Shown here: piece after piece, positions 1 through 64,000 of the stretch
Layout of the letters: the number at the start of each line of letters is the position of its first letter
How positions within the stretch are numbered: the first letter of the stretch is position 1
From: Gemmatimonadota bacterium
GTDB taxonomy: Bacteria; Gemmatimonadota; Gemmatimonadetes; Gemmatimonadales; GWC2-71-9
Length of the DNA: 64,000 nucleotides
Assembly: GCA_022710485.1 (NCBI GenBank)
Contig: JAKLGU010000001.1
Span: 468,315-532,314 of the forward strand
Reading direction: 5' to 3'
Translations under genes and position numbers: made by a program
Notes under the pieces: generated by a model
What the model was told of the DNA's origin: nothing
Seen by the model: the letters and a program-made list of their open reading frames with translations, nothing else
Database searches by the model: none

Positions 1-560
1 GCCATCTTGGCCGCGTTGATGCCCACCACGCCGCCGCCGACGATCACGACCTCGCCCGGCGCCACGCCCGGTACGCCGCCGAGGAGGATGCCGCTCCCGC
101 CGAAGACCTTCTCGAGGTACTTGGCGCCCTCCTGCACCGCCATCCGCCCGGCCACCTCGGACATCGGCGTCAGGAGCGGAAGCTCGCCGCTCGGCAGCTG
201 CACCGTCTCGTAGGCCACCGCCACGGCGCCGGACTTGATGACGGCCTTGGTCAGCGCCTCGTCCGCGGCGAAGTGGAAGTAGGTGTAAATCAGCTGGCCC
301 TTCCGCATGCGCGGCCACTCGACCGCGATCGGCTCCTTGACCTTCATGATCATGTCGGCCTTGGCCCAGACCTCGTCGGCGGTGGCCAGCGTCTTGGCGC
401 CGACCGCGGTGTACGCCGCGTCCGCGAAGCCGCTGCCCAGTCCGGCACCCTGCTCGATGTAGACGGTGTGCCCCGCCGACACCAGCGACTCGGCGCCAGC
501 CGGCACCAGGGCGATGCGGTTCTCGTTCGTCTTGATTTCCTTCGGTACGCCGATGATCAT
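1..560 (-). CDS. ald: alanine dehydrogenase, N-terminal ~186 codons (3' end runs off the window)
   Basis: Not in the ORF track because it is open at the window edge. My minus-strand translation from the ATG at 560 reads [45 protein letters not shown]...[20 protein letters not shown]...[16 protein letters not shown]. This is the canonical AlaDH N-terminus plus the Rossmann glycine motif. Confidence 0.85.
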
Positions 561-591
561 GGCCAGGCCCTTGGTGGATGTCGTGAGAAAG

Positions 592-1845
592 TTACGCCGG
601 CCCCAGCCGGACGATGGTCTGCCGCTCCGGGGCAAAGAACTCCTGCGCCACCGCCATCAGGGTGTCGGTCCCGACGGCGTCGATCTCCTCGAGCACGCGG
701 TCCAGCGGGCGGTACGGCTCCCCCTGCAGCGCCAGCGTGGCCAGCCGGTTCATCCGGCTCTGCGGGCTCTCGAGGCCGAGCATCACCTGCCCCTTCAGCT
801 GCCGGCGGGCGTCGTCCACCTCCGTGGGCGTCAGCCCGTCGGCGGCAAGCGCCCGGAACTCCGCCAGGATCGCGTCCGTCGCCTGGTCCGCGGTGCCGGG
901 CTGGGTGCCGATGTAGACCCCCGACTGGCCAGCCGACCGGTAGAACTGGTGATACGCGTACACGGCGTACGCCAGGCCGAGGTCCTCGCGGATCCGCTGG
1001 AACAGCCGGCTCGACATGCCGCCGCCGAAGGCGTTGACCAGCATCGCCAAGGCGTAGCGCCGGTCGTCGGCGTAGCGAAAGGTATCCGTCCCGAAGACGA
1101 TGTGCGCCTGGGTCGTGTCCCGCGCCTCCCGGCGCACCACGCCGCGGGCCGCCGCGCCGGCGGAGGCGGGCGGCAGCGGCGCCTCCCGCTCGGTCCCCTC
1201 GAACCACCCCTCCCGCTCCAGCACGGTCAGCAGCTGCTCGTGGTCCACGTGCCCCGCCGCGGCGATGATGCAGTTTCCGCGAAAGTACCCCTGTCGGTGC
1301 GACGCCTGCAGGTCGGACGCGGAGAGCGCGCCGACGGTGTCGGCGCTGCCGAGGATCGAGTACCCATAGGGGTGTTCCGGCCAGAGGGTCTCCGAGTGGA
1401 GCTCGAAGACCAGGTCGTCGGGGGTGTCCTCCACCCCGTTGATCTCCTCCAGCACCACGTTTCGCTCCGGCACCAGGTCCTGCTCGCGGAGGAGCGGCCG
1501 GCGGACCAGGTCGGTCAGGATCTCGGCGGCCAGCGGCAGGTCGGCGTCGAGGACGTGCGCCTGGTAGCTGGTATGGTCGCGGCTGGTGTAGGCGTCGAGG
1601 CTCCCGCCCCGGACTTCGAGCTCCAGCGCGATCTGGCGCGCGCTCCGGCGCTCGGTGCCCTTGAACACCATGTGCTCGAGGAGGTGGGACACCCCCATCT
1701 TGGGCCGGGCCTCGTGGGCGCTCGCCGCGCGGACCCAGATCCCCAATGCGGCCGAGCGCACCCCCGGCAGCACCTCCGTGAGGAGGGTGCAGCCGTTGGG
1801 TGCGCTCGTCTGGAACAGCCCGTCGTCGAGACGGACAGTCGTCAC
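592..1845 (-). CDS. M16 (pitrilysin/insulinase) family zinc peptidase
   Basis: 417-aa ORF with the inverted zinc motif HxxEH ([14 protein letters not shown]) and the typical M16 N-terminal region. Confidence 0.85.
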
Positions 1846-1849
1846 CGGC

Positions 1850-3964
1850 CTATTCCTTCGGCAGGAGCGCCTTCCGGGACAGCTTCATCCGGCCGCGCTC
1901 GTCCACCTCGAGGAGTTTGACCTTGACGATGTCGCCCTTCTTGACCACGTCCTCGGTCTTGTCGGTGCGACCGTGCTGGAGCTCGCTGATGTGCAGCAGG
2001 CCCTCGACGCCGGGCAGGATCTCGATGAAGGCGCCGAACGCCGTGGTGCTCTTGACCGGGCCCTCGTAGATCTTGCCCACCTCGGGCTCGGTGCAGATGG
2101 CGGTGACCATCTCGCGGGCCTTCTCGCCGGCCTCACCGCCGACGGCGGCGATGGTGACGAGTCCGGAGTCTTCGACGCTGATCTTGGCGCCGGTGGCCTC
2201 CTGGATGCCGCGGATCGTCTTGCCCTTCGGACCGATGAGGTCGCCGATCTTGTCGGGCTTGATCTGCAGCGTGAAGATCCGCGGCGCCCACGGCGACATC
2301 TCCGGCCGGTGGGTGTCGAGGGCCTTCGTCATCTCGCCGAGGATGTGCAGGCGGCCGAGGCGCGCCTTGTCGAGCGCCTCTTCCATGATCTTCAGGTCGA
2401 GGCCCTGGATCTTGATGTCCATCTGGATCGAGGTGATGCCGGTCGTGGTGCCGGCCACCTTGAAGTCCATGTCGCCGAGGTGGTCCTCGGAGCCCAGGAT
2501 GTCGGTCAGGATGGCGACCTTCTTGCCTTCCTTGATCAGGCCCATCGCCACGCCGGCGCAGGCGGCCTTCATCGGGACGCCCGCGTCCATCAGCGACAGC
2601 GAGCCGCCGCAGACGGTGGCCATCGACGAGGAGCCGTTCGACTCGAGGACTTCCGAGACGATCCGCATCGTGTAGGGGAACTCCTCGTACCGCGGCAGCA
2701 GGGGCTGCAGCGCCCGCTCGGCGAGCATGCCGTGCCCGATCTCGCGGCGGCTGGTGCCGCGGATCATCTTGACCTCGCCGGTGCAGTACGGCGGGAAGTT
2801 GTAGTGGAGCATGAACGACTTGGTCGTTTCACGCGCCACGTCGATGCTGTCGATGCGCTGCTCGTCGTCCGCAGTGCCGAGGGTCACGGCCACCAGCGCC
2901 TGCGTCTGGCCGCGGGTGAAGAGCGAGGAGCCGTGCGCGCGCGGCAGCAGGCTGGTCTCGATGCTGATCGGCCGGACGGTGTCGGTGTCCCGGCCGTCCA
3001 CCCGCTCGCCCTTGTCGAGGACCTGGGCCCGCATGACGCGGTATTCCACTTCCTCGATCTCGTTGCCGATGGTTCGCCCCTGGTCGGGGAACTCCGCCAG
3101 CAGCTGCTCGACGACGGACGCCTTGACCTTGGCGACGCCCTCGGAACGGCCGGCCTTGTCCTTGGCGTTGATGGCCTTGGCCATGGCCTTCTCGGCCAGC
3201 TCCTCGACGCGCTTGGTGAGCGCCGCGTCCCGCTCGGCCTTCACCCATGCCATGGTCGGCTTGGCTGCCTTGGAAATGACCTTCTGCGCGATGCCGATCA
3301 GCTCCTTGATGCCCTTCTGGCCGATTTTCAGCGCGTCGAGCACTTCCTTCTCGGAAATCTCGAGCGCGCCGCCCTCGACCATCACGATCGAGTCGGCGGA
3401 GCCGGTCACGAAGAGGTCGATGGTGGAGAACTCGAGCTGCTGGAACGTCGGGTTGAGGATCCAGTTGCCCTCGACCTGGCCCACACGGACCGCCGCGATC
3501 GGGCCGTCCCACGGAATCGGCGAGATGGCGAGCGCCGTGGAGGCCGCGAGCACGCCGAGGACGTCGGCGTCGTTCTCCTGGTCGGCCGAGATCACGGTCA
3601 CGAAGACCTGGATCTCGTTCTTGAAGCCCTCGGGGAAGAGCGGCCGGATGGACCGGTCGATGCCGCGGGCGGCAAGGATTTCCTTGTCCGACGGGCGTCC
3701 CTCACGCTTGAGGAACCCGCCCGGGATCTTGCCCGCGGCGTAGGTCTTCTCGCGATACTCGACGGTGAGGGGGAAGAACGGGAGGGTGGAGACGGTCTTG
3801 GAGACGGTCACCGCCGCCAGGACCATGGTGTCGCCGAAGCGGACGAGGCACGAGCCGGCGGCCTGCTTCGCCATCTTGCCGGTCTCGATCACGAGGGTCC
3901 GGCCGGCGAATTCAGTTTCAATCCGATGCACAGTCACAACCTTTTCTTTTCTCAGAGCACGCAA
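1850..3964 (-). CDS. pnp: polynucleotide phosphorylase
   Basis: 704-aa ORF with ...FAGRTLVIETGKMAKQA..., RNase PH repeats, and C-terminal KH/S1 domains (GKIYEGPVKSTTAFGAFIEILPGVEGLLHISEL). The longest ORF starts at a TTG at 3964. The true start is probably a GTG at 3937 or 3931. Confidence 0.95.
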   Translation of the reverse strand: MRALRKEKVVTVHRIETEFAGRTLVIETGKMAKQAAGSCLVRFGDTMVLAAVTVSKTVSTLPFFPLTVEYREKTYAAGKIPGGFLKREGRPSDKEILAARGIDRSIRPLFPEGFKNEIQVFVTVISADQENDADVLGVLAASTALAISPIPWDGPIAAVRVGQVEGNWILNPTFQQLEFSTIDLFVTGSADSIVMVEGGALEISEKEVLDALKIGQKGIKELIGIAQKVISKAAKPTMAWVKAERDAALTKRVEELAEKAMAKAINAKDKAGRSEGVAKVKASVVEQLLAEFPDQGRTIGNEIEEVEYRVMRAQVLDKGERVDGRDTDTVRPISIETSLLPRAHGSSLFTRGQTQALVAVTLGTADDEQRIDSIDVARETTKSFMLHYNFPPYCTGEVKMIRGTSRREIGHGMLAERALQPLLPRYEEFPYTMRIVSEVLESNGSSSMATVCGGSLSLMDAGVPMKAACAGVAMGLIKEGKKVAILTDILGSEDHLGDMDFKVAGTTTGITSIQMDIKIQGLDLKIMEEALDKARLGRLHILGEMTKALDTHRPEMSPWAPRIFTLQIKPDKIGDLIGPKGKTIRGIQEATGAKISVEDSGLVTIAAVGGEAGEKAREMVTAICTEPEVGKIYEGPVKSTTAFGAFIEILPGVEGLLHISELQHGRTDKTEDVVKKGDIVKVKLLEVDERGRMKLSRKALLPKE

Positions 3965-3970
3965 TGCAAA

Positions 3971-4005
3971 GAGGGCGTCCCGTCGTGCTCGGTCGGGACG
4001 CCCTC
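3971..4005 (-). terminator. rpsO-pnp intergenic hairpin (rpsO terminator / pnp leader processing-type stem)
   Basis: Perfect 12-bp stem, gagggcgtcccg (3971-3982) pairing with cgggacgccctc (3994-4005), with an 11-nt loop. On the minus strand it is followed by TTTGCATTG. Confidence 0.6.
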
Positions 4006-4020
4006 GCCCACGGGCTGCGG

Positions 4021-4281
4021 TTAGTGGCGGAGACCCAGTTGCTCGATGAGCGTCCGGTAGGTCGGCAGGTCACTCCGCTTCAGGTACGTCAGGAGGCGCC
4101 GCCGAGTGCCGACCATCTTCAGGAGACCCCGGCGACCGTGATGGTCCTTCGAATGGGTCCGGAAGTGTTCGGTGAGCGAGTTGATCCGCTCGGTGAGCAT
4201 GGCCACCTGCAAGGGGGCGGACCCGGTGTCCGTCTCGTGGAGGCGATGCTTTTCGGTGACTGCCTGCTTGTCGAAGCTCAT
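4021..4281 (-). CDS. rpsO: 30S ribosomal protein S15
   Basis: 86-aa ORF, ...[41 protein letters not shown]... Confidence 0.95.
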
Positions 4282-4347
4282 GCTGTCGATTTCCGTTGGG
4301 TGCCCGCGTGGGCAACGTCATTCGTTCGCGATTCTTTCGAGCACAGC

Positions 4348-4376
4348 AAAATAAACCGCTAGTTGTGTCGTGACAA
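4348..4376 (-). promoter_or_regulatory. candidate sigma70-type promoter for rpsO
   Basis: The minus strand reads TTGTCA-N17-TATTTT (-35 at 4371-4376, -10 at 4348-4353), about 65 nt upstream of the rpsO ATG. It sits in an unusually AT-rich patch. Confidence 0.35.
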
Positions 4377-4458
4377 GGGGTTGGACATTCGCCGCCCTGC
4401 GGCCAGCCCGCCCGACGCCGCCCTCGTGCTGTCACGTAAGACAATCACGGACAACGGT

Positions 4459-5835
4459 TTAGCCAAGGTTGGCGAAAATCCTGCTCAAGTCGTTCCAGAA
4501 GGCGAAGACCATCAGCGCCATGACCATGACCAAGCCCACCAGCGTCAGCCGTTCCCGGAGCTTGAGCGAGAGCGGGCGCCGGAGGATGCCCTCCGCCAGG
4601 AGGAAGAGGAACTGTCCGCCGTCCAGGATCGGGATCGGCAGCAGGTTGAGCACCGCCAGGTTGATCGAGATGACGCCGAGGAAGCCGAAGAAGACGCCGA
4701 GGCCCGCCTCGGCCGACGCCTGCGCCATCTGGCCGATGGCGATCGGCCCCCCGATGTTCCGCCCGGCCACCCGGCCGGTCAGCATGCCGCGCACCGTCCG
4801 GACGACCGTGGTGGAGGCGTTGACGGTCGCGTCGAAGCCGGCGCCGATGGCCTCGACGAACGTCAGCGGCTCATAGACCACCTGCCCGCTGTTCCCGACG
4901 CCGATCCGGCCGATCGTCTGCTCCGCGCCGTCTGGGCCGGAGACCACTTCCGGCAGCGGCGTCACCATCACGGTCAACGTGTCGGCGCCGCGCGCCACCG
5001 CCACCGCGACGGTGTCCCCTGCCCGGCCCTTGATGGCGGACATCAGGTCCCACCACTGCGGGATCGGGGTCCCGTCCACACTGAGGATCAGGTCATGGGG
5101 CTTGAGGCCGGCGCGGCTGGCCGGCCCGCCGGGGTTGACGGTGCCAATGGTCGGCGGGCGCCAGGAGCCAATTGCCTGGGCCGCCAGCGCCCGCTCCTCG
5201 ACGGCGTCGGGATGGATCGGCAGGCGGACCTCCGGCTTGCCCGCCACCGCGATCGTGACGGTGTCGGTCGTGCCGTTCATGATCCCGTCCACCACCTCGC
5301 CCCACTGGTGCACCGCGACCCCGTTGACGGCCACGATGCTGTCGCCCGGCGCGAGCGCCGCCAGCGGCGCCAGCACCGCCGGGAGGCCGGTGGTGTCCAC
5401 GACCCCGACGCGGGTCTCGGGGTCCACGGCCCGGCCGTTCTTCGCGGCCAGCCCGGTGAACACCAGCCAGGCGAAGAGGGCGTTCATCGTCACGCCGGCC
5501 AGGATGATGACCATCCGCTTCCACACCGGCTTCGCCTCGAAATACGACTCCGGCGGCACGACCACATCCGGTGTCGCGCCCTCGAGCGCGCTGCTGGTGG
5601 ACTCCTCCTCGGCGGTGGCCATCTTCACGTAGCCGCCGAGCGGCAGCCAGCAGATGGCGTACTCGGTGTTCCGCCAGCGGAACGAGAGCCCTGGGATCGG
5701 GTTCCCGATGCCGAGCGCAAAGCGGTGGACCCACACGCCAGCCCACTTGGCGGCGAGGAAGTGGCCGGCCTCGTGCACGAAGACGAGGATGCCGAGCACG
5801 ACGAGCAGGGACGCGAGTGTCTGGAGGGCGATCAC
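4459..5835 (-). CDS. rseP: RIP (site-2) zinc metalloprotease RseP with PDZ domains
   Basis: HEAGHFLAAK (HExxH) lies just after the start, followed by PDZ-like repeats and a C-terminal membrane domain. I chose the GTG at 5835, which overlaps the dxr stop (GTGA). The 684-aa track ORF is an upstream over-extension into dxr. Confidence 0.85.
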   Translation of the reverse strand: MIALQTLASLLVVLGILVFVHEAGHFLAAKWAGVWVHRFALGIGNPIPGLSFRWRNTEYAICWLPLGGYVKMATAEEESTSSALEGATPDVVVPPESYFEAKPVWKRMVIILAGVTMNALFAWLVFTGLAAKNGRAVDPETRVGVVDTTGLPAVLAPLAALAPGDSIVAVNGVAVHQWGEVVDGIMNGTTDTVTIAVAGKPEVRLPIHPDAVEERALAAQAIGSWRPPTIGTVNPGGPASRAGLKPHDLILSVDGTPIPQWWDLMSAIKGRAGDTVAVAVARGADTLTVMVTPLPEVVSGPDGAEQTIGRIGVGNSGQVVYEPLTFVEAIGAGFDATVNASTTVVRTVRGMLTGRVAGRNIGGPIAIGQMAQASAEAGLGVFFGFLGVISINLAVLNLLPIPILDGGQFLFLLAEGILRRPLSLKLRERLTLVGLVMVMALMVFAFWNDLSRIFANLG

Positions 5836-6947
5836 GACATCTCCTCGAGGGCACGGGCCCGCGCCCAGCGGTCCGCCTCGCGCACCGCGGCGAGCGCGGT
5901 GGCGGGTTGGGTGGTGTGGGCGTTGAGCACCGCATGGATCGTGTCTGCAATTCGGCCGAACGGAATCCGTCGGTCCAGGAAGGCGGCCACCGCCGCCTCG
6001 TTGGCGGCGTTGAACACCGCCGGCGCCGTCCCGCCGGCCCGGCCGGCGGCGACGCCGAGATCGAAGGTGCGGAAGAGGTCGGCCCGCACCGGCTCGAAGG
6101 TCAGCGACCCCGCCGCGATCGGGTCGAACCGCGGCACGCCGCTGTCGGGCAGACGGACCGGGTGCGTCAGCGCGTAGAGGATGGGCAGCTCCATGGTCGG
6201 GAAGCCGAGCTGCGCCAGGACGCTCCCGTCGCCGAACTCCACGAAGGCGTGCACGATGCTCTGCGGGTGCACCACGACCTCGATGCGGTCGTAGGGGAGC
6301 CCGTAGAGGAAGTGCGCCTCGATCACCTCGAGCGCCTTGTTGGCGAGGGTGGCGCTGTCCACCGAAATCTTGCTTCCCATGCTCCAGGTCGGGTGCCGGA
6401 GCGCCTCCTCGACCGTCGCCTCCTGCACCCGCTCGGCCGGCCACTCGCGAAACGGACCGCCGGACGCCGTCAGGATCAGCCGCTCGAGCTGGCCCCCGTG
6501 ACCCGCCAGGCACTGGAGCACCGCGCTGTGCTCGCTGTCCACCGGGACCAGTTCCCCGCCCCCCTCACGCGCCGCCTCGAGGACGAGCTCCCCCGCCATG
6601 ACCAGCGATTCCTTGTTGGCGAGCGCCACCCGCTTCCCCGCCCGGAGCGCCGCCAGCGTCGCGTCGAGACCGGCCGCGCCCACCACCGCGTTGACCACGA
6701 TGTCGACCGCAGGGTGCGTGGCCGCCTCGATCAGCACGCCGGGGCCGCCGCCCGGTGCGGAGGCGTCCCCCGGCCCGACGAGGCCGGCAAAGTCAGGGTT
6801 CCATTCCAATCGCTGGGATTCGAGCAGGGAGGCGTTGCTGCCGGCGGTGAGGGCGACCACGCGGAAGTGCTCCCGCTGCCGCCGGAGGACTGCCAGCGTG
6901 CTCCGGCCGATGGAGCCGGTCGAGCCCAGCACCGCCACCCCACGCAT
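5832..6947 (-). CDS. dxr: 1-deoxy-D-xylulose 5-phosphate reductoisomerase
   Basis: 371 aa, MRGVAVLGSTGSIGRSTLAVL...NKESLVMAG...VDSEHSA... Confidence 0.95.
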   Translation of the reverse strand: MRGVAVLGSTGSIGRSTLAVLRRQREHFRVVALTAGSNASLLESQRLEWNPDFAGLVGPGDASAPGGGPGVLIEAATHPAVDIVVNAVVGAAGLDATLAALRAGKRVALANKESLVMAGELVLEAAREGGGELVPVDSEHSAVLQCLAGHGGQLERLILTASGGPFREWPAERVQEATVEEALRHPTWSMGSKISVDSATLANKALEVIEAHFLYGLPYDRIEVVVHPQSIVHAFVEFGDGSVLAQLGFPTMELPILYALTHPVRLPDSGVPRFDPIAAGSLTFEPVRADLFRTFDLGVAAGRAGGTAPAVFNAANEAAVAAFLDRRIPFGRIADTIHAVLNAHTTQPATALAAVREADRWARARALEEMS

Positions 6948-7813
6948 CAGATCGCGCCGAGCAGGCGGAAGAGAAGCGCCGCGATGGGGAGGACGAAGAT
7001 CAGGGAGTCGAACCGGTCGAGGACACCGCCGTGGCCGGGGATGAGCCTGCTGGAATCCTTGACGCCGGCCTCGCGCTTGAGGAGGGACTCGGCGAGGTCA
7101 CCCACCTGCCCCACCACGCCGAGCAGGAGCCCGATAAGGGCGCCCGCGGCGACGCCGAGGTCGAATCCGGCCGGCCGGAGCACGAACGCGACGAGGAGCG
7201 CGCCCGCCAGGGCGGCGCCGACCAGCCCGGCGATGCCGCCGGAGCGGGTCTTTCCGGGGCTGATCGTCGGCGCCATCTTCGGCCCGCCGAACGCGCGGCC
7301 CCCGGACATCGCGGCCGAATCGCCGACCCAGGTCACCACCAGCGGGAAAAACACCAGCGCGGTGCCCTCCCAGGAGCGGAGGCCGAACGACGAGTGGCGC
7401 AGGACGAGAAGGAAGGCGGGGAGGGCGGCGGCGTACACCGGCCCGACGAGGGTGACCGCCGCCGCGCCGAGGGGATGGGCGTCGGGAGCGCGGCTGGCCG
7501 TCGCCCAGGTGAGCACCGTCAGGACCCAGAGCGCGCCGACGTAGGGCCACCAGTCGAGGATCCCGAGGTTGACGTCGGGCCGGCTGAGCGACAGCCAGGT
7601 CAGCGGCGCGGCGAGGGCGGCGGCGCCGAGACCCAGCAGGGGCGACGGGTGGACGCCCCGTTCGCGGGCAAAGGCGAAGAGCTCGCGGGTGCCCAGCACG
7701 CCTGCGGCGGTGAGGAGCGCCACCAGCGCCCAGCCACCGTACCAGACGATGCCGAGCGCCACCGGGATCGCGACGACCGCGAACGCGATCCGCGCCTGCA
7801 TGTTGCGGTCCAT
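6947..7813 (-). CDS. cdsA: phosphatidate cytidylyltransferase
   Basis: 288-aa polytopic protein ending ...SPGKTRSGGIAG...DLAESLLKREAGVKDSSRLIPGHGGVLDRFDSLIF, the CTP-transferase-1 signature. Confidence 0.9.
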   Translation of the reverse strand: MDRNMQARIAFAVVAIPVALGIVWYGGWALVALLTAAGVLGTRELFAFARERGVHPSPLLGLGAAALAAPLTWLSLSRPDVNLGILDWWPYVGALWVLTVLTWATASRAPDAHPLGAAAVTLVGPVYAAALPAFLLVLRHSSFGLRSWEGTALVFFPLVVTWVGDSAAMSGGRAFGGPKMAPTISPGKTRSGGIAGLVGAALAGALLVAFVLRPAGFDLGVAAGALIGLLLGVVGQVGDLAESLLKREAGVKDSSRLIPGHGGVLDRFDSLIFVLPIAALLFRLLGAI

Positions 7814-8553
7814 CAGATCGGGACGCGTCCGAAGCGGCGGTCCCGCCGCTGGAACTCGAGCACCGCCTCGTAGAAGTCACGGCGGGTGAAGTCAGGCCAG
7901 AGGACGGGCGTGACGTACAGCTCCGCGTAGGCCAGTTGCCAGAGCAGGAAATTGGAGAGGCGGAGCTCGCCGGAGGTGCGGATGAGGAGGTCGGGATCGG
8001 GCCACGGCGCGGTGTAGAGCCGGCGAGCCACGGCGGCCTCGTCCACTTCGGCGGGGACCAGCCGGCCGGCGGCGACGTCCTCCGCGATGAGGCGCGCGGC
8101 GCGCGTGAGCTCCGCGCGGGAGCCGTACGAGATGCAGATGTTGAGCGCCAGCTCGGTGCCGCCGGCCGTCTCCCGGATGGTCTCGTCCACCGCCGCGCGC
8201 GCGCTCGGCACCAGGCGGTCGAGATCGCCGAGGAACCGGACCGCCACCCCCTTGGCCACGAGCTCCGCCCGTTCCCGGGCGATGTACTCCTCGAGGAGCG
8301 CCATCAGGGCGTCGATTTCTTCGGGGGGGCGCTGCCAGTTCTCCTGGGAAAACGCGAACAGGGTCAGGACCTTGACCCCCGCCATGCGGGCGCCCTCGAC
8401 CGCCTCCCGGACCGCCTGCATCCCGGCCTGGTGGCCGGCGGGGCGCGGCAGGGCCCGCGCCTGCGCCCAGCGGCCGTTGCCGTCCATGATGATCGCGACG
8501 TGGGCGGGGACGGCGTCCTGCTGGAGGATCGTGTCGAGCAGCGGATCGCTCAT
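7813..8553 (-). CDS. uppS: di-trans,poly-cis-undecaprenyl diphosphate synthase
   Basis: 246 aa, HVAIIMDGNGRWA...RTSGELRLSNFLLWQLAYAELY. Confidence 0.95.
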   Translation of the reverse strand: MSDPLLDTILQQDAVPAHVAIIMDGNGRWAQARALPRPAGHQAGMQAVREAVEGARMAGVKVLTLFAFSQENWQRPPEEIDALMALLEEYIARERAELVAKGVAVRFLGDLDRLVPSARAAVDETIRETAGGTELALNICISYGSRAELTRAARLIAEDVAAGRLVPAEVDEAAVARRLYTAPWPDPDLLIRTSGELRLSNFLLWQLAYAELYVTPVLWPDFTRRDFYEAVLEFQRRDRRFGRVPI

Positions 8554-8557
8554 GCCG

Positions 8558-9112
8558 TCAGACTTCCATGATTTCCGCTTCCTTGGACTTGATCACCTCG
8601 TCGACGTGCTTCACGTGCTCGTCGGTGATCTTCTGCACGTCCTTCTCGGCGCGCGTCTTGTCGTCCTCGGAAATGTGCTCGAGCTTCTTGATCTTGCCGA
8701 GGGTGTCGGTCCGCGCGTGGCGGATGGCGATGCGTCCCTCCTCGGCGAGCTTGTGGACCACCTTGACCAGCTCCTTGCGCCGCTCCTCGGACAGGGCCGG
8801 CAGCGGCACCCGGATCAGGTTGCCCTGCGAGGCGGGGTTGAGCCCGAGGTCGCCGTCGCGAATGGCCTTCTCGATGACGGGGGCCAGCGCCTTGTCGAAC
8901 GGCTGCACCGTCAGCATACGGGGCTCGGGGGCCGCCACCATGGCCACCTGGTTGAGCGGCACGAGGGAGCCGTACGCCTCGACGCGGATGGTGTCGAGGA
9001 GGGCCGTGCTCGCCTTGCCGCTCCGGATGCCGGTCAGCTCGCGCTTGGTGCTTTCCACCGCCTTGGTCATCAGCTCGCGGCAGTGCTTCAGCAACTCTGG
9101 GATCGTGGTCAT
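8558..9112 (-). CDS. frr: ribosome recycling factor
   Basis: 184 aa with typical Frr length and sequence (…[19 protein letters not shown]…). Confidence 0.95.
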
Positions 9113-9819
9113 CGGACGAGGGTCCCGACCCGCTCGCCACGCAGGATCCGCGCGATGGCGCCGGGTTCGTTGATGTTGAACACCTGGATGGGAAGCTGGT
9201 TGGCCTTGCAGAGCCCGAACGCGTTGGCGTCCATCACGGCGTATCCCTTGACGATCGCCTCCTGGAAGGTGAGTTCCGGGATGAACGTGGCGGTCTTGTC
9301 GGTGCGGGGATCGGCGGTGTAGACGCCGTCCACGTTCGTGGCCTTGAGGATGACGTCGGCCTCCACCTCGAGCGCGCGAAGGACCGCGGCGGTGTCGGTG
9401 GAGAAGAAGGGGTTCCCGGTGCCGCCCGCGAAGATGACCAGGCGGCCCTTTTCGAGGTGTCGCTGCGCCCGGCGCCGGATGTAGGGCTCGGCGAGCGACT
9501 CCATCCGGATGGCGGTCATGACGCGGGTGTGGACGCCCAGCTTTTCCAGGACGTCCTGCATGGCCAGGGCGTTGATGACCGTGGCCAGCATGCCCATGTA
9601 GTCGGCGTTGACCCGGTCGAGCCCCTCGCGGCTGGCGGCGGTGCCGCGGATGATGTTGCCGCCGCCCACCACGAGGCTGAGCTGCACGCCCATGGCGTGC
9701 ACCGTCTTGATCTGGTCCGCCAGGGTCTCGACGACCCGGAAGTCCACGCCCACGCCCTTCTCGCCGGCGAGCGCCTCGCCGGAGACCTTGAGCAGGGCCC
9801 GGGCGTAGGCCAGCGCCAT
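9109..9819 (-). CDS. pyrH: UMP kinase
   Basis: 236 aa, [12 protein letters not shown]...[10 protein letters not shown]...[11 protein letters not shown]. Confidence 0.95.
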
Positions 9820-10424
9820 CAGTCTTCCCCGATCTTGAACCGGGCGAAGCGGCGGACCACCACGGCCTCGCCGAGCTTGCCGGACACTTCCTTCACGAGC
9901 TGGCCGATGGTCTTGCTGTCGTCCTTGACGAACGGCTGCTCGAGCAGCGTGCGCTCCGCCACGAACTTCTTGAGCTTGCCCTCGACGATCTTGGCGCGGA
10001 TGGCCTCGGGCTTCCCCTCGGCCGCCACCTGCTCCTCCGCGATCCGGCGCTCGCGCTCCAGCATCTCGGACGGGATGTCCTCGGGGTTGACGCCGATCGG
10101 GTCGGCCGAGGCGATGTGCAGCGCGATGTCCCGCGCGAGCTGGCCGAAGTCCTCGGTCCGCGCCACGAAGTCCGTCTCGCTGTTGAGCTCCACGAGCACG
10201 CCGACCTGGCCGTTGTGGTGCATGTAATTGACCACGAGGCCCTGGCTCGCGCTCCGCCCGGCCCGCTTCTCGGCCTTGGCGATGCCCCGCGCGCGCAGCA
10301 TCTCACCGGCCTTGTCCATGTCGCCGCCGGCCTCCTCGAGCGCCTTCTTGCAATCCATCATGCCGGCACCGGTGCGGGCGCGGAGCTCGGCAACGTCCTT
10401 CGCGGAAATCGTCTTCGTCGTCAT
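9819..10424 (-). CDS. tsf: elongation factor Ts (short form)
   Basis: 201 aa, [34 protein letters not shown]... Confidence 0.95.
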
Positions 10425-10520
10425 CGGGTATGGCTCACCAAGTAGTGGTGGATAGTGAAACCGCCGCCCAGGCCGGTTGGAGGCCGGGGGCGGCGGCGCG
10501 CTGGATCCCGCGGGGCCGGA

Positions 10521-11417
10521 CTAGGCGTCCGACTCTGCCGCGGCAGCCGGGGCGGCCGCCTCGGCCTCCCCCGGCTCCGCCTCGCCCTTCAGCCGGGCCG
10601 CGATGGCCTCCGGCTTCGGCCGGCGCTTCCGGCGGGCCCGGCGCTTCTTGCGGTCCGCGTCGGCGTCGCCCTCGGTGCCGGAATCGGTGCTGTACGTCTC
10701 GGCGTCCTCGGCGTCGGCGACTTCGCGGGCCGGCATCTGGGCGCGGGCCTCGGCGATCGTCTCCGCCAGGGCGTGGGTGATCAGCATGACGGCGCGGATC
10801 GCGTCGTCGTTGCCCGGGATCGGCACCGTGATCACGTCGGGGTCGGCGTTGGTGTCCACGATGGCCACCACAGGGATCCCGAGCTTGTTCGCCTCGGCCA
10901 CCGCGATCTTTTCCTTCTTGGCGTCCACGACGAAGAGCGCGCCCGGCAGCCGGTTCATGTTCTTGATGCCCTCGAGGTTGCGCGACAGCTTCACGCGCTC
11001 CCGCTCGAACAGCAGCTTTTCCTTCTTGGTGTAGCTCTCGAACTCGCCTTCCTGCGACCCCTGCTCGAGGTCCCGCAGCCGCCGGATCTGCTTCTTGACG
11101 GTCTGGAAGTTGGTGAGCATGCCGCCCAGCCACCGCTCGGTCACATAGTGCCCGCCGCTCGTGGCCGCCTCCGCCTGCACCACGCTCTTGAGCTGGCGCT
11201 TGGTGCACACGAAGAGCACGCTGTCGCCCTTCAGGACGACCGTCCGGAGGAGCTCCTGCGCCTTGATGATCTGGCGGAGGGTCTTCTGCAGGTCGATGAT
11301 GTAGATGCCGGAACGTTCGGCGAAGATGAAACGGCGCATCTTCGGGTTCCACCGACGGGTCTGGTGGCCGAAGTGTACGCCGGCTTCGAGCAGGTCCTGC
11401 AGTGCGGGCTGTGACAT
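10521..11417 (-). CDS. rpsB: 30S ribosomal protein S2 with an acidic/basic C-terminal tail
   Basis: MSQPALQDLLEAGVHFGHQTRRWNPKM... I chose the ATG at 11417, which has GAAGGA about 13 nt upstream. The track ORF begins 14 codons earlier. Confidence 0.95.
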   Translation of the reverse strand: MSQPALQDLLEAGVHFGHQTRRWNPKMRRFIFAERSGIYIIDLQKTLRQIIKAQELLRTVVLKGDSVLFVCTKRQLKSVVQAEAATSGGHYVTERWLGGMLTNFQTVKKQIRRLRDLEQGSQEGEFESYTKKEKLLFERERVKLSRNLEGIKNMNRLPGALFVVDAKKEKIAVAEANKLGIPVVAIVDTNADPDVITVPIPGNDDAIRAVMLITHALAETIAEARAQMPAREVADAEDAETYSTDSGTEGDADADRKKRRARRKRRPKPEAIAARLKGEAEPGEAEAAAPAAAAESDA

Positions 11418-11548
11418 GCGAGTTCGTCGATCCTTCGATTGTGAGGGTTGTCCGGCCATCGCCTTCGTCTTCCGGCCTGACCCCTGGGGGGCACCCGGGT
11501 CGGAATCCGGCGATGTGGATGATGGCGGCCGCTCGGCCGCCTGCGCTG

Positions 11549-11950
11549 CTACCGCTTGCTGAACTGGAACCGCTTCCGGGCGCCCGGACGGCCGGGCTTC
11601 TTGCGCTCGACGGCGCGCGGATCGCGCGTCAGGAGCCCGGCGGCCCGCAGCTTGGCCCGGTGCAGGCCGTCGGCCTCCACCAGCGCCCGCGCGATGCCGT
11701 GCCGGAGCGCACCCGCCTGCCCCGCCTGCCCGCCGCCGTCCACGTGCGCCGTGACGTCAAATGCGCCGAGGGTGTCGGTGGCGGTGAACGACTGCTGGAT
11801 GTGCTGCACCAGCGAGGGCCGCGGGAAGTAGTCGCCGAGGGTGCGGCCGTTGATGTCCCACTTGCCCGTGCCGGGCGTCAGGTACACACGGGCGACGCTG
11901 GTCTTGCGCCGACCCACCGCCTGCCACCGGAATTCGGGAGAAGCCGTCAT
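11549..11950 (-). CDS. rpsI: 30S ribosomal protein S9
   Basis: 133 aa ending ...RKKPGRPGARKRFQFSKR. The ATG at 11950 overlaps the rplM stop by 4 nt. The 271-aa track ORF is an over-extension. Confidence 0.95.
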   Translation of the reverse strand: MTASPEFRWQAVGRRKTSVARVYLTPGTGKWDINGRTLGDYFPRPSLVQHIQQSFTATDTLGAFDVTAHVDGGGQAGQAGALRHGIARALVEADGLHRAKLRAAGLLTRDPRAVERKKPGRPGARKRFQFSKR

Positions 11951-12411
11951 GCGCTCACCTTCTGGGTGCTGGACTGAACCGTGTAGGGCTTGGGCTGCTG
12001 CGCCGCGTGCGGGTGCTCCGCGCCGGCGTACACCTTGAGCTTGCCGCGCAGGTGCTGCTTGGCGAGCGAGGTCTTCGGCAGCATGCCGAAGACGGCCTTC
12101 TCGATGACCCGGTCGGGGTGCTTGGCCATCATGTTCCGGGCGGTCGTGTGCGTCTCGTGACCCATGTACCCGGTGTACTTGAAGTAGGTCTTGCCATCGA
12201 GCTTCTTGCCCGTCAGGCGGACCTTTTCCGCGTTGATGACGATGACGAAATCGCCCACGTCCATGTGCGGCGTGAACGTCGGCTTGTGCTTGCCCCGGAT
12301 GAGCTGCGCCACTTCGCTGGCCAGCCGGCCAAGGGGCACGTCCTGGGCGTCCACGATCAGCCACTCGTGGTGGATGTCGTCGGGCGTCGCGCTGAAGGTC
12401 TTCATGGTCAT
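11947..12411 (-). CDS. rplM: 50S ribosomal protein L13
   Basis: 154 aa, ...HEWLIVDAQDVPLGRLASEVAQLIRGKHKPTFTPHMDVGDFVIVINA... Confidence 0.95.
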   Translation of the reverse strand: MTMKTFSATPDDIHHEWLIVDAQDVPLGRLASEVAQLIRGKHKPTFTPHMDVGDFVIVINAEKVRLTGKKLDGKTYFKYTGYMGHETHTTARNMMAKHPDRVIEKAVFGMLPKTSLAKQHLRGKLKVYAGAEHPHAAQQPKPYTVQSSTQKVSA

Positions 12412-12454
12412 TCCTGCCAGTTGCCTGAAAACGGGTAAATCGACACAGACCTTA

Positions 12455-12484
12455 ATGATAGCGGGGAATATCGGCTCCGGTCAA
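12455..12484 (-). promoter_or_regulatory. candidate sigma70-type promoter for rplM-rpsI
   Basis: The minus strand reads TTGACC (12479-12484) - N18 - TATCAT (12455-12460), about 45 nt upstream of the rplM ATG. Confidence 0.4.
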
Positions 12485-13014
12485 GCCACCCCGTCCACAC
12501 CCCCAGCTGGCTCCGGGGCCGCCAGGACCACCAGGACCTGGCCCTTTTCGACCGCCGTTCCCGCCGCCACCCGGACCGCCGCGACCACCCCAGCCGCCGG
12601 TGCCTTGATCTGGTTTTCCATCTTCATCGCCTCCAGCACCGCAAGCCCCGCCCCCGCCACCACTTGCTGGCCCGGCTCGACCAGGACACGGAGCACCAGC
12701 CCCGGCATCGGCGCCTTGACCTCCCCGGCCCCGGCCCGCTGACGACCCTCCCCCGTCAGGCTCCGGATATGCCGGGTCCGCTCGTCGACCACCGAGGCCT
12801 CCCAGCGCTCCCCCCGGCAGCCGACCTCCCACTCCCCTCGCCGGGGGGAATCCATCGAGAACACGACCGTTCGCTCCCCCAGCCGGAGCTGGCGGAGCGG
12901 CGTGCCCGGGAGCGGCTCCAATGCGGCCGGAATGAGTTCGCCGTCCACCCGGACTCCGCCGGCCTCGATGCTCACCTCGACCTCCACTCCCGCCACCTGC
13001 ACGAAGTACTTCAT
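12481..13014 (-). CDS. biotin carboxyl carrier (biotinyl/lipoyl domain) protein of an acyl-CoA carboxylase
   Basis: 177 aa with a C-terminal biotinyl domain carrying the EAMKM biotinylation motif (VKAPMPGLVLRVLV...LAVLEAMKMENQIKAP). Confidence 0.8.
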   Translation of the reverse strand: MKYFVQVAGVEVEVSIEAGGVRVDGELIPAALEPLPGTPLRQLRLGERTVVFSMDSPRRGEWEVGCRGERWEASVVDERTRHIRSLTGEGRQRAGAGEVKAPMPGLVLRVLVEPGQQVVAGAGLAVLEAMKMENQIKAPAAGVVAAVRVAAGTAVEKGQVLVVLAAPEPAGGVDGVA

Positions 13015-14309
13015 CCGACAGCCTCCAGGATCGCCACCGACTCCACGTGCGCGGTCTGCGGAAAGAGATCGAAGGCACGCAGGGCGGCGAGGCGGGGAGG
13101 CGGGGAGGCGGGGATGCCGGACAGCAGTCGCCTCAGGTCACGGGCCAGCGTCGCGGGATCGCAACTGATGTAAGCGATCTTCCGGGGGCCGGCCGCGGCG
13201 ATCGCATCGGTCACGCGCCCATCCATGCCGGTGCGGGGCGGGTTGGTCACCACGACGTCTGCCGGCGCAAGTGTCGGCACGATGTCCTCCGCCCGGCCCG
13301 CATGGCGCCGCACCCGTTCCGCGGGGCCGCGACGGGTCGCCTCGACCACGGCGCGGGGGTCGACCTCGACGCTCTCCACCTCGGCGCCCCCGGCGGCCAG
13401 CCGCGCGGTCGTCTCGCCCACACCCGCATAGAGATCCCACGCCTTCAGGCCCGCCACCCTGCCCAGCTGGGAGAGCGCCCAGGTGCGCACCCGGTCGCCC
13501 ATGGCGGGATGGACCTGCTCGAAGACCGTGGCAGGATACGGCTCGGCGGCGCCTGCCATCGCGCGCGGTGCGCCAGATTCCGGCACCCACCAGAGCACGG
13601 CCGGCACGCCACGACGCACCAGCGCCACGTGCAGCAGCGCAGCGGACCGCCAGGCCGTCTGGCCCCGCACCCGCACCACCAGGTGGAGCCCGCCATCACG
13701 GTCGCGGCGAAGCACGAGCTGCTCGGCGTTCTCCGGCAGGAGCGCTCGGTGCTCCCGCACCGCGCTCCAGAGGTCCATCAGCGCCGGATCGGCGATCAGG
13801 CACCGCTCGAGATCGAAGATGTCACCTGGGCGGCCCTGGCGATGGAACCCGATGGTGCGCGCCCCGTCCGAGACCGTCAGCGTGACCTTGTTCCGATAGC
13901 CCCATGCGACCGCCGCCGGCTCGATCTCGGGATCCTCGACCTCGAGCTTGCCGATCCGCCGCAGCGCCTCTCCTACCATGACGCGCTTTGCCGCGAGCTG
14001 CGCCGGCATGGAGAGCTGCTGCAGCTGGCAGCCGCCGCACTGCTCCCGTCCGAAATGCGGACAGGCCGGCTCGACCCGGTCCGGCGACGGCTCCACGATG
14101 TCGAGCACCTCGGCCCGCGCGAAGGTCTTTGACAGCCTGACGCGGCAAAGCGTCACGAGATCCCCGGCCGCCGTCCGCGGCACGAACACCGTGCGCCCGT
14201 CGGGGAGCGCTCCCACGCCGTCCCCACCGCTGGCGATGCGGAGGATCCGGACCGGCGCGTCGCCAGGGCCGGTCAGCGGAGCCCCTCGGACCGCGCGGTA
14301 GCAAGCCAC
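13011..14309 (-). CDS. TrmA/RumA-family SAM-dependent RNA (uracil-5)-methyltransferase with N-terminal TRAM and 4-Cys cluster
   Basis: ...CPHFGREQCGGCQLQQL... (Fe-S Cys cluster), DLYAGVGE (SAM motif) and ...YISCDPATLARDL...FDLFPQTAHVESV. The start is uncertain. I chose the in-frame GTG at 14309. The 692-aa track ORF over-extends into the biotin carboxylase gene. Confidence 0.8.
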   Translation of the reverse strand: MACYRAVRGAPLTGPGDAPVRILRIASGGDGVGALPDGRTVFVPRTAAGDLVTLCRVRLSKTFARAEVLDIVEPSPDRVEPACPHFGREQCGGCQLQQLSMPAQLAAKRVMVGEALRRIGKLEVEDPEIEPAAVAWGYRNKVTLTVSDGARTIGFHRQGRPGDIFDLERCLIADPALMDLWSAVREHRALLPENAEQLVLRRDRDGGLHLVVRVRGQTAWRSAALLHVALVRRGVPAVLWWVPESGAPRAMAGAAEPYPATVFEQVHPAMGDRVRTWALSQLGRVAGLKAWDLYAGVGETTARLAAGGAEVESVEVDPRAVVEATRRGPAERVRRHAGRAEDIVPTLAPADVVVTNPPRTGMDGRVTDAIAAAGPRKIAYISCDPATLARDLRRLLSGIPASPPPRLAALRAFDLFPQTAHVESVAILEAVG

Positions 14310-15775
14310 GCGGAGTGCGCCGCATCCGATTCCGCGATCGCGGGCTTTCGCGCGTGCCGCGCGGCGTCCTCCGCGAGCGCGGCGGCGATCGCGGCGAGCC
14401 TCGTCAACTCCGCCGCGGGCCGGGCCTCCGCCAGGTCGGGGCGGCGGTCGAGGAACTGGATGTCGATCTCCCCGGCCATGAACGCGGGATCGGACACCAG
14501 CCGGCGCTGGAACCCCTGGTTGCTGGCGATGCCGATGATCACGAGCTCGTCGAGGGCGCGCACCATGCGGCGCAGCGCCTCGCGGCGGTCGCGCCCCCAG
14601 ACGATGAGCTTCGCCACCATCGAGTCGTAGTGCAGCGTCACGTCGTTGCCGACCTCGAAGCCGCTGTCCCACCGCACGCCCGGCCCCGCCGGCACGCGCA
14701 GGAACTCGAGCCGCCCCGTGGACGGCATGAAGCCGTTCGCGGGGTCCTCGCTGGTGATCCGGCACTCCACCGCCCAGCCGTTCGGCGCGAGCGGCCCCTC
14801 GGGCACCTGCATCGGGAGGCCGCGCGCGATGCGCAGCTGCTCCCGGACCAGGTCGATGCCGTACACCATTTCGGTGACCGGGTGCTCGACCTGGATCCGC
14901 GTGTTCATCTCGAGGAAGTAGAACGACCCGTCCGCAGCGAGGAGGAACTCGCAGGTGCCGGCGCTCCGGTAACCCACCGCCGCGGCGGCCGCCACCGCCG
15001 CGGCGCCCATCCGCTCTCGCAGCGCGGCGTCCACCGCCACGGACGGAGCCTCCTCGAGGACCTTCTGGTGCCGGCGCTGGACCGAGCATTCCCGCTCGCC
15101 GAGGTGGACGGTGCGCGTCGCATCGGCCAGGACCTGGATCTCCACGTGGCGCGGGCGTTCGATGAACTTTTCGATGTAGACGCCGGCGTCGCCGAAGGCC
15201 TTGAGCGCCTCGGACGCGGCCGTGGCGAGCGCCCCCTCGAGTTCCTCCGCGGCCCGGACCACCCGCATCCCCTTCCCACCACCGCCGGCAGCCGCCTTCA
15301 CCATCACCGGATACCCCATCTCCCCGGCGAGCGCCAGCGCGGCGCCGAGGTCCGTGACCGGCGCATCGGCACCCGGCACCACGGGCACGCCGGCGGCGCG
15401 CATGCGGCGCCTCGCCTCCGTCTTGTCGCCCATGGCACGAATGGCGGTGGAGGGAGGCCCGATGAACACCAGGCCCGCCTGCTCGACCGCCTCGGCGAAC
15501 GCGGCGCGTTCCGCGAGGAAGCCGTAGCCCGGGTGGATGGCCTGCGCGCCCGTTGCGCGGGCAGCCTCGAGCAGCCGGTCGATCCGGAGGTAGCTCTCGG
15601 AGGGCGCCGCCGGCCCGATCTCGACGGCCAGATCCGCCGCGCGGACGTGCGGGCTCAGGCGGTCGGCGGCGGAATAGACGGCCACCGCCTCGAGGCCCTC
15701 CTCGTGGCAGGCGCGGATGATGCGCAGCGCGATTTCGCCGCGGTTCGCGACGAGGACTCTCGTGACTGGTGTCAT
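14273..15775 (-). CDS. biotin carboxylase subunit (acetyl/propionyl-CoA carboxylase alpha, BC part)
   Basis: 500 aa, VLVANRGEIALRIIRACHEEG...YPVMVKAAAGGGGKGMRVV...EMNTRIQVEHPVTE. Confidence 0.9.
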   Translation of the reverse strand: MTPVTRVLVANRGEIALRIIRACHEEGLEAVAVYSAADRLSPHVRAADLAVEIGPAAPSESYLRIDRLLEAARATGAQAIHPGYGFLAERAAFAEAVEQAGLVFIGPPSTAIRAMGDKTEARRRMRAAGVPVVPGADAPVTDLGAALALAGEMGYPVMVKAAAGGGGKGMRVVRAAEELEGALATAASEALKAFGDAGVYIEKFIERPRHVEIQVLADATRTVHLGERECSVQRRHQKVLEEAPSVAVDAALRERMGAAAVAAAAAVGYRSAGTCEFLLAADGSFYFLEMNTRIQVEHPVTEMVYGIDLVREQLRIARGLPMQVPEGPLAPNGWAVECRITSEDPANGFMPSTGRLEFLRVPAGPGVRWDSGFEVGNDVTLHYDSMVAKLIVWGRDRREALRRMVRALDELVIIGIASNQGFQRRLVSDPAFMAGEIDIQFLDRRPDLAEARPAAELTRLAAIAAALAEDAARHARKPAIAESDAAHSAWLATARSEGLR

Positions 15776-15818
15776 GGGCGTGGTGGGATGGCGGACGGCG
15801 GGCCGCTGGGGCGAAAGC

Positions 15819-16826
15819 CTAGCGGCGGCAGGCGGCGATCTGTGTGTCTCCGAGCAGCGCCAGCGGGCCGTCGCAAAGGCGCGGGTTGAACCCGGCGGCG
15901 GCGGTGTAGACGCCGTGCACCTCGCGGAGCCAGGAGGACTTCCCCTGCCGGTCGGCGCGGGCGAGGTCGGTCACCGTCACGACGCGGTCGCTCGAGGTGA
16001 CGCCGGGCCCCGCCACGAGCACGAAGCGCATCGGGCGCAGTTCGGGCAGCGCGAGGAGGGCGCGGTCGGCCATGGGCGTGAGGCACACCGGCCGGTGCTG
16101 GGCCACCGTGGCCAGCGCCTGCTGGACCGACCACGACGAGTCGGTGCCGAGCGCGTTGGCGATTCGGTGGCGGTAGAGGGCGTCGGTGGCGTAGAAGGCG
16201 GGCACCACGATGACGACGCTGCCGGCCGCGCCCGCCGTCGCCACCACCGAGAAGATGGCCACCGTCTCGAGGTCGTTTCCGGTGGCCATGACCCCGGTGG
16301 CGGGGCAGCTGCTCAGCAGGTTGGCGCCGAGCTCCGAGATGTAGTCGGGAAGCGGCGCGACGTCGGTGGGCACCGTCCACCGGGTGAGCGCCTGGTAGCC
16401 CTGCCGCTCCACGGCATCGAGCGCCCGCTCGACTTCGAGCATCTGGCGGAGGATGACGGCCGAGTCGCCGCGGAGGCGCACCGCCTGGTCGAGGGCGGCG
16501 GCGCCGAAATCGATGTAGAGGGTGCCGGGAGAATCGGTGGGGTGCCCGGAGAGGTGCCAGTCGCGGATGTCGAGGAGGTAGAAGCGGCCGAGCTGGATCC
16601 AGGCGGAGCCGTCATCCGGGGAGGTGGCGAGGTAGCGGCTGAGCATTTCGGTGCCGATCCCGCGCTGCCCGTTCCGGGCCAGTTCCGCGGCGCGGGGCGC
16701 CACGGTCGGATTGAGCGAGGCCTGCCCCACCAGCGAGCCCGCCGATCCTGTGCCCATGAGGGCCAGCATCAGGATGCTCCGCAGGTTGGTGTGCGCCGCT
16801 CGTGCCATGCCTGCCGCCAGTCGCAT
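15819..16826 (-). CDS. hypothetical secreted protein (signal peptide, no recognisable domain)
   Basis: 335-aa ORF with an N-terminal hydrophobic signal-like segment (LRSILMLALMGTGSAGSLVGQ). Codon usage matches the surrounding genes. I could not recognise a family. Confidence 0.5.
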   Translation of the reverse strand: MRLAAGMARAAHTNLRSILMLALMGTGSAGSLVGQASLNPTVAPRAAELARNGQRGIGTEMLSRYLATSPDDGSAWIQLGRFYLLDIRDWHLSGHPTDSPGTLYIDFGAAALDQAVRLRGDSAVILRQMLEVERALDAVERQGYQALTRWTVPTDVAPLPDYISELGANLLSSCPATGVMATGNDLETVAIFSVVATAGAAGSVVIVVPAFYATDALYRHRIANALGTDSSWSVQQALATVAQHRPVCLTPMADRALLALPELRPMRFVLVAGPGVTSSDRVVTVTDLARADRQGKSSWLREVHGVYTAAAGFNPRLCDGPLALLGDTQIAACRR

Positions 16827-16908
16827 TCGTGGTTCGGGGGTAAGGTCCTAAGATGGGGCCCCGTACCGAGTTTGGCTAGAGGCAGCGTCTCGGACCCCTC
16901 ACCCCCAC

Positions 16909-16933
16909 CCCCCTCTCCCTCCGGGAGAGGGGG
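16909..16933. repeat. GC-rich REP-like hairpin (CCCCCTCTCCC tcc GGGAGAGGGGG)
   Basis: Perfect 11-bp inverted repeat with a 3-nt loop, just outside the left att-like repeat. Confidence 0.6.
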
Positions 16934-16947
16934 AGTCCGAAATTCTG

Positions 16948-17125
16948 CCACCCCGCCCCGCTGCCCCCCTGCCCCGCCTACAACGGCATGCACCCGTGCT
17001 TCTTCGCCGGGTTCCGGTCCCGCTTGGTCCGGAGGGCCCCACGGGACACACGATCGCGCCGACGCTAACCTACCCGCTGGACGAAGATCCGGGATATCCT
17101 AAATCCGGGAGGACCCGCCGGCTCG
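16948..17125. repeat. att-like repeat copy A: displaced copy of the pccB 3' end (16948-17039) plus shared arm X (17040-~17125)
   Basis: 16948-17039 matches 25947-26038 at 91/92 positions. 16984-17084 matches 25584-25684 with about 5 mismatches. Confidence 0.85.
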
Positions 17126-17207
17126 CCTCCTGGACGCCATGCTCCTCAAACACCAGGCCCGCCGGTGGGCCTCGGCCCTCTGTCCCCAGAAGAACTCAGG
17201 CGCCCCC

Positions 17208-17708
17208 TCAAGGGCGCCCGTTTGGATTCGCTTGTGACCGGCACAAGGAACCAGATTCGCGAGTGACCTGAACCACCAGGTCTTCGAAATTCGGTTGCCC
17301 AGATCCATCGCTGCAGCGCAATAGCATGGCTCCAGCCTCCGAATGAGCGACGTGCATTGCGCTGCTTGTCAGGGCGTACAGCATTGTCTTGTGCTGCCGG
17401 TCCTTCCATACGTTGATGAAGGTCAGAGCCGCGGGACCCTTCGCCTCGATGATGGTCAGGCGAACCTGCTCCGGGGCGGTGTCGGTCCAAAACACCAGTT
17501 CCTTGCCAGTGATGCGTTCCACGGATACCTGGCAATGCTGCGCCGATACTCGGAGGCCCTGGACATACTCCGCCGTGAAGGAGACAAACCGAATGCTGAT
17601 CACATCTCCCTCAGCCACCCCGAGCATGAATCGACGATGCAGTACGAGACCCCGGTGCGTGATTGTGCCGGTAGCACTGCCCTCAAAGAGAGGGGTAAAA
17701 TCCACCAA
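17208..17708 (-). CDS. putative immunity protein for the orphan toxin
   Basis: 166-aa ORF starting 33 nt after the orphan toxin stop, with GGGAGG 6 nt before a TTG/GTG start. GC content is lower than in the core genes. No recognisable family; the call rests on position. Confidence 0.45.
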   Translation of the reverse strand: MVDFTPLFEGSATGTITHRGLVLHRRFMLGVAEGDVISIRFVSFTAEYVQGLRVSAQHCQVSVERITGKELVFWTDTAPEQVRLTIIEAKGPAALTFINVWKDRQHKTMLYALTSSAMHVAHSEAGAMLLRCSDGSGQPNFEDLVVQVTRESGSLCRSQANPNGRP

Positions 17709-17741
17709 TCAGGGCCTCCCTTGGAAGCTACTCCTGGCTAG

Positions 17742-18620
17742 TTAACGATAGGGATCAACAGCTCGGTGCTGATCTGGCGTGACGGCTTCGACCTGAATAC
17801 CCCCGTCCCGACGCGGTAACGGAGTGTGATGCAGCTCGACAGATTCCCCGTCAATCTGAGGTGCATTGCCCCGCTTCATTCGCGATATATTGCCTGCACC
17901 CCAGCGCTCCGCGGCACCTTCAGAAGCTGCCTCGGTCTTCCAAAATCGCCGGCGCTGTGTTGTCCAACTTCTTCCGGCAGTGGCTGCGGTCTCCTGCGCT
18001 GTATGAGCCCCGCTTGAAGTGACGAGCTTGCCTACCCCGGTCGCACCAGCATCTACTCCTTGGCGAGCTGCCCGCCCAGAACCCACGAGGGTGCCAAGCG
18101 CAGTGGCGACTCGTTGAGCACCGCTTAGTGCCTCGCCGGTGATTAGGTCCCGACCAACAACAGCTCCAGCGATGTCGACCGCATCACCGACGCCGGGAAT
18201 CAGCCCCACGGCGAGTGAGACACCCGCGGCCCCCAAGCAACTGCTCGGAGGTATTGGACACAGCCCAAACGGATCGGTGTAGGTCGCCGGGTTGTTCCCA
18301 TTAAACTGGTACAGGTTCAGCCCGCCCGCCACCCCGAGCGGATCCTCCTGCTTCCACCGCCCCGTCCGGCTGTCGTACGCCCGGTTCCGGAAGTAGGAGA
18401 CCCCTCCCGGGGCCCCGCTCCCCTGCCGGTTCACGTCGAAGGTGAAGCCGTTCTGCGTGGCGCCAGCGTACTGCCACGCCCCCCGGTCCGTCGAGACGTC
18501 GGCCTCCACCAGGAAGCCCGAGCTGTCCCCCACCGCCAGCTGCCGGCCCTGGCCGTCCATCACGAAGTAGAGGGTCTGGCGGTAGGCGGCGCTCAGGGCG
18601 AAGCGCCAGCCGGTGATCAT
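17742..18620 (-). CDS. orphan Rhs C-terminal cassette: last Rhs core repeat + DPFGL motif + HNH/EndoVII-like (LHH / GH-E-type) nuclease tip
   Basis: Its first ~125 aa are near-identical to residues ~1270-1410 of the full-length Rhs (…YFRNRAYDSRTGRWKQEDPLGVAGGLNLYQFNGNNPATYTDPFGLCPIPPS). The sequence then diverges and ends ...MKRGNAPQIDGESVELHHTPLPRRDGG...PDQHRAVDPYR. It lacks the Rhs N-terminus, and the M at 18620 is internal to the homology. It ends in a TAA stop. Confidence 0.7.
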   Translation of the reverse strand: MITGWRFALSAAYRQTLYFVMDGQGRQLAVGDSSGFLVEADVSTDRGAWQYAGATQNGFTFDVNRQGSGAPGGVSYFRNRAYDSRTGRWKQEDPLGVAGGLNLYQFNGNNPATYTDPFGLCPIPPSSCLGAAGVSLAVGLIPGVGDAVDIAGAVVGRDLITGEALSGAQRVATALGTLVGSGRAARQGVDAGATGVGKLVTSSGAHTAQETAATAGRSWTTQRRRFWKTEAASEGAAERWGAGNISRMKRGNAPQIDGESVELHHTPLPRRDGGIQVEAVTPDQHRAVDPYR

Positions 18621-18631
18621 GGCCGCGGCGG
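18255..18631. repeat. Rhs core-end homology block (orphan copy)
   Basis: About 98% identical to 19804-20220, apart from a 42-nt in-frame indel flanked by the short repeat AAGCGCC. Confidence 0.9.
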
Positions 18632-18890
18632 CGGCGGCTAGCGCGTGCGTGCGGCAGCCCCTACAACGCCACGAGGCGTGGGCGGTGCCCGCCCCACGGA
18701 AGGAAGGAACTCCATGTTACTCTGCGTTGGCGCGGATCGATAGAAAGTGGGTGCGGCTAGATGGGGACTCCAGCGCGGGAGCAATCCCCTGGTTGGCCCG
18801 GCCTTGGTGCCTAAACGGCTCCATCCGATCGAACACCCATCACACTCGGCTCTCTCGCCATCAAGTGGCTGGGTTCGGGGGGGACGTCGC

Positions 18891-19337
18891 TCAAAGCAAG
18901 TCCCTCACTCGCCGGTCGACGAGCGCCCTGACGAGTGCCCCTGATTGATCAGCCCGGCGGATTCCCTCAATGGAAGTCCAGGAGCGGAGGGTCGGGATCG
19001 CGATATCCCGAACCAATTCCCGGAAGTCAGTACTACCGCCCACAACCGCTGCACGTCCAGGAGTGGATTCGACTTCCACGTCGGAATTTGCCGGAACGAT
19101 AGTCCCCAATCGCAACCGAAGATGCGCGCGATCTCCGCGCGGCCACTCGCAAGGTTCGATCAGTTGGACCCAGGCCGCGAGGTTCAGGTAGACCTCCGGC
19201 CCCCACTGAGACCGCTGGAGTTCTGCGAAAGCTGTCACCTCACGGCCTCTCAGGTACCACGCCTGTTTCTTCCGCACAAAGCCCGCTTCCTCGAGAAGGC
19301 CGTCAAGTTCTGAGGCGATCGGATCACGCTTCCTCAC
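18891..19337 (-). CDS. putative cognate immunity protein of the full-length Rhs toxin (DUF4304-like by recollection)
   Basis: 148-aa ORF. Its GTG start lies 9 nt after the Rhs TAG stop and is preceded by a perfect AGGAGG (TAGGAGGctgagGTG). Confidence 0.5.
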   Translation of the reverse strand: MRKRDPIASELDGLLEEAGFVRKKQAWYLRGREVTAFAELQRSQWGPEVYLNLAAWVQLIEPCEWPRGDRAHLRLRLGTIVPANSDVEVESTPGRAAVVGGSTDFRELVRDIAIPTLRSWTSIEGIRRADQSGALVRALVDRRVRDLL

Positions 19338-19346
19338 CTCAGCCTC

Positions 19347-22300
19347 CTAGCGTGGCGAGTATGTCTCAACAACCCCTGTCCATTTCTCACCGGTAACCTG
19401 TTCAAGCTCCTTGCGATAGCCTTCGACTTGCCGCTCGCCTCTCCGCATTGCCGACGGGTTATTCGGCTTCAATTCCTTCACGACCCGCGTCTGGTAGTTG
19501 ACCGCGTCTGGCCTCTTTCCGCTTGGGAGCCGCTCCTCCTTCACGAACCCTGGGCCTGGGTCCCACGCACGGTGAACCGCCCGACCTTGCGCAGCCTGAA
19601 CGGACTCCCCTCCACGCGCAACCCTTGCTCCGGCATCCGCCGCCCCTATCACCCGCTTGGCGACCCCGAACGATGGCACCCCCGGTACCGCGCCAGCGAC
19701 GTCAAGAGCCGCGTTCACGAACGTGCCGAGCGAGGGTGCAGCGACGAATTCTACGACACTCGCTACCGCAACCGCGATGTCCACGCAATTGGATGGTGGG
19801 ATCGGACACAATCCAAACGGATCGGTGTAGGTCGCCGGGTTGTTCCCATTAAACTGGTACAGGTTCAGCCCGCCCGCCACCCCGAGCGGATCCTCCTGCT
19901 TCCACCGCCCCGTCCGGCTGTCGTACGCCCGGTTCCGGAAGTAGGAGACCCCTCCCGGGGCCCCGCTCCCCTGCCGGTTCACGTCGAAGGTGAAGCCGTT
20001 CTGCGTCGCGCCGGCGTACTGCCACCCGCCCCGGTCCGTCGAGACGTCGGCGTCCACCAGGAAGCCCGAGCTATCGCCTACCGCCAGCTGCCGGCCCTGG
20101 CCGTCCATCACGAAGTAGAGGGTCTGGCGGTAGGCGGCGCTCAGGGCAAAGCGCCCCAGAAGGAGCTCGTCCGCCCCCGGGGCGCTCACGAAGCGCCAGC
20201 CGGTGATCATCGCCGCCGCGTTGGGCCCGTCATGGGTGGTCCAGACCGCGTCGAGCGCGCAGGGCAGGCTCGGCTGCCCCTCGGGGTCGTACTGGCATCG
20301 GGTGGGGTGGAAGTGGTGCGCCAGGTTCCCGTTGGGATCGAAGCCGTCGGCGTAGCGGTACCCCGTGTTGCGGCCCAGCGCGTCGTAATACTCCCACCGC
20401 TGGAGCGGCGCATTCACCGTCGTGACCGGGGCCGAGTCCCGAACCCGGGACCCGTCGGCGTCGTACCGAAAGTCCACCCGGGTGCCGGAGAGGACGTTGC
20501 GGTCGTACTGGACGCGGTTGCTGAGCGCCGCGATGGCCATGGTGTCCCGGCCCGGGTAGCCCCCGCTCGACTGGTAGCGCACGATCAGGTTGCCGGACGC
20601 ATCGTAGCGCAGCGAGTCCACCTTGAGCTCGTCCCGCTGGATGACGAGCTCGCTCCGCCGGTTATAGCGATTGGAGAGATTGCGCTGGCTTCCCGCCGCC
20701 CCGCCCTTCCCGCACGGCAGGAGCAGGCTGTCCTGGCTGTTGAAGGAGGTGCAGCTAGTCCGCTGGTGCAGGATGCGCCCGATCGCATCCACGGAGTCGA
20801 CCAGGAAGGTGAAGTCGAAGCGGTCGGTGCCGCCCGTCGGCGCGGCGGGATTGGCGGACACGACCCGGCGCAGGACCCCGAGCGCGTCGTAGGAATAGGC
20901 GACGGTCATCCCCGGGATGGGGTAGGTGATCTGCCGCCGCCGGCCCAGCGCGTCGTACGTAAAGGTGAAGACGCGCGTGGCCATGGCATTCGCGAAGCCG
21001 CTGCTGTCCATGCGCACCACCATCGAATCCAGGGTGCCCGTGGCCTGTCCATACACGTACCGCACGGAGTCTTGGCCCCCGGCCACGAGCAGGGTGCGCG
21101 CCCCCGTGGCGTCGTAGGTGTAGTCCAGCGAGTCGGTAAAGCCGGTCACCGTGGTCTTGGTGCGGAGCGCGCCGTCCCCCCAGTACGTCCGGCGGATGAC
21201 GTGACCCTGCTGGTTGCGGCTCACCAGCAGGTTCCCGAGCAGGTCGTAGGTGGAGCTGAGGCTGTCGCCGGGGATGAGGGTGCCATCCCCGGGGAAGGTG
21301 CTGGCCCGTTGGGGGAAGATCAGGGCCGTCCGTCGGCCCAGGGAGTCATACCGGTACCGGGTCACGAAGCCGGTCCGGGTGCGGATCGAGTCCAGCAGGC
21401 CGTTCCGGTTGTAATAGAAGAGCTGCTGCGCCCCGGCCTCGTCCTGCTCCCTGGCCACCTGGAGCCGGGCGTCGTGGAGGTACTTGCGCTTGACGTTGCG
21501 CGGATCAAGGATGGAATCCACCGTGCCAGACATCGAGTAGCCGTAGCGCGTGAGCAGCGTGGAGGGCAGCCCGGGCAGGAAGAGTCGGGTGGAATCGACG
21601 CAGACGAACTGATTCGTAAGGCAGCCGCCCAGCGGGCTCGGCACCGTCGGGTGGGTGTGCTTGCTGGTGTAGAAGGTCTGCAGCGTCTCCCGGTTCATCA
21701 CGTCATAGGTGTGCCTGGTCCGGGTCCCGAGGGGGTCGTAGACATCCGTGATCCGCCCGAGGGAATCCACGACGTAGCTCGTGACCACACCCGCCGGGGA
21801 GGTGCCGGTCCGGAGATTCCCGTTGGGGTCGTAGGTGAAGCCCTGCACCTGGTTGCGGACGCTGTCGGTGCCGGCCGACTGGACCCAGGTCTCGACCTGA
21901 TGCTCCGTCACGCTGGTCACGAGCCCCATGAACGCGCCGCTGGCAATGTAGGCAAAAGAGGTGCGGTGACCGCCCGGGTCGATCACGCTATCGGTCAGCC
22001 CCAGGGCGGTGTAGCGATAGTCGGTATGCCGCCCCAGCACGTCCTGCACCCGCGAGGGAGAATCCGGGGCGTTGGCGTTGGCGTAGGAATAGGTGGTCGC
22101 CTTGGTCGGCCGCAGATCCAGGTGCCGCGTGCTGTCGCGTCGCTCCACCAGGTTGCCCCGCGGGTTCCAGCTCATCCGCACGATCCGGCCGCCCGCCCCC
22201 GGCGTCGTGGCGTGCGGATACTGGACGCGCGTCGGCACTGCCGGAAGCGAGGCCGCACTGTCGTAGGCAATGGTCGTGATGGTATTCAGGCCGAGATTGG

Positions 22301-24149
22301 TGATCCTGGTCGGTTGCCCGAAGCGGTTCACGAGGATGTCGCTCGCGTCTCCCGTCCCCGCGATCGGCCCATCGACCCGGCTCGGCAGCCCAGTCGCAGC
22401 GCTCGTGACCCCGGTCGAGGTGTCCGCGTAGGGCAGCGCGAGCCCCTGCTCATCCCACGGCGTGAGCGCCGTCGTCGCAAAGAGCGTCGCCGCGCTGTCG
22501 GTCTGGATATTGACCACGGTGACCCGGGCATTGTTGGCGTATGTGAAACTGGTATACGCGCTGTCGCCCTGCATCCCCTTCCGAGGATAGATCCGTTTGC
22601 TGAGGCGACCGCCCGTATAGGTGAACCGGGTCACCTGGCCGTCCGGATCGGTGAGCGCCCTGAGGGTGTCCAGCGCCATGGTGCTCTTGAGTCGCCGCGC
22701 CCCGGGGTCGCGGATGCTGTCCAAACGGGCCGTCGTCGCGTTCCAGTGGAAGGTGTAGCGCCGCGCCGTGCCAGTGTCCGGCGGCACCGTGATGGTGCTG
22801 AGCCGCGCCTGCCCCGCCACCGTCCCCCATGAGAAGAGGGTGCGCGCGCCGACCCGGTTCCGGGTGAATCGGTGCCGCCCGGTGGCATCGAAGGTCACCG
22901 CCGCGCCGTGCTTGAGGTCTCGGCGGTACCACTGCTGGCATCCCGGCGTGCAGAGAGTGTCGAAGCGGACCAGGCTGTCGGGCGCGTCGCCGACGGCGCC
23001 AAGGAAGGAGTTGCTGCCCGGCGTGGGCTTCGTGTAGAGCCGGATCGAGCCGTCGCCCGCCACCCACACGCGCCGCGTGCTGTCGCTGGGGTCGGTGAAC
23101 ACCTGCTCCAGCCCCAGCAGCGCCCAGCCCTTGCCGAACTCACTGGCGGAGCGGTTGACCACCAGCACGGTGCCGGTCACCGTGGCGTCATAGGTGCTGG
23201 TCGCGTAGACGTTGCGGGCGGTGAGCGTCATCGGGTACGCGCCCGTCGCGAGACCGGTGATCCCGCGGCCGATCACCATCTGTTTCGTCTGGCCCGCGGA
23301 AAAGGAGGCGTACTGGGCGCTGTCCTTCGCCATGCCGGTGGTGGGATTGCCGACGGTGAGGAAGAGCCGGATGCTTTGCGGCGTGTTGGTGCTCGGCGGC
23401 TGCGACACGTTGGCGGCCACCAGGACCAGCCCAGTGGCGGTGGCCGAATTGTAGAGCAGCGCGAGCGAGCGGTCCCGGCCGAGCGTGCGGTACGCCGGCA
23501 GTCCATGCGTCACGAAGAGGTCGCCGCAGGAAATGCCGGCTGCCTCCCCGGCCCCCGTGGTGAGGCAGAGCCCGCGATCGACATTGCTGCCGTTCTGATT
23601 CTGGAGCACGATCGTCGGCGGCCCCACCGCCTCCACCGTGACGGTGTACCAGCCGTAGTCGGTGCCGGAGCTGAGCCCGACCTCCCCGACGCCGCCCGCC
23701 CCGGCCGAGTACGTCACGGTGACCTCCACCTCCTCGTTGGGGTCCAGACTCACCGAGGAGGGGGTGACGGTCCCGCAGGTCAGCGGCCCCGTGGTGCTGC
23801 AGGTGAGGGTCGCCGAGGCGAAGCTGGTGCCGGTATTCCGGACGACGAAGACGGCCGTGTGCCCGGCGGTGTACGCCAGCACGGTGCTGGGCTCGCCATC
23901 GGGCGTCACGACAACGCCGCCGAGACACCCCGAGACGCACATCGGCGTGATGCCGCCGCCGTCCTTTTCCTGTGCGGGGGCGTTGACCGTGATCAGGAAG
24001 AGGAACGACGCAAGACCGAGGAGGAAGCGATGCACGGACCGACTCCGGTGATGAGACGGTCCTCCACTTTGGCAGGCGGCGTGCCGTGCCGCTCCAAACT
24101 CGATGCCCTGACACGTCAACGACTTGCGTGCTCGGGGGAGCCCGGCCAC
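19347..24149 (-). CDS. Rhs/YD-repeat polymorphic toxin with Sec signal peptide and a PD-(D/E)xK (Tox-REase-5-like) C-terminal tip
   Basis: 1600-aa ORF with dozens of YD repeats (YTYDATGARTL, YRYDSLGRRT, FTYDPNGNL, YRYDADGSRV). The core ends in ...NPATYTDPFGL. The tip carries ...LPSGKRPDAVNYQTRVVKELKP...QVEGY. The signal-like segment HRFLLGLASFLFLITVNAPAQE follows an alternative GTG start at 24035, which has GGAG 7 nt upstream. Confidence 0.9.
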   Translation of the reverse strand: MAGLPRARKSLTCQGIEFGAARHAACQSGGPSHHRSRSVHRFLLGLASFLFLITVNAPAQEKDGGGITPMCVSGCLGGVVVTPDGEPSTVLAYTAGHTAVFVVRNTGTSFASATLTCSTTGPLTCGTVTPSSVSLDPNEEVEVTVTYSAGAGGVGEVGLSSGTDYGWYTVTVEAVGPPTIVLQNQNGSNVDRGLCLTTGAGEAAGISCGDLFVTHGLPAYRTLGRDRSLALLYNSATATGLVLVAANVSQPPSTNTPQSIRLFLTVGNPTTGMAKDSAQYASFSAGQTKQMVIGRGITGLATGAYPMTLTARNVYATSTYDATVTGTVLVVNRSASEFGKGWALLGLEQVFTDPSDSTRRVWVAGDGSIRLYTKPTPGSNSFLGAVGDAPDSLVRFDTLCTPGCQQWYRRDLKHGAAVTFDATGRHRFTRNRVGARTLFSWGTVAGQARLSTITVPPDTGTARRYTFHWNATTARLDSIRDPGARRLKSTMALDTLRALTDPDGQVTRFTYTGGRLSKRIYPRKGMQGDSAYTSFTYANNARVTVVNIQTDSAATLFATTALTPWDEQGLALPYADTSTGVTSAATGLPSRVDGPIAGTGDASDILVNRFGQPTRITNLGLNTITTIAYDSAASLPAVPTRVQYPHATTPGAGGRIVRMSWNPRGNLVERRDSTRHLDLRPTKATTYSYANANAPDSPSRVQDVLGRHTDYRYTALGLTDSVIDPGGHRTSFAYIASGAFMGLVTSVTEHQVETWVQSAGTDSVRNQVQGFTYDPNGNLRTGTSPAGVVTSYVVDSLGRITDVYDPLGTRTRHTYDVMNRETLQTFYTSKHTHPTVPSPLGGCLTNQFVCVDSTRLFLPGLPSTLLTRYGYSMSGTVDSILDPRNVKRKYLHDARLQVAREQDEAGAQQLFYYNRNGLLDSIRTRTGFVTRYRYDSLGRRTALIFPQRASTFPGDGTLIPGDSLSSTYDLLGNLLVSRNQQGHVIRRTYWGDGALRTKTTVTGFTDSLDYTYDATGARTLLVAGGQDSVRYVYGQATGTLDSMVVRMDSSGFANAMATRVFTFTYDALGRRRQITYPIPGMTVAYSYDALGVLRRVVSANPAAPTGGTDRFDFTFLVDSVDAIGRILHQRTSCTSFNSQDSLLLPCGKGGAAGSQRNLSNRYNRRSELVIQRDELKVDSLRYDASGNLIVRYQSSGGYPGRDTMAIAALSNRVQYDRNVLSGTRVDFRYDADGSRVRDSAPVTTVNAPLQRWEYYDALGRNTGYRYADGFDPNGNLAHHFHPTRCQYDPEGQPSLPCALDAVWTTHDGPNAAAMITGWRFVSAPGADELLLGRFALSAAYRQTLYFVMDGQGRQLAVGDSSGFLVDADVSTDRGGWQYAGATQNGFTFDVNRQGSGAPGGVSYFRNRAYDSRTGRWKQEDPLGVAGGLNLYQFNGNNPATYTDPFGLCPIPPSNCVDIAVAVASVVEFVAAPSLGTFVNAALDVAGAVPGVPSFGVAKRVIGAADAGARVARGGESVQAAQGRAVHRAWDPGPGFVKEERLPSGKRPDAVNYQTRVVKELKPNNPSAMRRGERQVEGYRKELEQVTGEKWTGVVETYSPR
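19804..20220. repeat. Rhs core-end homology block (full-length gene copy)
   Basis: Partner of 18255-18631. Confidence 0.9.
24071..24086 (-). promoter_or_regulatory. candidate sigma54 (-24/-12) promoter for the Rhs gene
   Basis: The minus strand reads cGGCACGccgcCTGCc, which is GG-N10-GC spacing against the consensus TGGCACG-N4-TTGC. It lies ~36 nt upstream of the alternative GTG start at 24035 and 112 nt downstream of the AAA+ activator stop. Confidence 0.3.
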
Positions 24150-24197
24150 CTGCCCCAGGCGCGCTGGGCGCGCGCGTCCGCGCGCGCCTCCCGCGGA

Positions 24198-25232
24198 TCA
24201 CACCCCGAGGTGCACCGTGAGGCCGAGGGCCTTCATCCGCCGATAGAGCTGATGCACCGAGATCCCCAGGGCCGCAGCCGCCGCGGAGCGGCGATACCCA
24301 GCGTCCACAAGGGCCTGCACAATTGCGGAGCGGGCCGCAGCGTCAACCGCGCGACCCAGCTGTCCGTTCCCATTCAACGGCCGGTGCCCGGGCCACTGCA
24401 CCGCTCCTCGGAGGACAGACGTCGTGAGCGGCCCGTCCCCCGCCTCGAACAGGGCCCGCTCGACCACCCGCAGGAGTTCCCGCACATTCCCTGGCCAGTC
24501 GTGCCCTGACAGCGCCAGTGCGATCTCCTCGCGGGGGAGCTGAGGCCTCCCCATCCGACTGAGCAGGTGGTTGACCAGCAACGGTACATCCTCGAGCCGT
24601 TCACGCAGGGGCGGGAGTTCGATGGTGATTGCCGACACCCGGTGCCAGAAGTCCATGCGCCACCGGCGGTCCCGCACCAGCAGCTCAGCGGGCTGCTGCA
24701 GCGCCAGGAGAAGGCGAAAGCGGGCACTTCGCTCCTCCCTGTCCCCGACGCGGCGCACACGTCGCGTTTCGAGCACGCGGAGCAGCGCACTCTGCACGGC
24801 CGGCGAGAGCTCGCATGCCTCATCCAGAAAGAGTGTCCCGCCCTCAGCCGCCTCGATAAGGCCGGGTCGGTCCGTGGCGTCCGTGAACGCGCCACGCCGG
24901 GTTCCGAAGAGTTCCGACTCAACCAGCTGGGCGCTGAGGGAGGCGACGTTCAGCGCAACCAGAGGGCCGGTTCGCCTCGACAGCCGGTGCAAGGCGGTCG
25001 CCACGAGCTCCTTGCCCGTCCCCGTCTCACCCGTGATCGCGACGGGAACATCAAGGACCGCGGCGCGTCGGACCTGATCGAGGAGCGGCGCCAGCCAGCG
25101 CGCCGCGCCCACCATGCCAAGATCACTGCCTCCCGTAGAGTCCTCGCATGAGTGCACCTGTGGGAACATGGACCACCTCGGCGTCGCGCCGGCGAGAGAG
25201 TGGAGCAGGGTGCTGCGAGCAGGATGGGCCAC
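24198..25232 (-). CDS. sigma54-interaction-domain AAA+ transcriptional activator (bEBP-like) with C-terminal Fis-type HTH and no sensory domain
   Basis: Walker A VAITGETGTGKE, ESELFG, a GAFTGA-loop variant (RRGAFTDA), Walker B GTLFLDEA, and the HTH AAAALGISVHQLYRRMKAL. Only ~40 aa precede the AAA+ core. The start may be the ATG at 25115 (MVGAARWL, with GGGAGG upstream). Confidence 0.8.
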   Translation of the reverse strand: MAHPARSTLLHSLAGATPRWSMFPQVHSCEDSTGGSDLGMVGAARWLAPLLDQVRRAAVLDVPVAITGETGTGKELVATALHRLSRRTGPLVALNVASLSAQLVESELFGTRRGAFTDATDRPGLIEAAEGGTLFLDEACELSPAVQSALLRVLETRRVRRVGDREERSARFRLLLALQQPAELLVRDRRWRMDFWHRVSAITIELPPLRERLEDVPLLVNHLLSRMGRPQLPREEIALALSGHDWPGNVRELLRVVERALFEAGDGPLTTSVLRGAVQWPGHRPLNGNGQLGRAVDAAARSAIVQALVDAGYRRSAAAAALGISVHQLYRRMKALGLTVHLGV

Positions 25233-25583
25233 CTCAGCCAGGAGATCGAGCGGAGACGACCCGGATGGCTTTGATGGGAGATAAGGCAGGAGATGGGCCA
25301 GCGTCGCAACGAGGGGGGGGCAATCCTACAACGTCTTTTCCTGCAAGTCCTTACGGGTATGCGTCTCCCTCGTTAACACCGGGCGCGTGCACACAGACCC
25401 AAATGATATTCTCGCAACCTATTGAAAGACAGCAACTTACGAAAACCACCCGCACAGTCGATATTGTGCACGTAGCTAACGCCATTAACAGCAATGTCTT
25501 ACGGGTCTGGGAGGCGGGAGTCGAGCCTATTCTGGTGAATTCTTGCCCTCTTGATTGTGCACGCGAGTTCTTCGTCGCTAGAG

Positions 25584-25720
25584 CGGCATTCACCCGTGCT
25601 TCTTGGCCGGGTTCCGGTCCCGCTTGGTCCGGAGGGCCCCACGGGACACACGATCGCGCCGACGCTAGCCTACCCGCTCGACGAGAGTACGGGCGCTCCT
25701 GAATCCGGGGACCCGCCGGG
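25584..25720. repeat. att-like repeat copy B: partial pccB 3'-end copy (25584-25639) plus arm X (25640-~25720)
   Basis: Aligns to 16984-17120 at a constant 8,600-bp offset. Identity is high to 25684 and then decays. Confidence 0.8.
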
Positions 25721-25749
25721 CGCTAGCCACTCGCGGTCGGCAACCCAAC

Positions 25750-25923
25750 AAGGGGTGGGCTCACGCCCACCCCTTGCCAAAGGAAACGCAACTTCTTGGC
25801 GGGTGGCATCGCAGCGGTGCGGTTCCAGCGCTTCCAGGTTGCGTCCCCCTCCACGAGGGGTGGCCGTGAGGCCACCCCGTGGCCGAAGCAATCTCGACCC
25901 GAAAGGTGTGGCCATATGGCCAC
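25750..25923. repeat. cluster of three GC-rich perfect hairpins (REP-like)
   Basis: First, aaggggtgggc-tcac-gcccacccctt at 25750-25775. Second, ggggtggcc-gtga-ggccacccc at 25857-25878. Third, the 16-nt palindrome gtggccatatggccac at 25908-25923. A related ggggtgg-agg-ccacccc lies at 29561-29577. Confidence 0.7.
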
Positions 25924-25946
25924 GCCGATTGCGCCCCCCCTTGCGC

Positions 25947-26038
25947 CCACCCCGCCCCGCTGCCCCCCTGCCCCGCCTACAACGGCATGCACCCGTGCTT
26001 CTTCGCCGGATTCCGGTCCCGCTTGGTCCGGAGGGCCC
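25947..26038. repeat. att-like repeat copy C: the functional 3' end of pccB (stop + last 59 nt) plus 30 nt downstream
   Basis: Matches 16948-17039 at 91/92 positions. The only mismatch is 26010 a versus 17011 g. Confidence 0.9.
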
Positions 26039-27530
26039 GGAGCCCGTCAATGAGCCTGGGCCGAGTGTCGCGCGGGTCGATCACGTCGTCCACGTAGCCC
26101 CGGGCCGCGGCGCCCCACGGGTTCGCGAACTTCTCGGTGTACTCCTCGATCCGGCGCGTCGTCTCGGCGGCCGGGTCCGCCGCCTTCGCGATCTGCTCCT
26201 TGAACAGGATCTCGACCGCACCCTTGGGGCCCATGACGGCGATCTCGGCCGTCGGCCAGGCAAGGTTGAGGTCCCCTCGAATGTGCTTGGAACTCATCAC
26301 GTCGTACGCGCCCCCGTAGGCCTTCCGGGTGATGACGGTCAGCTTCGGCACCGTCGCCTCGCAGTAGGCGTAGAGCAGTTTGGCGCCGTGCTTGATGATG
26401 CCGCCGTGCTCCTGGGCCACCCCCGGCAGGAAGCCCGGCACGTCTTCAAAGGTGACGAGCGGGATGTTGAAGGCGTCACAGAACCGGATGAACCGCGCTC
26501 CCTTGACCGAAGCGTTGATGTCGAGCACGCCGGCCAGCACCGCCGGCTGGTTGGCCACGACGCCGACCGACTGCCCCCCGAGCCGCGCGAACCCAACGAG
26601 GATGTTCCCCGCATACTCGCCCTGCACCTCGTGAAAGAGGCCGTCGTCCACCACGCGGCGGATGACGTCGTGCATGTCATACGGCTGGTTGGCGTTGGCG
26701 GGGATGACGTCCAGCAGCGCCTCGTCCCGGCGGTCCTCCGGGTCCGCGGTCGGCAGCACCGGCGCGGGGTCGAGGTTGTTGCTCGGCAGGTAGCCGACCA
26801 ACTCGCGAATGGCGGCAAGGCACTGCGGCTCGGAGTCGTGGACGAAGTGCGCCACGCCCGAGGTGCCGGCGTGGATGTCGGCGCCACCGAGCTGCTCGAA
26901 CGAGACGTCCTCGTGGGTGACCGTCTTCACCACGTTCGGGCCGGTGACGAACATGAAGCTCACGCCGCGCACCATGTGGACGAAGTCGGTGATGGCGGGA
27001 CTGTACACCGCCCCGCCGGCGCAGGGGCCGAGGATGGCGGAGATCTGCGGCACGACGCCGGAGGCGAGGGTGTTGCGGAGGAAGATGTCGGCGTAGCCGC
27101 CGAGCGACACCACGCCCTCCTGGATGCGGGCGCCGCCGGAGTCGTTGAGGCCGATGATCGGCGCCCCGTTCCGCACGGCGAGATCCATCACCTTGCAGAT
27201 CTTGGCCGCGTGGGTCTCCGACAGGGACCCGCCGAAGACGGTGAAATCCTGGCTGAAGACGTACACCAGCCGGCCGTCGATGCGGCCGGAGCCGGTCACC
27301 ACGCCGTCGCCGAGGTACACCTCGTCCGCCAAGCCGAAGTCGGTGGCGCGGTGCGTCACGAAGCGGTCGATCTCGACGAAGCTCCCCTCGTCGAGCAGGA
27401 GGTCGAGCCGCTCACGCGCGGTGAGTTTGCCCTTCTTGTGCTGCTGGGCGATCCGCTTCGCGCCGCCGCCCTGCTCGGCCTCGGCCTGGCGGCGGTGCAA
27501 TTCATCGAGACGCTTCCGTGAATCTGGCAT
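25977..27530 (-). CDS. pccB: propionyl-CoA carboxylase beta chain / methylmalonyl-CoA carboxyltransferase (12S) family
   Basis: [57 protein letters not shown]...[19 protein letters not shown]...[14 protein letters not shown] chose the ATG at 27530; the track ORF starts 36 codons earlier. Confidence 0.9.
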
Positions 27531-27549
27531 AAGGGGGAATGTAGGGTCC

Positions 27550-27657
27550 AGCGGGGAAGCGGGGAAGCGGGGACGAAACTCGACCGAGTCGTGAAATGCG
27601 CAAGGGGCGACCGATGACAGATCGCCCCCTGGGCTCATCCTTCCCCGCTTCCCCGCT
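27550..27657. repeat. composite inverted repeat built from GCGGGGAA octamers enclosing an inner hairpin
   Basis: agcggggaagcggggaag (27550-27567) is the perfect reverse complement of cttccccgcttccccgct (27640-27657), an 18-bp stem. An inner stem ggggcga/tcgcccc lies at 27604-27628. Confidence 0.7.
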
Positions 27658-27672
27658 GACCTGCCGCAGTGG

Positions 27673-29433
27673 CTATTCGTCCGCGGGGGACTCGTCGAAG
27701 TCGGGCTTGACCGGCGGGATGATCGGCTCGTCGGGGTATCCGATGACCGCCACCACGATGCGGTGATGGATCGGGTCCACCTCGATGACCTTCACGTCGA
27801 GGGGCTGGCCTTCCTTCACCGCGTCGCCCGGGTTGTCGATGTTGGCGACGCCGAGCTGCGACATTGGGGCGAACGCCTCGAGGTCGTTGCCGAGGTCGAT
27901 GACGACGCCCTTGTCCATCAGGCGGACGGCGCGGCCGCGGAGCTCATGGCCGACCGGGAGGATCTCGCCGATGCGGAGCCAGGGATCCTCTTCCGCCTGC
28001 TTGAGGCCGAGGGAGATCCGCTTGTTCTCGCCGTCGATGTTGAGGATGACGACGTTGACGGCGTCGCCCTTCTTGACCACCTCGGACGGGTGCTGGACGC
28101 GCTTGGTCCAGGACATGTCGGAGATGTGGATGAGGCCGTCGATGCCGGGCTCGATCTCGACGAAGGCGCCGAAGCTGGTCAGGTTGCGGACCTTGCCCTG
28201 GAGCCGGGTGCCCACCGGGAACTTCTGCGGCAGGATCATCCACGGGTCCTGCTCGGTCTGCTTCATGCCGAGGGAGATCTTCTCCTCCGACTCGTCGACC
28301 TTGAGGACCACCGCCTCGATGGTCTCGCCGATGCTGACGATCTTCGAGGGGTGCCGGACGTTGCGGGTCCAGCTCATCTCGGAGATGTGCACCAGGCCCT
28401 CGATGCCGGGCTCGAGCTCGACGAAGGCGCCGTAGTTGGTGATCGAGACCACCTTGCCCTGGACGCGGGTGCCGACCGGGTACTTGGCGGCCACGTCCTT
28501 CCACGGGTACTCCTGCAGCTGCTTCATGCCGAGGCTGATGCGCTCGCGCTGCCAGTCGATGTCGAGGATCTTGACCTCGACCTCGCGGCCGATGGCGACC
28601 ATCTCGGTCGGGTGCGACACGCGGCCGTAGGACATGTCGGTGATGTGGAGCAGGCCGTCCACGCCGCCGAGGTCGATGAACGCCCCGAAGTCGGTGATGT
28701 TCTTGACGACGCCCTTCCGCACCTGGCCGACAAGGAGCTCCTTCATCAGGTGCTCGCGCTTGTGGGCCCGCTCGTGCTCGAGGATGACGCGGCGGCTGAC
28801 GACGATGTTCCGCCGGCGCTTGTTGAGCTTGATGATCTTGAACTCGTAGGTCTGGCCGAGGAGCTCGTCGATGTTCGGCACCCGGCGGAGCGCGATCTGG
28901 CTGCCGGGGAGGAAGGCGTCCACGCCCATCAGGTTCACGACCACGCCGCCCTTGATCTTCTTGACCAGGGTGCCCTCGACCGGCTCGTCCGCCTCGTGCG
29001 CCACCCGGATCCGTTCCCAGACCCGCATGAAGTCGGCCTTCTTCTTGGACAGGACGACGGCGCCTTCCTGGTCCTCGAGGTGCTCGAGGAAGACCTCGAC
29101 CTCGTCACCGACCGCCGGGGGCTCCTTGAACTCGTCGAGGGCCACCGAGCCCTCGGACTTGAAGCCGACGTCGAGGATGACGGCGTTCTCGGTGATGCGC
29201 AGGACCTTCGACTTGACGATCTCGCCCTCGGCGATCGAGGCCATGGTGCCCTCGTACATCGAGAGCATCTGCTCGTACTCGTCCTCGCTGTACTCCTCGT
29301 CGTAGAGGTCAGCGCGGACCATCAGCCCGGTCGAGGACATCGAGCCCTCGGTGTGGGCGGAGCGGCGGCGGGGGGATTCGTCGGAAGCGGCGGGGGTGTC
29401 CAGGTCGGACGGGGCAGCGGACAGCTCGGACAT
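27673..29433 (-). CDS. rpsA: 30S ribosomal protein S1 (six S1 domains)
   Basis: 586 aa with repeated S1 motifs (GxVxxxxxFGAFVxLxxGxxGLxHISE). The start could be a downstream ATG. Confidence 0.95.
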
Positions 29434-29691
29434 GAGAGTCGGATCCCTTCGTGGGTCGGCCGCACCGGGAGGGCTGCGGGATGAGGTGGAGCCCGTTCCG
29501 GGCGGAGGTGCCCAGGTTCGGGAGCCCTCAAACGTAACCGGAGGGACGCCGAGCTGCTAGGGGGTGGAGGCCACCCCAGTCCGATGCGCCGGGGGAGCGC
29601 ACAACCGGAGGGTGTCGGCGGGCCCAGCGACCAAGCCGACCGAGGCCGTGGATTGCGACTGACGGTAGCGACGCGCCTCGTCGGGTGGGGG

Positions 29692-29844
29692 TCAGGGTTG
29701 CGGGGCGCTGGTCGCGGGCGGCTCGTAGTTGGGTTCCGTGGTGTCTTTCGACGGGCAACCCGCAATCAACAGCCCGAGGAGACAGATCGCGACGGGGAAC
29801 AGGCCGGGAACGCGGCCCGCGACATGGGTGAGGCGATTCAGCAT
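29692..29844 (-). CDS. small lipoprotein (50 aa), absent from the ORF track
   Basis: My translation is MLNRLTHVAGRVPGLFPVAICLLGLLIAGCPSKDTTEPNYEPPATSAPQP, stop TGA. It has the lipobox LIAGC. The ATG at 29844 is preceded by ctGGAGaacatc. Confidence 0.5.
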   Translation of the reverse strand: MLNRLTHVAGRVPGLFPVAICLLGLLIAGCPSKDTTEPNYEPPATSAPQP

Positions 29845-29959
29845 GATGTTCTCCAGGGGGGGAGGAAGAACCGGGAGCGCTTGAACCCGGAGGATATCCT
29901 ACCGCGCCCGCTCGATTCCGCCACCCCACCCGGGAGGCGTCCCCGGCCCCCAACCGTTC

Positions 29960-30652
29960 CTAGGGGGCCGGGAGCCGGTACACCGTCCGGGCCAGCCGGG
30001 CGATGCCGTCCACCTGCTCCTCGAAGGTCAGCCGGGAGGTGTCGAGTTCCAGGGCGTCCGGCGGGGAGACCAGCGGCGCCACGGCCCGGGAGGCGTCGGC
30101 CTTGTCTCGGGCTTTCAGCCGCTCGGCCTCCGCAAACACCTCCTCGTTGCTGGGCTCCCGCCCACCCTGCTGGACCAGGCGGCGCAGGGCCCGCACCACC
30201 GAATCGGCGTAGAGGAAGACCTTGAGCCCCGCCTCCGGAAAGACCACCGACCCGATGTCGCGGCCGTCGACCACCACCGGGACTCCCGCCTCCGCCAGCG
30301 CCCGCATCCGGGCGTTGGCCCAGTCCCGGACCGCCGGGACCGCGGACACAGCCGACACCGCGGCCGTCACCTCAGGCGTCCGGATCAGCTGTTCCGCGGG
30401 GGCGCCGTCGAGCAGCGGCACGAAGTCCTCCCCCTCCGGGCGGAGTCCCAGTCCGCGCCGCTCAGCCTGCTCCAGGAGCGCCGGGACGTCGAGGTTGACG
30501 GGGTCGAGCCCGGCGTCGAGCGCCACCCGCGTGAGCGCGCGGTAGAGAGCGCCCGAGTCGAGGTGGTGAAACCCGATGGCCCGCGCCACCGCCCGCGCAG
30601 TGCTCGACTTGCCGGAGGCCGCCGGTCCGTCAATGGCCACGACACGCATCAC
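29960..30652 (-). CDS. cmk: cytidylate kinase
   Basis: VVAIDGPAASGKSSTARAVA...HLDSGALYRA. The start is either a GTG at 30652 (GTGA overlap with the aroA stop) or the ATG at 30649. Confidence 0.9.
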   Translation of the reverse strand: MMRVVAIDGPAASGKSSTARAVARAIGFHHLDSGALYRALTRVALDAGLDPVNLDVPALLEQAERRGLGLRPEGEDFVPLLDGAPAEQLIRTPEVTAAVSAVSAVPAVRDWANARMRALAEAGVPVVVDGRDIGSVVFPEAGLKVFLYADSVVRALRRLVQQGGREPSNEEVFAEAERLKARDKADASRAVAPLVSPPDALELDTSRLTFEEQVDGIARLARTVYRLPAP

Positions 30653-31926
30653 TTCCTCCCCTTCCCCGGCCCCCGGAGGGCGCGGAGCGACTCGTGGAAA
30701 TTCGGAAAGCTGACGCCGGCTGCGGCGGGATCGTCCACCCGGACCCTGGCACCGCGTACCGTTCCGAGCACGCCGAACGCCATGGCGATGCGGTGGTCCC
30801 CGGCGGTGACGACCCGGCCGGCGGGGGGCCGGCGGCCTCCGACCACGGTGAGCGTGTTGCCATGCGCCTCCGCCCCGGCACCGACCGCGCGGAGGTTGCT
30901 GGCGAGAAGGGCGAGCCGGTCGCTCTCCTTGACCCGAAGCTCGCCAACCTCCCGGAACACCGTGGTACCATCCGCGCGACTGGCCAGTACCGAAAGCAGC
31001 GGAATCTCGTCGATGAGGCCCGGAATCTCGCCCGCGGCCACGTCCGTGGCCACCAGCTCAGCGGGCCGGACAATAAGGTCTCCCACCGGCTCGCCGCCGA
31101 CGTCGTGCAGCCCTTCGACCGTCACCGCGGCACCCATCCGCGCCAGCACCCGAAGAAATCCGGTCCGGGTCGGGTTGAGGCCGACCCCGCGGAGTCGCAG
31201 CACGCCCCCCTCGGCCAGCAGCGCGGCGCCGACCAGGAAGGCGGCGGAGGAGGGATCGCCCGGCACCTCGTTGGCGACCGGCACGATCCGGCCGGTGGGC
31301 GCGAACCGGATCCACTCGCCGTCGTCCTCGATCTCGTAGCCGAACGCCCGGAGCATGCGCTCGGTGTGGTCGCGCGACCGGCCACCTGGCTCCCGCACCT
31401 CGACCGGGACGCCGGCGGCGACCCCCGCCAGGATCAGCGCGCTCTTGAGCTGCGCGCTGGAGACGGGAAGCTCGTACCGGATGCCGGTGAGATGTCCGCC
31501 GCGCACCGTGACGGGGAGCCCGTCCCGGCCCGCGAAGGTGAACCGGGCGCCCATCAGCGCCAGCGGATCGGTTACCCGGCGCATCGGCCGCCGGCGGAGG
31601 GAAGCGTCTCCGGTGAGCGTCGCCGAGAAGGGATGCGCCGAGAGCGCGCCGAGCAGGAGCCGCGCCGAGGTGCCGGAGTTGCCGCAGTGGAGGATGGCGC
31701 CGGGGCGGCGGAAGCGGGGGCGCCCGCGGACCAGGATGTCACGTCCGGCGGCGAGGGGTGAGACCTCGACGCCAAGCTGCCGGAGCACCCGCGCCGTGCT
31801 TCGCGCGTCGAATGACGTAAGGGCACCACCGATGCGGCTCGTCCCCCGTGCCATGCCCGCCAGGATCAGCGCCCGGTGCGTGATGCTCTTGTCGCCGGGC
31901 ACCCTGAGGTCGGCGTCCACGATCAT
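30649..31926 (-). CDS. aroA: 3-phosphoshikimate 1-carboxyvinyltransferase (EPSP synthase)
   Basis: MIVDADLRVPGDKSITHRALILAGMARG...; 425 aa. The ATG at 31926 overlaps the tyrA stop (ATGA). The 686-aa track ORF is an over-extension. Confidence 0.9.
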   Translation of the reverse strand: MIVDADLRVPGDKSITHRALILAGMARGTSRIGGALTSFDARSTARVLRQLGVEVSPLAAGRDILVRGRPRFRRPGAILHCGNSGTSARLLLGALSAHPFSATLTGDASLRRRPMRRVTDPLALMGARFTFAGRDGLPVTVRGGHLTGIRYELPVSSAQLKSALILAGVAAGVPVEVREPGGRSRDHTERMLRAFGYEIEDDGEWIRFAPTGRIVPVANEVPGDPSSAAFLVGAALLAEGGVLRLRGVGLNPTRTGFLRVLARMGAAVTVEGLHDVGGEPVGDLIVRPAELVATDVAAGEIPGLIDEIPLLSVLASRADGTTVFREVGELRVKESDRLALLASNLRAVGAGAEAHGNTLTVVGGRRPPAGRVVTAGDHRIAMAFGVLGTVRGARVRVDDPAAAGVSFPNFHESLRALRGPGKGRK

Positions 31927-32765
31927 CGGGCCACCCCCCGGGCCAGCACCTCGGCGGCGCGGTTCATTTCCCGAAGTAGGTCGGCATCGCCGCGCTGGAT
32001 CGCGCCCTGCATCCGCGCCAGCTCGGCTTTCAGTGCCTCGAGCGCGGCGGCCACCGCCTCCGGATTGGCGAGCACCCTCGCGTCCCAATCGTCGCCGGCA
32101 TCTCGTGCGCTCGCGGTGGCGCTCCGCACCGCGGCGTCGAACGCGGCGCCCCGCAGGCCCGCATTGGCGAGCGCCAGCGCCACGGCGCGGGCGGCGGCGC
32201 GCGGCAGCTCGAGCGTCCACGCGACCTGCCGGTCGTGGGTGTCCGCGTCGATCACCACCGGCTCCCCCTCGAGGACGGTGGACACGAAAGCCCGCATCGC
32301 CTGCCGCGCCGGCTCCCCTTCCATGTCGGCGGTCACGTAGGTGATGGCGCCGCGGAAGAGGTCGGCCCGCGCACCGGCAAATCCCTGCTCGACGGGGGAC
32401 ACCAGGGGGTGAAGCCCCGCGTAGCGTGCCGCGAGCCCTGCGTCGCGCATCGCGGCGAGGACCTTCGACTTGGCCCCGGCGAGGTCGGTCAGCGTCGCCC
32501 CCGGCGCCAGATGTGGTGCGACGACCGGGATGAGGGCAATCACCTCCGCGGGCGTGCCGGCCAGCACGACGAGCCCGGCGCCTCGGACGGTATCGGCGGG
32601 AGTGAGTCCCCTGTCGGTGAGTGCGCCGGCCCGGATCGCTTGCACGGCGGTGGCGGGGCTGGCGGAAAACCCCATGACCCTGGGGACGCCCACCACGCGG
32701 GCGCGCCACGCCAGCGAAGCGCCGAGAGCCCCAAGTCCAACGACCGCAAGGGAATCAGGCCACAT
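31923..32765 (-). CDS. tyrA: prephenate/arogenate dehydrogenase
   Basis: 280 aa with an N-terminal Rossmann motif (LAVVGLGALGASLA), ...TDLAGAKSKV...GLHPLV. Confidence 0.8.
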   Translation of the reverse strand: MWPDSLAVVGLGALGASLAWRARVVGVPRVMGFSASPATAVQAIRAGALTDRGLTPADTVRGAGLVVLAGTPAEVIALIPVVAPHLAPGATLTDLAGAKSKVLAAMRDAGLAARYAGLHPLVSPVEQGFAGARADLFRGAITYVTADMEGEPARQAMRAFVSTVLEGEPVVIDADTHDRQVAWTLELPRAAARAVALALANAGLRGAAFDAAVRSATASARDAGDDWDARVLANPEAVAAALEALKAELARMQGAIQRGDADLLREMNRAAEVLARGVAR

Positions 32766-32886
32766 GGCGTTCGACGACCCGGGAAGGAGGGCGCAAATAT
32801 AGGCAGGGCACGGGGTTTGCTATCCTCGACGCGCGAATCCTATCCCCAACGCGGCGGATTCTCAACAGCGCGCTGAGGGAGGGCAA

Positions 32887-33264
32887 ATGGCCACGATCCT
32901 GATCGTCGAAGACAGCCCCGACAACATGAAGCTCTTCCGCACCCTGCTCACGCTCCACGGCCACGACGTGATCGGCCTCGGAGGCGGCGAGGGGCTGATT
33001 CGGCACATCCTCGACAGCCGCCCCGACCTGGTGCTCATGGACATCCAGTTGCCGGAGCGCGACGGTTTTTCGCTGCTCCAGGACATCCGGCGCGACGTGC
33101 CCGCCGCCCTGCCGGTGGTGGCGCTGACGGCGCACGCGATGGCCGGCGACCGTGAGCGGGCGATCGGGGCGGGCTTCGACGGGTACATCACCAAGCCGAT
33201 CGACATCCGTGCCTTCCCGGGGCAGGTGGCCGAGGCGCTGAGCCGGGGCCCGCGCGACCGGTGA
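32887..33264 (+). CDS. single-domain response regulator (CheY-like receiver)
   Basis: 125 aa, [10 protein letters not shown]...[15 protein letters not shown]...[14 protein letters not shown]...[19 protein letters not shown] Shine-Dalgarno sequence lies before the ATG. Confidence 0.9.
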
Positions 33265-33848
33265 GGATTGCGCCGCCGCCCCTGAGCGCCGAAGTTACGT
33301 CAGCACGTTCCGTGAGCCGAGGAGAGTCAGTGTCCCGACCACCGCAGCAACCGACGAGACAGCCCGGCGACACGAAGGGGGCGTTGTACGACGCCCTCCA
33401 GGGCGCCGTCAAGTCGGAGGCGCAGAAACGCCAGGAGCAACAGGCCAACCGTGGGGCCGGACGCAGCGGTTCCCGGCTGATGTGGGGCTCCCTGGTCGCG
33501 CTCGCTTGCGTCGGTGCCTGGATCGGGATCACCCAGCCGGACTGGATCTTTCCGAAGCCACCGGTGCCACACACCACGGAATTCCAGGATGCCAGCCTGC
33601 GGATGCTGCTGTACATGGAGTCGCGCCGCATCGAGAATTACCGCCAGGCGCACGGCGTACTGCCGGCCTCGCTCGCGGACGTGGGGGCGGTGCCGGAAGG
33701 CGTGACGTACACCGTCTTGCCGGATGGAACCTTCAGGCTGGATGGGCGAACGGGCGGCGTGCAATTGACCTTCGCCTCGACGGACGATCCGGCGCCCTTC
33801 CTGAAGAACTCGTTCGAGGTGCTCTCACGCCGGCAGGCCCAGAAGTGA
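33261..33848 (+). CDS. hypothetical single-pass membrane protein with a pseudopilin-like C-terminal region
   Basis: 195 aa. The GTG start overlaps the response-regulator stop (GTGA). One TM segment is present ([18 protein letters not shown]). The following ...[22 protein letters not shown]... resembles the GspG/pilin head by eye. Confidence 0.5.
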
Positions 33849-34318
33849 GGCGGCCGTCGTGGTCCCGCCGGGGCTTCACCCTGATCGAGCTCCTGGTGGT
33901 GTTCGTGGTGCTGGGGATCCTCTCCTCGATCGCCATCCTCAAGTACATCGACCTTCGCATGAGCGCGCAGGCGGCGCGCGTCGCTGCCGACTTCAACGCG
34001 ATCAAGATCGCCACGTACGCCTACTACACCGACGACTACCAGTGGCCCGCCGAGGTGAGCGCCGGCGTCATTCCGCCGGAGCTCGTCCCGATCCTGGCCA
34101 GCGGATACACGTTTGTCCGCGACCTCTACACCCTCGACTACGACTACTTCCCGATCTCTGGGTCGGGGCCCGGGGGGTACATCGTCGGGGTGACCGTGAC
34201 GACGCCCAACCCGAAGCTGATGACCAAGCTGGAGCAGATCCTTGGGCGGAACATGCCGTTCATCTCGGCAGGCGGGTCGCTCACCTACATCATCGTGGGG
34301 TCGGACGGGGCGTCGTAG
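33845..34318 (+). CDS. prepilin-type N-terminal cleavage/methylation domain protein (type IV pilin / T2SS pseudopilin-like)
   Basis: The GTG at 33845 overlaps the upstream stop (GTGA). The leader [10 protein letters not shown]|[21 protein letters not shown] has the classical G/F cleavage site and Glu+5. 157 aa. Confidence 0.8.
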
Positions 34319-34364
34319 CGCGGACTGGGAAGGGATCCAGGCGAGTGAACAGGGGGCCCATCGT

Positions 34365-34769
34365 CTACGCGGTGGGCCCTCGTGTTTTCTGGCCGGACTC
34401 GTGCAGCATGGCGGTCACGATGAGCGCGACGATCAGCAACACCGAGTACTCCATGCCGTTCCTGCCCCCACCGACCACGAACCAGCCGTCGGACGCGTGA
34501 ACCAGCAGGATCCCCATGATGAGTTCCGCCGCGAACCAGCCGCACAGCGGGCGCACCAGGAAGCCGAGGATGAGCGCGGGGCCACCGACAATCTCCACGA
34601 TCGTGACAAGCCAGGCCACGGCCGGACCGAGCGGAACGTGCTGCGCGTCGAGGAAGCCCCCGAATCCGGTCACGCCCCCGTCGTAGACTCGGTAGACGCC
34701 GTGAATGGTAAGGAGCAGGCCGAGGGTGGCGCGGAGGATGACGCTCGCGCGGAGGGCAGTAGGCGACAT
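34365..34769 (-). CDS. DoxX-family membrane protein
   Basis: 134 aa with 4 hydrophobic helices, ...LLLTIHGVYRV...VEIVGGPALILGF.... Confidence 0.6.
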   Translation of the reverse strand: MSPTALRASVILRATLGLLLTIHGVYRVYDGGVTGFGGFLDAQHVPLGPAVAWLVTIVEIVGGPALILGFLVRPLCGWFAAELIMGILLVHASDGWFVVGGGRNGMEYSVLLIVALIVTAMLHESGQKTRGPTA

Positions 34770-34850
34770 GGCGGGCCGGTCCTGGTCGAGGGGAGACAGC
34801 GGGCGATGTCTTCCCTACGCGGGACGAGTGGGGCGGGTGTCAGTAAGGGG

Positions 34851-35234
34851 TCACGCGCTGGTTGCCGTCCCTCGCGCCCTCCCCGCCGCGACGAGCAGAA
34901 CCGCCACGATTGCGTGCACCACGACCGCCGGCCACAGCAGCGGTCCGCCCAGATGGAGGGCCGCCCCCGCATACCCGAGGAGCCCCGCGATCATCGCGTT
35001 GTAGAGCACCAGGGCGCGGACGCCCTGCATCGACGGCTCGCCACGCGTGTCGCTCGGCCAGCACGCGATGGCCATCGCCACGAGCGCGACGCCGAAACAC
35101 CGAACGACGAGCGGACCCGCTCCGGACAGGTCCGTGCCGAGCAGCAGTTGCGTGACCACCGATGGGGCGAGCAGCGATGCCAGCCCTGTCACCCCCTCGG
35201 TGGCGGACGAGAATGCGACGACCTTCGCTGTCAC
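34851..35234 (-). CDS. hypothetical 4-TM membrane protein, translationally coupled to the upstream sulfatase
   Basis: 127-aa hydrophobic ORF. Its GTG start overlaps the sulfatase stop (GTGA). Confidence 0.5.
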   Translation of the reverse strand: MTAKVVAFSSATEGVTGLASLLAPSVVTQLLLGTDLSGAGPLVVRCFGVALVAMAIACWPSDTRGEPSMQGVRALVLYNAMIAGLLGYAGAALHLGGPLLWPAVVVHAIVAVLLVAAGRARGTATSA

Positions 35235-37846
35235 GGCGTCGCCGCCGGCTCCGGGACCAGCGTGATCGTCAAGCGATCGAGCGTTCCGGTGAACGTGAAC
35301 GGCGGATCATACCGATACCGCGCGAGGGCCACGCCGCTCCGGGTGTCCGCCCCGACGTCGAAGCTCTCGTCTTCCGGCAAGGTGACCGGGATGCTGTGTT
35401 CCATGGTGTTCCTGGCCACTTCCTTGCCGTCCACCGACAGCACACCGGTGCCGCCCTTGCCGAGGCCGGGTTCGGTCGGCTTCCAGTCGAAGACGATCGT
35501 GTGATTGCCAGCCCCGAGGGACGGTCCGGTCCAGAAGGTCCGCTCGAGGTCGAGCAGGTTGTAGAGGAAGACCGGCTTGCCGCTTCCCAGGCCGAAGAGT
35601 CGCGTAGCGAGCACCGCGACCAGCCAGAGCGTTCCGAGCCCGAGGCTCACTTTGCCGACGCGCCGCCGGCCGCGCGAGGCCGCCCCGGTCAGCATCAGGA
35701 GCAGGCCGGCCGCGAGCAGGCCGATCCCCACGTTTCGGACCGGCGGGCTCTCGAGCCACCAGCGATAGCTCCTCGTCAGGAAGAGCCCATAGCCACCGAA
35801 CCGTCCGCCGTCGGTCACGATCATCCCTTCCGCCCCGCCGGACGGAATGGTCACTTCGGCCGTGATGGTGTACGCCTTGTTGAGGATGTTCGGCGCGCCG
35901 CTGTTGGGCACGCCGGTGAGCGAACCTGAATAGGTGAACTCGGTGCGGCCGCCGGTCAGGTTCGGGCGCGGCGCATTCCATCGTGCCAGCGTCGAGTTGT
36001 CGAGCGGGAGGACGCCGTACTTGGCCGCCTCCTGATAGAACAACGCCTGCAGTTCCTTGAGCTTGTCCGGCATCTGGGCGGCCAGGTCGTTGGACTGCGT
36101 CGGGTCCTCGTAGACGTTGTACAGCTCCCAGTTGTACCCGGTGATCAGGTCGGGCGGCGTCGCCGAGCTCAGCTCCCACGGCAGCGTGGCAGGCGTCGTG
36201 GCCGCCACCCAGCCGTCGTCGTAAATGGCACGGTTCCCGAGCATCTCGAAGTACTGCGTCGTGCGCCGCGACGGGAGGTCGGCGCCCGCCTTGTCCCAGG
36301 TGTAGGCCATGCTCGTCCCCTGGATGGGGGTCTGCACGATCCCGTCGACCGTGTCGGGCGCGGGGATGCCCGTCGCCTCGAGAATCGTGGGGACGATGTC
36401 GATCACGTGATGGAACTGGCGGCGGATGCCCCCCACGTCGGTGATGTGGCCGGGCCACGACATCGCCACGCCCTGGGCCGTGCCGCCGAAGTGCGACGGC
36501 ACCTGCTTGACCCACTTGAACGGCGTGCCCATGGCCCACGCCCATGGTGCCGCGTAATGGGGAAAGGTCTTGTCAGAGCCCCAGAATGGGTAGAACAGGT
36601 ACTGCGCCTTTATCGGAACCGGGACACCGTTGAACGTGGTGAATTCATTCGGCGTGCCATCGACCATTCCCTCCGCGCTGGCCCCGTTGTCGCCGCTGAT
36701 GTAGATGATGAGCGTATTGTCGAGTTGCCCCAGGTCCTCGACCGCCTGGACCACCCGGCCGATCTCGAAGTCGGTGTACGCCAGGTAGGCCGCGTAGACA
36801 TCCATCTGCCGGACGAAGAGCTTCTTCTTCTCGGGGCTGAGCGAATCCCACGTCGGCAGGGTCGAGGGCCACTCGGTGAGTTGCGCGTTCTCGGGCATGA
36901 TCCCGAGCCGCTTCTGGTTGGCGAAGATCGTGTCCCGGAGGACGTTCCAGCCCTGGTCGAAGAGGTGCATGTCGCTGACCTTCTTGATCCACTCGGGCGT
37001 CGGGTGGTGCGGCGCGTGGGTGCCGCCCGGCACGTAGTAGACCAGCCACGGCTTGCCCGGGGCCACCTCCTTCAGCCGCTTCATGTAGCCGATGGCTTCG
37101 TCGGCCATCGCCGTCGTGAGGTTCCAGCCCGGGTTGTCCTGGAAGGGGTAGATGGCCGTGGTGTTCCGGAACAGGTTCGGCTGCCACTGGCTGGCATCGC
37201 CCCCCACGAAACCGTAGAAGTACTCGAAGCCCATGCCGGTGGGCCACTGGTCGAACGGCCCGGCCTGGGTGGCCTGGAAGAACGGCGTGTTGTGGTTCTT
37301 GCCGAACCACGAGGTGGCGTAGCCGTTCTCGAGGAGAATCCGGCCAATCGAAGCGGAATTCAGCGGGATGTGCGAGTCGTAGCCGGGGTACCCCGTGGCA
37401 ATCTCACCGACCACGCCGAACCCGACACTGTGGTGGTTGCGCCCGGTGATCAGCGCCGCACGGGTCGGCGAGCAGAGCGACGTGGAGTGGAAGTTGGTGT
37501 ACCGCAGGCCGCTGTTGGCGATCCGATCCAGCGCGGGGGTCGGGATGACACCACCGAATGTGCTGGGTGCCCCGAAGCCCTCATCGTCCGTCATGATGAG
37601 CAGCACGTTGGGTGCACCAGCGGGCGGCACGATCCGCGGTGCCCACCACGGAGTGGACTGCGGGGCCGTCTGGTTGATCACCCCGCCGAACTTGGGATCG
37701 GGAGCCGGAAGCCGCTTGCCGCTGATCGTCGTGGTGGCGTGGGGCGATCCGGGCGTGCCGGTGACGACCTGGGCCGAGGCGGGCACCGCGCTGACGAGAA
37801 GCGCGACGAGCAGGGAGGTGACGCGGCCAGCGGGTCTGGTGGACAT
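35231..37846 (-). CDS. large arylsulfatase (formylglycine-type) with an unusual internal two-helix hydrophobic insertion
   Basis: 871 aa with a signal peptide (LLVALLVSAVPASAQ), NVLLIMTDDEGFG, and the sulfatase signature LCSPTRAALITGRNHH. See the finding on the 35582-35776 insertion. Confidence 0.9.
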   Translation of the reverse strand: MSTRPAGRVTSLLVALLVSAVPASAQVVTGTPGSPHATTTISGKRLPAPDPKFGGVINQTAPQSTPWWAPRIVPPAGAPNVLLIMTDDEGFGAPSTFGGVIPTPALDRIANSGLRYTNFHSTSLCSPTRAALITGRNHHSVGFGVVGEIATGYPGYDSHIPLNSASIGRILLENGYATSWFGKNHNTPFFQATQAGPFDQWPTGMGFEYFYGFVGGDASQWQPNLFRNTTAIYPFQDNPGWNLTTAMADEAIGYMKRLKEVAPGKPWLVYYVPGGTHAPHHPTPEWIKKVSDMHLFDQGWNVLRDTIFANQKRLGIMPENAQLTEWPSTLPTWDSLSPEKKKLFVRQMDVYAAYLAYTDFEIGRVVQAVEDLGQLDNTLIIYISGDNGASAEGMVDGTPNEFTTFNGVPVPIKAQYLFYPFWGSDKTFPHYAAPWAWAMGTPFKWVKQVPSHFGGTAQGVAMSWPGHITDVGGIRRQFHHVIDIVPTILEATGIPAPDTVDGIVQTPIQGTSMAYTWDKAGADLPSRRTTQYFEMLGNRAIYDDGWVAATTPATLPWELSSATPPDLITGYNWELYNVYEDPTQSNDLAAQMPDKLKELQALFYQEAAKYGVLPLDNSTLARWNAPRPNLTGGRTEFTYSGSLTGVPNSGAPNILNKAYTITAEVTIPSGGAEGMIVTDGGRFGGYGLFLTRSYRWWLESPPVRNVGIGLLAAGLLLMLTGAASRGRRRVGKVSLGLGTLWLVAVLATRLFGLGSGKPVFLYNLLDLERTFWTGPSLGAGNHTIVFDWKPTEPGLGKGGTGVLSVDGKEVARNTMEHSIPVTLPEDESFDVGADTRSGVALARYRYDPPFTFTGTLDRLTITLVPEPAATP

Positions 37847-38090
37847 GGCAACTCCGGAGCCCAGGGGGAGACGGGTCGAATTCGACCGCGGACGATGTCC
37901 GGAAGCACCGGACTCAACGATGAGAGTATCACAGGGCGAGGCGATCCGCCAATGTCGGGCGAACGACGGTCATGGGCCGCCCTACCCAACCCTTCAAGCC
38001 GCCTTCATCGTATCTTCAAGACGTTGGCGATTATTGGATGAAGCCGGGCAAACGCCTCGCCTGACAGCGACCACCGGAACGGAGAACGTG

Positions 38091-39875
38091 ATGAGAGCAG
38101 TCTGTTGGTCACTCGGCCTTGCGCTAGCCGTGTGCGCGGCCGCACCGGTCGACGCACAATCGACCGCCCCTCGGCGCCCGAATATCGTCCTCATTCTCGG
38201 CGATGATCTCGGGTTTGCCGACCTGGGCATGTTCGGCGGCGAGATCGCGACGCCGAACTTCGACGCGCTGGCCCGCGACGGGCTCCGGTTCACGAACTTC
38301 TACACCCACGCCACCTGCTCGCCAACGCGCTCCATGCTGCTGACCGGCACCGACACCCACCTGAACGGGCTGGGCAACATGGACGAGTGGACGGCCCCCA
38401 ACCAGGTGGGCCAGCCGGGATACGAGGGCAACCTGAACGATCGGGTCGTCACCCTCCCCCAGCTGCTGCAGCGCGCCGGCTATCACACCTACATGGTCGG
38501 CAAGTGGCACATGGGCAAGGCGCCGGACCAGATCCCCGCGGCTCGCGGGTTCGAGCGGGACTTCACCCTCCTCGACGGCGCTGGCAGCTATTGGGACATG
38601 TGGAACTTCACGGCCGCGAGCCCCAGGTCCACCTACACGGAGGATGGGCGATACCTCACGAAATTGCCCAGCGGGTACTACGCGACCCAGACCTATACCG
38701 ACAAGATGATCGGGTACATCGACGCCAACCACGGCGACGGCAAGCCGTTCTTCGCGTATGTCTCGCACCAGGCACCCCACGATCCCCTCCAGCTCCCGGA
38801 CGACTGGCGCAACCGAAACGTCGCGGCCTACGACGCCGGGTGGGACGCTGTGCGCGCCCAGCGCCTCGCCCGCCAGGTGGAGCTGGGCATCATGCCGGCC
38901 GGCACCCAGCTCGCGGAGCGGATGTGGTTCCTGCCGAACCCCACGACCCTGGCGCCAGCCAGCCTGGCGCTCCTCGGCCGGAAGATGGAGCTCTACGCCG
39001 GCATGGTGGAGAACATGGACTTCCACGTCGGCCGCCTGATCCAGCACCTCAAGGACATCGGCGAGTACGACAACACGATTTTCATCGTCTTCGGGGACAA
39101 CGGCGCCGAGGGCACGGACCTGCTCGCGATGATCGCAGGGACGCCGGGCACGCGGGACTTCCTGTTCGCGGCGACGCGCTGGTCGCAGACGGACCCGAAG
39201 GCCTGGGGCGATCCCGGCTCCTACGTCAGCTACGGGCCCGGGTGGGCCCAGGTGTCCATGACCCCCTTCAGCCAGTTCAAGGGGCATCTCGGTGAAGGCG
39301 GTATCCGGAATGCGCTCATCGTCAGCGGCCCGATCGTGAAGCGCACCACGGGCGGCATCGAAAACGGGCTGATGTCCGTGGCTGACATCATGCCCACGCT
39401 GCTGGAGGTCGCGGGTGCCACCTACCCGCGCACCGGCGCGCCCAGCGACCCACCCCCGCTCCTCGGGAAGTCGTGGACCCGGTACCTCGCCGGCGAGGAG
39501 ACTTCCCCGCGCACCTCGCAGGATTACCTCGCGTGGGAGCTGTTCGGCGACCGGGCGATTCGGCAGGGCAGCTGGAAGATCCGGTGGGCATACAAGCCGT
39601 TCGGAACGGAAGGGTGGGAGCTGTTCGACCTCGCGTCCGACCCCGGGGAGCGTCACGACCTGGCCGCCCAGCAGCCGGGGCGGGTCAAGGCGCTCTCGGC
39701 ACTCTGGGACGAGTACGCCGCCGCCAACAACGTCATCCTCCCGAGCCGGTCCCCCTGGGAGGGGCTCGAGGAATCGATGCCGGAGCGATTCCCGGTCGAG
39801 CCAGGCTATCCGCCGCTCCTGTACAAGCGGCAGTTCATGCCCCCCGACAGCATGATGGCGGAGCCGAAGCCATGA
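38091..39875 (+). CDS. arylsulfatase (formylglycine-type)
   Basis: The ATG at 38091 follows GGAGAA. It has a signal peptide (MRAVCWSLGLALAVCAAAPVDAQ), NIVLILGDDLGFAD, and CSPTRSMLLTG. 594 aa. The 826-aa track ORF is an over-extension. Confidence 0.9.
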   Translation: MRAVCWSLGLALAVCAAAPVDAQSTAPRRPNIVLILGDDLGFADLGMFGGEIATPNFDALARDGLRFTNFYTHATCSPTRSMLLTGTDTHLNGLGNMDEWTAPNQVGQPGYEGNLNDRVVTLPQLLQRAGYHTYMVGKWHMGKAPDQIPAARGFERDFTLLDGAGSYWDMWNFTAASPRSTYTEDGRYLTKLPSGYYATQTYTDKMIGYIDANHGDGKPFFAYVSHQAPHDPLQLPDDWRNRNVAAYDAGWDAVRAQRLARQVELGIMPAGTQLAERMWFLPNPTTLAPASLALLGRKMELYAGMVENMDFHVGRLIQHLKDIGEYDNTIFIVFGDNGAEGTDLLAMIAGTPGTRDFLFAATRWSQTDPKAWGDPGSYVSYGPGWAQVSMTPFSQFKGHLGEGGIRNALIVSGPIVKRTTGGIENGLMSVADIMPTLLEVAGATYPRTGAPSDPPPLLGKSWTRYLAGEETSPRTSQDYLAWELFGDRAIRQGSWKIRWAYKPFGTEGWELFDLASDPGERHDLAAQQPGRVKALSALWDEYAAANNVILPSRSPWEGLEESMPERFPVEPGYPPLLYKRQFMPPDSMMAEPKP

Positions 39876-40912
39876 CCGCCATGACCCAACCCACGCGCGC
39901 GGGGGAACAGATGCACTTACGCCAGACGCGATCGCCGCACCGAGTTTCGCCTTGGCTGCTGGCCATGGCGGTCATGGGCCTCCTCGTGTGCGTACCGACA
40001 GGCGCACCTGCACAGGTGCCCGCACGGTTCTACTGGAAGACGCTGTCCGGATCGAGCGCCGTGCCGCTCATCTTCCTTTCCCTGAACGGCAACTCCAATC
40101 CGCTCGACCCCGCGCATCTCGCGCTGCCTGGAGGCGTCGTGGAAGCGACCGTGGCGCCGGTCGGCTACGCACGCACCTTCGTCCTGTTCGATCGGGCGGC
40201 GATGGCCGCCGCACTCATGCCGATGGGCCGGATCTCGGGCGACGTGACCGCGTTCGGCAACACCGTGCACGAAACGGCGAGCGGTTTCGGCGACCCCCTG
40301 CTCGAACTCGACGTCAATGTGGTCGGCAAGAAACCGATTCGGTCCCTCCCCGAGCTCCTTCGGTACGAGCCCGGTTTCTCCCTGGACCTGCTGGTGGACG
40401 TCGCGCTGCCGGTCGGCGAATACGATGCGGAACAGGCCCTGAATCTCGGCCAGAACCGCTGGTACGGCCGCATCGGCGCACCCATCGTCTGGCAACTCGG
40501 TGCTTGGGTCCCGGGCAGGCGCACGACGCTGGAGTTCCTCCCCTCGCTGTGGCTGTTCGGCGACAACAGTGACTACGTGGGGCAGACGCTCGCCACCGAG
40601 CCGCTCTTCGAGCTCGAGGGCCACCTGACGCGCGACCTGACGAAGGACCTCTGGGTGTCGCTGGATGGCACCTGGTACACGGGCGGCACGCCGAGCATCG
40701 ACGGCGTCGAGGGGAGCGCGCTGGACAACCTCGGCCTGGGCTACACGCTCGGGTACACCGTAAACGCGAACATCCAGGCGACCCTCGGGTACGGGGCGAC
40801 CATCAACGACAACGAACCCGGCGACCTGCAAATGGATGGGTTCCGGGCGTCGGTCGTCTTCGGCTGGCATCCGCTGATCGAGGGGGTCAAGCGGCTCGGA
40901 AGTGAGCACTAG
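39872..40912 (+). CDS. outer-membrane beta-barrel transporter-like protein (MetA/phenol-degradation-like family by recollection)
   Basis: The ATG overlaps the sulfatase stop (ATGA). It has a signal peptide (...LLVCVPTGAPAQ) followed by alternating beta-strand-like sequence. The family assignment is tentative. Confidence 0.55.
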   Translation: MTAMTQPTRAGEQMHLRQTRSPHRVSPWLLAMAVMGLLVCVPTGAPAQVPARFYWKTLSGSSAVPLIFLSLNGNSNPLDPAHLALPGGVVEATVAPVGYARTFVLFDRAAMAAALMPMGRISGDVTAFGNTVHETASGFGDPLLELDVNVVGKKPIRSLPELLRYEPGFSLDLLVDVALPVGEYDAEQALNLGQNRWYGRIGAPIVWQLGAWVPGRRTTLEFLPSLWLFGDNSDYVGQTLATEPLFELEGHLTRDLTKDLWVSLDGTWYTGGTPSIDGVEGSALDNLGLGYTLGYTVNANIQATLGYGATINDNEPGDLQMDGFRASVVFGWHPLIEGVKRLGSEH

Positions 40913-40989
40913 CGTCGAGCAGGCCGGGGGCGTGAGGATGCGGGGGCAAGGCAGCGCCGCAGCAGAGCCAGGTGTCGCAGGGAACGTGG

Positions 40990-41075
40990 ATGCCCGGGGT
41001 GGGGATCGAACCCACATGGGGATTGCTCCCCTTGGGATTTTAAGTCCCATGCGTCTGCCAGTTTCGCCACCCGGG
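40990..41075 (-). tRNA. tRNA-Leu (anticodon UAA), class II with long variable arm
   Basis: Folded by hand as GCCCGGG-TG-GCGAAACTGGCAGACGC-A-TGGGA-CTTAAAA-TCCCA-AGGGGAGCAATCCCCAT-GTGGG-TTCGATC-CCCAC-CCCGGGC-A. All stems are Watson-Crick paired. CCA is not encoded. Confidence 0.9.
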
Positions 41076-41121
41076 CGGGTGGGTGGAGCATATCACCAGC
41101 GGCGTCCGGGGGCCACGGGCG

Positions 41122-42270
41122 CTACCCGGCCCGCTCACCCCTGACTCCCCCGGAGGCCCTGGCTGTCCACACCGTCGGGCCCCTGCCCACCTCCCGCCGG
41201 AAATCCGCCGAAACGCCGCTCGTGAGCGACGCCAGCCGATCCGGCGGCGCCATGACCAGCACCGCCCCGCCCCACCCCGCCCCCGTCAGCCGCGCCCCCC
41301 AGGCACCGTGGCGCATGGCGCTCTCCACCAGGCGATCCGCCTCGCCGCAGCTCGACTCGAAGTCGTCGCGGATCGAGCGATGCCCCTCCACGAGATATTC
41401 CCCGAATTTCGGATAGTCGCGGACACTCAACGCCATCGCCGCCGCGCGGGTCCGCGCCGATTCGCGGACCACGTGCGTCAGCCGCCGGTGGAGCACAGCC
41501 GGCATGGCCGCGCGAAGGCGTTCGAGCTCCGATTCGGGGACACCGGCAAGGTCCACCGCCTCCACCCCCGCCACGCGGCAGGCCGCCAGCGCCGCGCGGC
41601 ACTCGCCGCGCCGCCGATTGTACTCGCCATCCGCCAGCCGATGCGCCACGCCCGTCTCGAACACCAGCACCGGCTGGTCGAACGGAATTGGGGTGACAGA
41701 CCCCTCGGCAGTCTCGATCAGCGCCGCGTGGCGGGCGGCGGCGTGCACCACGATCATCTGGTCCATCCGCCCGCACTGTACTCCGACCACGTCGTGCTCG
41801 GCGTGGAACGCCACCTCCACCAGCGCTTCCCGCGACAGGCGCCGCCCCGCCAGGTGCGACACCGCCCGGGCCGCGGCCACCGAGAGCGCCGCCGAGGACG
41901 ACAGCCCCGCGCCGGCGGGCACCGTGCTGGCCACCGCGATGCGTCCACCCGGGGGTGCGGCGCGCATCCCGTCGAGCACCCGGATGACGCCGGCGAGGTA
42001 ATCGGTCCAGCGACCCTCGGGCGCGGCAGTCGGATCGAACGACACCACTGCGCTGTCCACTCCGGAGACGGCCTGCCAGCCCTCGCCGGGCCCCGCGAGG
42101 ACCACGGTCCGCTGCGGCAACGCAAACGGAAGCACGGGCCCGCCGTTGTAGTCGGTGTGTTCGCCGAGCAGGTTGACGCGGCCCGGCGCCGAGGCGCCTG
42201 CCGCGGGGCGACTGGCAAAGGAGGCCTCGAAGAGCGAACTTGCGAGCCGCAGGGGAGAGGTCGGAGGCAC
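41122..42270 (-). CDS. galK: galactokinase (GHMP kinase)
   Basis: 382 aa, ...APGRVNLLGEHTDYNGGPVLPFAL... and the GHMP motif PAGAGLSSSAAL. Confidence 0.85.
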   Translation of the reverse strand: MPPTSPLRLASSLFEASFASRPAAGASAPGRVNLLGEHTDYNGGPVLPFALPQRTVVLAGPGEGWQAVSGVDSAVVSFDPTAAPEGRWTDYLAGVIRVLDGMRAAPPGGRIAVASTVPAGAGLSSSAALSVAAARAVSHLAGRRLSREALVEVAFHAEHDVVGVQCGRMDQMIVVHAAARHAALIETAEGSVTPIPFDQPVLVFETGVAHRLADGEYNRRRGECRAALAACRVAGVEAVDLAGVPESELERLRAAMPAVLHRRLTHVVRESARTRAAAMALSVRDYPKFGEYLVEGHRSIRDDFESSCGEADRLVESAMRHGAWGARLTGAGWGGAVLVMAPPDRLASLTSGVSADFRREVGRGPTVWTARASGGVRGERAG

Positions 42271-42296
42271 ACCGAGAGAGTACCGCCGGAGGGTGA

Positions 42297-43871
42297 TTGA
42301 GGCAATGCATTCAGGGGGTCGCGCTGGCGATCCTGGTGGCGACCCCAGCGGCGGCGCAACTGCCGGCGATCGGCGCGCCGCGCGGCTTCGTCCGCTTCGA
42401 GATCGGCGGCGACTGGGCCAACACCACCAACCAGCTCTTCAACGGTGCGGACCAGCCGTACCGTGCCGAATTCTCCACCCCGCTCATCGGCTCCGCGTTC
42501 TACCCGGAACTCTCCCAGACCCAGGCTCGGATCGCCCAGCTGAGCGGCATCGGCGGCTACACGCTGAGCGTGGGCGGAGCCACGATGGTCGCGCAGGCCA
42601 GCGTCGGAACCCTCCGGCTCGGAGCCACGATCGGCCTCACCTCGAAGCTCAGCATCTTCGGGATGGTGCCGGTGGTGCGGCAGCAGGTGCAGGTCAATTA
42701 CGGCTACGACAGCACGGGCGCCAACGCGGGCTACAACCCCGCCGACCCGGTGTTCGGAAGCGCCGCGGGCGCCGACTCCGTGAACGCCTTCCTCCTCGAG
42801 TACAAGACGGCGCTCGACACCCTGAGCGCGCGCATCGCTGGTGGATACTACGTCGATCCCGACAGCCTCGCCCTGGCCGAAGCGACCCTCGCCAGCGGGG
42901 CGGCCTATTACGCCGGACTCGACTCGCTATTCGTCGTCTCGGGCGCGGCCGGCAGCTTCGTCCCGCTGGCCTCGAGCAGCGCCGGCCAGGCGATGGCCGG
43001 CGAAATCTCGAACGTGCAGACCGCCATGGCGGCGCTCTCGATCAGTTCCTTCACGCAGCCGCTGCCCCTCCCCGCCGGCGCCCTGTCGCCCTCGGAATAC
43101 AACACGTACCTCACGACTCCCGCCGGCTCCATCGGCGCGACACCCTTCGCGACCGAGACCTCGTTCCTCCTTGGTGACATGGAGTTCGGGGCGTCGTACA
43201 CGATCATCGACCGCTGGAACCGGCCGGAGCAACCGGGCGGTCTCCGCGTCGTGGCGCAGGGGCTGGTGCGGCTCCCGACCGGGTACCAGCCGCTCCCGAA
43301 CGACTTCGTCAGCCTCCCCACAGGTGGCGGGCAGACCGACATCCAGGCCTCGGTGGTCGCGGATGTCGGCGGAGGGCGATTCGGCGCGCGGCTGGCCGGC
43401 AGCTACAACGACCAGCTCTCGACCACGGCGGACCGCCGGGTGACGCTGCCCTCGCAGCCGATCCCCTGGAGCAACCGGCTGGCCACGGTCTCCCAGGATC
43501 CAGGCGACGAATTCACGCTCAGCGCCCTGCCCTACTTCCAGCTGGTGCCCGGTTTTGCCGTCGTGGGTGTCCTGCGGTACTGGTCGCACGGGGCCGATGC
43601 GGTGGAGTACGCCTCCGCCGCCGACGCGATCCCCGGCGTGAGCGCCAGCGAACTCGCGACCGATACCGAACGCAGCGCCACGATCGTGGGCGGCGGGCTC
43701 AGCTGGGCGCCGAGCCAGGTCGGCACGCGGACGGGGACAAAGTACCCGGTGGACGCGTTCTGGCTCTATGAAGCGGTGGTGTCAGGGAGCGGCGGGGTGG
43801 TGCCGAAGGCGGGGACGATGCGGATGGGGTTCCGGTGGCCGTTCAGGTTCTGGGGATCGACCAGCGAGTAG
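42297..43871 (+). CDS. hypothetical outer-membrane protein (signal peptide, beta-rich, C-terminal aromatic)
   Basis: 524 aa. A TTG start follows GGAGGG. It has a signal peptide (GVALAILVATPAAAQ) and ends ...FRWPFRFWGSTSE. No family recognised. Confidence 0.5.
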   Translation: MRQCIQGVALAILVATPAAAQLPAIGAPRGFVRFEIGGDWANTTNQLFNGADQPYRAEFSTPLIGSAFYPELSQTQARIAQLSGIGGYTLSVGGATMVAQASVGTLRLGATIGLTSKLSIFGMVPVVRQQVQVNYGYDSTGANAGYNPADPVFGSAAGADSVNAFLLEYKTALDTLSARIAGGYYVDPDSLALAEATLASGAAYYAGLDSLFVVSGAAGSFVPLASSSAGQAMAGEISNVQTAMAALSISSFTQPLPLPAGALSPSEYNTYLTTPAGSIGATPFATETSFLLGDMEFGASYTIIDRWNRPEQPGGLRVVAQGLVRLPTGYQPLPNDFVSLPTGGGQTDIQASVVADVGGGRFGARLAGSYNDQLSTTADRRVTLPSQPIPWSNRLATVSQDPGDEFTLSALPYFQLVPGFAVVGVLRYWSHGADAVEYASAADAIPGVSASELATDTERSATIVGGGLSWAPSQVGTRTGTKYPVDAFWLYEAVVSGSGGVVPKAGTMRMGFRWPFRFWGSTSE

Positions 43872-43888
43872 TTAGGGACGCACCGCGA

Positions 43889-44803
43889 TCAGTTTCGCCA
43901 CGAAGCAAACCAAAGCCAGAGCCCGGTTGCCACAGTACGCGCACCGGTCCCATCCGGGTGCATGACCAGCAAATCGTTGCCGGTTACGATGGCAAGCAGC
44001 GAGTCCCGGGGTCCCCACGAGCTTGACGGCCAGTCCTCCCCACCGGAAAACACCACCTGGACCGGCCCGCTGCCATCGGTCCGGAGCCGGTGTACCTCTC
44101 CGTCCAACCCAACCGTCAACCACCGACCATCCTGGGACCAGGCCAACGAGACCGGCACCACGTCCAAGGTTGCGACCGGCCTGGCGAAACCATCGGAGAG
44201 CCGCCTGGTCCAGACGCGAATATCCTGCGGCTGCCCCGTGATCTGGGAAGTGAAATGGCTCACGTACGCCAGCGTGCGACCATCCCGGGACCAAGCCGGC
44301 AGGGCCAATACTGGGCCCAGCGAGTCAAAGTAGATTTTCGTCCATTCGGCGCCACCTTCCACCTTGGCCAGGTTCAGGAAGCCACGCGTGAACCATGCGA
44401 AAGTGGTCCCGTCGGGCGAGAGCGCCGGGCCAGGATAGCCGGGCACGCTGTCCGGATAGGGGGCGATCGAAAGCGGCGCGCCGAAGGGATCCACGGTCAT
44501 GATCGAATCGCCTGACAGCACCTTGATCCGCTTCCCATCCGGTGAAATCCACGGGGGAAATCCCACATCGATCGGGTGGATGGCAAGCACCGAGTCCGGG
44601 ATGACCGATACGGGAGCGCTTCCGTCCAAGGCGACTCCAAACAGCCTCGGGATGGAACGAGTGTAAGGGTAGGCTCCCGGACTATGGGCGATGTAGTAAA
44701 GCTGCCGGGGGACGGTGTCGGTGGGCTCGGTCGAATCGGAGCACCCGGCCGCCGACAGGGCGGCGATGGTCAGCGCGAGAGTGCTCCGCAACGTCATCTG
44801 CAT
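43889..44803 (-). CDS. lipoprotein with TolB/PD40-like beta-propeller repeats
   Basis: The start MQMTLRSTLALTIAALSAAGC carries a lipobox. It has repeated ...SPDG...SRDGR.../WSQDGRWL motifs. The 410-aa track ORF over-extends upstream into recN. Confidence 0.6.
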   Translation of the reverse strand: MQMTLRSTLALTIAALSAAGCSDSTEPTDTVPRQLYYIAHSPGAYPYTRSIPRLFGVALDGSAPVSVIPDSVLAIHPIDVGFPPWISPDGKRIKVLSGDSIMTVDPFGAPLSIAPYPDSVPGYPGPALSPDGTTFAWFTRGFLNLAKVEGGAEWTKIYFDSLGPVLALPAWSRDGRTLAYVSHFTSQITGQPQDIRVWTRRLSDGFARPVATLDVVPVSLAWSQDGRWLTVGLDGEVHRLRTDGSGPVQVVFSGGEDWPSSSWGPRDSLLAIVTGNDLLVMHPDGTGARTVATGLWLWFASWRN

Positions 44804-44834
44804 GGACCAGAGATAGGACAGCGGCGCCGGAGTG

Positions 44835-46496
44835 TCAATGAACCGCCCGCCCGAGCATCTCCTCGGCGTGGCGCCGCGCGGCCGCACCGTCGGGATCCCC
44901 CAGCATTCGCGCGATTTCCGTGACGCGGTCCTCGCCGAGGATCGTCTCCACGCTGCTGGTGGCCACGCCCCCCTCCACCCCCTTCGACACCACCAGGTGC
45001 CGGTCCGCCCGGACAGCAATCTGCGGCAGGTGCGTGGTGACCAGCACCTGATGCTCGGTGGCCACGTCGGCCAGCGCCTGGCCCACCTGCCCACCGACCT
45101 CCCCGCCGATTCCCTGGTCAATTTCGTCGAAGACGAAGGTCGGGATGCGGTCGTGCTTCGCGACCACCACCTCCAGCGCGAGCATCAGCCGGGAGAGCTC
45201 CCCACCTGACGCCACCTTCTGGATCGGCTGGGCGTCGAGCCCGACGTTGAGGCGCACGGTGAACGCGACACTTTCGGCGCCGTCGGGCCCCGCCTCGGCC
45301 AGCGGCGTGAGCGTCACCTCGAACTTGCCGCCGGTGAGCCCGAGCTTCGGAAGGAGCCTGCCGACGGCACGGCCGAGCCGCGCGGCCGCCTCGCTCCGCT
45401 TGCCAGTGAGCCGCGCCGCCGCCTCACGGGCCACCGTCTCGGCGACGCTCCGCTTCGCCGCGAGCGCCCGCAGGTCGGCGTCCGCGGTGTCGAGGAGGTC
45501 GAGTTCGGCGGCGGCGGCCCGGTGCGTCTCCAGCACCGCCGCAAGGGAACCGCCGTGCTTCTGCTGCAGGCGGAAGAGAAGGTCGCGGCGGCGCTCCACC
45601 GACTCCAGCCGTGCAGGATCGCGCTCGATGCCCTCGGCATAGGTGGAGGCAAGCTGCGCCACCTCCGACAGCTGCGCGTAGGCGCCGTCGAGCAGCTCCC
45701 GCCAGGCGCTCACATCGGTATCCACCCGCTCCAGCTGTCCCAGCGCCCGCTCGGCGGCGGCGAGCGCCCGCAACGCCCCGCCGTCCTCGCCGTCGAGCGC
45801 CTCCGACAGCACCCGTGCCTGCTCCTCGAGCGAACTGGCGTGGGCCAGCCGCTTCGCCTCGTGCGCCAGCGTCTCGTCCTCGCCAGGCGTGATCCGGGCG
45901 GCGGTGATTTCGTCGGCCACATGTTTCAAGTAGTCGGCGCGGCGCCGCACCTCGTCCAGCCGGCCTGCCAACCCCGCCTCCTGCGCACGAAGGTCGGCCA
46001 GCGCGGCATGCGCCGCTCCCACCGCCTCGCGCTCGGCACTGGCCTGCGCGTACGCGTCGAGGATGTCGCGCTGGGTGTCCGACTTGAGGAGGGAGACGGT
46101 CTCGTGCTGGCCGTGCAAGTCCACCAGGAGGGCGCCGAGGGCGGCGAGCACGCCGACGGTGGCGGGGCTCCCGTTGATCCACGCGCGGGAGCGCCCCTCG
46201 GTGCTCACCTCGCGCCGGATCACGATGCGCCCCTCGTCCACGTCCACGCCGAGCGCCTCGACCCGGCGGGAGAGCGTGCGCGAGAGCCCCTCGAACGCGC
46301 CCTCGACGACGGCGCGGCCCGCGCCCGGCCGCACCACGCCGCTGTCGCCGCGGCCGCCGAGCAGGAGCCCGAGCGCGTCCACGAGAATGGACTTGCCGGC
46401 GCCAGTCTCGCCGGTGAGGACGTTGAGACCTGGTCCGAGGGAGAGAGTCACATCCGCGATCGTCGCGACGTCGCGGACGCGGAGTTCGGCGAGCAT
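44835..46496 (-). CDS. recN: DNA repair protein RecN
   Basis: MLAELRVRDVATIADVTLSLGPGLNVLTGETGAGKSILVDALGLLLG...; 553 aa. The ATG overlaps the nadK stop by 1 nt. Confidence 0.95.
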   Translation of the reverse strand: MLAELRVRDVATIADVTLSLGPGLNVLTGETGAGKSILVDALGLLLGGRGDSGVVRPGAGRAVVEGAFEGLSRTLSRRVEALGVDVDEGRIVIRREVSTEGRSRAWINGSPATVGVLAALGALLVDLHGQHETVSLLKSDTQRDILDAYAQASAEREAVGAAHAALADLRAQEAGLAGRLDEVRRRADYLKHVADEITAARITPGEDETLAHEAKRLAHASSLEEQARVLSEALDGEDGGALRALAAAERALGQLERVDTDVSAWRELLDGAYAQLSEVAQLASTYAEGIERDPARLESVERRRDLLFRLQQKHGGSLAAVLETHRAAAAELDLLDTADADLRALAAKRSVAETVAREAAARLTGKRSEAAARLGRAVGRLLPKLGLTGGKFEVTLTPLAEAGPDGAESVAFTVRLNVGLDAQPIQKVASGGELSRLMLALEVVVAKHDRIPTFVFDEIDQGIGGEVGGQVGQALADVATEHQVLVTTHLPQIAVRADRHLVVSKGVEGGVATSSVETILGEDRVTEIARMLGDPDGAAARRHAEEMLGRAVH

Positions 46497-47362
46497 CAGA
46501 TCGGCGTACGGTCGGAGAGGTCGCCCCAGTGGAGCTTTTGGCGCATCCGCTGGAAGTACCCTTCCGGGCCGACCCGGACGAGGAGCACCGGCGCCTCGGC
46601 GACGCGGACCCGCACCCGCGCCCCCGGCGCGAGGTGGGTGACCACTTGGCCGTCGACGGAGACGATGATCTCCTCTTCTTCGGGGTCTGCCGGCTGGATG
46701 ACCACGTCCCACGAGGCGGGAAAGACGAGCGGCCGGACGGCGAGGGTGTGGGCGCAGATCGGCGTGATGACCAGCGCCTGGACCCCCGGCACCACGATCG
46801 GGCCGCCGGCGCTCAGGGAATACGCGGTCGAACCGGTCGGCGTGGCGACGATGATGCCGTCCGCGCTGTAGGGACCGACACTCTCGCCCTGCACCACAAC
46901 GTCGAGGCGGATGACGCGCGCCACGCCGCCCTTGTGCACCACCACGTCGTTGAGCGCCAGGTCCAGCGGCGTTACCTGCCCGTCGGCGTCGAGCACGAAG
47001 GACTTCAGCGCCTGCCGGGGCTCGGTGGTGTACCGGCCCGCCACCAGTGCGTCGAGCGCGGCAGGGAGCGCGTTGCGGGAGACGCTGGTGAGGAAGCCGA
47101 CCTTGCCGAGGTTAATGCCGAGGATGGGAATGCCGCGTCCCTCGAGCATGCGGGCGCCGCGGAGCAGCGTGCCGTCGCCGCCGAAGGTGAGCAGCACGTC
47201 GAGCGGCACGCCCTCGAGGTCCGGAGGCGCCTTGGGCCAGAGGTCCGCCAGCCGCTCCTCGGAGTAGAGCGAGATGCCCCGCTCCGGCGCGAGCGTGGCG
47301 AGCTGCTCGAGCAGCGCCCGCAGCTCCGGGTACCGATGGTTGCCGCAGACGCCAATCTTCAT
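46496..47362 (-). CDS. nadK: NAD kinase
   Basis: MKIGVCGNH...DVLLTFGGDGTLLRGARM...PILGINLGKVGFLT...; 288 aa. The ATG overlaps the dxs stop (ATGA). Confidence 0.9.
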   Translation of the reverse strand: MKIGVCGNHRYPELRALLEQLATLAPERGISLYSEERLADLWPKAPPDLEGVPLDVLLTFGGDGTLLRGARMLEGRGIPILGINLGKVGFLTSVSRNALPAALDALVAGRYTTEPRQALKSFVLDADGQVTPLDLALNDVVVHKGGVARVIRLDVVVQGESVGPYSADGIIVATPTGSTAYSLSAGGPIVVPGVQALVITPICAHTLAVRPLVFPASWDVVIQPADPEEEEIIVSVDGQVVTHLAPGARVRVRVAEAPVLLVRVGPEGYFQRMRQKLHWGDLSDRTPI

Positions 47363-49257
47363 CGCGTCTCGACCGACTCCTCGCCGTGCAGTGCAGCGAC
47401 CCGCCGGGCGATACCCTCGGCCGTCAGGCCGAAGGCGGCCAGCTGGTCGGCCCGCGGCGCCTGCTCGACCAGGCGGTCGGGCACGCCGAGCGCGATGACG
47501 CGCACGTCGGGGGCGATCGCCTGGACCGTCTCGGCCAGGTAGGCGCCGAAGCCGTTCACGACGGTCCCCTCCTCCACGGTCACCACGACCCGGTGGTCGC
47601 GCAGAAGTCCCTCGAGCATCGCACGGTCGAGCGGCTTCAGGAACCGGGCGTTGACCACCGTGCACTCGAGCCCCTCCGCCCGGAGGAGGTCCGCGGCGCC
47701 GAGGCTGGGCTGGACCATGGTGCCCACACCGAGGATGGCCACTTCCCTGCCCTGGCGCAGCATCTCCCAGGTGCCGTACGGGACCGGGGCGACGTCGGCC
47801 ACCGGACTCGGATCCACCGGCACCTTGTCGCGCGGATACCGGGTGCAGAACGGACCGCCCTCGTGGACCAGCGCAGTCTTGAGCAGGCCGACCAGTTCGT
47901 CGCCGTCCTTCGGGGCGGTGACCGTCATCCCCGGCACCGCCAGCATGTAGGCGATGTCGTAGAGACCCATGTGGGTCTGGCCGTCCTCGCCGACCAGCCC
48001 CGCGCGGTCCATGCAGAACACCACCGGAAGGTGCTGCACCGCGATGTCGTGGATGATGTTGTCGTACGCGCGCTGCAGGAACGTGCTGTAGATGGCGACC
48101 ACGGGGCGGATCCCCTGGGTGGCGAGCCCCCCCGCAAAGGTCACCGCGTGCCCTTCGGCGATCCCGACGTCGAAGAACCGCGTGGGCCACGCCTTCTGGA
48201 AGATGTTCGTCCCGGTGCCGCTCGGCATCGCGGCCGTCACGGCCACGAAGTCGGGGAACTCGTGCCCCAGCGCCACGAGGCTGTCGCCGAACACCTGGGT
48301 CCAGGTGGGCGGCCCGCTCGACTTCTTTCGCGCCTCGCCGGTGACCGGGTCGTAGGCGGCGAGCCCGTGCCACTTTTCCCGGTTCTCCTCCGCGTAGGCG
48401 AAGCCCTTTCCCTTCTCGGTCAGCACGTGGATGACCCGGGGCCCTTTGAGTTCGCGCACGAAGCGCAGGGTTTCCGTCAGCTTCTTGAGGTCGTGCCCGT
48501 CGATCGGGCCGAAATAGCGGAAGCCCATCTCCTCGAAGAACATCCCGTCGGAGAAGAGGTTCTTGGCGCTCTCCTCGAGGTTCTTGGCGAACTCCACCAC
48601 CCGCTCCCCGAAGACGTGGGAGAGCGCCACCGTCAAATGCTTGACCCGCTCCCGCACCTTGTTGGTCATCGGGTTGGCGACGATCCCGCCCAAGGTGCGG
48701 CTGATGGCGCCGACGTTTGGCGAGATGCTCATCCCGTTGTCGTTGACGATCAGGATGATGTCGGTGTCGGAGTGCCCGGCGTTGTTCATCCCCTCGTACG
48801 AGAGGCCGCAGGTCAGCGCCCCGTCGCCCACGATGGCCACGACCTTGTTGTCCCCGCCCCGGAGGTCCCGGGCGATGGCCATGCCGAGCGCCGCGGACAT
48901 CGCGGTGCCGGCGTGGCCGGCGCCGAACTGGTCGTGCGCGCTCTCGGAGCGCTTGAGGAAGCCGGAGAGCCCCCCCGTCTGGCGAAGGCTCGGGAACTCG
49001 GCGTTGCGGCCGGTCAGCAGCTTCCAGGCGTAGGCCTGGTGGCCGACGTCCCACAGGATCTTGTCGGTCGGGGAGTCGAACTCGTACAGCAGGGCGATGG
49101 CCAGCTCGACCACGCCGAGGCTGGCGCCGATGTGCCCGCCGGTGACCGACACGCAGTCGATCAGCCGGTCGCGGACCTCCTGGGCCAGCTCCGGGAGCTG
49201 TTCCCGCGGGATGCGCTTGAGGTCGTCCGGGCCGTTGAGGGTGTCGAGCAGTGCCAT
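47359..49257 (-). CDS. dxs: 1-deoxy-D-xylulose-5-phosphate synthase
   Basis: 632 aa, ...GGHIGASLGVVELAIALLYEF...WDVGHQAYAWKLLTGR.... Confidence 0.95.
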   Translation of the reverse strand: MALLDTLNGPDDLKRIPREQLPELAQEVRDRLIDCVSVTGGHIGASLGVVELAIALLYEFDSPTDKILWDVGHQAYAWKLLTGRNAEFPSLRQTGGLSGFLKRSESAHDQFGAGHAGTAMSAALGMAIARDLRGGDNKVVAIVGDGALTCGLSYEGMNNAGHSDTDIILIVNDNGMSISPNVGAISRTLGGIVANPMTNKVRERVKHLTVALSHVFGERVVEFAKNLEESAKNLFSDGMFFEEMGFRYFGPIDGHDLKKLTETLRFVRELKGPRVIHVLTEKGKGFAYAEENREKWHGLAAYDPVTGEARKKSSGPPTWTQVFGDSLVALGHEFPDFVAVTAAMPSGTGTNIFQKAWPTRFFDVGIAEGHAVTFAGGLATQGIRPVVAIYSTFLQRAYDNIIHDIAVQHLPVVFCMDRAGLVGEDGQTHMGLYDIAYMLAVPGMTVTAPKDGDELVGLLKTALVHEGGPFCTRYPRDKVPVDPSPVADVAPVPYGTWEMLRQGREVAILGVGTMVQPSLGAADLLRAEGLECTVVNARFLKPLDRAMLEGLLRDHRVVVTVEEGTVVNGFGAYLAETVQAIAPDVRVIALGVPDRLVEQAPRADQLAAFGLTAEGIARRVAALHGEESVETR

Positions 49258-49273
49258 GAGATGCGGTCCTGGG

Positions 49274-50152
49274 TCAGTGGCGTCGAGTCACAATATAGCG
49301 CGCGAGCGCGGCGAGCGTGCCCGATGGTACCCCGGAACGCTCCAGGGAGTTCACGGCGGCGTCCGCGTGCCGGACGGCGGCGGCCCGGGCCCCCTCCACG
49401 CCCAGCAACTGGACATAGGTGGACTTGGCCACCGCGGCGTCCTTCCCCGCCGTCTTGCCGAGCTCCTCGCTGGTACCCGTGGCGTCCAGCACGTCGTCCG
49501 CCACCTGGAACGCGAGGCCGACTTCCTGGCCGAACACCCGCATGGCGTCGCGCTGCGGGGCCGGTGCCCGCGCGGCGAGCGCTCCGAGCACGCAGGACGC
49601 CTCGATCAGGGCGCCCGTCTTGCCCCGGTGGACGGCGCGGAGCTCCTCGAGTTCGAGCGTACGCCCTTCGGCCTCGAGGTCGAGCCACTGCCCCCCGACC
49701 ATCCCCACAATCCCGCCCGCCGTGAAGAGCTCCGCCGCGAGGGTCCCGGTCTCCGTGTCCGAGAGGCCGAGGGAACGGCTCGCCTCGACAAGCACCCGGG
49801 CGGCGATCGGGACGAGGAGGAAGCCGACCCGCGTGGCGGTGGGAACGTCGAACTGGCGGTGGGTGGTCGGCCGGCCCCGCCGGAGGTCGTCGTCGTCCAT
49901 GCAGGGGAGGTCGTCGTGGACCAGCGAGTAGGTGTGCACCGTCTCCACCGCCGCGGCGATGCCGGCGATGGCGAGCGAGCGCCCGCCGCAGGCGCGGTAG
50001 GCGGCGATGACCAGCGCCGGACGGACCCGCTTCCCGGGACTCCGCAGGGCGTAGGCCATCGCCTCGCCCTGGCGGCCCGGGAATTCACGTTCCAGCCGCG
50101 CGGCCCACGCCTCGAGGATCGCGTCGGTCCGCTCGCGCGACTCCTGGAGCAT
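49274..50152 (-). CDS. ispA: polyprenyl (farnesyl/geranylgeranyl) diphosphate synthase
   Basis: First and second Asp-rich motifs (LVHDDLPCMDDDDLRRG; FQVADDVLD). I prefer the ATG at 50152. The TTG at 50188 would overlap xseB. Confidence 0.85.
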   Translation of the reverse strand: MLQESRERTDAILEAWAARLEREFPGRQGEAMAYALRSPGKRVRPALVIAAYRACGGRSLAIAGIAAAVETVHTYSLVHDDLPCMDDDDLRRGRPTTHRQFDVPTATRVGFLLVPIAARVLVEASRSLGLSDTETGTLAAELFTAGGIVGMVGGQWLDLEAEGRTLELEELRAVHRGKTGALIEASCVLGALAARAPAPQRDAMRVFGQEVGLAFQVADDVLDATGTSEELGKTAGKDAAVAKSTYVQLLGVEGARAAAVRHADAAVNSLERSGVPSGTLAALARYIVTRRH

Positions 50153-50168
50153 CGGCTCCGCGCCGGCG

Positions 50169-50411
50169 TCAGCCGTCGAGATCGACAAGCCCCACGCTTC
50201 CGTCAGCCTGCTCGACGACTTTCTTCACCCTCGCCTCGGCCTCCGCCAGCCGTTCCCGCGCCGCACGGAGCCGCACGACCCCCTCCTCGAACAGCGCAAG
50301 GGCGGCGTCAAGATCGGCGTCGTCGGCCTCGAGCCGGCGCACGATCTCTTCCAGGCGGCGGAGGTCGTCCTGCAGGGTCGGTGTGTCGGTCGGCTGCTTG
50401 GCCATGGTCAC
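50169..50411 (-). CDS. xseB: exodeoxyribonuclease VII small subunit
   Basis: 80 aa, ...LRRLEEIVRRLEADDADLDAALALFEEGVVRLRAARERL.... The start is either a GTG at 50411 or the ATG at 50405. Confidence 0.85.
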   Translation of the reverse strand: MTMAKQPTDTPTLQDDLRRLEEIVRRLEADDADLDAALALFEEGVVRLRAARERLAEAEARVKKVVEQADGSVGLVDLDG

Positions 50412-51575
50412 CTACTCCGTGCGTGCCGGCACCGTTCCATCACTCACCCTGAGCTGGAATCGCCGGCCAGTGGGAAAGTCCGCTGCGTGGAAGAGCACCC
50501 GCCCTTGCTCGTCCTGCGCCACGCTGTACCCGCGTGCAAGCACGCGCAGGGGGCTGAGCGCGTCCAGCTGGGCCGCCAGCCGCTCCACCTGGTTGCGCCG
50601 CGCCTCGACCAGCCGTCCGAGTGCGGACTGGAGGCGGTCGCCGGAGCGCGCGAGCCGTTCCTCCGCCACCCGGGTCCGGCGGCGGAGCCCCGCCGCGAGA
50701 CGGACGCCGAACCCGTCCACCCGGTGCAGCAGCGCCGCCCGGTCGGGCACCGCCATCTCGGCGGCGGCGGAAGGGGTCGGCGCGCGGAGATCGGCCACGA
50801 GGTCAGAGAGCGACACGTCGGTTTCATGGCCGACCGCGGAGATCGTCGGGACCCGGACCGCGGCCAGCGCCCGGCAAACCGGCTCCGCGTTGAACGCCGC
50901 CAGGTCCTCCTTGGCCCCGCCCCCGCGGCCGATGATGCAGGCGTCCACGCCCTCGATCCGGTTGACGAGCTCGAGCGCGCGGACCAGCGACGCCACCGCT
51001 CCCTCCCCCTGCACCTGGGCGCCGACCAGCACCAGTTCCACCGCGCGCCAGCGCGTCCGGGTGACGATGATGATGTCGCGGAGAGCGGCGCCGTCGGGGC
51101 TGGTGACCACGGCGATGCGGCGAGCGAACGGGGGGAGGGGGCGCTTCCGTTCGGGGTCGAGGAGCCCGTCGGCCTTGAGCGCCGCGCGGACCCGCTCGAG
51201 TTCGAGCGCCTTGGAGCCGAGGAGCGCGGTGGGGATGATGTCGGTGGCGGTGAGGCGGTACTCGCCCTTTTCCTCCCAGAGGGTCGGCCGGCCGCGCACC
51301 AGCACCTCCATGCCGTCCGTCGGCGCCTGGCCGCTGCGCTTGAGGACCCCGGCGGCCTGCTGCTTCCAGAGCATGCAGCGGACGGAGGCGTCGGCGTCCC
51401 GCAGGGTGAAGTACCAGTGCCCGCTGCGCCAGATCTTGAACTCGACCAGCTCGCCGCGCACGAACACCGAGTTCCCGAAGGCACCCTCGACCGCGCTCTT
51501 CGCCTGGCGATTCAGCTCGGCGACCGTCAGCTCCTCGGGGAGCTCTCCGTCGCCGAAGAGCGAGGGGAGGCTCAC
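50412..51575 (-). CDS. xseA: exodeoxyribonuclease VII large subunit
   Basis: 387 aa, ...VFVRGELVEFKIWRSGHWYFTLRDADASVRCMLWK.... Confidence 0.9.
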   Translation of the reverse strand: MSLPSLFGDGELPEELTVAELNRQAKSAVEGAFGNSVFVRGELVEFKIWRSGHWYFTLRDADASVRCMLWKQQAAGVLKRSGQAPTDGMEVLVRGRPTLWEEKGEYRLTATDIIPTALLGSKALELERVRAALKADGLLDPERKRPLPPFARRIAVVTSPDGAALRDIIIVTRTRWRAVELVLVGAQVQGEGAVASLVRALELVNRIEGVDACIIGRGGGAKEDLAAFNAEPVCRALAAVRVPTISAVGHETDVSLSDLVADLRAPTPSAAAEMAVPDRAALLHRVDGFGVRLAAGLRRRTRVAEERLARSGDRLQSALGRLVEARRNQVERLAAQLDALSPLRVLARGYSVAQDEQGRVLFHAADFPTGRRFQLRVSDGTVPARTE

Positions 51576-51585
51576 GCCGGCGGCC

Positions 51586-52473
51586 TCACCCGGCCCGCGT
51601 CAGTTCGGCGGCCTGCAGGGTGTTCTTGAGCAGCATCGCGATGGTCATTGGGCCCACGCCTCCCGGCACCGGCGTGATGGCCGAGGCGATCGCGGCCACC
51701 GGCTCGAATGCAACGTCGCCGCACAACCGGTACCCCTTCTCCTTCGTCGGGTCATCCACCCGGTTGATCCCGACGTCTATGACCACCGCCCCCGGGCGCA
51801 CCATGTCGGCGGTCACGAACTCCGCCTTGCCGATGGCGGCAATGAGGATGTCGGCCTGCCGAGCGATGGCCGGCAGGTCGCGGGTGCGCGAGTGGCACAC
51901 GGTGACGGTTGCGTCGCCGCCGGGTCCCTGCTGGATGAGGAGGTTGGCCATCGGCTTGCCGACGATGTTGGACCGGCCGATGATCACGGCGTGGGCGCCC
52001 TTGGTCTCGACCCCCGAGCGGATCAGCATCTGCTGCACGCCGTACGGCGTGGCGGGACGAAACGCGGTGGGGTCGCCGGTGACGAGCTTGCCGACGTTCT
52101 CCGGATGGAAACCGTCCACGTCCTTCCGCGGATCGATCCGCCGGAGCACCTGTTCGCTGTTCATCGCCTTGGGAAGCGGGAGCTGGACCAGCATGCCGTG
52201 GATGGCGGGGTCGGCGTTGAGCTTGTCGATGGTGGCGAGCAGCTCGGCCTGCGTGGTCGTGGCGGGAAGGCGGATCGTGACGGAGTGCATCCCCGCCTCC
52301 TCGCACGCCTTGCCCTTGCTCCGGACGTACACCTGGCTGGCCGGGTCCTCGCCGACGAGCACGACAGCCAGCCCCGGTTTGATGCCGACCTGGGCAAGAC
52401 GCGCGACGTCCTGGGCGACTTCCTGACGGATGGCGCGTCCCATGGCGACGCCATCGAGGAGACGGGCGGTCAT
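51586..52473 (-). CDS. folD: bifunctional methylenetetrahydrofolate dehydrogenase/cyclohydrolase
   Basis: [19 protein letters not shown]...[20 protein letters not shown]...[17 protein letters not shown]...; 295 aa. The ATG overlaps the rny stop (ATGA). Confidence 0.95.
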
Positions 52474-54116
52474 CGGGCCACCTCCACCGACCTGGTTTCC
52501 CGGATGACGACCACGCGGATCTGGCCCGGGTACTGGAGTTCGTTCTCGATCTTCCGTGCGATCTGCTCCGACAGCTCGGCCGCCTGCGCGTCGTTCACCT
52601 GGTCGGGGGTGACGATCACGCGGATTTCCCGGCCGGCCTGGATGACCGCGGTCTTTTCCACGCCACGGAAGGCGTTCGCGATCTCCTCCAGCTTCGTCAG
52701 GCGCTTGACGTAACTCTCGAACGCCTCGCGTCGCGCCCCGGGGCGGGAGCCGCTGATGCCGTCGGCCGCCTGCACCAGCACCGACTCCGTGGACTCGTGC
52801 GGTACGTCGTCGTGGTGCGCGTGGATACAGTTGATGACGGCGGCGCTCTCCCCGTACCGGCGCGCGACCTCGACGCCGAGCTCGACGTGGGTGCCTTCGC
52901 TGTCGTGGGTGAGCACCTTGCCGATGTCGTGCAGGAAGGCGCCCCGCTTGGCCAGCTTCACGTCCACGCCGAGTTCGGCGGCCATGATCCCCGCCAGCCA
53001 GGCCACCTCCTTGGAGTGCTCCAGGATGTTCTGGCCGTAGCTGGTCCGGTACCGCATCCGGCCCACGAGCTTGATGAGCTCCGGGTGGAGTCCGCTGATG
53101 CCGGTGTCGAAGGCGGCCCGCTCGCCCAGCTCCACGAGCTGGGTGTCGAGCTCCGCGCGGACCTTCACGACCACGTCCTCGATGCGGCCGGGCTGGATGC
53201 GCCCGTCGGCGATCAGCGCCTCGAGCGCCCGGCGCCCTACTTCGCGCCGGATCGGGTCGAAGCAGGAAATGACCACGGTGTCCGGCGTGTCGTCGATGAT
53301 CACGTCCACGCCGGTCGCCAGCTCGAAGGCGCGGATGTTCCGGCCCTCGCGCCCGATGATGCGACCCTTCATTTCGTCCGACGGCAGCGTGACCGCCGCC
53401 ACGGTGGTGGCCGCGGTCTGCTCGGGCGCGATCCGCTGGATGGCGATGGACACGATCCGCTGCGCCTCCCGCTCCGCCCCCTTCTTCGCCTGCTCCTTGA
53501 TGTCTCGCGCCAGCGCCGCAGCTTCGCTGCGGGCGGCTTCCTCGGCCCGCTGCAGCAGCTCCCGCCTCGCCTCCTCCGCGGTCAGCCCCGCGATCTGCTC
53601 CAGGCGCCTCGCCTGCTCCGCCTTCAGGGCGTCGATCTCCTTCTCGCGCGCGGCCAGCGCCTGCTCCCGCGCGGTGATCGAGGCATCCCGGGTCTGGATG
53701 GCGCCCTCGAGGGCCGTGAGCTGCTCCTGCCGGCGGTCGTAGGCGCGCTCCCGCTCCTCCGCCCGGCGGTCCTGGCGGGCCCACTCCTCGCGGCGGCTCT
53801 GGGTTTCCTTGTCGAGTTCCTCGCGGAGCGCCAGCGTCTCCATCTTGCCGGCGAGGATCGCGTCGGTCCGGGCGCTGTCAGCGGCGCGGCGGGCGTCGGC
53901 GGTGAGCCGGTCCGAGTCGGCCTGGGCCGAGCGCAGGAGCTGATCCGCGTCCGCCTTCGAGGTGCGTGCCAGCGTGGCGGCCTCGGCGCGGGCGGCCGCG
54001 ACGACGTCCCGTCCGGTGGCGCGGCGGCGGAGTTGGACGAACAGCACGATGAGAAGGGCGACCGCAAGGCCGGCGAGCGCTCCCCCGGCGAGAGGAAGCC
54101 ATGGCAGGTCGGACAT
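52470..54116 (-). CDS. rny: ribonuclease Y
   Basis: N-terminal TM segment ([19 protein letters not shown]), coiled coil, KH domain ([15 protein letters not shown]) and HD domain (FLHDIGK). I chose the ATG at 54116. 548 aa. Confidence 0.9.
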
Positions 54117-54156
54117 GGTATCTCCAGCGCGGCGGCGGGACCGCCACGCGTTGGTT

Positions 54157-54483
54157 TCAGTCGGCCGGGGCCGGAACCCCGGCGGCGCGCCCGCCGCGCT
54201 TGTTCGGCGGCAGGAGGCGAGCCACATCGTCCAGCAGGGCGGTCAGGCGTGCGGCACCGTCGCGATCACCGCGGCGGGCCTGGAACAGCTCATCCGTGAT
54301 CTGCAGGGCGGCCAGGATGGCCGCCTTGTGGGTCTCGACGCTCGGGATCGTGGACTTCACGTGGCGGAGCGCCGCGTCGAGGTAGGCGGCCACTTCCCGC
54401 GTGTATTCAGGTGGCAGCTCCGAGCGGACCGTGAAGCTCTCGCCGGCGATGAACACCTGGACCGCGTTCTTGGCGGTGCTCAC
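54157..54483 (-). CDS. zapA: cell division protein ZapA
   Basis: 108 aa, VQVFIAGESFTVRSELPPEYTREVAAYLD.... Size and pattern are typical of ZapA. Confidence 0.7.
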   Translation of the reverse strand: MSTAKNAVQVFIAGESFTVRSELPPEYTREVAAYLDAALRHVKSTIPSVETHKAAILAALQITDELFQARRGDRDGAARLTALLDDVARLLPPNKRGGRAAGVPAPAD

Positions 54484-54785
54484 GCGGCCCCCTCCTCGGA
54501 TTCGAGGAAGGCCAGCCGCGACGACAGCGCCTGCAGCCGCTCGCGCGCCGACTCGATGCGCTGGCGGAGCGCCTGGTTCTCGACCTCCAGCTCGATGACG
54601 CGCTGGCGCGACTGCAGCAACTCCGGCCCCGCCAGCACGCCACCGCGCGTGCGGGCGTCCTGGAGCTCGGCCTCCGCCTTCAGCGTCCGACGGCGCCAGC
54701 CCGCCACCTCGTCGCCGAGATGCTTGAGCAACTGCTCCAGCTCGGCGAGCGCGGCAAGGTCAGGACGCGCGTAGTTCGATGCCAT
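54480..54785 (-). CDS. coiled-coil protein (ZapB/DUF904-like), coupled to zapA
   Basis: Heptad-rich sequence, ...LLQSRQRVIELEVENQALRQRIESARERLQALSSRLAFLE. I chose the ATG at 54785, which overlaps the pheT 3' end by 26 nt. The stop overlaps the zapA start. Confidence 0.5.
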   Translation of the reverse strand: MASNYARPDLAALAELEQLLKHLGDEVAGWRRRTLKAEAELQDARTRGGVLAGPELLQSRQRVIELEVENQALRQRIESARERLQALSSRLAFLESEEGAA

Positions 54786-57135
54786 GCTGCTCCCGAAGAA
54801 CCGTGAGAACCTTGGTGACCGAGGCGTCGACTTCCTGGTCACGTAGCGTGCGGTCGGCCGCCCGGTAGCGGAGCCGAAACGCGAGCCCGCGGTGGCCGGC
54901 AGGCAGCCCGGCGCCCCGGTACTCGTCGAGCACCTCGACCGCCTCGATCAGCCGCCCGGCCGACTTCCGGATGGCGTCGCCCAGTGCGGCGGCGGCGATC
55001 CCTGCCGGCACCAGCAACGCGAGGTCGCGGGTCACGGCGGGATTGACCGGCAATGGTTCGAATCGGGGTGCGGACCTGGGACTCGACTCGACCAGGAGCT
55101 CGAATCCGAGCACCGGCGCCGCCCAGGGCGGCGCATCGGCCGACGCCACTCCCGCCCAGCCGATGACCTGGCCTCCGGGAGCATGGGCAACCCACTCGCC
55201 CCCTTCAACTTGCACCGTCGCACCGGGATACGCCAGAGCGGCCGTCGACTCGAAGAGGGCGCGGAGGTCCCAGAGGTCGACGTCGGGCGACTTCCCCGAT
55301 GCACTCCAGTGGGCCGGCTCCCGTGCGCCCGTGATGACTCCAGCGACCCGGTGCTCCTCGCGCGGTGGCGAGCCGACCTCTCCCGCCAGGAAGACGGTGC
55401 CGAGTTCGAAGAGCCGGACGTCACGAATGTGGGCGGCCCAGTTCCCCTCGACCCTCCGGATGAGCCCGGGCAGGAGCCGCGCGCGGAGGTACCCCTCCTC
55501 CGCCGACAGCGGATTGAGCACCCGCACGCTTTCCGCTCCGGCCGCAGGGCCCAGCGGAAGCGTCTGGACCTCGAACAGCCCTTCGGCCACGAGCCCCTGG
55601 CGCAACCGCCCGTCGATCCCTTCCGACGCGGCGCTCGGCAGGTCGCCGACACGGAACGGGCGAAGTTCGGTCGGAAAGTTGTCGTACCCGTGGAGCCGGG
55701 CGACCTCCTCGATGAGGTCGATTTCCGCGACCAGGTCCGGCCGCCAGCCCGGCACGTCCACCGCAATGCGGCCGTCGTCGGGCTTGGACACCACCGTTGC
55801 CCCGATGGCGACGAGGTACCGCTCGATGGCGTCCCACGGCACCTCGACCCCGAGCACCTGCGTCACGCGCGCCGGGCGGAGGAAGATCCTCGGCGGGTGT
55901 GACACCTGCGGGAAGAGGTCCACCGGGTCGCCGTCGAGCGAGCCGCCGGCCGTGGCCTGGATGATTTCCACCGCACGCCGGAGCACCTCCGGACCGTTCC
56001 AGAGGTCCACGCCGCGCTCGAAGCGATAGCTCGCCTCGCTGCTCAGGCCGAGCTGCCTGCGTGTGGCGCGGACGCCCTGCGGCTCGAAGTACGCGCACTC
56101 GAGGAAGAGGTCGGTCGTCTCGGGCGTCACCTCGGAGTGCGCCCCGCCCATCACGCCGGCCACGCCGATGGCCGACTCGGCGTCGGCGATGACCGTCATC
56201 GACCCGGCGAGCGGCCGGTCCGCCCCGTCCAGCGTGGTCAGCCGCTCGCCGGGCCGCGCGCGCCGGGCCACGACGGCGGGGCCCTTGAGCCGCGAGACGT
56301 CGTAGGCGTGCATCGGCTGGTTGAGCTCGAACATGACGCAGTTGGTGGCGTCCACCACGTTGTTGATGGAGCGCATCCCGATCGCCTCGACCCGGGCCCG
56401 GAGCCACTCGGGCGAGGCGCCGACGCGCACGCCGCGCAGCACCGCGCCGAGGAACCGCGGGCAGCCCACGGCGTCCTCGATCGCGACGCGCACGCCACCG
56501 GTGCTCGCCTCGGCGCCCGACCGGAGCGGCGTCGGCATGGCCGGCCCGTCGGAACCTGGCACCGCCGGCAGCCGGAAGGTGCCGCCGAACGAGAACGCCA
56601 GTTCCCGCGCGACGCCCTTGTGCCCGAGCAGGTCGGGGCGGTTGGGGGTCACGTCCACCACCAGCCGGTCGTCGGCGATGTCGGCCACGGCAAGGAAGGA
56701 GGTACCGGGCGCCGCGTCGGTCGTGAGTTCGAGGATGCCGTCGTGCTCCTGGCCGAGCCCGAGTTCACGCGCGGAGCAGAGCATCCCCTCCGACACCTCG
56801 CCCCGGATCTTCCGCTTCTCGAGGGTGAGGCCGCCGGGCAGCGTCGAGCCGACCGGCGCGAAGGGGTACTTCTTCCCGGCGGTGACGTTGGGCGCACCGC
56901 ACACCACGTGGCGCGGCGTGCCGCTGCCGTCGTCCACGTCGCAGAGACGGAGCCGATCGGCGTTCGGGTGCGGGCGTACCTCGCGTACCAGGGCGACGAC
57001 GACCTGCTCCAGCCCCGGGTGGAGCGGCTCGATGGCGTCCACGGTGGCGCCGAGCGCCGCCAGGCGGCGCGCGACGTCGGCGGAGTCGAGCGGACGGCGG
57101 AGGAACGCTTCGAGCCAGCGGCGGGAGACGTTCAC
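54760..57135 (-). CDS. pheT: phenylalanine--tRNA ligase beta subunit
   Basis: The GTG at 57135 overlaps the pheS stop (GTGA). VNVSRRWLEAFLRRPLD...; 791 aa with tRNA-binding, B3/4, B5 and FDX-ACB regions. Confidence 0.95.
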   Translation of the reverse strand: MNVSRRWLEAFLRRPLDSADVARRLAALGATVDAIEPLHPGLEQVVVALVREVRPHPNADRLRLCDVDDGSGTPRHVVCGAPNVTAGKKYPFAPVGSTLPGGLTLEKRKIRGEVSEGMLCSARELGLGQEHDGILELTTDAAPGTSFLAVADIADDRLVVDVTPNRPDLLGHKGVARELAFSFGGTFRLPAVPGSDGPAMPTPLRSGAEASTGGVRVAIEDAVGCPRFLGAVLRGVRVGASPEWLRARVEAIGMRSINNVVDATNCVMFELNQPMHAYDVSRLKGPAVVARRARPGERLTTLDGADRPLAGSMTVIADAESAIGVAGVMGGAHSEVTPETTDLFLECAYFEPQGVRATRRQLGLSSEASYRFERGVDLWNGPEVLRRAVEIIQATAGGSLDGDPVDLFPQVSHPPRIFLRPARVTQVLGVEVPWDAIERYLVAIGATVVSKPDDGRIAVDVPGWRPDLVAEIDLIEEVARLHGYDNFPTELRPFRVGDLPSAASEGIDGRLRQGLVAEGLFEVQTLPLGPAAGAESVRVLNPLSAEEGYLRARLLPGLIRRVEGNWAAHIRDVRLFELGTVFLAGEVGSPPREEHRVAGVITGAREPAHWSASGKSPDVDLWDLRALFESTAALAYPGATVQVEGGEWVAHAPGGQVIGWAGVASADAPPWAAPVLGFELLVESSPRSAPRFEPLPVNPAVTRDLALLVPAGIAAAALGDAIRKSAGRLIEAVEVLDEYRGAGLPAGHRGLAFRLRYRAADRTLRDQEVDASVTKVLTVLREQHGIELRAS

Positions 57136-58199
57136 CTGGCCCGTCCCAGCTGGGCGAGGAACCGCATGTCTCCCTCGAAGAGGAGACGGATGTCGGGGAT
57201 GCCGTAGCGCAGCATGGCGATCCGCTGCGGCCCCATGCCGAAGGCGAAGCCGGTGTATCGCTCGGCATCCACGCCGCAGTTCTCGAGCACCTTGGGATGC
57301 ACCATGCCGCAGCCGAGGATTTCCATCCACCCCGTCCCCTTGCAGGCGGAGCACCCGTCACCGCCGCACAGATAGCAGGACACGTCCATCTCGGCGGACG
57401 GCTCGGTGAACGGGAAGAAGGAGGGCCGGAAGCGCACCTTGGTGGTGGGCGAAAAGAACTGCCGCGCGAAATGGAGCAGCGTTCCCTTCAGGTCCACGAA
57501 GGAGATGCCCTCGTCCACGGCCAGCCCCTCCACCTGCCAGAAGACCGGCGCGTGGGAGGGATCGAACGGGTCCTTCCGGTACACGACGCCCGGGATCACC
57601 ACGCGGTAGGGCGGCGGGCCGGCGAGCATCGTGCGGATCTGGACGGGCGAGGTGTGGGTCCGGAGCAGGACCGCCTTGCCGTCGCCGGGGCGCGCATCGC
57701 CGCCCACGTCGAGGTAGAAGGTGTCGTGCATGTCCATGGCCGGGTGGTCGGCGGGGAAGTTCAGCGCGCCGAAGTTCATCCACTCGGTCTCGGCCTCGGG
57801 GCCGATGGCGCGGTTGAACCCGAGCCCGTGGAAGATCTCGCAGATCTCCTCGACCACGCGGGTGACGGGATGCTCGGCGCCGACCCACCGGCGGCGACCC
57901 GGCATGGTCAGGTCGAGGCCCGCCGCGCCCGCAGCACCCGCCGCGGGGGCCAGCGCGGCGGCGCGGGCCTCAAACGCCGCTTCGAACGCCTGCCGCAGCT
58001 CGTTGGCGGCCGCGCCGACGGCGCGCCGCTCCTCCGGTGGCAGCGCGGCGAGCGACCGCAGGAGCGCGGTCAGCGCCCCGCTCTTCCGTCCGAGCACGGC
58101 GATCTGCTCCGCCTCGAGGGCGTCGGCGTCGAGCCCCGCCACCGCCGCGAGGCGTGGGCGGAGCGCGTCGAGCAGCGATTGCGGGTGGGACTCGGCCAT
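57132..58199 (-). CDS. pheS: phenylalanine--tRNA ligase alpha subunit
   Basis: I chose the ATG at 58199 (MAESHPQSLLDAL...). Class II motifs are present: ...FPADHPAMDMHDTFY..., ...RTHTSPVQIR..., ...GFAFGMGPQRIAML. Confidence 0.95.
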   Translation of the reverse strand: MAESHPQSLLDALRPRLAAVAGLDADALEAEQIAVLGRKSGALTALLRSLAALPPEERRAVGAAANELRQAFEAAFEARAAALAPAAGAAGAAGLDLTMPGRRRWVGAEHPVTRVVEEICEIFHGLGFNRAIGPEAETEWMNFGALNFPADHPAMDMHDTFYLDVGGDARPGDGKAVLLRTHTSPVQIRTMLAGPPPYRVVIPGVVYRKDPFDPSHAPVFWQVEGLAVDEGISFVDLKGTLLHFARQFFSPTTKVRFRPSFFPFTEPSAEMDVSCYLCGGDGCSACKGTGWMEILGCGMVHPKVLENCGVDAERYTGFAFGMGPQRIAMLRYGIPDIRLLFEGDMRFLAQLGRAR

Positions 58200-58293
58200 C
58201 GCGAATCCGGTTGTGACGAGGGTGGAAACGGCCGTGGGGCCGGCCGCGCATGGCGACCGGCCCCACGCGCGACCGCCTGGGACAGCGCGGAGC

Positions 58294-58662
58294 TTACTTG
58301 GCGGCCTTGGCGACCTCGGCCTTGGCCACTTCGGCGATGGCCGCGAAGGCATCGGCATCGCGCACGGCGAGGTCGGCCAGCACCTTGCGGTTCACCTCGA
58401 CCCCGGCGCGCCGGAGCGCGTCCATGAGGCGGCTGTAGCTCAGCCCGTGCTGACGCGCCGCGGCGTTGATGCGCGTGATCCAGAGCGCGCGGAACTCGCT
58501 CTTCTTCTTCCGCCGGTCGCGGTAGGCGTACGCCAGGCCGCGCTCGACGTTTTCCTTGGCGGCCTTGTACAGCTTGCTGCGGGACTGAAAGCCGCCCTTG
58601 GCGGCCTTCATGATCTTCTTCTTCCGGGCGTGATGCGCGGGACCGTTTTTTACGCGAGGCAT
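58294..58662 (-). CDS. rplT: 50S ribosomal protein L20
   Basis: 122 aa, [37 protein letters not shown]... Confidence 0.95.
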
Positions 58663-58672
58663 GGTATCTCCC

Positions 58673-58867
58673 TTACGCCTGGAGGAGGCGGCTGACGCGT
58701 GGGAAGTCGGCCGAACTCACGTAGGCCACCTTCTTCAGCTTGTTCTTCCGCTTCCGACTCTTCTTCGTCAGAATGTGGCTGTGGTTGGCGTGAAAGCGCT
58801 TGAGCTTTCCCGACCCCGTCTTCTTGAACCGCTTCATGGCGGCCCGCTTCGTCTTCATCTTCGGCAT
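58673..58867 (-). CDS. rpmI: 50S ribosomal protein L35
   Basis: 64 aa, [24 protein letters not shown]... Confidence 0.95.
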
Positions 58868-58896
58868 AACGCCCTCACCTTTCGGATCGTGCGCCC

Positions 58897-59433
58897 CTAC
58901 TTGGGCGCGATCACCATCGTCATGTTGCGGCCTTCGAGCTTCGCGTCCATCTCGACCTTGCCGACGTCCGCCAGGGCGGCGATCACCCGGTCGAGCACGG
59001 CGCGGCCCAGGTCGATGTGGGCCAGTTGGCGGCCCCGGAACATCAGCGTGACCTTGACCTTGTTGCCGTCGCCCAGGAACTCGCGGGCGTGGCGGGTCTT
59101 GAAATCGAAATCGTGGTCGTCGATGCCGGGCCGGTACTTCACTTCCTTCAGCTGAATCACGTGCTGCTTCTTCTTGGCCGCGCGCGCCGCCTTGGCTTCC
59201 TCGAACTTGAACTTCCCATAGTCCATGATCTTGACGACCGGCGGGCGCGCGGTCGGCGCCACTTCCACCAGGTCGAGTCCCCGATCCTGGGCGGCGGCGA
59301 GCGCCTCCTCGATCGGGAGCACGCCGAGCTGCTCACCCTCCGCCCCGATGACCCGCACCGGACTGATCCGGATCTGGCGGTTGACGCGTACGCGCTTGTC
59401 GCGGTCTGTGGACAGTGGAACGCCTCCGGCCAA
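58897..59433 (-). CDS. infC: translation initiation factor IF-3
   Basis: ...[45 protein letters not shown].... The start codon is uncertain. The longest ORF uses a TTG at 59433, but a GGAGG lies inside its first codons, so a non-canonical start a few codons downstream is possible, as is usual for infC. Confidence 0.9.
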
Positions 59434-59468
59434 AAAAGAAAAAGGACATCCTGAGACGACGGATGTCC
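59432..59468 (-). terminator. intrinsic-terminator-like hairpin plus U-tract abutting the infC start (candidate leader attenuator)
   Basis: The minus strand reads GGACATCC-gtcgtctca-GGATGTCC-TTTTTCTTTTTT. The stem is 59444-59451 paired with 59461-59468, and the T-tract is 59432-59443. The tract stands out in a ~70% GC background. Confidence 0.6.
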
Positions 59469-59602
59469 ACGCGCGCCACGGCTGAATAGTTCGGCCTGGT
59501 GACGACCTCGGGACCCGGTCACTCCGGCGTGCGCCGGGCTCAGGGTGGGGGGATCTTCCCCCGCTTCAAGTGCGCAAAGTCTAGGCGGGACAGCCGATTA
59601 TG

Positions 59603-60508
59603 TCAAGCCGGCGCCGCGCCGGGCGCCAGGACTTCATCGGCCAGCACCGCGCCGCCCTTCGCCTCCACCGCCCTGCCGTACGCCACCCGCGCGTCGTGCT
59701 CGAAGAGGAGGAGCCAGCCCCCCGACACGGCGTCCCGGAGGAGGGCCCGGCGGGACTCCAGGGTCCGGAGCGGCTCGACGTCGTACCCCATGATCCAGGG
59801 AAGCGGCAGGTGTGCCGACGTCGGGATCAGGTCGCCCAGGAACGCGGCGGTGTCGGGGCCGTCGGACACGAGTACAGACTGGTGCCACGGCACGTGGCCC
59901 GGGGTCACCCGCACGCGGATGCCGGGGAGCACCTCGCCGTCGCCCTCGAGAAGCCGGAACCGACCGGCCGCCGCCACCGGCTCGAAGTTGTGCGGGATGT
60001 AGCTGGCCCGGGTGCGCTCGTTGGTGTGGCGCGCGAACTCGAGGTCGCCGCCCTGGACGACGTAGGTCGCGTTCGGAAAGGTCAGCCGGACCTCGCGCAC
60101 GCCGCCCGGCAGGTCCACGGCGGTGGTGTTGCCGCCGGCGTGGTCGAAGTGCAGGTGTGTGTTGATGACCCACCGGATATCCGAGGGGATGTGCCCCAGC
60201 TCGCGGAGGGCGTCCTCCAGCTGGGTCGGCCCCGGGGTGCCGGCGTTCTCGATCCCGTAGATGTCAATGAACTTCGGGTCTTCCTTGTTCCCCAACCCGG
60301 AGTCGATCAGGACGAGGCCGTCGGGATGCTCGACCAGCAGGCAGCGCATCGCGAGCGGAATCCGGTTCCGGTCGTCCGGGGCGATCCGCCGCGACCAGAG
60401 GGTCCGCGGGACAACGCCGAACATCGCGCCGCCGTCGAGCCGCTGCAGCCCCGCCTCGAGGGTGTGGCAGCGGAGGGAGCCGATCCGGAAGGAGTGGGTG
60501 AGCCTCAT
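59603..60508 (-). CDS. MBL-fold metallo-hydrolase
   Basis: 301 aa with the HxHxDH motif (INTHLHFDHAGGN). Confidence 0.8.
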   Translation of the reverse strand: MRLTHSFRIGSLRCHTLEAGLQRLDGGAMFGVVPRTLWSRRIAPDDRNRIPLAMRCLLVEHPDGLVLIDSGLGNKEDPKFIDIYGIENAGTPGPTQLEDALRELGHIPSDIRWVINTHLHFDHAGGNTTAVDLPGGVREVRLTFPNATYVVQGGDLEFARHTNERTRASYIPHNFEPVAAAGRFRLLEGDGEVLPGIRVRVTPGHVPWHQSVLVSDGPDTAAFLGDLIPTSAHLPLPWIMGYDVEPLRTLESRRALLRDAVSGGWLLLFEHDARVAYGRAVEAKGGAVLADEVLAPGAAPA

Positions 60509-60521
60509 GAAGGCAAAATAG

Positions 60522-60544
60522 GCGGGGAAGCGGGGAAGCGGGGA
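60522..60544. repeat. second copy of the 23-nt tandem-octamer motif GCGGGGAAGCGGGGAAGCGGGGA
   Basis: Identical to 27551-27573. It lies 14-36 nt upstream of the MBL hydrolase start codon and is followed (on the plus strand) by the hairpin gggcgaac-cttgt-gttcgccc at 60561-60581. Confidence 0.8.
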
Positions 60545-60585
60545 GGTAGCGAGGCCGCAGGGGCGAACCTTGTGTTCGCCCGCCC

Positions 60586-61398
60586 CTACACCCGCCCCCG
60601 CCGCGGTACGAGAATCCGTTCCAGATCATCCAACGTGTTGGCACCCTGTTCCATCGCCAGAGCCAAGAGCCGCCGGAGGATTTCCGCCGTCACCAGCGCG
60701 TCGCCCGCGGCCCGGTGCCGGGCGCCGTTGTCGAGATTGAAGTGGGCGGTGACCTGGTCGAGGGAATGCGACGTCAACCCGCGGACGAGGCGACGCGAGA
60801 GGCGCACCGTGCAGAGCCGCGGCCCCTCGAGCGCCAGCCCGCGGTTCCGCCGCAGCTCGGCGTCCACGAAACTCCAGTCGAAGCGGACGTTGTGCGCCAC
60901 GAAGACACGGCCCGCGAGCGCGGCGAGGATCGCGTCCGCCGCCATGTCGAACGTCGGGGCGCCGGCCACCATCGCGTCGTCGATGCCGGTGAGCGCGGTG
61001 ATCTGCGGGGCAATGGCGCAGCCGGGGTTGATGAGGGATTCGTAGACCAGCTCGGTCCGGTCGCCCTGCACCAGCACCACGGCGATGTCGGTCACGCGGT
61101 CGTCCCCGGCGGCGCGCATCCCGGTCGTCTCCACGTCCACCACCGCGAAGGTGCAGGCCTCCAGCAGCGGCGACCCCTGCGCCCCGCCTGCCAGCGCCCA
61201 GCGGCCGTCTCCCAGCTGCCGCACGCGCGGGTCGGAACCGAGAAGGGCCACCGCCAGGCGGGCCGCCACGGCGGGAGGCGCGGCGGCGAGGCCCATCACG
61301 TCCCGAGCAATGACCGCGGCCTCCGCGGGGCCCGCCGCCAGGAGCGTGAGCGCCCGGTCAGCCAGCGTCGAAGTCGGGTGCGCGGTGAGACCGGTCAC
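60586..61398 (-). CDS. DEDDh 3'-5' exonuclease (DnaQ/epsilon-like) with an ~85-aa N-terminal extension
   Basis: Exo I FAVVDVETTG, Exo II ...ALTGI..., Exo III FVAHNVRFDWSF, and ...HRAAGDALVTAE. Confidence 0.8.
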   Translation of the reverse strand: MTGLTAHPTSTLADRALTLLAAGPAEAAVIARDVMGLAAAPPAVAARLAVALLGSDPRVRQLGDGRWALAGGAQGSPLLEACTFAVVDVETTGMRAAGDDRVTDIAVVLVQGDRTELVYESLINPGCAIAPQITALTGIDDAMVAGAPTFDMAADAILAALAGRVFVAHNVRFDWSFVDAELRRNRGLALEGPRLCTVRLSRRLVRGLTSHSLDQVTAHFNLDNGARHRAAGDALVTAEILRRLLALAMEQGANTLDDLERILVPRRGRV

Positions 61399-62022
61399 TC
61401 AGGTCGGATTGGCAAGATGGTAGGCGAGGGCCTCGAGTTCGAGCGCGAGGTTCACGGTCTTGACGGTCACGTCGGCCGGCACGGCCAGTTGCAGCGGCGC
61501 AAAATTGAGGATGGACTTGATGCCGAGGTGCACCAGGCGGTCCGCCACCGACTGGGCTTCCTCCGGCGGCGTCACGAGGACGGCGATGTCGGCGGGGTTC
61601 CGGCCAAGGCTCGCCTCGAGTTGCCTGACATCCTCGACGCGCACCCCGCCGAGCTCCTGTCCCACCTTGGCGGGGTCGCGGTCGAAGATGGCCACGAAGT
61701 CGAAGCCGCGGCGCCGGAAGCCGCGGTTCTGCACCAGGGCGCTGCCGATCTTGCCCGCTCCGATCAGCGCGACGCGGTAGTGCCGCGTGAGCCCGAGGAT
61801 CTGGCGAAGCGCCTGGACCAGTTCGGGAACGGAGTACCCGAGCCCGCGCTTCCCGAACGAGCCGAAGAACGACAAGTCCTTCCGCACCTGCGCGGAAGTA
61901 GTGCCCCCGCGCCCGGCGAGCGCCCCGGAACTGATGGTTTCGATGCCCTGCCCCTCAAACTCCTCGAGAAACCGGAGATAGAGTGAGAGTCGTCGGACGG
62001 TGCTGTCGGCGATTTTCCGCAT
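61399..62022 (-). CDS. rex: redox-sensing transcriptional repressor Rex
   Basis: 207 aa, ...TVRRLSLYLRFLEEF...ISSGALAGRGGTTSAQVRKDLSFFGSFGKRGLGYSV...VALIGAGKIGSAL.... Confidence 0.9.
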   Translation of the reverse strand: MRKIADSTVRRLSLYLRFLEEFEGQGIETISSGALAGRGGTTSAQVRKDLSFFGSFGKRGLGYSVPELVQALRQILGLTRHYRVALIGAGKIGSALVQNRGFRRRGFDFVAIFDRDPAKVGQELGGVRVEDVRQLEASLGRNPADIAVLVTPPEEAQSVADRLVHLGIKSILNFAPLQLAVPADVTVKTVNLALELEALAYHLANPT

Positions 62023-62032
62023 TGCCCTAGCA

Positions 62033-62050
62033 TTGTGAAATGTTTCACAA
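62033..62050. promoter_or_regulatory. Rex operator (ROP box)
   Basis: TTGTGAA-ATGT-TTCACAA, a perfect match to the published Rex consensus TTGTGAAnnnnTTCACAA. It lies 11 nt upstream of the rex ATG. Confidence 0.8.
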
Positions 62051-62052
62051 AG

Positions 62053-62850
62053 CTAAGCAGGTCGCCAGCCACCGTCAACGAGGGCCGCGTGCAGGCGAAG
62101 GAACTCCGCGGGGGACACGACTTCGGGCCGCACGCCCGCGTCCAGACCCGCCTGCGCGACCGCGCGCGCGGCCGCCTCCCCACCCCACCCCGTCAGTTCC
62201 CGCACCGCCCGCACCAGTTGCTTGCGACGGAACCCGAACAAGCCGACGACGGCCGCGCGAAAGCTCCGGACGTCCCCGTCGCGCACCAGTGGATGGGCCA
62301 GCGGCTCGAGCCGCAGCGCCGCGCTGTCCACCTTGGGCACCGGCTGGAAGGCGCCCGCCGGGACGGTAAACAGCACCTCGGTCTTCGCGACCGCCTGGAT
62401 CCCGACCGTCAGCGCGCCATAGTCCTTGGTGCCTGGCGCGGCGCCCACGCGATGCGCGACCTCCTTCTGCACCAGGAAGACGATCCGGCGCGGCCGCGGC
62501 GGCGTGAGCGCCTTGTCGAGCAGCGGCGACGTGATGTTGTACGGGATGTTGCCGGTGACGAGCCCGCCGGGACCGCCGGCGAGCGCCACCCAGTCGAGCT
62601 CGAGGGCGTCGCCCTCGACGATTGTCGCGCCCGGCACCCGCGCGCGGAGCGCCGAGATCATCTCGCCGTCCTTCTCGATCGCGACGACGCGCCCCGCGTG
62701 CCGGAGCAGCGCCTCGGTGAGCCCGCCTGGCCCGGGGCCGATCTCGAGCACGGTGTCGGCCTCCGTGGCGCCGACCGCCTCCGCCAGGCGGTTGAGGATG
62801 CGGGGGTCGTGGAGAAAATGCTGGCCGAGTCGGCGCTTGGGCCTGGACAT
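62053..62850 (-). CDS. rsmA: 16S rRNA (adenine1518/1519-N6)-dimethyltransferase
   Basis: I chose the ATG at 62850 (MSRPKRRLGQHFLHDPRILNRLAEAV...VLEIGPGPGGLTEALL). 265 aa. The 342-aa track ORF is an over-extension. Confidence 0.9.
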   Translation of the reverse strand: MSRPKRRLGQHFLHDPRILNRLAEAVGATEADTVLEIGPGPGGLTEALLRHAGRVVAIEKDGEMISALRARVPGATIVEGDALELDWVALAGGPGGLVTGNIPYNITSPLLDKALTPPRPRRIVFLVQKEVAHRVGAAPGTKDYGALTVGIQAVAKTEVLFTVPAGAFQPVPKVDSAALRLEPLAHPLVRDGDVRSFRAAVVGLFGFRRKQLVRAVRELTGWGGEAAARAVAQAGLDAGVRPEVVSPAEFLRLHAALVDGGWRPA

Positions 62851-64000
62851 CAGATCCGGAGGATCAGGAGCGTGATGTCGTCCGCCGGGCGGGGCGCGAA
62901 GGTACGGACCTCGGCGATGAGCGCGGCGACGATCTCCTCGGGCGGCAGGTGACGGCGTGCGATCACGCCCTCGAGGAGCCGCGCCTCGCCGAACGCCTCG
63001 CCGTCGGCGTCGCGTGCGTCGATCAGGCCGTCGGTGCAGAGACAGAGGAGGTCCTCGTGCATCCGCCACGGCACCTGGCACAACTCGATGTTCCCCCGCG
63101 CGGCCAGCCCGAGCGGCGGCGCGGTGGCCTCGAGCCGTTCCGGCACGCCGGTCGGCGGAATCCGCCAGGCATGGGGGTGCCCGGCGCTGGCGTATGACAG
63201 CTGCTCCGCCCGCGGGTCGAGCACGCCGTAGAACACCGTCAGGAACATCTCGGTGCTGGCGAGGTCGCCCTCGATGCTGTCGAGCAGAAGCTCCAGCGTC
63301 TCGTCAGGCGTGGCCGAACCGGCGGCGTGGATGCCCGCGGCGGCGATGACCATCGCCATGACGAGGGCCGCGCCGAAGCCGTGCGAGGAGACGTCGCCGA
63401 GCATGACGCCGACGCGGCCGCGCCCGAAGCGGTTGAAGGTGTAGAAGTCGCCGCCGACCGACTCGGCGGGCACGCAGCGCGCCGCCACCTCGGCGTCGCC
63501 GCCGAGGACGGCGGGCGAGGGCATCAGCTTGAGCTGGAGGTCGTGCGCCAGCTCGAGTTCGCGGCGAAGCCGCTGCTGCTGCAGGTCGCGCACGACGAGG
63601 CGGGCGTTCTCGATGGCGGCGCCGACCTGGTTGGCCACCGCGGTCACCAGCTTGCGGTGCCCGGGCTCGAACGCGTCGGCGCCGAGGCGGTCGGTGAGGT
63701 TGATCACCCCGACGCAGCGCGAGGCGCTGCCAGGCGCCGCATAGATGATCGGGACCGACAGGTAGGCGCCGCCCTGGTACCCGCGCGGCCCGCCGCGACC
63801 GTCCGCCCCCGCGGGGTTCTCGATCAGGCGACGTTCACGCCAGGCGCGCGCCGCGACGGAGTCGGGATTCGACGGCAGAACGTACGCGTCCGTGGGCGAG
63901 GGAAAACCCCGGGTCGCCACCACCCGAAGGCGGCCCAGCGCCTCGTCGTACACCATGATGGAGGAGCGGCGTGCCGCGACGACCGCACTCACTTCGCGGA
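62850..64000 (-). CDS. GAF-domain PP2C/SpoIIE-family serine phosphatase (5' end probably beyond the window)
   Basis: The GAF-like part (...YLSVPIIYAAPGS..CVGVINLTDR...) is followed by ...ELAHDLQLKLMP...GGDFYTF...VMLGDVSSHGFGAAL...LCLCTDGLIDA. The frame stays open upstream of the GTG at 63992. Confidence 0.8.
   Translation of the reverse strand, partial: REVSAVVAARRSSIMVYDEALGRLRVVATRGFPSPTDAYVLPSNPDSVAARAWRERRLIENPAGADGRGGPRGYQGGAYLSVPIIYAAPGSASRCVGVINLTDRLGADAFEPGHRKLVTAVANQVGAAIENARLVVRDLQQQRLRRELELAHDLQLKLMPSPAVLGGDAEVAARCVPAESVGGDFYTFNRFGRGRVGVMLGDVSSHGFGAALVMAMVIAAAGIHAAGSATPDETLELLLDSIEGDLASTEMFLTVFYGVLDPRAEQLSYASAGHPHAWRIPPTGVPERLEATAPPLGLAARGNIELCQVPWRMHEDLLCLCTDGLIDARDADGEAFGEARLLEGVIARRHLPPEEIVAALIAEVRTFAPRPADDITLLILRI

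Follow-up and report, generated by a model that had tools for sequence, protein, structure and literature searches.

How did an Rhs toxin module come to lie between repeated copies of the 3' end of pccB, with no recombinase gene beside it? The question is raised by a ~9.0-kb islet in the genome of one Gemmatimonadales species, which was analyzed within a 64-kb window, i.e., the whole stretch of DNA under study. The borders of the islet and its native surroundings consist of the following features, numbered by position in the window and listed in gene orientation.

25977..27530, minus strand: pccB, acyl-/propionyl-CoA carboxylase beta subunit, the target gene (Pfam Carboxyl_trans, E = 1.8e-200)
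25947..26038, minus strand: repeat copy A, attL-like; final 62 nt of pccB with its stop codon, then a 30-nt G-rich spacer; unbroken into pccB
25721..25946, minus strand: hairpin-rich remnant, 226 nt, between copy A and arm X'
25640..25720, minus strand: arm X', element-side, upstream of copy B
25578..25639, minus strand: repeat copy B, a diverged pccB end (repeat search, sequence comparison)
25233..25577, minus strand: AT-rich arm, ~56% GC, between copy B and the activator gene, with repeated GTGCACAAT and CCCGTAAG motifs
17040..17125, minus strand: arm X, element-side, upstream of copy C
16948..17039, minus strand: repeat copy C, attR-like; displaced pccB end plus G-rich spacer, abutting the native flank
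16885..16947, minus strand: 63-nt hairpin, CCCCCTCTCCC..GGGAGAGGGGG, separating copy C from the conserved flank (empty-site alignment, blast coordinates)
15819..16826, minus strand: TPR-like gene, native downstream neighbour of pccB (synteny)

The outer direct repeat (16948-17039 versus 25947-26038) spans 92 nt, 91 of them identical in the repeat search; the sole mismatch, 17011 g versus 26010 a, falls at position 29 in gene orientation. At this position copy A carries T, the common allele of relatives (seen in L100, L084, L085 and L087), and both X-linked copies, B and C, carry C. Within 25584-25639, copy B differs from the distal copy C at two of 56 nt (positions 35 and 50), and further mismatches at positions 57 and 59 ahead of the stop codon bring its changes to four, one of them TGC to TGA. 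Past the stop codon, similarity to copies A and C ends completely, and copy B thus behaves like a substitute gene end supplied by an element. Arm X stands beside the two displaced copies only, not beside copy A. The two arms (17040-17121 and 25640-25719) are 85% identical over 82 nt by blastn, and the span of arm plus core (16978-17109 versus 25578-25709) is 89% identical in the repeat search; searching the window for a 39-mer of X gave exactly two matches, against a chance expectation of 0. Arm X is non-coding, as every frame running on into the core contains stop codons. Direct repeats of at least 40 nt in the window are limited to this pccB-end/X set, the Rhs core-end repeat and the S1-domain repeats of rpsA. 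Repeat search and blastn thus reproduced the layout proposed in an initial annotation: a 92-bp repeat with a single mismatch and a third copy sharing arm X.

The hairpin-rich remnant includes an imperfect 134-nt self-complementary stretch (25749-25881) and has a fold z-score of -2.5. It matched only itself inverted in the window, nothing at the relative loci, nothing in Rfam and, in any frame, nothing in Pfam; it is presumably all that survives of a first element. The AT-rich arm is likely the promoter or regulatory region of the activator; it gave no protein-family match in any frame and no match in plasmids and phages.

Comparison with related loci revealed the native arrangement. The order rpsA–pccB–TPR–accC is kept at nine related-species loci (L084-L087, L091, L100-L103; 82-90% nucleotide identity), and the TPR gene directly follows pccB in these and in L001, L002, L004 and L010. 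Across the nine loci and five more distant ones, the pccB–TPR gap measures 87-331 nt. The empty site for which the initial annotation had suggested looking is found here, pccB being joined directly to the conserved flank, and its breakpoints are located at the repeat: homology to the window ends at 25952 and restarts at 16884 in L091 (with one unaligned L091 base), and ends at 25952 and restarts at 16882 in L100. None of the empty sites compared contains X, the remnant or the AT-rich arm. Relatives without the Rhs locus have one copy of the pccB end, not three, the exception being a 23-nt extra copy in L084. The 30-nt G-rich spacer varies between close relatives (L091, L100, L084), and the 63-nt hairpin is missing from L091 and L100, with similar hairpins present in L084 and L085. 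The 517-aa pccB product is recorded in three public contigs. The site is occupied in each of the four same-species contigs that cross it, and neither a same-species empty site nor a circular junction was seen among them. Judged by these alignments, the island is a true insertion downstream of pccB in one Gemmatimonadales species. Its cargo is compositionally foreign, as had been suspected: GC3 of the island genes is 0.64-0.89, versus 0.93-0.97 in neighbouring genes, alongside the 56% GC arm. A recount again gave 29/60 GC at 25381-25440.

The islet carries the following cargo.

24198..25169, minus strand: sigma-54 enhancer-binding protein (Pfam Sigma54_activat, 2.7e-48; AAA_lid_14; HTH_8)
24072..24085, minus strand: sigma-54-type (-24/-12) promoter, GGCAC-N6-TGC with GG-N10-GC spacing, upstream of the Rhs gene (sequence)
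19347..24035, minus strand: Rhs toxin, 1562 aa (Pfam RHS_repeat and Tox-REase-9, 5.7e-26; NCBIfam YD_repeat_2x and Rhs_assc_core)
18891..19337, minus strand: putative immunity gene for the REase-9 tip, DUF4304 (Pfam, 8.6e-07), directly after the toxin; GC3 0.64
17742..18620, minus strand: orphan Rhs tip (Pfam PT-TG and LHH (HNH/EndoVII) nuclease domains; NCBIfam Rhs_assc_core)
17208..17627, minus strand: putative immunity gene for the LHH tip, 139 aa (gene call in L081, L082 and L109; position)
17197..17220, minus strand: terminator-like hairpin at the end of the toxin cassette; 10-pair stem with 8 G-C pairs and a T-rich tail

The gene order given by the initial annotation was recovered, all genes lying on the minus strand (pccB, sigma-54 activator, Rhs/Tox-REase-9, DUF4304 immunity, PT-TG/LHH orphan, small ORF), as was the TAA stop of the orphan toxin. 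The activator consists of an AAA+ domain and a Fis-type HTH alone, with no sensor domain, and has the loop motif GAFTDA where GAFTGA is usual; its homologs (51-62% identity) are flanked by a secretin gene upstream and an Rhs gene downstream. A GGCAY-N6-CTGCC motif occupies the matching place in the L092, L095 and L096 modules. The Rhs protein runs from an N-terminal signal-peptide-like sequence (VHRFLLGLASFLFLITVNA) through YD repeats and the Rhs core to a C-terminal Tox-REase-9 nuclease domain, and aligns over its full length, at 35% identity, with the secretion-cluster-linked Rhs of L096. In five other lineages of Gemmatimonadales, the activator–Rhs pair stands at the end of a type II secretion-like cluster; the protein is therefore probably exported by such a machine encoded elsewhere. 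By homology, the cargo forms a self-contained toxin module in which the sensor-less activator drives the -24/-12 promoter ahead of the signal-peptide Rhs, the REase-9 tip is neutralised by the adjacent downstream gene, and the PT-TG/LHH tip is an earlier one, pushed downstream as an orphan with its immunity gene. The 139-aa product, which found no match in Pfam or NCBIfam, is by its position a candidate immunity protein for the LHH tip.

The 5' part of the orphan corresponds to the last ~120 aa of the Rhs core, its 5' 375 nt (18233-18607) being 95% identical to 19781-20155. In L081, the REase-9 tip and the DUF4304 gene are both missing, and the PT-TG/LHH tip is fused to the main Rhs via a single crossover within this repeat. 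The islet evolves by homologous recombination over the 375-nt Rhs core-end repeat. In Enterobacteria, Jackson et al. 2009 and Koskiniemi et al. 2014 reportedly described displacement of Rhs C-termini and arrays of orphan toxin–immunity pairs. Those arrays resemble the islet in that an orphan tip keeping the core end lies behind the main Rhs gene, the orphan has a lower GC than the core, and recombination at the shared core end swaps the expressed tip. The enterobacterial loci are usually type VI-linked (PAAR/VgrG), whereas the islet Rhs has a signal peptide and a dedicated sigma-54 activator, has relatives attached to a type II secretion-like cluster, and lies within att-like repeats.

Pfam and NCBIfam showed no recombinase domain in the ORFs of the island, nor in its non-coding stretches read as six-frame pieces, which bears out the earlier remark that none is visible between the repeats; the island has no gene for an integrase, an excisionase or transfer. 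Elsewhere in the window, each ORF scanned is either a housekeeping gene or lacks a family match, and none encodes a recombinase. Further copies of X, which the initial annotation had named as something to look for, were not found: there is no third copy within the window and no match in viral collections, plasmids or phages, and the lack of a match in the metagenome collection is a weak negative, as that collection is without the known contig L082. Likewise, no intact relative of the element was found in metagenome and viral collections, plasmids or phages. There is no independent sign of a pccB-targeting element family, because, of 87 pccB loci, a gene end duplicated from the locus itself occurs in this species alone.

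The best reading of the locus is a horizontally acquired islet in the 3' end of pccB, a CIME-like tandem integration scar. That elements with a copy of the pccB end in their attachment site integrated here and then decayed to the present islet is, in our estimate, an evenly balanced proposition. Incoming DNA would leave pccB whole, a copy of the gene end being shifted to the far side; copy A would act as attL, and copy C, with arm X before it, as attR. X' and copy B would form an internal junction, created when tandem accretion joined the newcomer to an older element that survives as ~300 nt. The recombinase would have been lost or never carried, and the islet would therefore be a CIME-like fossil, movable only by an in-trans recombinase or by RecA across the 92-nt repeats. 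Of the two successive site-specific integrations proposed by the initial annotation, the insertion and the att-like layout stand, given the empty sites, the junctions at the repeat and the X-linked allele; site-specificity is suggested by the layout. A single integration of an already composite element could take the place of two integrations. The identity of copies A and C extends across a spacer that is variable in relatives, which points to a last step between conspecific sequences, either gene conversion or homologous recombination. In a foreign attP, a match to the G-rich spacer would be unexpected, and this points away from a freshly arrived one.

The same identity, 91/92 and including the fast-evolving spacer, would also follow from a Campbell-type insertion, in which a circular composite island re-entered a naive chromosome by a single RecA-dependent crossover within the 92-nt homology. 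The circle would have formed in a conspecific strain by recombination between the flanking repeats, with no site-specific recombinase behind the present outer repeats. We regard this course of events as rather unlikely, but as a live rival: the outer repeats stop exactly where the homology of both contexts stops, the island ORFs and six-frame pieces lack a recombinase, and homologous recombination is demonstrable at the island's other repeat. However, it requires an undocumented circle and transfer route, 92 nt is short for efficient RecA recombination, and the origin of the first X-core junction and of the older, diverged X'-copy B junction is left unexplained. The layout itself cannot tell the two apart, since a site-specific event yields the same product.

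Spacer instability offers another route, whereby the gene end was duplicated in place through slippage or unequal exchange and the Rhs module was later captured by illegitimate recombination. In L084 the spacer has a 100-nt tandem duplication (1704-1803, 1804-1903) with the 23-nt pccB-end copy; spacer length varies from 87 to 331 nt across relatives, hairpins come and go, and the run after the pccB stop is G-rich and quadruplex-like. Yet no native spacer contains anything corresponding to X, the remnant or the AT-rich arm, the cargo is of foreign composition, the two X-core units are 85-92% identical versus 99% for copies A and C, a misfit for one local duplication, and the allele shared by the X-linked copies differs from that of the pccB-linked copy. 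We consider this scenario improbable. An assembly artefact, with strains misjoined in a metagenome-assembled genome to yield the repeated gene end, is hardly credible. Six contigs from different samples start or end within the repeat, which therefore does confuse short-read assemblers, but NCBI (L081/L108) and JGI (L082) contigs cover the entire island with its three copies at 99.3-99.9% identity, and ENA (L109, L112) and JGI (L110) contigs cross the X-copy C-flank junction with the sequence unchanged. The assemblies are independent, because two differ in toxin content, and their agreement effectively refutes the artefact.

The preferred reading, a CIME-like integration scar, describes a known kind of genomic scar at a new place; the mechanism is not new. 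CIMEs and tandem accretion are known from the ICESt1/ICESt3 family at the fda 3' end of Streptococcus thermophilus (Pavlovic et al. 2004, reviewed in PMC5704250), and the ICESt1/ICESt3 tandem, like the islet, has an internal att copy, as when a new element enters the att of a decayed resident (PMC5704250). Like the islet, CIMEs at fda lack integration and transfer genes and are framed by attL- and attR-type repeats taken from a protein-coding housekeeping gene at its 3' end. They differ in phylum (the islet being from Gemmatimonadota), target gene (pccB) and cargo (an Rhs module); for the islet, moreover, no integrase-bearing ICE or IME relative is known, and its descent and cis-mobilisation are hypothetical. 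The fda repeat measures 27 bp, and the islet's outer repeat, at 92 nt, is much longer.

In the tandem ssrA islands of Dehalococcoides, a conserved element motif lies upstream of each repeat, and some members lack an integrase (PMC3146451); islands without an integration module were proposed to be cis-mobilizable (PMC3146451). As in the islet, a single-copy gene is followed downstream by several direct repeats of its 3' end, which delimit successive islands, and the motif, which does not align with the gene, is the counterpart of arm X. Sixteen of those islands have a conserved serine-recombinase module that identifies the mechanism, whereas no recombinase is known for the islet, and their repeat is 20 bp from an RNA gene rather than 92 nt from a protein-coding one. 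Prophage e14 in the icd gene of Escherichia coli leaves a displaced icdC fragment (PMC13626634). Here, too (and for phage 21), the integration site lies within a metabolic protein-coding gene, in its 3' end; the element brings a substitute gene end, the original end becomes a pseudogene fragment at the far border, and the copies are separated by few, mostly silent changes. Unlike the islet, e14 has kept its integrase, excises on SOS induction, is a single element rather than a tandem, and carries phage-derived cargo.

In related genomes, pccB is followed closely by the TPR-like gene (15819-16826 in the window) from which the ~9-kb Rhs toxin island separates it here. The best species representatives for pccB share 78–84% amino acid identity with the window and place it in the Gemmatimonadales; in five distant relatives (L001, L002, L004, L010, L011) the order rpsA–pccB–TPR–accC is kept, pccB and the TPR gene being ~100–240 nt apart. 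Nine nearer loci (L084–L087, L091, L100–L103; PccB 93–98% identical in amino acids and 82–90% in nucleotides) came from look-ups of close PccB homologs and from scanning metagenomes with the TPR protein, which evolves fast; the island was absent from all nine. The initial annotation had proposed searching relatives for an empty site in which pccB runs straight into the conserved flank, and such sites were found, with breakpoints at 25952 and 16882–16884. Homology to the window extends to 25952 in both L091 and L100 and resumes at 16884 in L091, with 1 unaligned base in between, and at 16882 in L100, the window carrying 9,067 nt extra. The native order is the pccB end, its stop codon, a ~25-nt G-rich spacer and a conserved 64-nt flank. 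Three stretches of the window, namely arm X (from 17040), the 226-nt remnant (25721-25946) and an AT-rich arm (25233-25577), had no counterpart in the related pccB–TPR loci compared, and among 87 pccB loci checked within the fetched flanks, only the window's species had a second copy of its own pccB end. Judged from these alignments, the island is evidently a true insertion.

The native spacer is itself variable. L084 carries a 100-nt tandem duplication between pccB and the TPR gene (L084:1704-1903), the first unit of which ends with a 23-nt copy of a pccB end (AGCACGGGGGCATGCCGTTGTAG) that resembles the allele of the window more closely than the pccB end of L084 itself; this duplication indicates that the spacer is prone to rearrangement by itself. 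A hairpin, CCCCCTCTCC-loop-GGAGAGGGGG, lies between pccB and the TPR gene at 16885-16947 in the window, at L084:1702-1730 and 1804-1830, and at ~5615-5680 in L085, and is missing from L091 and L100; a terminator that comes and goes, or a palindromic unit that is small and mobile, could account for it.

Gene families were assigned with Pfam and NCBIfam, and the features of the island and its pccB border are as follows.

Features of the island and of the adjoining pccB gene
25977-27530, minus strand: pccB (Carboxyl_trans, 1.8e-200)
24198-25169, minus strand: sigma-54 activator consisting only of an AAA+ domain and a Fis-type HTH (Sigma54_activat, 2.7e-48)
19347-24035, minus strand: Rhs protein with YD repeats, Rhs core and a Tox-REase-9 tip
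18891-19337, minus strand: putative immunity gene (DUF4304), its role suggested by position
17742-18620, minus strand: orphan tip with Rhs core end, PT-TG and LHH nuclease
17208-17627, minus strand: small gene of 139 aa with no family match, putative immunity role suggested by position
17220-17197, minus strand: terminator-like hairpin after the last island gene

The true start of pccB is the ATG at 27530, not that of the 553-aa ORF. Outside the island, the window's genes are those of a housekeeping neighbourhood (rpsA, accC, ribosomal proteins, pheST, infC, dxs, RNase Y, galK), and a sigma-70 promoter scan returned none in the island.

A repeat search over 15000-28000 recovered the layout first read by eye, a three-member family of pccB ends with arm X beside the distal and middle copies. 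The outer copies (16948-17039 and 25947-26038) span 92 nt at 99% identity, and the lone mismatch falls at position 29 in gene orientation, T in the pccB-linked copy and C in the distal one. The partial middle copy, ending at 25639, matches the distal copy over positions 1-56 except at 35 and 50, with two more changes ahead of the stop codon, where its similarity to both outer copies ends. Directly upstream of the distal and middle copies lie X (17040-17121) and X' (25640-25719), ~82 nt at 85% identity; no such arm precedes the pccB-linked copy. One 39-mer taken from X has exactly two matches in the 64-kb window (0 expected by chance), throughout which direct repeats of at least 40 nt are otherwise limited to the Rhs core-end repeat and the S1-domain repeats within rpsA. 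X as diverged pccB coding sequence was ruled out by stops in all frames and the lack of similarity to the PccB C-terminus. X, core (the repeated gene end) and remnant matched no known RNA (Rfam at E <= 1 over 15500-27800), and folding of the junction region gave several strong hairpins, none of them diagnostic.

Straight after the pccB stop (25947-25976, 16948-16977), the coding strand reads GGGG CA GGGGGG CAGC GGGG C GGGG, a run of quadruplex-like appearance; comparable, fast-diverging runs follow the stop in L091, L100, L084 and L087. The composition figures of the initial annotation, 29/60 GC at 25381-25440 and a TAA stop for the orphan tip, were both right on recount. The AT-rich arm in which that count lies (25233-25577, 56% GC, ahead of the activator gene) has motifs in pairs ~100-150 nt apart, namely GTGCACAAT twice, GTGCAC once more and ACCCGTAAG twice, which could serve as operators or as arm sites for a recombinase.

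The 92-nt repeats at both borders of the insert, with their 1 mismatch, are what an integrative island requires. No recombinase, excisionase or transposase family was matched in the island ORFs or in ten six-frame pieces of its non-coding stretches (Pfam at E <= 1, noise only), in agreement with the first reading by eye, which had seen no such ORF between the repeats and is borne out by the NCBIfam scans of the ORFs as well; the other window ORFs scanned contained no recombinase either. The island therefore has the hallmark of a CIME, in that attL/attR-like repeats, here putative att sites, are kept and both recombinase and transfer genes are absent. Integration linked to a tRNA was ruled out, as the sole tRNA (Leu, 40991-41076) is 15 kb away and its neighbour is a galactokinase gene, not an integrase gene. 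A transposon or insertion sequence was discarded, there being no transposase, no terminal inverted repeats among 18 inverted pairs and a duplication of 92 nt. A prophage was rejected for a cargo limited to the activator, the Rhs gene, the toxin tips and small genes of immunity type, with no match to a phage record.

Exact look-ups of the PccB and TPR proteins provided twelve contigs of the same species from several samples. The distal junction is spanned by four contigs found through the TPR protein (L108, which is the same NCBI contig as L081; L109; L110; L112), all four with the island, and L082, found through PccB, covers the whole island. Six contigs of different public assemblies break within the 92-nt repeat, at the end of L083 and the starts of L111 and L113–L116 (window positions 25948 and 16959-17010), as is normal and expected for short-read assemblers at a repeat of this length; when this species is assembled from short reads, pccB and the island will tend to become separated. 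No same-species empty site was seen among the contigs spanning the junction, and the island may be fixed in the species.

Read from pccB, the locus consists of pccB-core, remnant, X'-core, cargo, X-core and flank. Whether this is the scar of a decayed, CIME-like integrative element is, in our judgement, about evenly poised. An element carrying a copy of the gene end in its attachment site would have integrated and decayed, and a related element would then have entered one of its att sites; alternatively, an already composite element could have integrated once. Three observations fit: X lies solely on the element side of the displaced copies, and both X-linked copies have C at position 29, where the pccB-linked copy has T, as do 4 of 5 relatives; and the middle copy, alike up to the stop and unrelated after it, has the look of a replacement gene end that an element brought in. 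There are precedents: in Dehalococcoides islands, each ssrA repeat is preceded by a conserved motif comparable to X (PMC3146451), elements that have decayed to attL and attR with no integrase and accrete in tandem at protein-gene 3' ends are documented (PMC5704250), and for e14, which sits in the metabolic gene icd, a displaced fragment of the gene end marks the far border of the element (PMC13626634). Relatives of the element were sought in several ways. An exact 23-mer of X had no match in viral contigs or in metagenome contigs, the latter result being weak as L082, a known JGI contig, is missing from that set too. Viral contigs likewise gave no match to either of two degenerate patterns for the pccB end, and a distant-mode comparison of the AT-rich arm, X' and the remnant with plasmids and phages gave none. 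Neither a second site with X nor a related ICE/IME or intact relative was found in the viral, metagenome, plasmid and phage collections searched. The tandem site-specific integration that the initial annotation proposed is thus upheld as to the insertion and its att-like layout, by the empty sites and the 92-nt repeats; site-specific recombination and mobility are not, with no recombinase, intact relative or circle found, and we infer that mechanism from the layout alone.

Other routes to the same arrangement carry less weight. The outer copies are identical across the 30-nt G-rich spacer, which differs among L091, L100 and L084. Such identity is unexpected for a foreign attP, so the last event, or a later gene conversion, probably took place between conspecific sequences. 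A Campbell-type insertion by RecA-mediated homologous recombination yields the same layout; we consider it somewhat unlikely. Local rearrangement can appeal to the tandem duplication in the L084 spacer and seems to us distinctly improbable, while an assembly artefact is hardly conceivable for an island recovered from several samples.

Within the island, the Rhs locus (RHS_repeat, YD_repeat_2x, Rhs_assc_core, Tox-REase-9) shares its core end with the orphan tip as a 375-nt repeat at 95% identity (18233-18607 versus 19781-20155), the shared stretch ending at the ..DPFGLCP core motif. The same-species contig L081 (GCA_035913895.1) is 99.9% identical to the window and lacks 1,548 nt comprising the REase-9 tip and the DUF4304 gene; its Rhs runs directly into the PT-TG/LHH tip, i.e., the orphan tip is fused to the main gene. 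Of 19 sites distinguishing the two repeats, the hybrid repeat (L081:17376-17750) has nine of the upstream type followed by ten of the orphan type, evidently the product of one crossover, placed between positions 148 and 343 of the repeat. This hybrid indicates that the toxin tip is exchanged by homologous recombination and is polymorphic within the species, a mode of tip swapping that the locus has in common with other Rhs loci.

The activator is a member of a small clade whose proteins are ~320 aa long and 51–62% identical; in viral contigs, only an irrelevant 36% relative was found. Five Gemmatimonadales lineages were compared (L092–L095, L096–L099, L104–L106, L107, and L117, reached independently via the secretin; e.g., L096:49-16401). 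All of them have a type II secretion-like cluster in the order activator, GspE, GspG, GspF, pseudopilins, GspM-like, secretin, and the end of this last gene, the secretin gene, is overlapped by the activator gene, the second for a sigma-54 activator there. An Rhs gene follows 160–175 nt past the secretin-overlapping activator, after a conserved -24/-12 promoter, and with it a small gene. The Rhs proteins of the window and L096 align from residue 1 (35% over 1,476 aa), and the activator–Rhs spacer of the window holds GGCACGCCGCCTGC at 24085-24072 with GG-N10-GC spacing, GGCAY-N6-CTGCC being conserved in L092, L095 and L096. The activator and this promoter form a predicted sigma-54-dependent transcription unit. 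Since the same pair stands at the end of secretion clusters elsewhere, the islet appears to be a detached copy of the cluster's effector module. The window has no type II secretion genes, homologs of the secretin number in the hundreds across Gemmatimonadales, and the Rhs N-terminus is signal-peptide-like; in the window's species, Rhs may be exported via a type II secretion-like machine. That an activator–Rhs pair normally closes such a cluster in Gemmatimonadales hints at a route of export reserved for Rhs toxins and gated by sigma-54. We found no description of this link in the literature consulted, and it may be a more interesting lead than the scar.

The scar itself is a CIME-like islet at a protein-gene 3' end, a known phenomenon with no new mechanism; what is new is the target gene, pccB, and the phylum. 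It offers a cleanly bounded case of a polymorphic-toxin module entering a core housekeeping region in a poorly studied phylum, with the empty site known to the base and strain-level variation of the toxin tip already visible. More speculatively, and we think it unlikely, it could represent a family of integrative elements, not yet described, that target the pccB 3' end in Gemmatimonadales with X as signature, moving sigma-54-controlled Rhs modules off the type II secretion-like cluster with a recombinase acting in trans. If so, the toxin and immunity sets would be cassettes exchangeable between strains, like the auxiliary effector islands of type VI secretion systems.

A second break in synteny lies at 34323-40990, where ~6.7 kb with two genes for sulfatases, one for DoxX and small ORFs adjoins tRNA-Leu (40991-41076). 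Neither a repeat of the tRNA-Leu end nor an integrase was found at this break; in the relative L102, the same tRNA-Leu-adjacent place holds ~0.8 kb.

Follow-up and report, generated by a model that had tools for sequence, protein, structure and literature searches.

The window analysed here, a 64,000-nucleotide stretch of DNA from a Gemmatimonadota bacterium, encodes a sigma-54 enhancer-binding protein (bEBP) without a sensor domain, which probably controls the adjacent Rhs toxin gene through a sigma-54 promoter, with its activity set by dosage and with type II secretion (T2SS) as the likely export route of the toxin. This reading is drawn from sequence comparison. A recurring gene pair and a conserved promoter block support the core of the first-pass annotation, that is, bEBP control of the Rhs gene from a -24/-12 promoter, and its remark that such control of a polymorphic Rhs toxin had not been described agrees with the literature searched, in which no case was found. 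The coordinates of the features are collected in Table 1.

Table 1. Features of the bEBP-Rhs module and its surroundings (positions in the window)
Feature	Position	Strand	Evidence
bEBP gene, 323 aa	24198..25169	-	Pfam, NCBIfam, NtrC4, homologue N-termini, tblastn
Walker A GETGTGKE of bEBP	25008..25031	-	motif in translation
L1 sigma-54-contact loop GAFTDA of bEBP, glycine to aspartate at position 5	24876..24893	-	
Walker B LFLDEA of bEBP	24816..24833	-	D/E columns invariant across homologues
C-terminal Fis-type HTH (HTH_8) of bEBP	24228..24329	-	Pfam
Rhs/YD-repeat polymorphic toxin, 1562 aa	19347..24035	-	RHS_repeat 1.8e-21, Rhs_assc_core, Tox-REase-9
Segment within Rhs gene	19359..19598	-	profile match 5.5e-26; motif list from PMC3482391
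Candidate immunity gene, DUF4304, 148 aa	18891..19337	-	8.6e-07; directly downstream of toxin
Orphan Rhs C-terminal cassette: Rhs core end remnant, PT-TG, LHH nuclease	17742..18620	-	domain search, tblastn
Predicted sigma-54 -24/-12 promoter GGCACGccgcCTGC	24072..24085	-	GG 24085-24084, GC 24073-24072; conserved in eight loci
G+C-rich inverted repeats right after bEBP stop codon	24159..24195	-	~-100 to -135 from predicted transcription start
Conserved box CGCAAGTCGTTGAC, consensus CGYAA(C/G)TCGTTG	24115..24128	-	~36 nt upstream of -24 GG; alignment
Conserved leader inverted repeat GGACCGTCTC...GAGTCGGTCC	24036..24062	-	predicted hairpin ending at Rhs start codon
Weak sigma-54-like site TGGCCCatctccTGCC upstream of bEBP	25285..25300	-	sequence likeness
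Terminator-like hairpin and T-run	25451..25470	-	downstream of carboxyl-transferase gene

The complete bEBP is encoded by the minus-strand ORF 24198-25232. The earlier description of an AAA+ protein with Walker A and B motifs, ESELFG and a Fis-type HTH is borne out by the translation and by Pfam, which matches Sigma54_activat (2.7e-48), AAA_lid_14 (7.8e-13) and HTH_8 (7.5e-08). NCBIfam matches cover only the shared AAA+/HTH core, and all are below the equivalog cut-offs. Among solved structures, NtrC4 (4l4u, E = 2e-53) is the best match, and the alignments with both NtrC4 and NifA structures extend over the full length, for NtrC4 including the DNA-binding domain. Among the homologues, the Walker A, Walker B and WPGNVREL columns are invariant, as are G, A, T and A of the L1 loop. 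The most likely start is ATG 25169, rather than GTG 25232 or ATG 25115, the start in the public annotation (305 aa): GAGG is found 6 nt upstream, the resulting length fits homologues of 321-324 aa, and residue 1 of the homologue in locus L001 aligns with this codon in tblastn. Only about 18 residues then precede the ATPase core, so that the protein is sensor-less, as had been claimed, but the proposed N-terminal part of about 40 residues or none is not retained. The family has its own short N-terminus (MSxxLxxxxP...).

In each of the eight independent loci that were examined, an Rhs-like gene comes after a short bEBP gene. These loci belong to the seven nearest homologues whose contigs are informative and to one Gemmatimonadales MAG (L018); the activator-Rhs pair thus recurs in other genomes, a point on which the first-pass annotation had asked for a check. 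The closest bEBP homologues are 321-347 aa long, show 45-62% identity and are all sensor-less. An Rhs/YD-like gene with a signal peptide begins 60-220 nt after the bEBP gene in L001-4, L005, L015, L016 and L017, and in L006 it runs to the contig end; L018, which was found via the Rhs-side search, has the same gene order. The Rhs-side searches also returned related N-terminal genes that have no bEBP next to them, and the pairing is therefore not obligatory. The promoters of these genes are sigma-54-like in L026, where the Rhs gene is fragmented, and degraded in L027, and none was found in L024.

GGCACGccgcCTGC is located between the bEBP gene and the toxin gene. The minus strand reads cGGCACGccgcCTGCc at 24086-24071, with GG-N10-GC spacing and as part of a tandem GGCACGGCACG, just as first noted for a -24/-12-like motif; its -12 element is CTGCC, compared with TTGCW in the consensus. 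In the window, whose G+C content is 70%, pattern counts and shuffles gave no enrichment of the motif above chance: GGCACRN4YTGC has 2 matches versus 1.33 expected, and agreement with at least 9 of 12 sigma-54 consensus positions was counted at 24 sites versus 40+-6 in shuffles. The significance of the motif therefore comes solely from its conservation in related loci. All eight loci have GGCAY-N5-CTGCC about 60 nt ahead of the Rhs-like gene, counted from its start, with exact GG-N10-GC spacing and with fixed orientation and distance to the start codon. GGCACR-N4-CTGCC occurs once in each of L001-L006, and the site is also present in L015, L016 (GGCATA), L017 (TGGCAC-N5-CTGCC) and L018, whose promoter core (GGCACGCCGCCTGCC) is identical to that of the window. 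The promoter block shows 84% pairwise identity and the leader 70%, versus 37-42% for the rest of the spacer; in the seven-locus intergenic alignment, the invariant columns are GGCA and CTGCC, and all others are leader positions.

Several further elements accompany this promoter. The box CGCAAGTCGTTGAC (60% pairwise identity versus 37-42% in its flanks) is near-palindromic and resembles the IHF core (YAA-N4-TTR). The inverted repeats that follow the bEBP stop codon are a candidate UAS enhancer or, alternatively, an operon-end hairpin; related loci have palindromes of their own at the equivalent place (GCCAATTGGC repeats in L005, L006 and L016; TGAGAATTCTCA in L018). In the predicted fold, the leader hairpin pairs three of the four bases of the Shine-Dalgarno sequence GGAG (24046-24043), and for 5 of 7 loci this hairpin is also the fold of minimum free energy, L018 having a hairpin with different arms. 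The weak site upstream of the bEBP gene is possibly its own or an autoregulated promoter; it has CTGCCTTATC in common with the L018 Rhs promoter, and a similar TGGCCC-N6-TGCCTT precedes the T2SSE gene in L001. The terminator-like hairpin separates the carboxyl-transferase gene from the bEBP-Rhs module.

The start of the Rhs gene proposed earlier, GTG 24035, holds: it is preceded by GGAG, residue 1 of the homologues from other loci aligns to it, the public call is also 1562 aa, and it yields a Sec-type signal peptide, recognised by inspection at 24035-23973 (N-terminus MHRFLLGLASFLFLITVNAPA/Q). The motif GGGI(T/Q)P(M/L)CVxGC in the N-terminal part is special to this Gemmatimonadales Rhs family. 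The DUF4304 gene is a candidate for immunity by its position only, and in tblastn the orphan cassette further downstream matches the ends of the Rhs cores in L004 and L005.

In six of the eight loci (L001, L005, L006, L015, L016 and L018), the bEBP gene is the last gene of a T2SS operon, and its start overlaps the secretin stop by 4 nt. Domains found in the related loci are T2SSE (MshEN), G, F, pseudopilin, K, M and secretin; in addition, the clusters contain several small genes without a Pfam match (111, 160 and 338 aa, the last being the putative L) that hold the GspI, GspL and GspC/N positions. L001, the only contig that reaches upstream of the T2SS operon, has a second short sensor-less bEBP (GGFTGA) upstream of T2SSE. 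The T2SS connection was absent from the first-pass annotation and is the most informative context. No T2SS genes were found within the 64-kb window, in which the bEBP-Rhs pair is located between two acyl-CoA carboxylase genes; L017 is a second intact module detached from T2SS. The linkage in the relatives suggests joint activation of the toxin and of the machine that exports it, and T2SS-dependent Rhs activity has a precedent in Bcn-A, which loses its activity when xpsD is mutated (PMC7259588).

For sigma-54 itself, no rpoN was found within the 64-kb window; rpoN is covered by literature at the phylum level (PMC3372290), and canonical bEBPs are present in Gemmatimonadales MAGs. In the cascade that we infer, the bEBP would bind DNA within about 110 bp after its own stop codon, with the G+C-rich palindromes (24195-24159) as candidate sites, and the IHF-like box (24128-24115) may aid DNA bending. 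ATP hydrolysis would then remodel the sigma-54 holoenzyme at GGCACG-N4-CTGC (24085-24072), Rhs transcription would begin at a predicted start near 24060, and the short leader hairpin would occlude the Shine-Dalgarno sequence. The product would be the 1562-aa Rhs protein, which carries a Sec signal peptide and, at its tip, a Tox-REase-9 nuclease; the candidate immunity gene and the orphan-toxin cassette come next. The bEBP has no sensor domain, and its activity is therefore most likely set by the amount made. In the T2SS-linked loci, where the bEBP is the last, translationally coupled gene, transcription of the toxin would have to wait until the secretion operon is active, and the T2SS would be the likely outer-membrane export route. 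Since the window pair is separated from T2SS, its bEBP would have to be expressed from a promoter of its own, perhaps the weak site at 25300-25285.

Alternatively, a dedicated PspA- or HrpV-like antagonist encoded elsewhere might check the sensor-less activator, as the first-pass annotation supposed. The best-studied sensor-less bEBPs, PspF and HrpR/S, are under the control of protein antagonists, the family-specific N-terminus could serve as a docking site, and small Pfam-less genes are at hand in the T2SS clusters. However, these genes sit at the positions of regular Gsp components, neither the window nor any of the eight loci yielded a PspA- or HrpV-family gene, and coupling to the secretin gene is a simpler control. 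We consider an antagonist unlikely, and the unseen partner gives way to co-operonic T2SS genes in most of the loci.

The loop was correctly read as GAFTDA in place of GAFTGA, but it is less peculiar than was thought. FlgR, a validated sigma-54 activator, has the same glycine-to-aspartate change at position 5 (PMC3162934), the sigma-54 activator DVU2106 has GAFTDA itself (PMC4641369), and the change occurs in 5 of the 120 top homologues; by analogy, the variant is compatible with sigma-54 activation and nothing special. The closest relatives have GAFTGA or GAYTGA, the aspartate being unique to the window copy among its eight closest relatives, and the GC3 of the bEBP gene is 0.80 versus 0.92-0.97 in its neighbours. 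Both features would be compatible with relaxed selection, and together with the missing T2SS, the degraded promoter of L027 and the fragmented Rhs of L026 they favour a window copy that is inert or a decaying remnant, with an inactive activator and an Rhs gene that is silent or otherwise expressed. This is nevertheless improbable: the bEBP gene has an unbroken ORF and every catalytic motif, the identical protein is found on 5 contigs from 4 samples, the aspartate is functional in FlgR, the promoter core equals that of L018, the leader, Shine-Dalgarno sequence, signal peptide, full-length Rhs and toxin domain are all intact, and the L017 module is likewise detached yet intact.

It is very improbable that the GGCA-N7-TGCC block, rather than being a sigma-54 promoter, is an operator for another regulator, or for the bEBP acting as an activator or repressor of the sigma-70 type like TyrR, HupR and Rhodobacter NtrC. 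In favour of an operator, the block is partly palindromic, its reverse strand also matches 9 of 12 positions (24070), CTGCC always ends in C where A or T is preferred in the sigma-54 consensus, and no sigma-54 interaction was detected for VfmH, another GAFTDA protein (PMC10714721). Against it, position 5 of the block holds C or T (GGCAC/GGCAT), like sigma-54 promoters, where a palindrome would need G, spacing, orientation and start-codon distance are constant, F and T of the loop are intact whereas the loop is absent or disrupted in sigma-70-dependent homologues (PMC3162934), and no sigma-70-like (-35/-10) promoter was found nearby (23900-26100).

The pair is best called a probable sigma-54/bEBP-controlled Rhs module, undescribed in the literature searched and kin to the bEBP control embedded in secretion systems. 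VasH of Vibrio cholerae and Sfa2/Sfa3 of Pseudomonas aeruginosa are bEBPs of T6SS clusters that activate weapon genes from -24/-12 promoters. The T2SS-linked relatives resemble them in encoding a sigma-54 activator within a secretion-system cluster; however, the machine is a T2SS, the target is an Rhs protein with a Sec signal and without PAAR or VgrG, and the window activator has no N-terminal domain and, together with the Rhs gene, lies apart from the machine. A link of sigma-54 to T6SS and VgrG is on record (PMC12316311). HrpR/HrpS (Pseudomonas syringae T3SS) and PspF (E. coli) also consist of an AAA+ core and an HTH without receiver or sensor, and the likeness to HrpR/S extends to the two short bEBPs that flank one secretion cluster in L001, although these are non-adjacent, at opposite cluster ends. 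Unlike in both systems, the direct target would be a toxin gene rather than an ECF sigma factor or a stress operon, and an antagonist was not found; the NCBIfam pspF score is 209.8 bits, below the cut-off of 443.55. FlgR (Campylobacter/Helicobacter) and DVU2106 (Desulfovibrio vulgaris) share the natural aspartate, but they are not among the close relatives; FlgR, a response regulator with a receiver domain, serves flagellar genes (NCBIfam score 150 bits versus a cut-off of 750), and DVU2106 controls orange-protein/cell-division operons.

On the toxin side, Bcn-A of Xanthomonas perforans is an antibacterial Rhs-family toxin whose activity needs the T2SS secretin XpsD (PMC7259588), and it too has a downstream immunity gene. 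Bcn-A depends on the housekeeping Xps system, with no linked T2SS cluster, bEBP or sigma-54 promoter reported, whereas most of the relatives here have their Rhs gene in physical linkage with a T2SS cluster. The signal-peptide "T2SS-route" Rhs toxins catalogued by Zhang et al. (2012) have the same RHS repeats, Tox-REase-9 C-terminus and immunity/orphan cassettes; in that catalogue the route was inferred from the signal peptide alone, and sigma-54/NtrC-type regulators have 0 occurrences (PMC3482391). Unlike those toxins, the present ones form a Gemmatimonadales family with an N-terminal motif of its own.

An intact gene for a sensor-less sigma-54 enhancer-binding protein (bEBP), a conserved -24/-12 promoter sequence and a conserved leader precede the Rhs toxin gene of the window, and most relatives of this module are linked to a type II secretion system (T2SS) cluster. 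Coordinates of the features are collected in the table.

Features of the bEBP-Rhs module, its surroundings and related loci (window positions unless a locus is named)
Feature	Sequence or domains	Position	Strand	Remarks
bEBP ORF		24198-25232	-
Rhs toxin ORF	RHS_repeat (1.8e-21), YD_repeat_2x, Rhs_assc_core (1.9e-13)	19347-24149	-
Probable -24/-12 promoter	GGCACGccgcCTGC	24085-24072	-	correct GG-N10-GC spacing
Corresponding sequence, L001-L004	GGCACAccctCTGCC
Corresponding sequence, L005	GGCACAccacCTGCC
Corresponding sequence, L006	GGCACAccgtCTGCC
Corresponding sequence, L015	GGCACAcggcCTGCC
Corresponding sequence, L016	GGCATAgcgcCTGCC			TGGCAC just before, the same tandem as in the window
Corresponding sequence, L017	TGGCACtcttgCTGCC
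Corresponding sequence, L018	GGCACGccgcCTGCC			identical to window
Conserved box	CGYAA(C/G)TCGTTG	24128-24115	-	about 36 nt upstream of the -24 element; alignment A6 columns 101-114
Leader inverted repeat	GGACCGTCTC...GAGnCGGTCC	24062-24036	-	same position in L001, L005, L015, L016 and L018
Weak sigma-54-like candidate	TGGCCCatctccTGCC	25300-25285	-	sole candidate upstream of the window bEBP
Terminator-like hairpin		25470-25451		between the carboxyl-transferase gene and the module
GGCCAC/GTGGCC repeats	ggccatatggccac...ggccacggggtggcctcacggccac	25800-25980	-	several, just downstream of the carboxyl-transferase gene
Motif behind signal peptide	GGGI(T/Q)P(M/L)CVxGC	23920-23970	-	also in L005, L015, L016 and L018
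Candidate immunity gene	DUF4304	18891-19337	-	downstream of the toxin; no call in public annotation
Orphan Rhs C-terminal cassette	PT-TG and LHH nuclease	17742-18620	-	keeps a remnant of the Rhs core end
Small low-GC ORFs		18891-19337, 17208-17708	-	flank the orphan cassette; the first is the DUF4304 ORF
Best sigma-54 consensus match	GGGCACGGGGTTTGCT	32806-32821	+	11/12 positions

The activator is a domain-minimal bEBP, as the first-pass annotation proposed. In Pfam searches, the match to Sigma54_activat (PF00158) spans positions 3-168 of the 168-position profile with 164.3 bits (E = 2.7e-48; cut-off 20.2), the lid domain AAA_lid_14 is also above threshold (7.8e-13), and the C-terminal HTH_8 reaches 32.4 bits against a cut-off of 22 and aligns to the DNA-binding domain of NtrC4. 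The ORF encodes Walker A GETGTGKE, ESELFG, GAFTDA, Walker B LFLDEA, WPGNVREL and a Fis-type HTH, and both Walker motifs lie in invariant columns of the homologue alignment. NtrC4 (4l4u) is the best solved relative (2e-53), with an alignment that runs through the DNA-binding domain. Among the NCBIfam models, only the core shared by NorR, NifA, PspF and NtrC is matched, and because none of the matches comes near its equivalog cut-off (171-210 bits against 444-529 for the pspF models), the protein falls in no named orthologue group.

The closest homologues are 321-347 aa long and have about 18 residues ahead of the G(L/M)(V/I)G where the AAA+ core starts, residue 1 of the homologue in the related contig L001 aligns to ATG 25169, and GAGG is located 6 nt upstream of this codon. 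We therefore take ATG 25169 as the start, which gives a protein of 323 aa with about 18 residues ahead of the core. The identical protein in NCBI, named "sigma 54-interacting transcriptional regulator", has 305 aa and starts at ATG 25115, which is probably 18 codons too short. Whichever start holds, the protein has no sensor or receiver domain. The identical protein is found on five contigs from four samples, and a profile search against 1.84 billion representatives yields about 22 more clusters of single-domain proteins, 300-350 aa long, above the generic plateau; this number is a rough family size, since there is no sharp boundary and the top scores are inflated by summed multi-AAA+ fusions. 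Many of the proteins P0127-P0137, which are among the top-scoring representatives, are 600-1000 aa long and carry two or three tandem Sigma54_activat AAA+ modules, and one multi-AAA+ protein also contains FHA/YscD domains; these are either real bEBP fusions or gene-calling artefacts.

The sigma-54-contact L1 loop of the window bEBP reads GAFTDA, in which the critical F and T are retained. Five of the 120 best homologues have the same loop, four of them being receiver-domain bEBPs, and representatives of the short family mostly have GAFTGA or GAYTGA, with D now and then. FlgR, a validated sigma-54 activator, has D in place of G5 (Francke et al., PMC3162934), and DVU2106, which has GAFTDA and sigma-54 targets, is among the variants expected to stay active (Kazakov et al., PMC4641369). 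One cautionary case is VfmH, a GAFTDA protein for which no interaction with sigma-54 was detected (PMC10714721). The idea that GAFTDA marks a sigma-70-dependent protein is rejected. Judged from these comparisons, the aspartate appears to be no warning sign against sigma-54 activation, and GAFTDA would be no ground for excluding proteins from sigma-54 regulon predictions.

The gene downstream of the activator encodes an Rhs toxin with a C-terminal Tox-REase-9 domain (5.5e-26). Its start is GTG 24035, which was also the preferred start in the first reading of the sequence: residue 1 of homologous Rhs proteins aligns to this codon, public gene calls give a protein of 1562 aa, GGAG precedes the codon, and inspection of the N-terminus identifies a Sec-type signal peptide (MHRFLLGLASFLFLITVNAPA followed by Q) that is conserved in homologues. 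The codon at 24149 (a GTG, previously given as ATG) is rejected as a start because the homologues begin at 24035 and the region upstream consists of conserved non-coding motifs; in the related loci L005, L016 and L017, an in-frame stop just 33-90 nt upstream of the Rhs start also counts against a longer N-terminus. In Pfam and NCBIfam searches, the Rhs protein contains no PAAR or VgrG, and its N-terminus consists of the signal peptide and an Ig-like region, so that neither a PAAR domain at the N-terminus nor a VgrG or chaperone link marks it as a T6SS-delivered effector. The cysteine-containing motif directly behind the signal peptide is also found, as GGGIxPxCVxGC, in an unrelated 348-aa non-Rhs lipoprotein-like protein (LAGCSG lipobox) encoded at 9902-10948 of L019, a locus in a different Gemmatimonadales MAG. 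The motif may be a module for sorting or anchoring that both protein types share.

The case for the promoter depends on comparison between loci. In the window, the promoter pattern is found twice against 1.33 expected, and 24 sites match at least 9 of the 12 consensus positions against 40+-6 in shuffled sequences; within-window significance of the motif is therefore dropped. To obtain a comparison set, we collected the contigs of the seven closest homologues with informative contigs and added one Gemmatimonadales MAG found via the Rhs N-terminus; a profile search of genome contigs with a four-sequence Rhs N-terminal alignment gives two loci only, namely L018, which is informative, and L019. 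In every comparison locus, a signal-peptide Rhs/YD-like gene comes after a short bEBP gene, so that homologous activator-Rhs pairs do recur, and the promoter motif is located about 60 nt before the start of the Rhs/YD-like gene. The motif is kept in position and sequence across eight loci. When seven intergenic regions are aligned, GGCA and CTGCC are invariant and the only other invariant columns are those of the leader; mean pairwise identity falls from 84% in the promoter block to 70% in the leader, 60% in the box upstream and 37-42% elsewhere. No sigma-70-like promoter is present around the bEBP/Rhs region. The promoter proposed in the first-pass annotation thus stands on its GG-N10-GC spacing and its phylogenetic conservation, which gives it its significance, but not on consensus scoring of the window, which alone is uninformative. 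From this conservation, the sequence is very probably a genuine sigma-54 promoter, with a predicted Rhs transcription start at about 24060. A metagenome DNA scan with the promoter-plus-leader pattern gives eight matches, all by chance, without leader, bEBP or Rhs gene.

The region between the two genes contains further elements. Directly after the bEBP stop, each locus has palindromes of its own, about 100-135 nt upstream of the predicted start, which is the usual location of enhancers. The palindromes are G+C-rich repeats in the window and L001, three to four GCCAATTGGC repeats in L005, L006 and L016, and TGAGAATTCTCA in L018 (read off the sequence); which type a locus has seems to go along with the C-terminal tail of its activator (..GITAPRxR versus ..GLTVHLGV). 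The conserved box, whose spacing to the -24 element is constant in all loci, is nearly palindromic and matches the IHF core YAA-N4-TTR. It might serve for DNA bending, or else be where the activator really binds.

The inverted repeat of the leader ends at the Rhs start codon and pairs three of the four Shine-Dalgarno GGAG bases. Five of seven loci have this hairpin as their minimum-free-energy fold, four of them at z-scores between -1.9 and -2.9, and L018 retains it with different arm sequences; single-sequence folds back it only modestly. RNAalifold detects no double-sided covariation in the leader because MAFFT misaligned L018 by one base, and an Rfam search of 23800-26000 gives nothing relevant and no family for the hairpin. 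It may act as a checkpoint on translation or stabilise the 5' end of the mRNA.

In L001-L004, L005, L006, L015, L016 and L018, the short bEBP gene closes a T2SS cluster as its last gene. Besides G, F, K, M, three minor pseudopilins, a secretin and a protein of about 160 aa, the cluster encodes a T2SSE with an MshEN domain, a fold that binds c-di-GMP in other systems; the GspL position is occupied by a 338-aa protein that has no Pfam match. The ATG of the bEBP gene lies within the secretin stop (ATGA), an overlap that implies translational coupling. A second sensor-less bEBP (about 350 aa, GGFTGA loop, Walker A GPTGVGKG) is encoded upstream of T2SSE in L001, where it occupies 1-1004 ahead of the cluster at 1253-10004; the same order is seen in L003, and TGGCCC-N6-TGCCTT is found about 35 nt upstream of the T2SSE start in L001. 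In L018 (6585-7490), from a long-read MAG, the bEBP is split over two frames at a homopolymer in the region encoding GAFTGA (..HKRGAFTGA..), most likely by an assembly indel rather than as a pseudogene.

Linkage to the T2SS cluster is present in six of eight related loci and absent from the window and L017. In the window, tblastn with 13 cluster proteins of L001 finds no T2SS genes, the matches being the bEBP itself and a pseudopilin-like N-terminus at 33863-34051, and the 800 nt upstream of the bEBP contain no secretin remnant. L017, the second detached module, adjoins a tRNA-Arg gene. It contains three GTGGCAGT repeats, and a sigma-54 site of the family type, TGGCACggccgGTGCC, stands ahead of the bEBP itself (2232-2306 and 2700-2830), an arrangement that suggests island integration and positive autoregulation. 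In the window, the weak candidate site upstream of the bEBP has CTGCCTTATC in common with the Rhs promoter of L018.

The window module is flanked on one side by a carboxyl-transferase gene and on the other by a biotin-carboxylase gene. The GGCCAC/GTGGCC repeats may be a REP-like element at an island border. The small low-GC ORFs beside the orphan cassette are probably immunity genes, and G+C content drops at the toxin and immunity ends, as is usual for toxin/immunity cassettes.

Searches from the Rhs side also identify related N-terminal genes that have no adjacent bEBP (L024, L026 and L027), so that the bEBP-Rhs linkage is frequent, not obligatory. In L026 (3000-3200), a fragmented Rhs N-terminal gene is preceded by a sigma-54-like promoter, TGGCATcggcgGTGCC, and a similar leader; in L027 (1700-1884), the gene is likewise fragmented and the promoter degraded, with the upstream box and TGGCAC kept and the -12 GC lost. 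These resemble satellite copies and decaying versions of the same promoter; satellite loci could plausibly be activated in trans. No sigma-54-type promoter precedes the gene in L024.

As for sigma-54 itself, a six-frame translation of the 64-kb window, which comes from a Gemmatimonadales MAG, contains no RpoN box. Canonical GAFTGA bEBPs are abundant in annotated Gemmatimonadales MAGs, and the one Gemmatimonadetes genome covered by an older survey has RpoN (PMC3372290). The best consensus match in the window precedes a stand-alone response-regulator gene by 67 nt, and two small ORFs follow that gene (the three lie at 32887-33264, 33261-33848 and 33859-34500), one of the two encoding a pseudopilin-like N-terminus (N_methyl/PilW_C). 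The match is a possible second sigma-54 promoter, and an indirect hint that this genome uses sigma-54.

In the mechanism that we propose, the bEBP would bind the upstream DNA and activate the sigma-54 holoenzyme, which would license transcription of the toxin gene. Since the bEBP has no sensor, its activity would probably be set by its abundance. At T2SS-linked loci, the amount of bEBP would track expression of the secretion operon, so that the toxin would be made only while the export machine is made, and the T2SS would be the likely outer-membrane route for the Sec-exported Rhs toxin. There is one experimental precedent for such a route: Bcn-A of Xanthomonas perforans, an Rhs bacteriocin, needs XpsD (PMC7259588). 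An unseen negative partner analogous to PspA or HrpV, which was suggested earlier, finds no support, because no PspA- or HrpV-like antagonist is encoded among the window neighbours or in the eight related loci.

A wider reading, which we hold only tentatively and with the balance leaning against it, is that these loci form a dedicated and so far undescribed Gemmatimonadales weapon system: a T2SS with Sec-exported Rhs cargo, a sigma-54 cascade of two sensor-less bEBPs, a leader checkpoint and mobile satellites. The first bEBP would turn on the secretion operon, and the second, made from its last cistron, would license toxin transcription; the leader hairpin, by occluding the Shine-Dalgarno sequence, would add a translational checkpoint; and detached pairs, such as that of the window, would be mobile satellites that use the same regulon and export machine.

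In full-text literature searches, which included Gemmatimonadota, we found no account of an Rhs gene under sigma-54/bEBP control, in agreement with the first-pass annotation, nor of one linked to a T2SS cluster; signal-peptide Rhs toxins are already catalogued (PMC3482391). The module is real, conserved and experimentally tractable, with individually familiar parts and a function that is read from sequence. At the T2SS-linked loci, the secretion operon ends in the gene of a minimal sigma-54 activator, and the promoter and leader are compact (about 170 bp), conserved and movable to a reporter.

Rhs toxins are understood mainly as cargo of T6SS, of Tc toxins or of Gram-positive Sec/T7SS and, to our knowledge, how signal-peptide Rhs proteins cross the outer membrane of diderm bacteria and how their expression is restrained are largely unstudied. 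On export, the loci offer a concrete candidate answer, namely the T2SS whose gene cluster is in physical linkage with the Rhs gene. Unlike PspF- and HrpRS-type systems, neither the window nor the related loci have a PspA- or HrpV-like gene; the likeness to these systems lies in an activator that has no N-terminal regulatory domain. bEBPs encoded inside secretion clusters are known from VasH (T6SS) and HrpR/S (T3SS), and sigma-54 control of the cell exterior and of weapons is known for T3SS, T6SS, flagella and pili; the loci described here would carry this theme over to polymorphic toxins linked to a T2SS, in a phylum that has been little studied.
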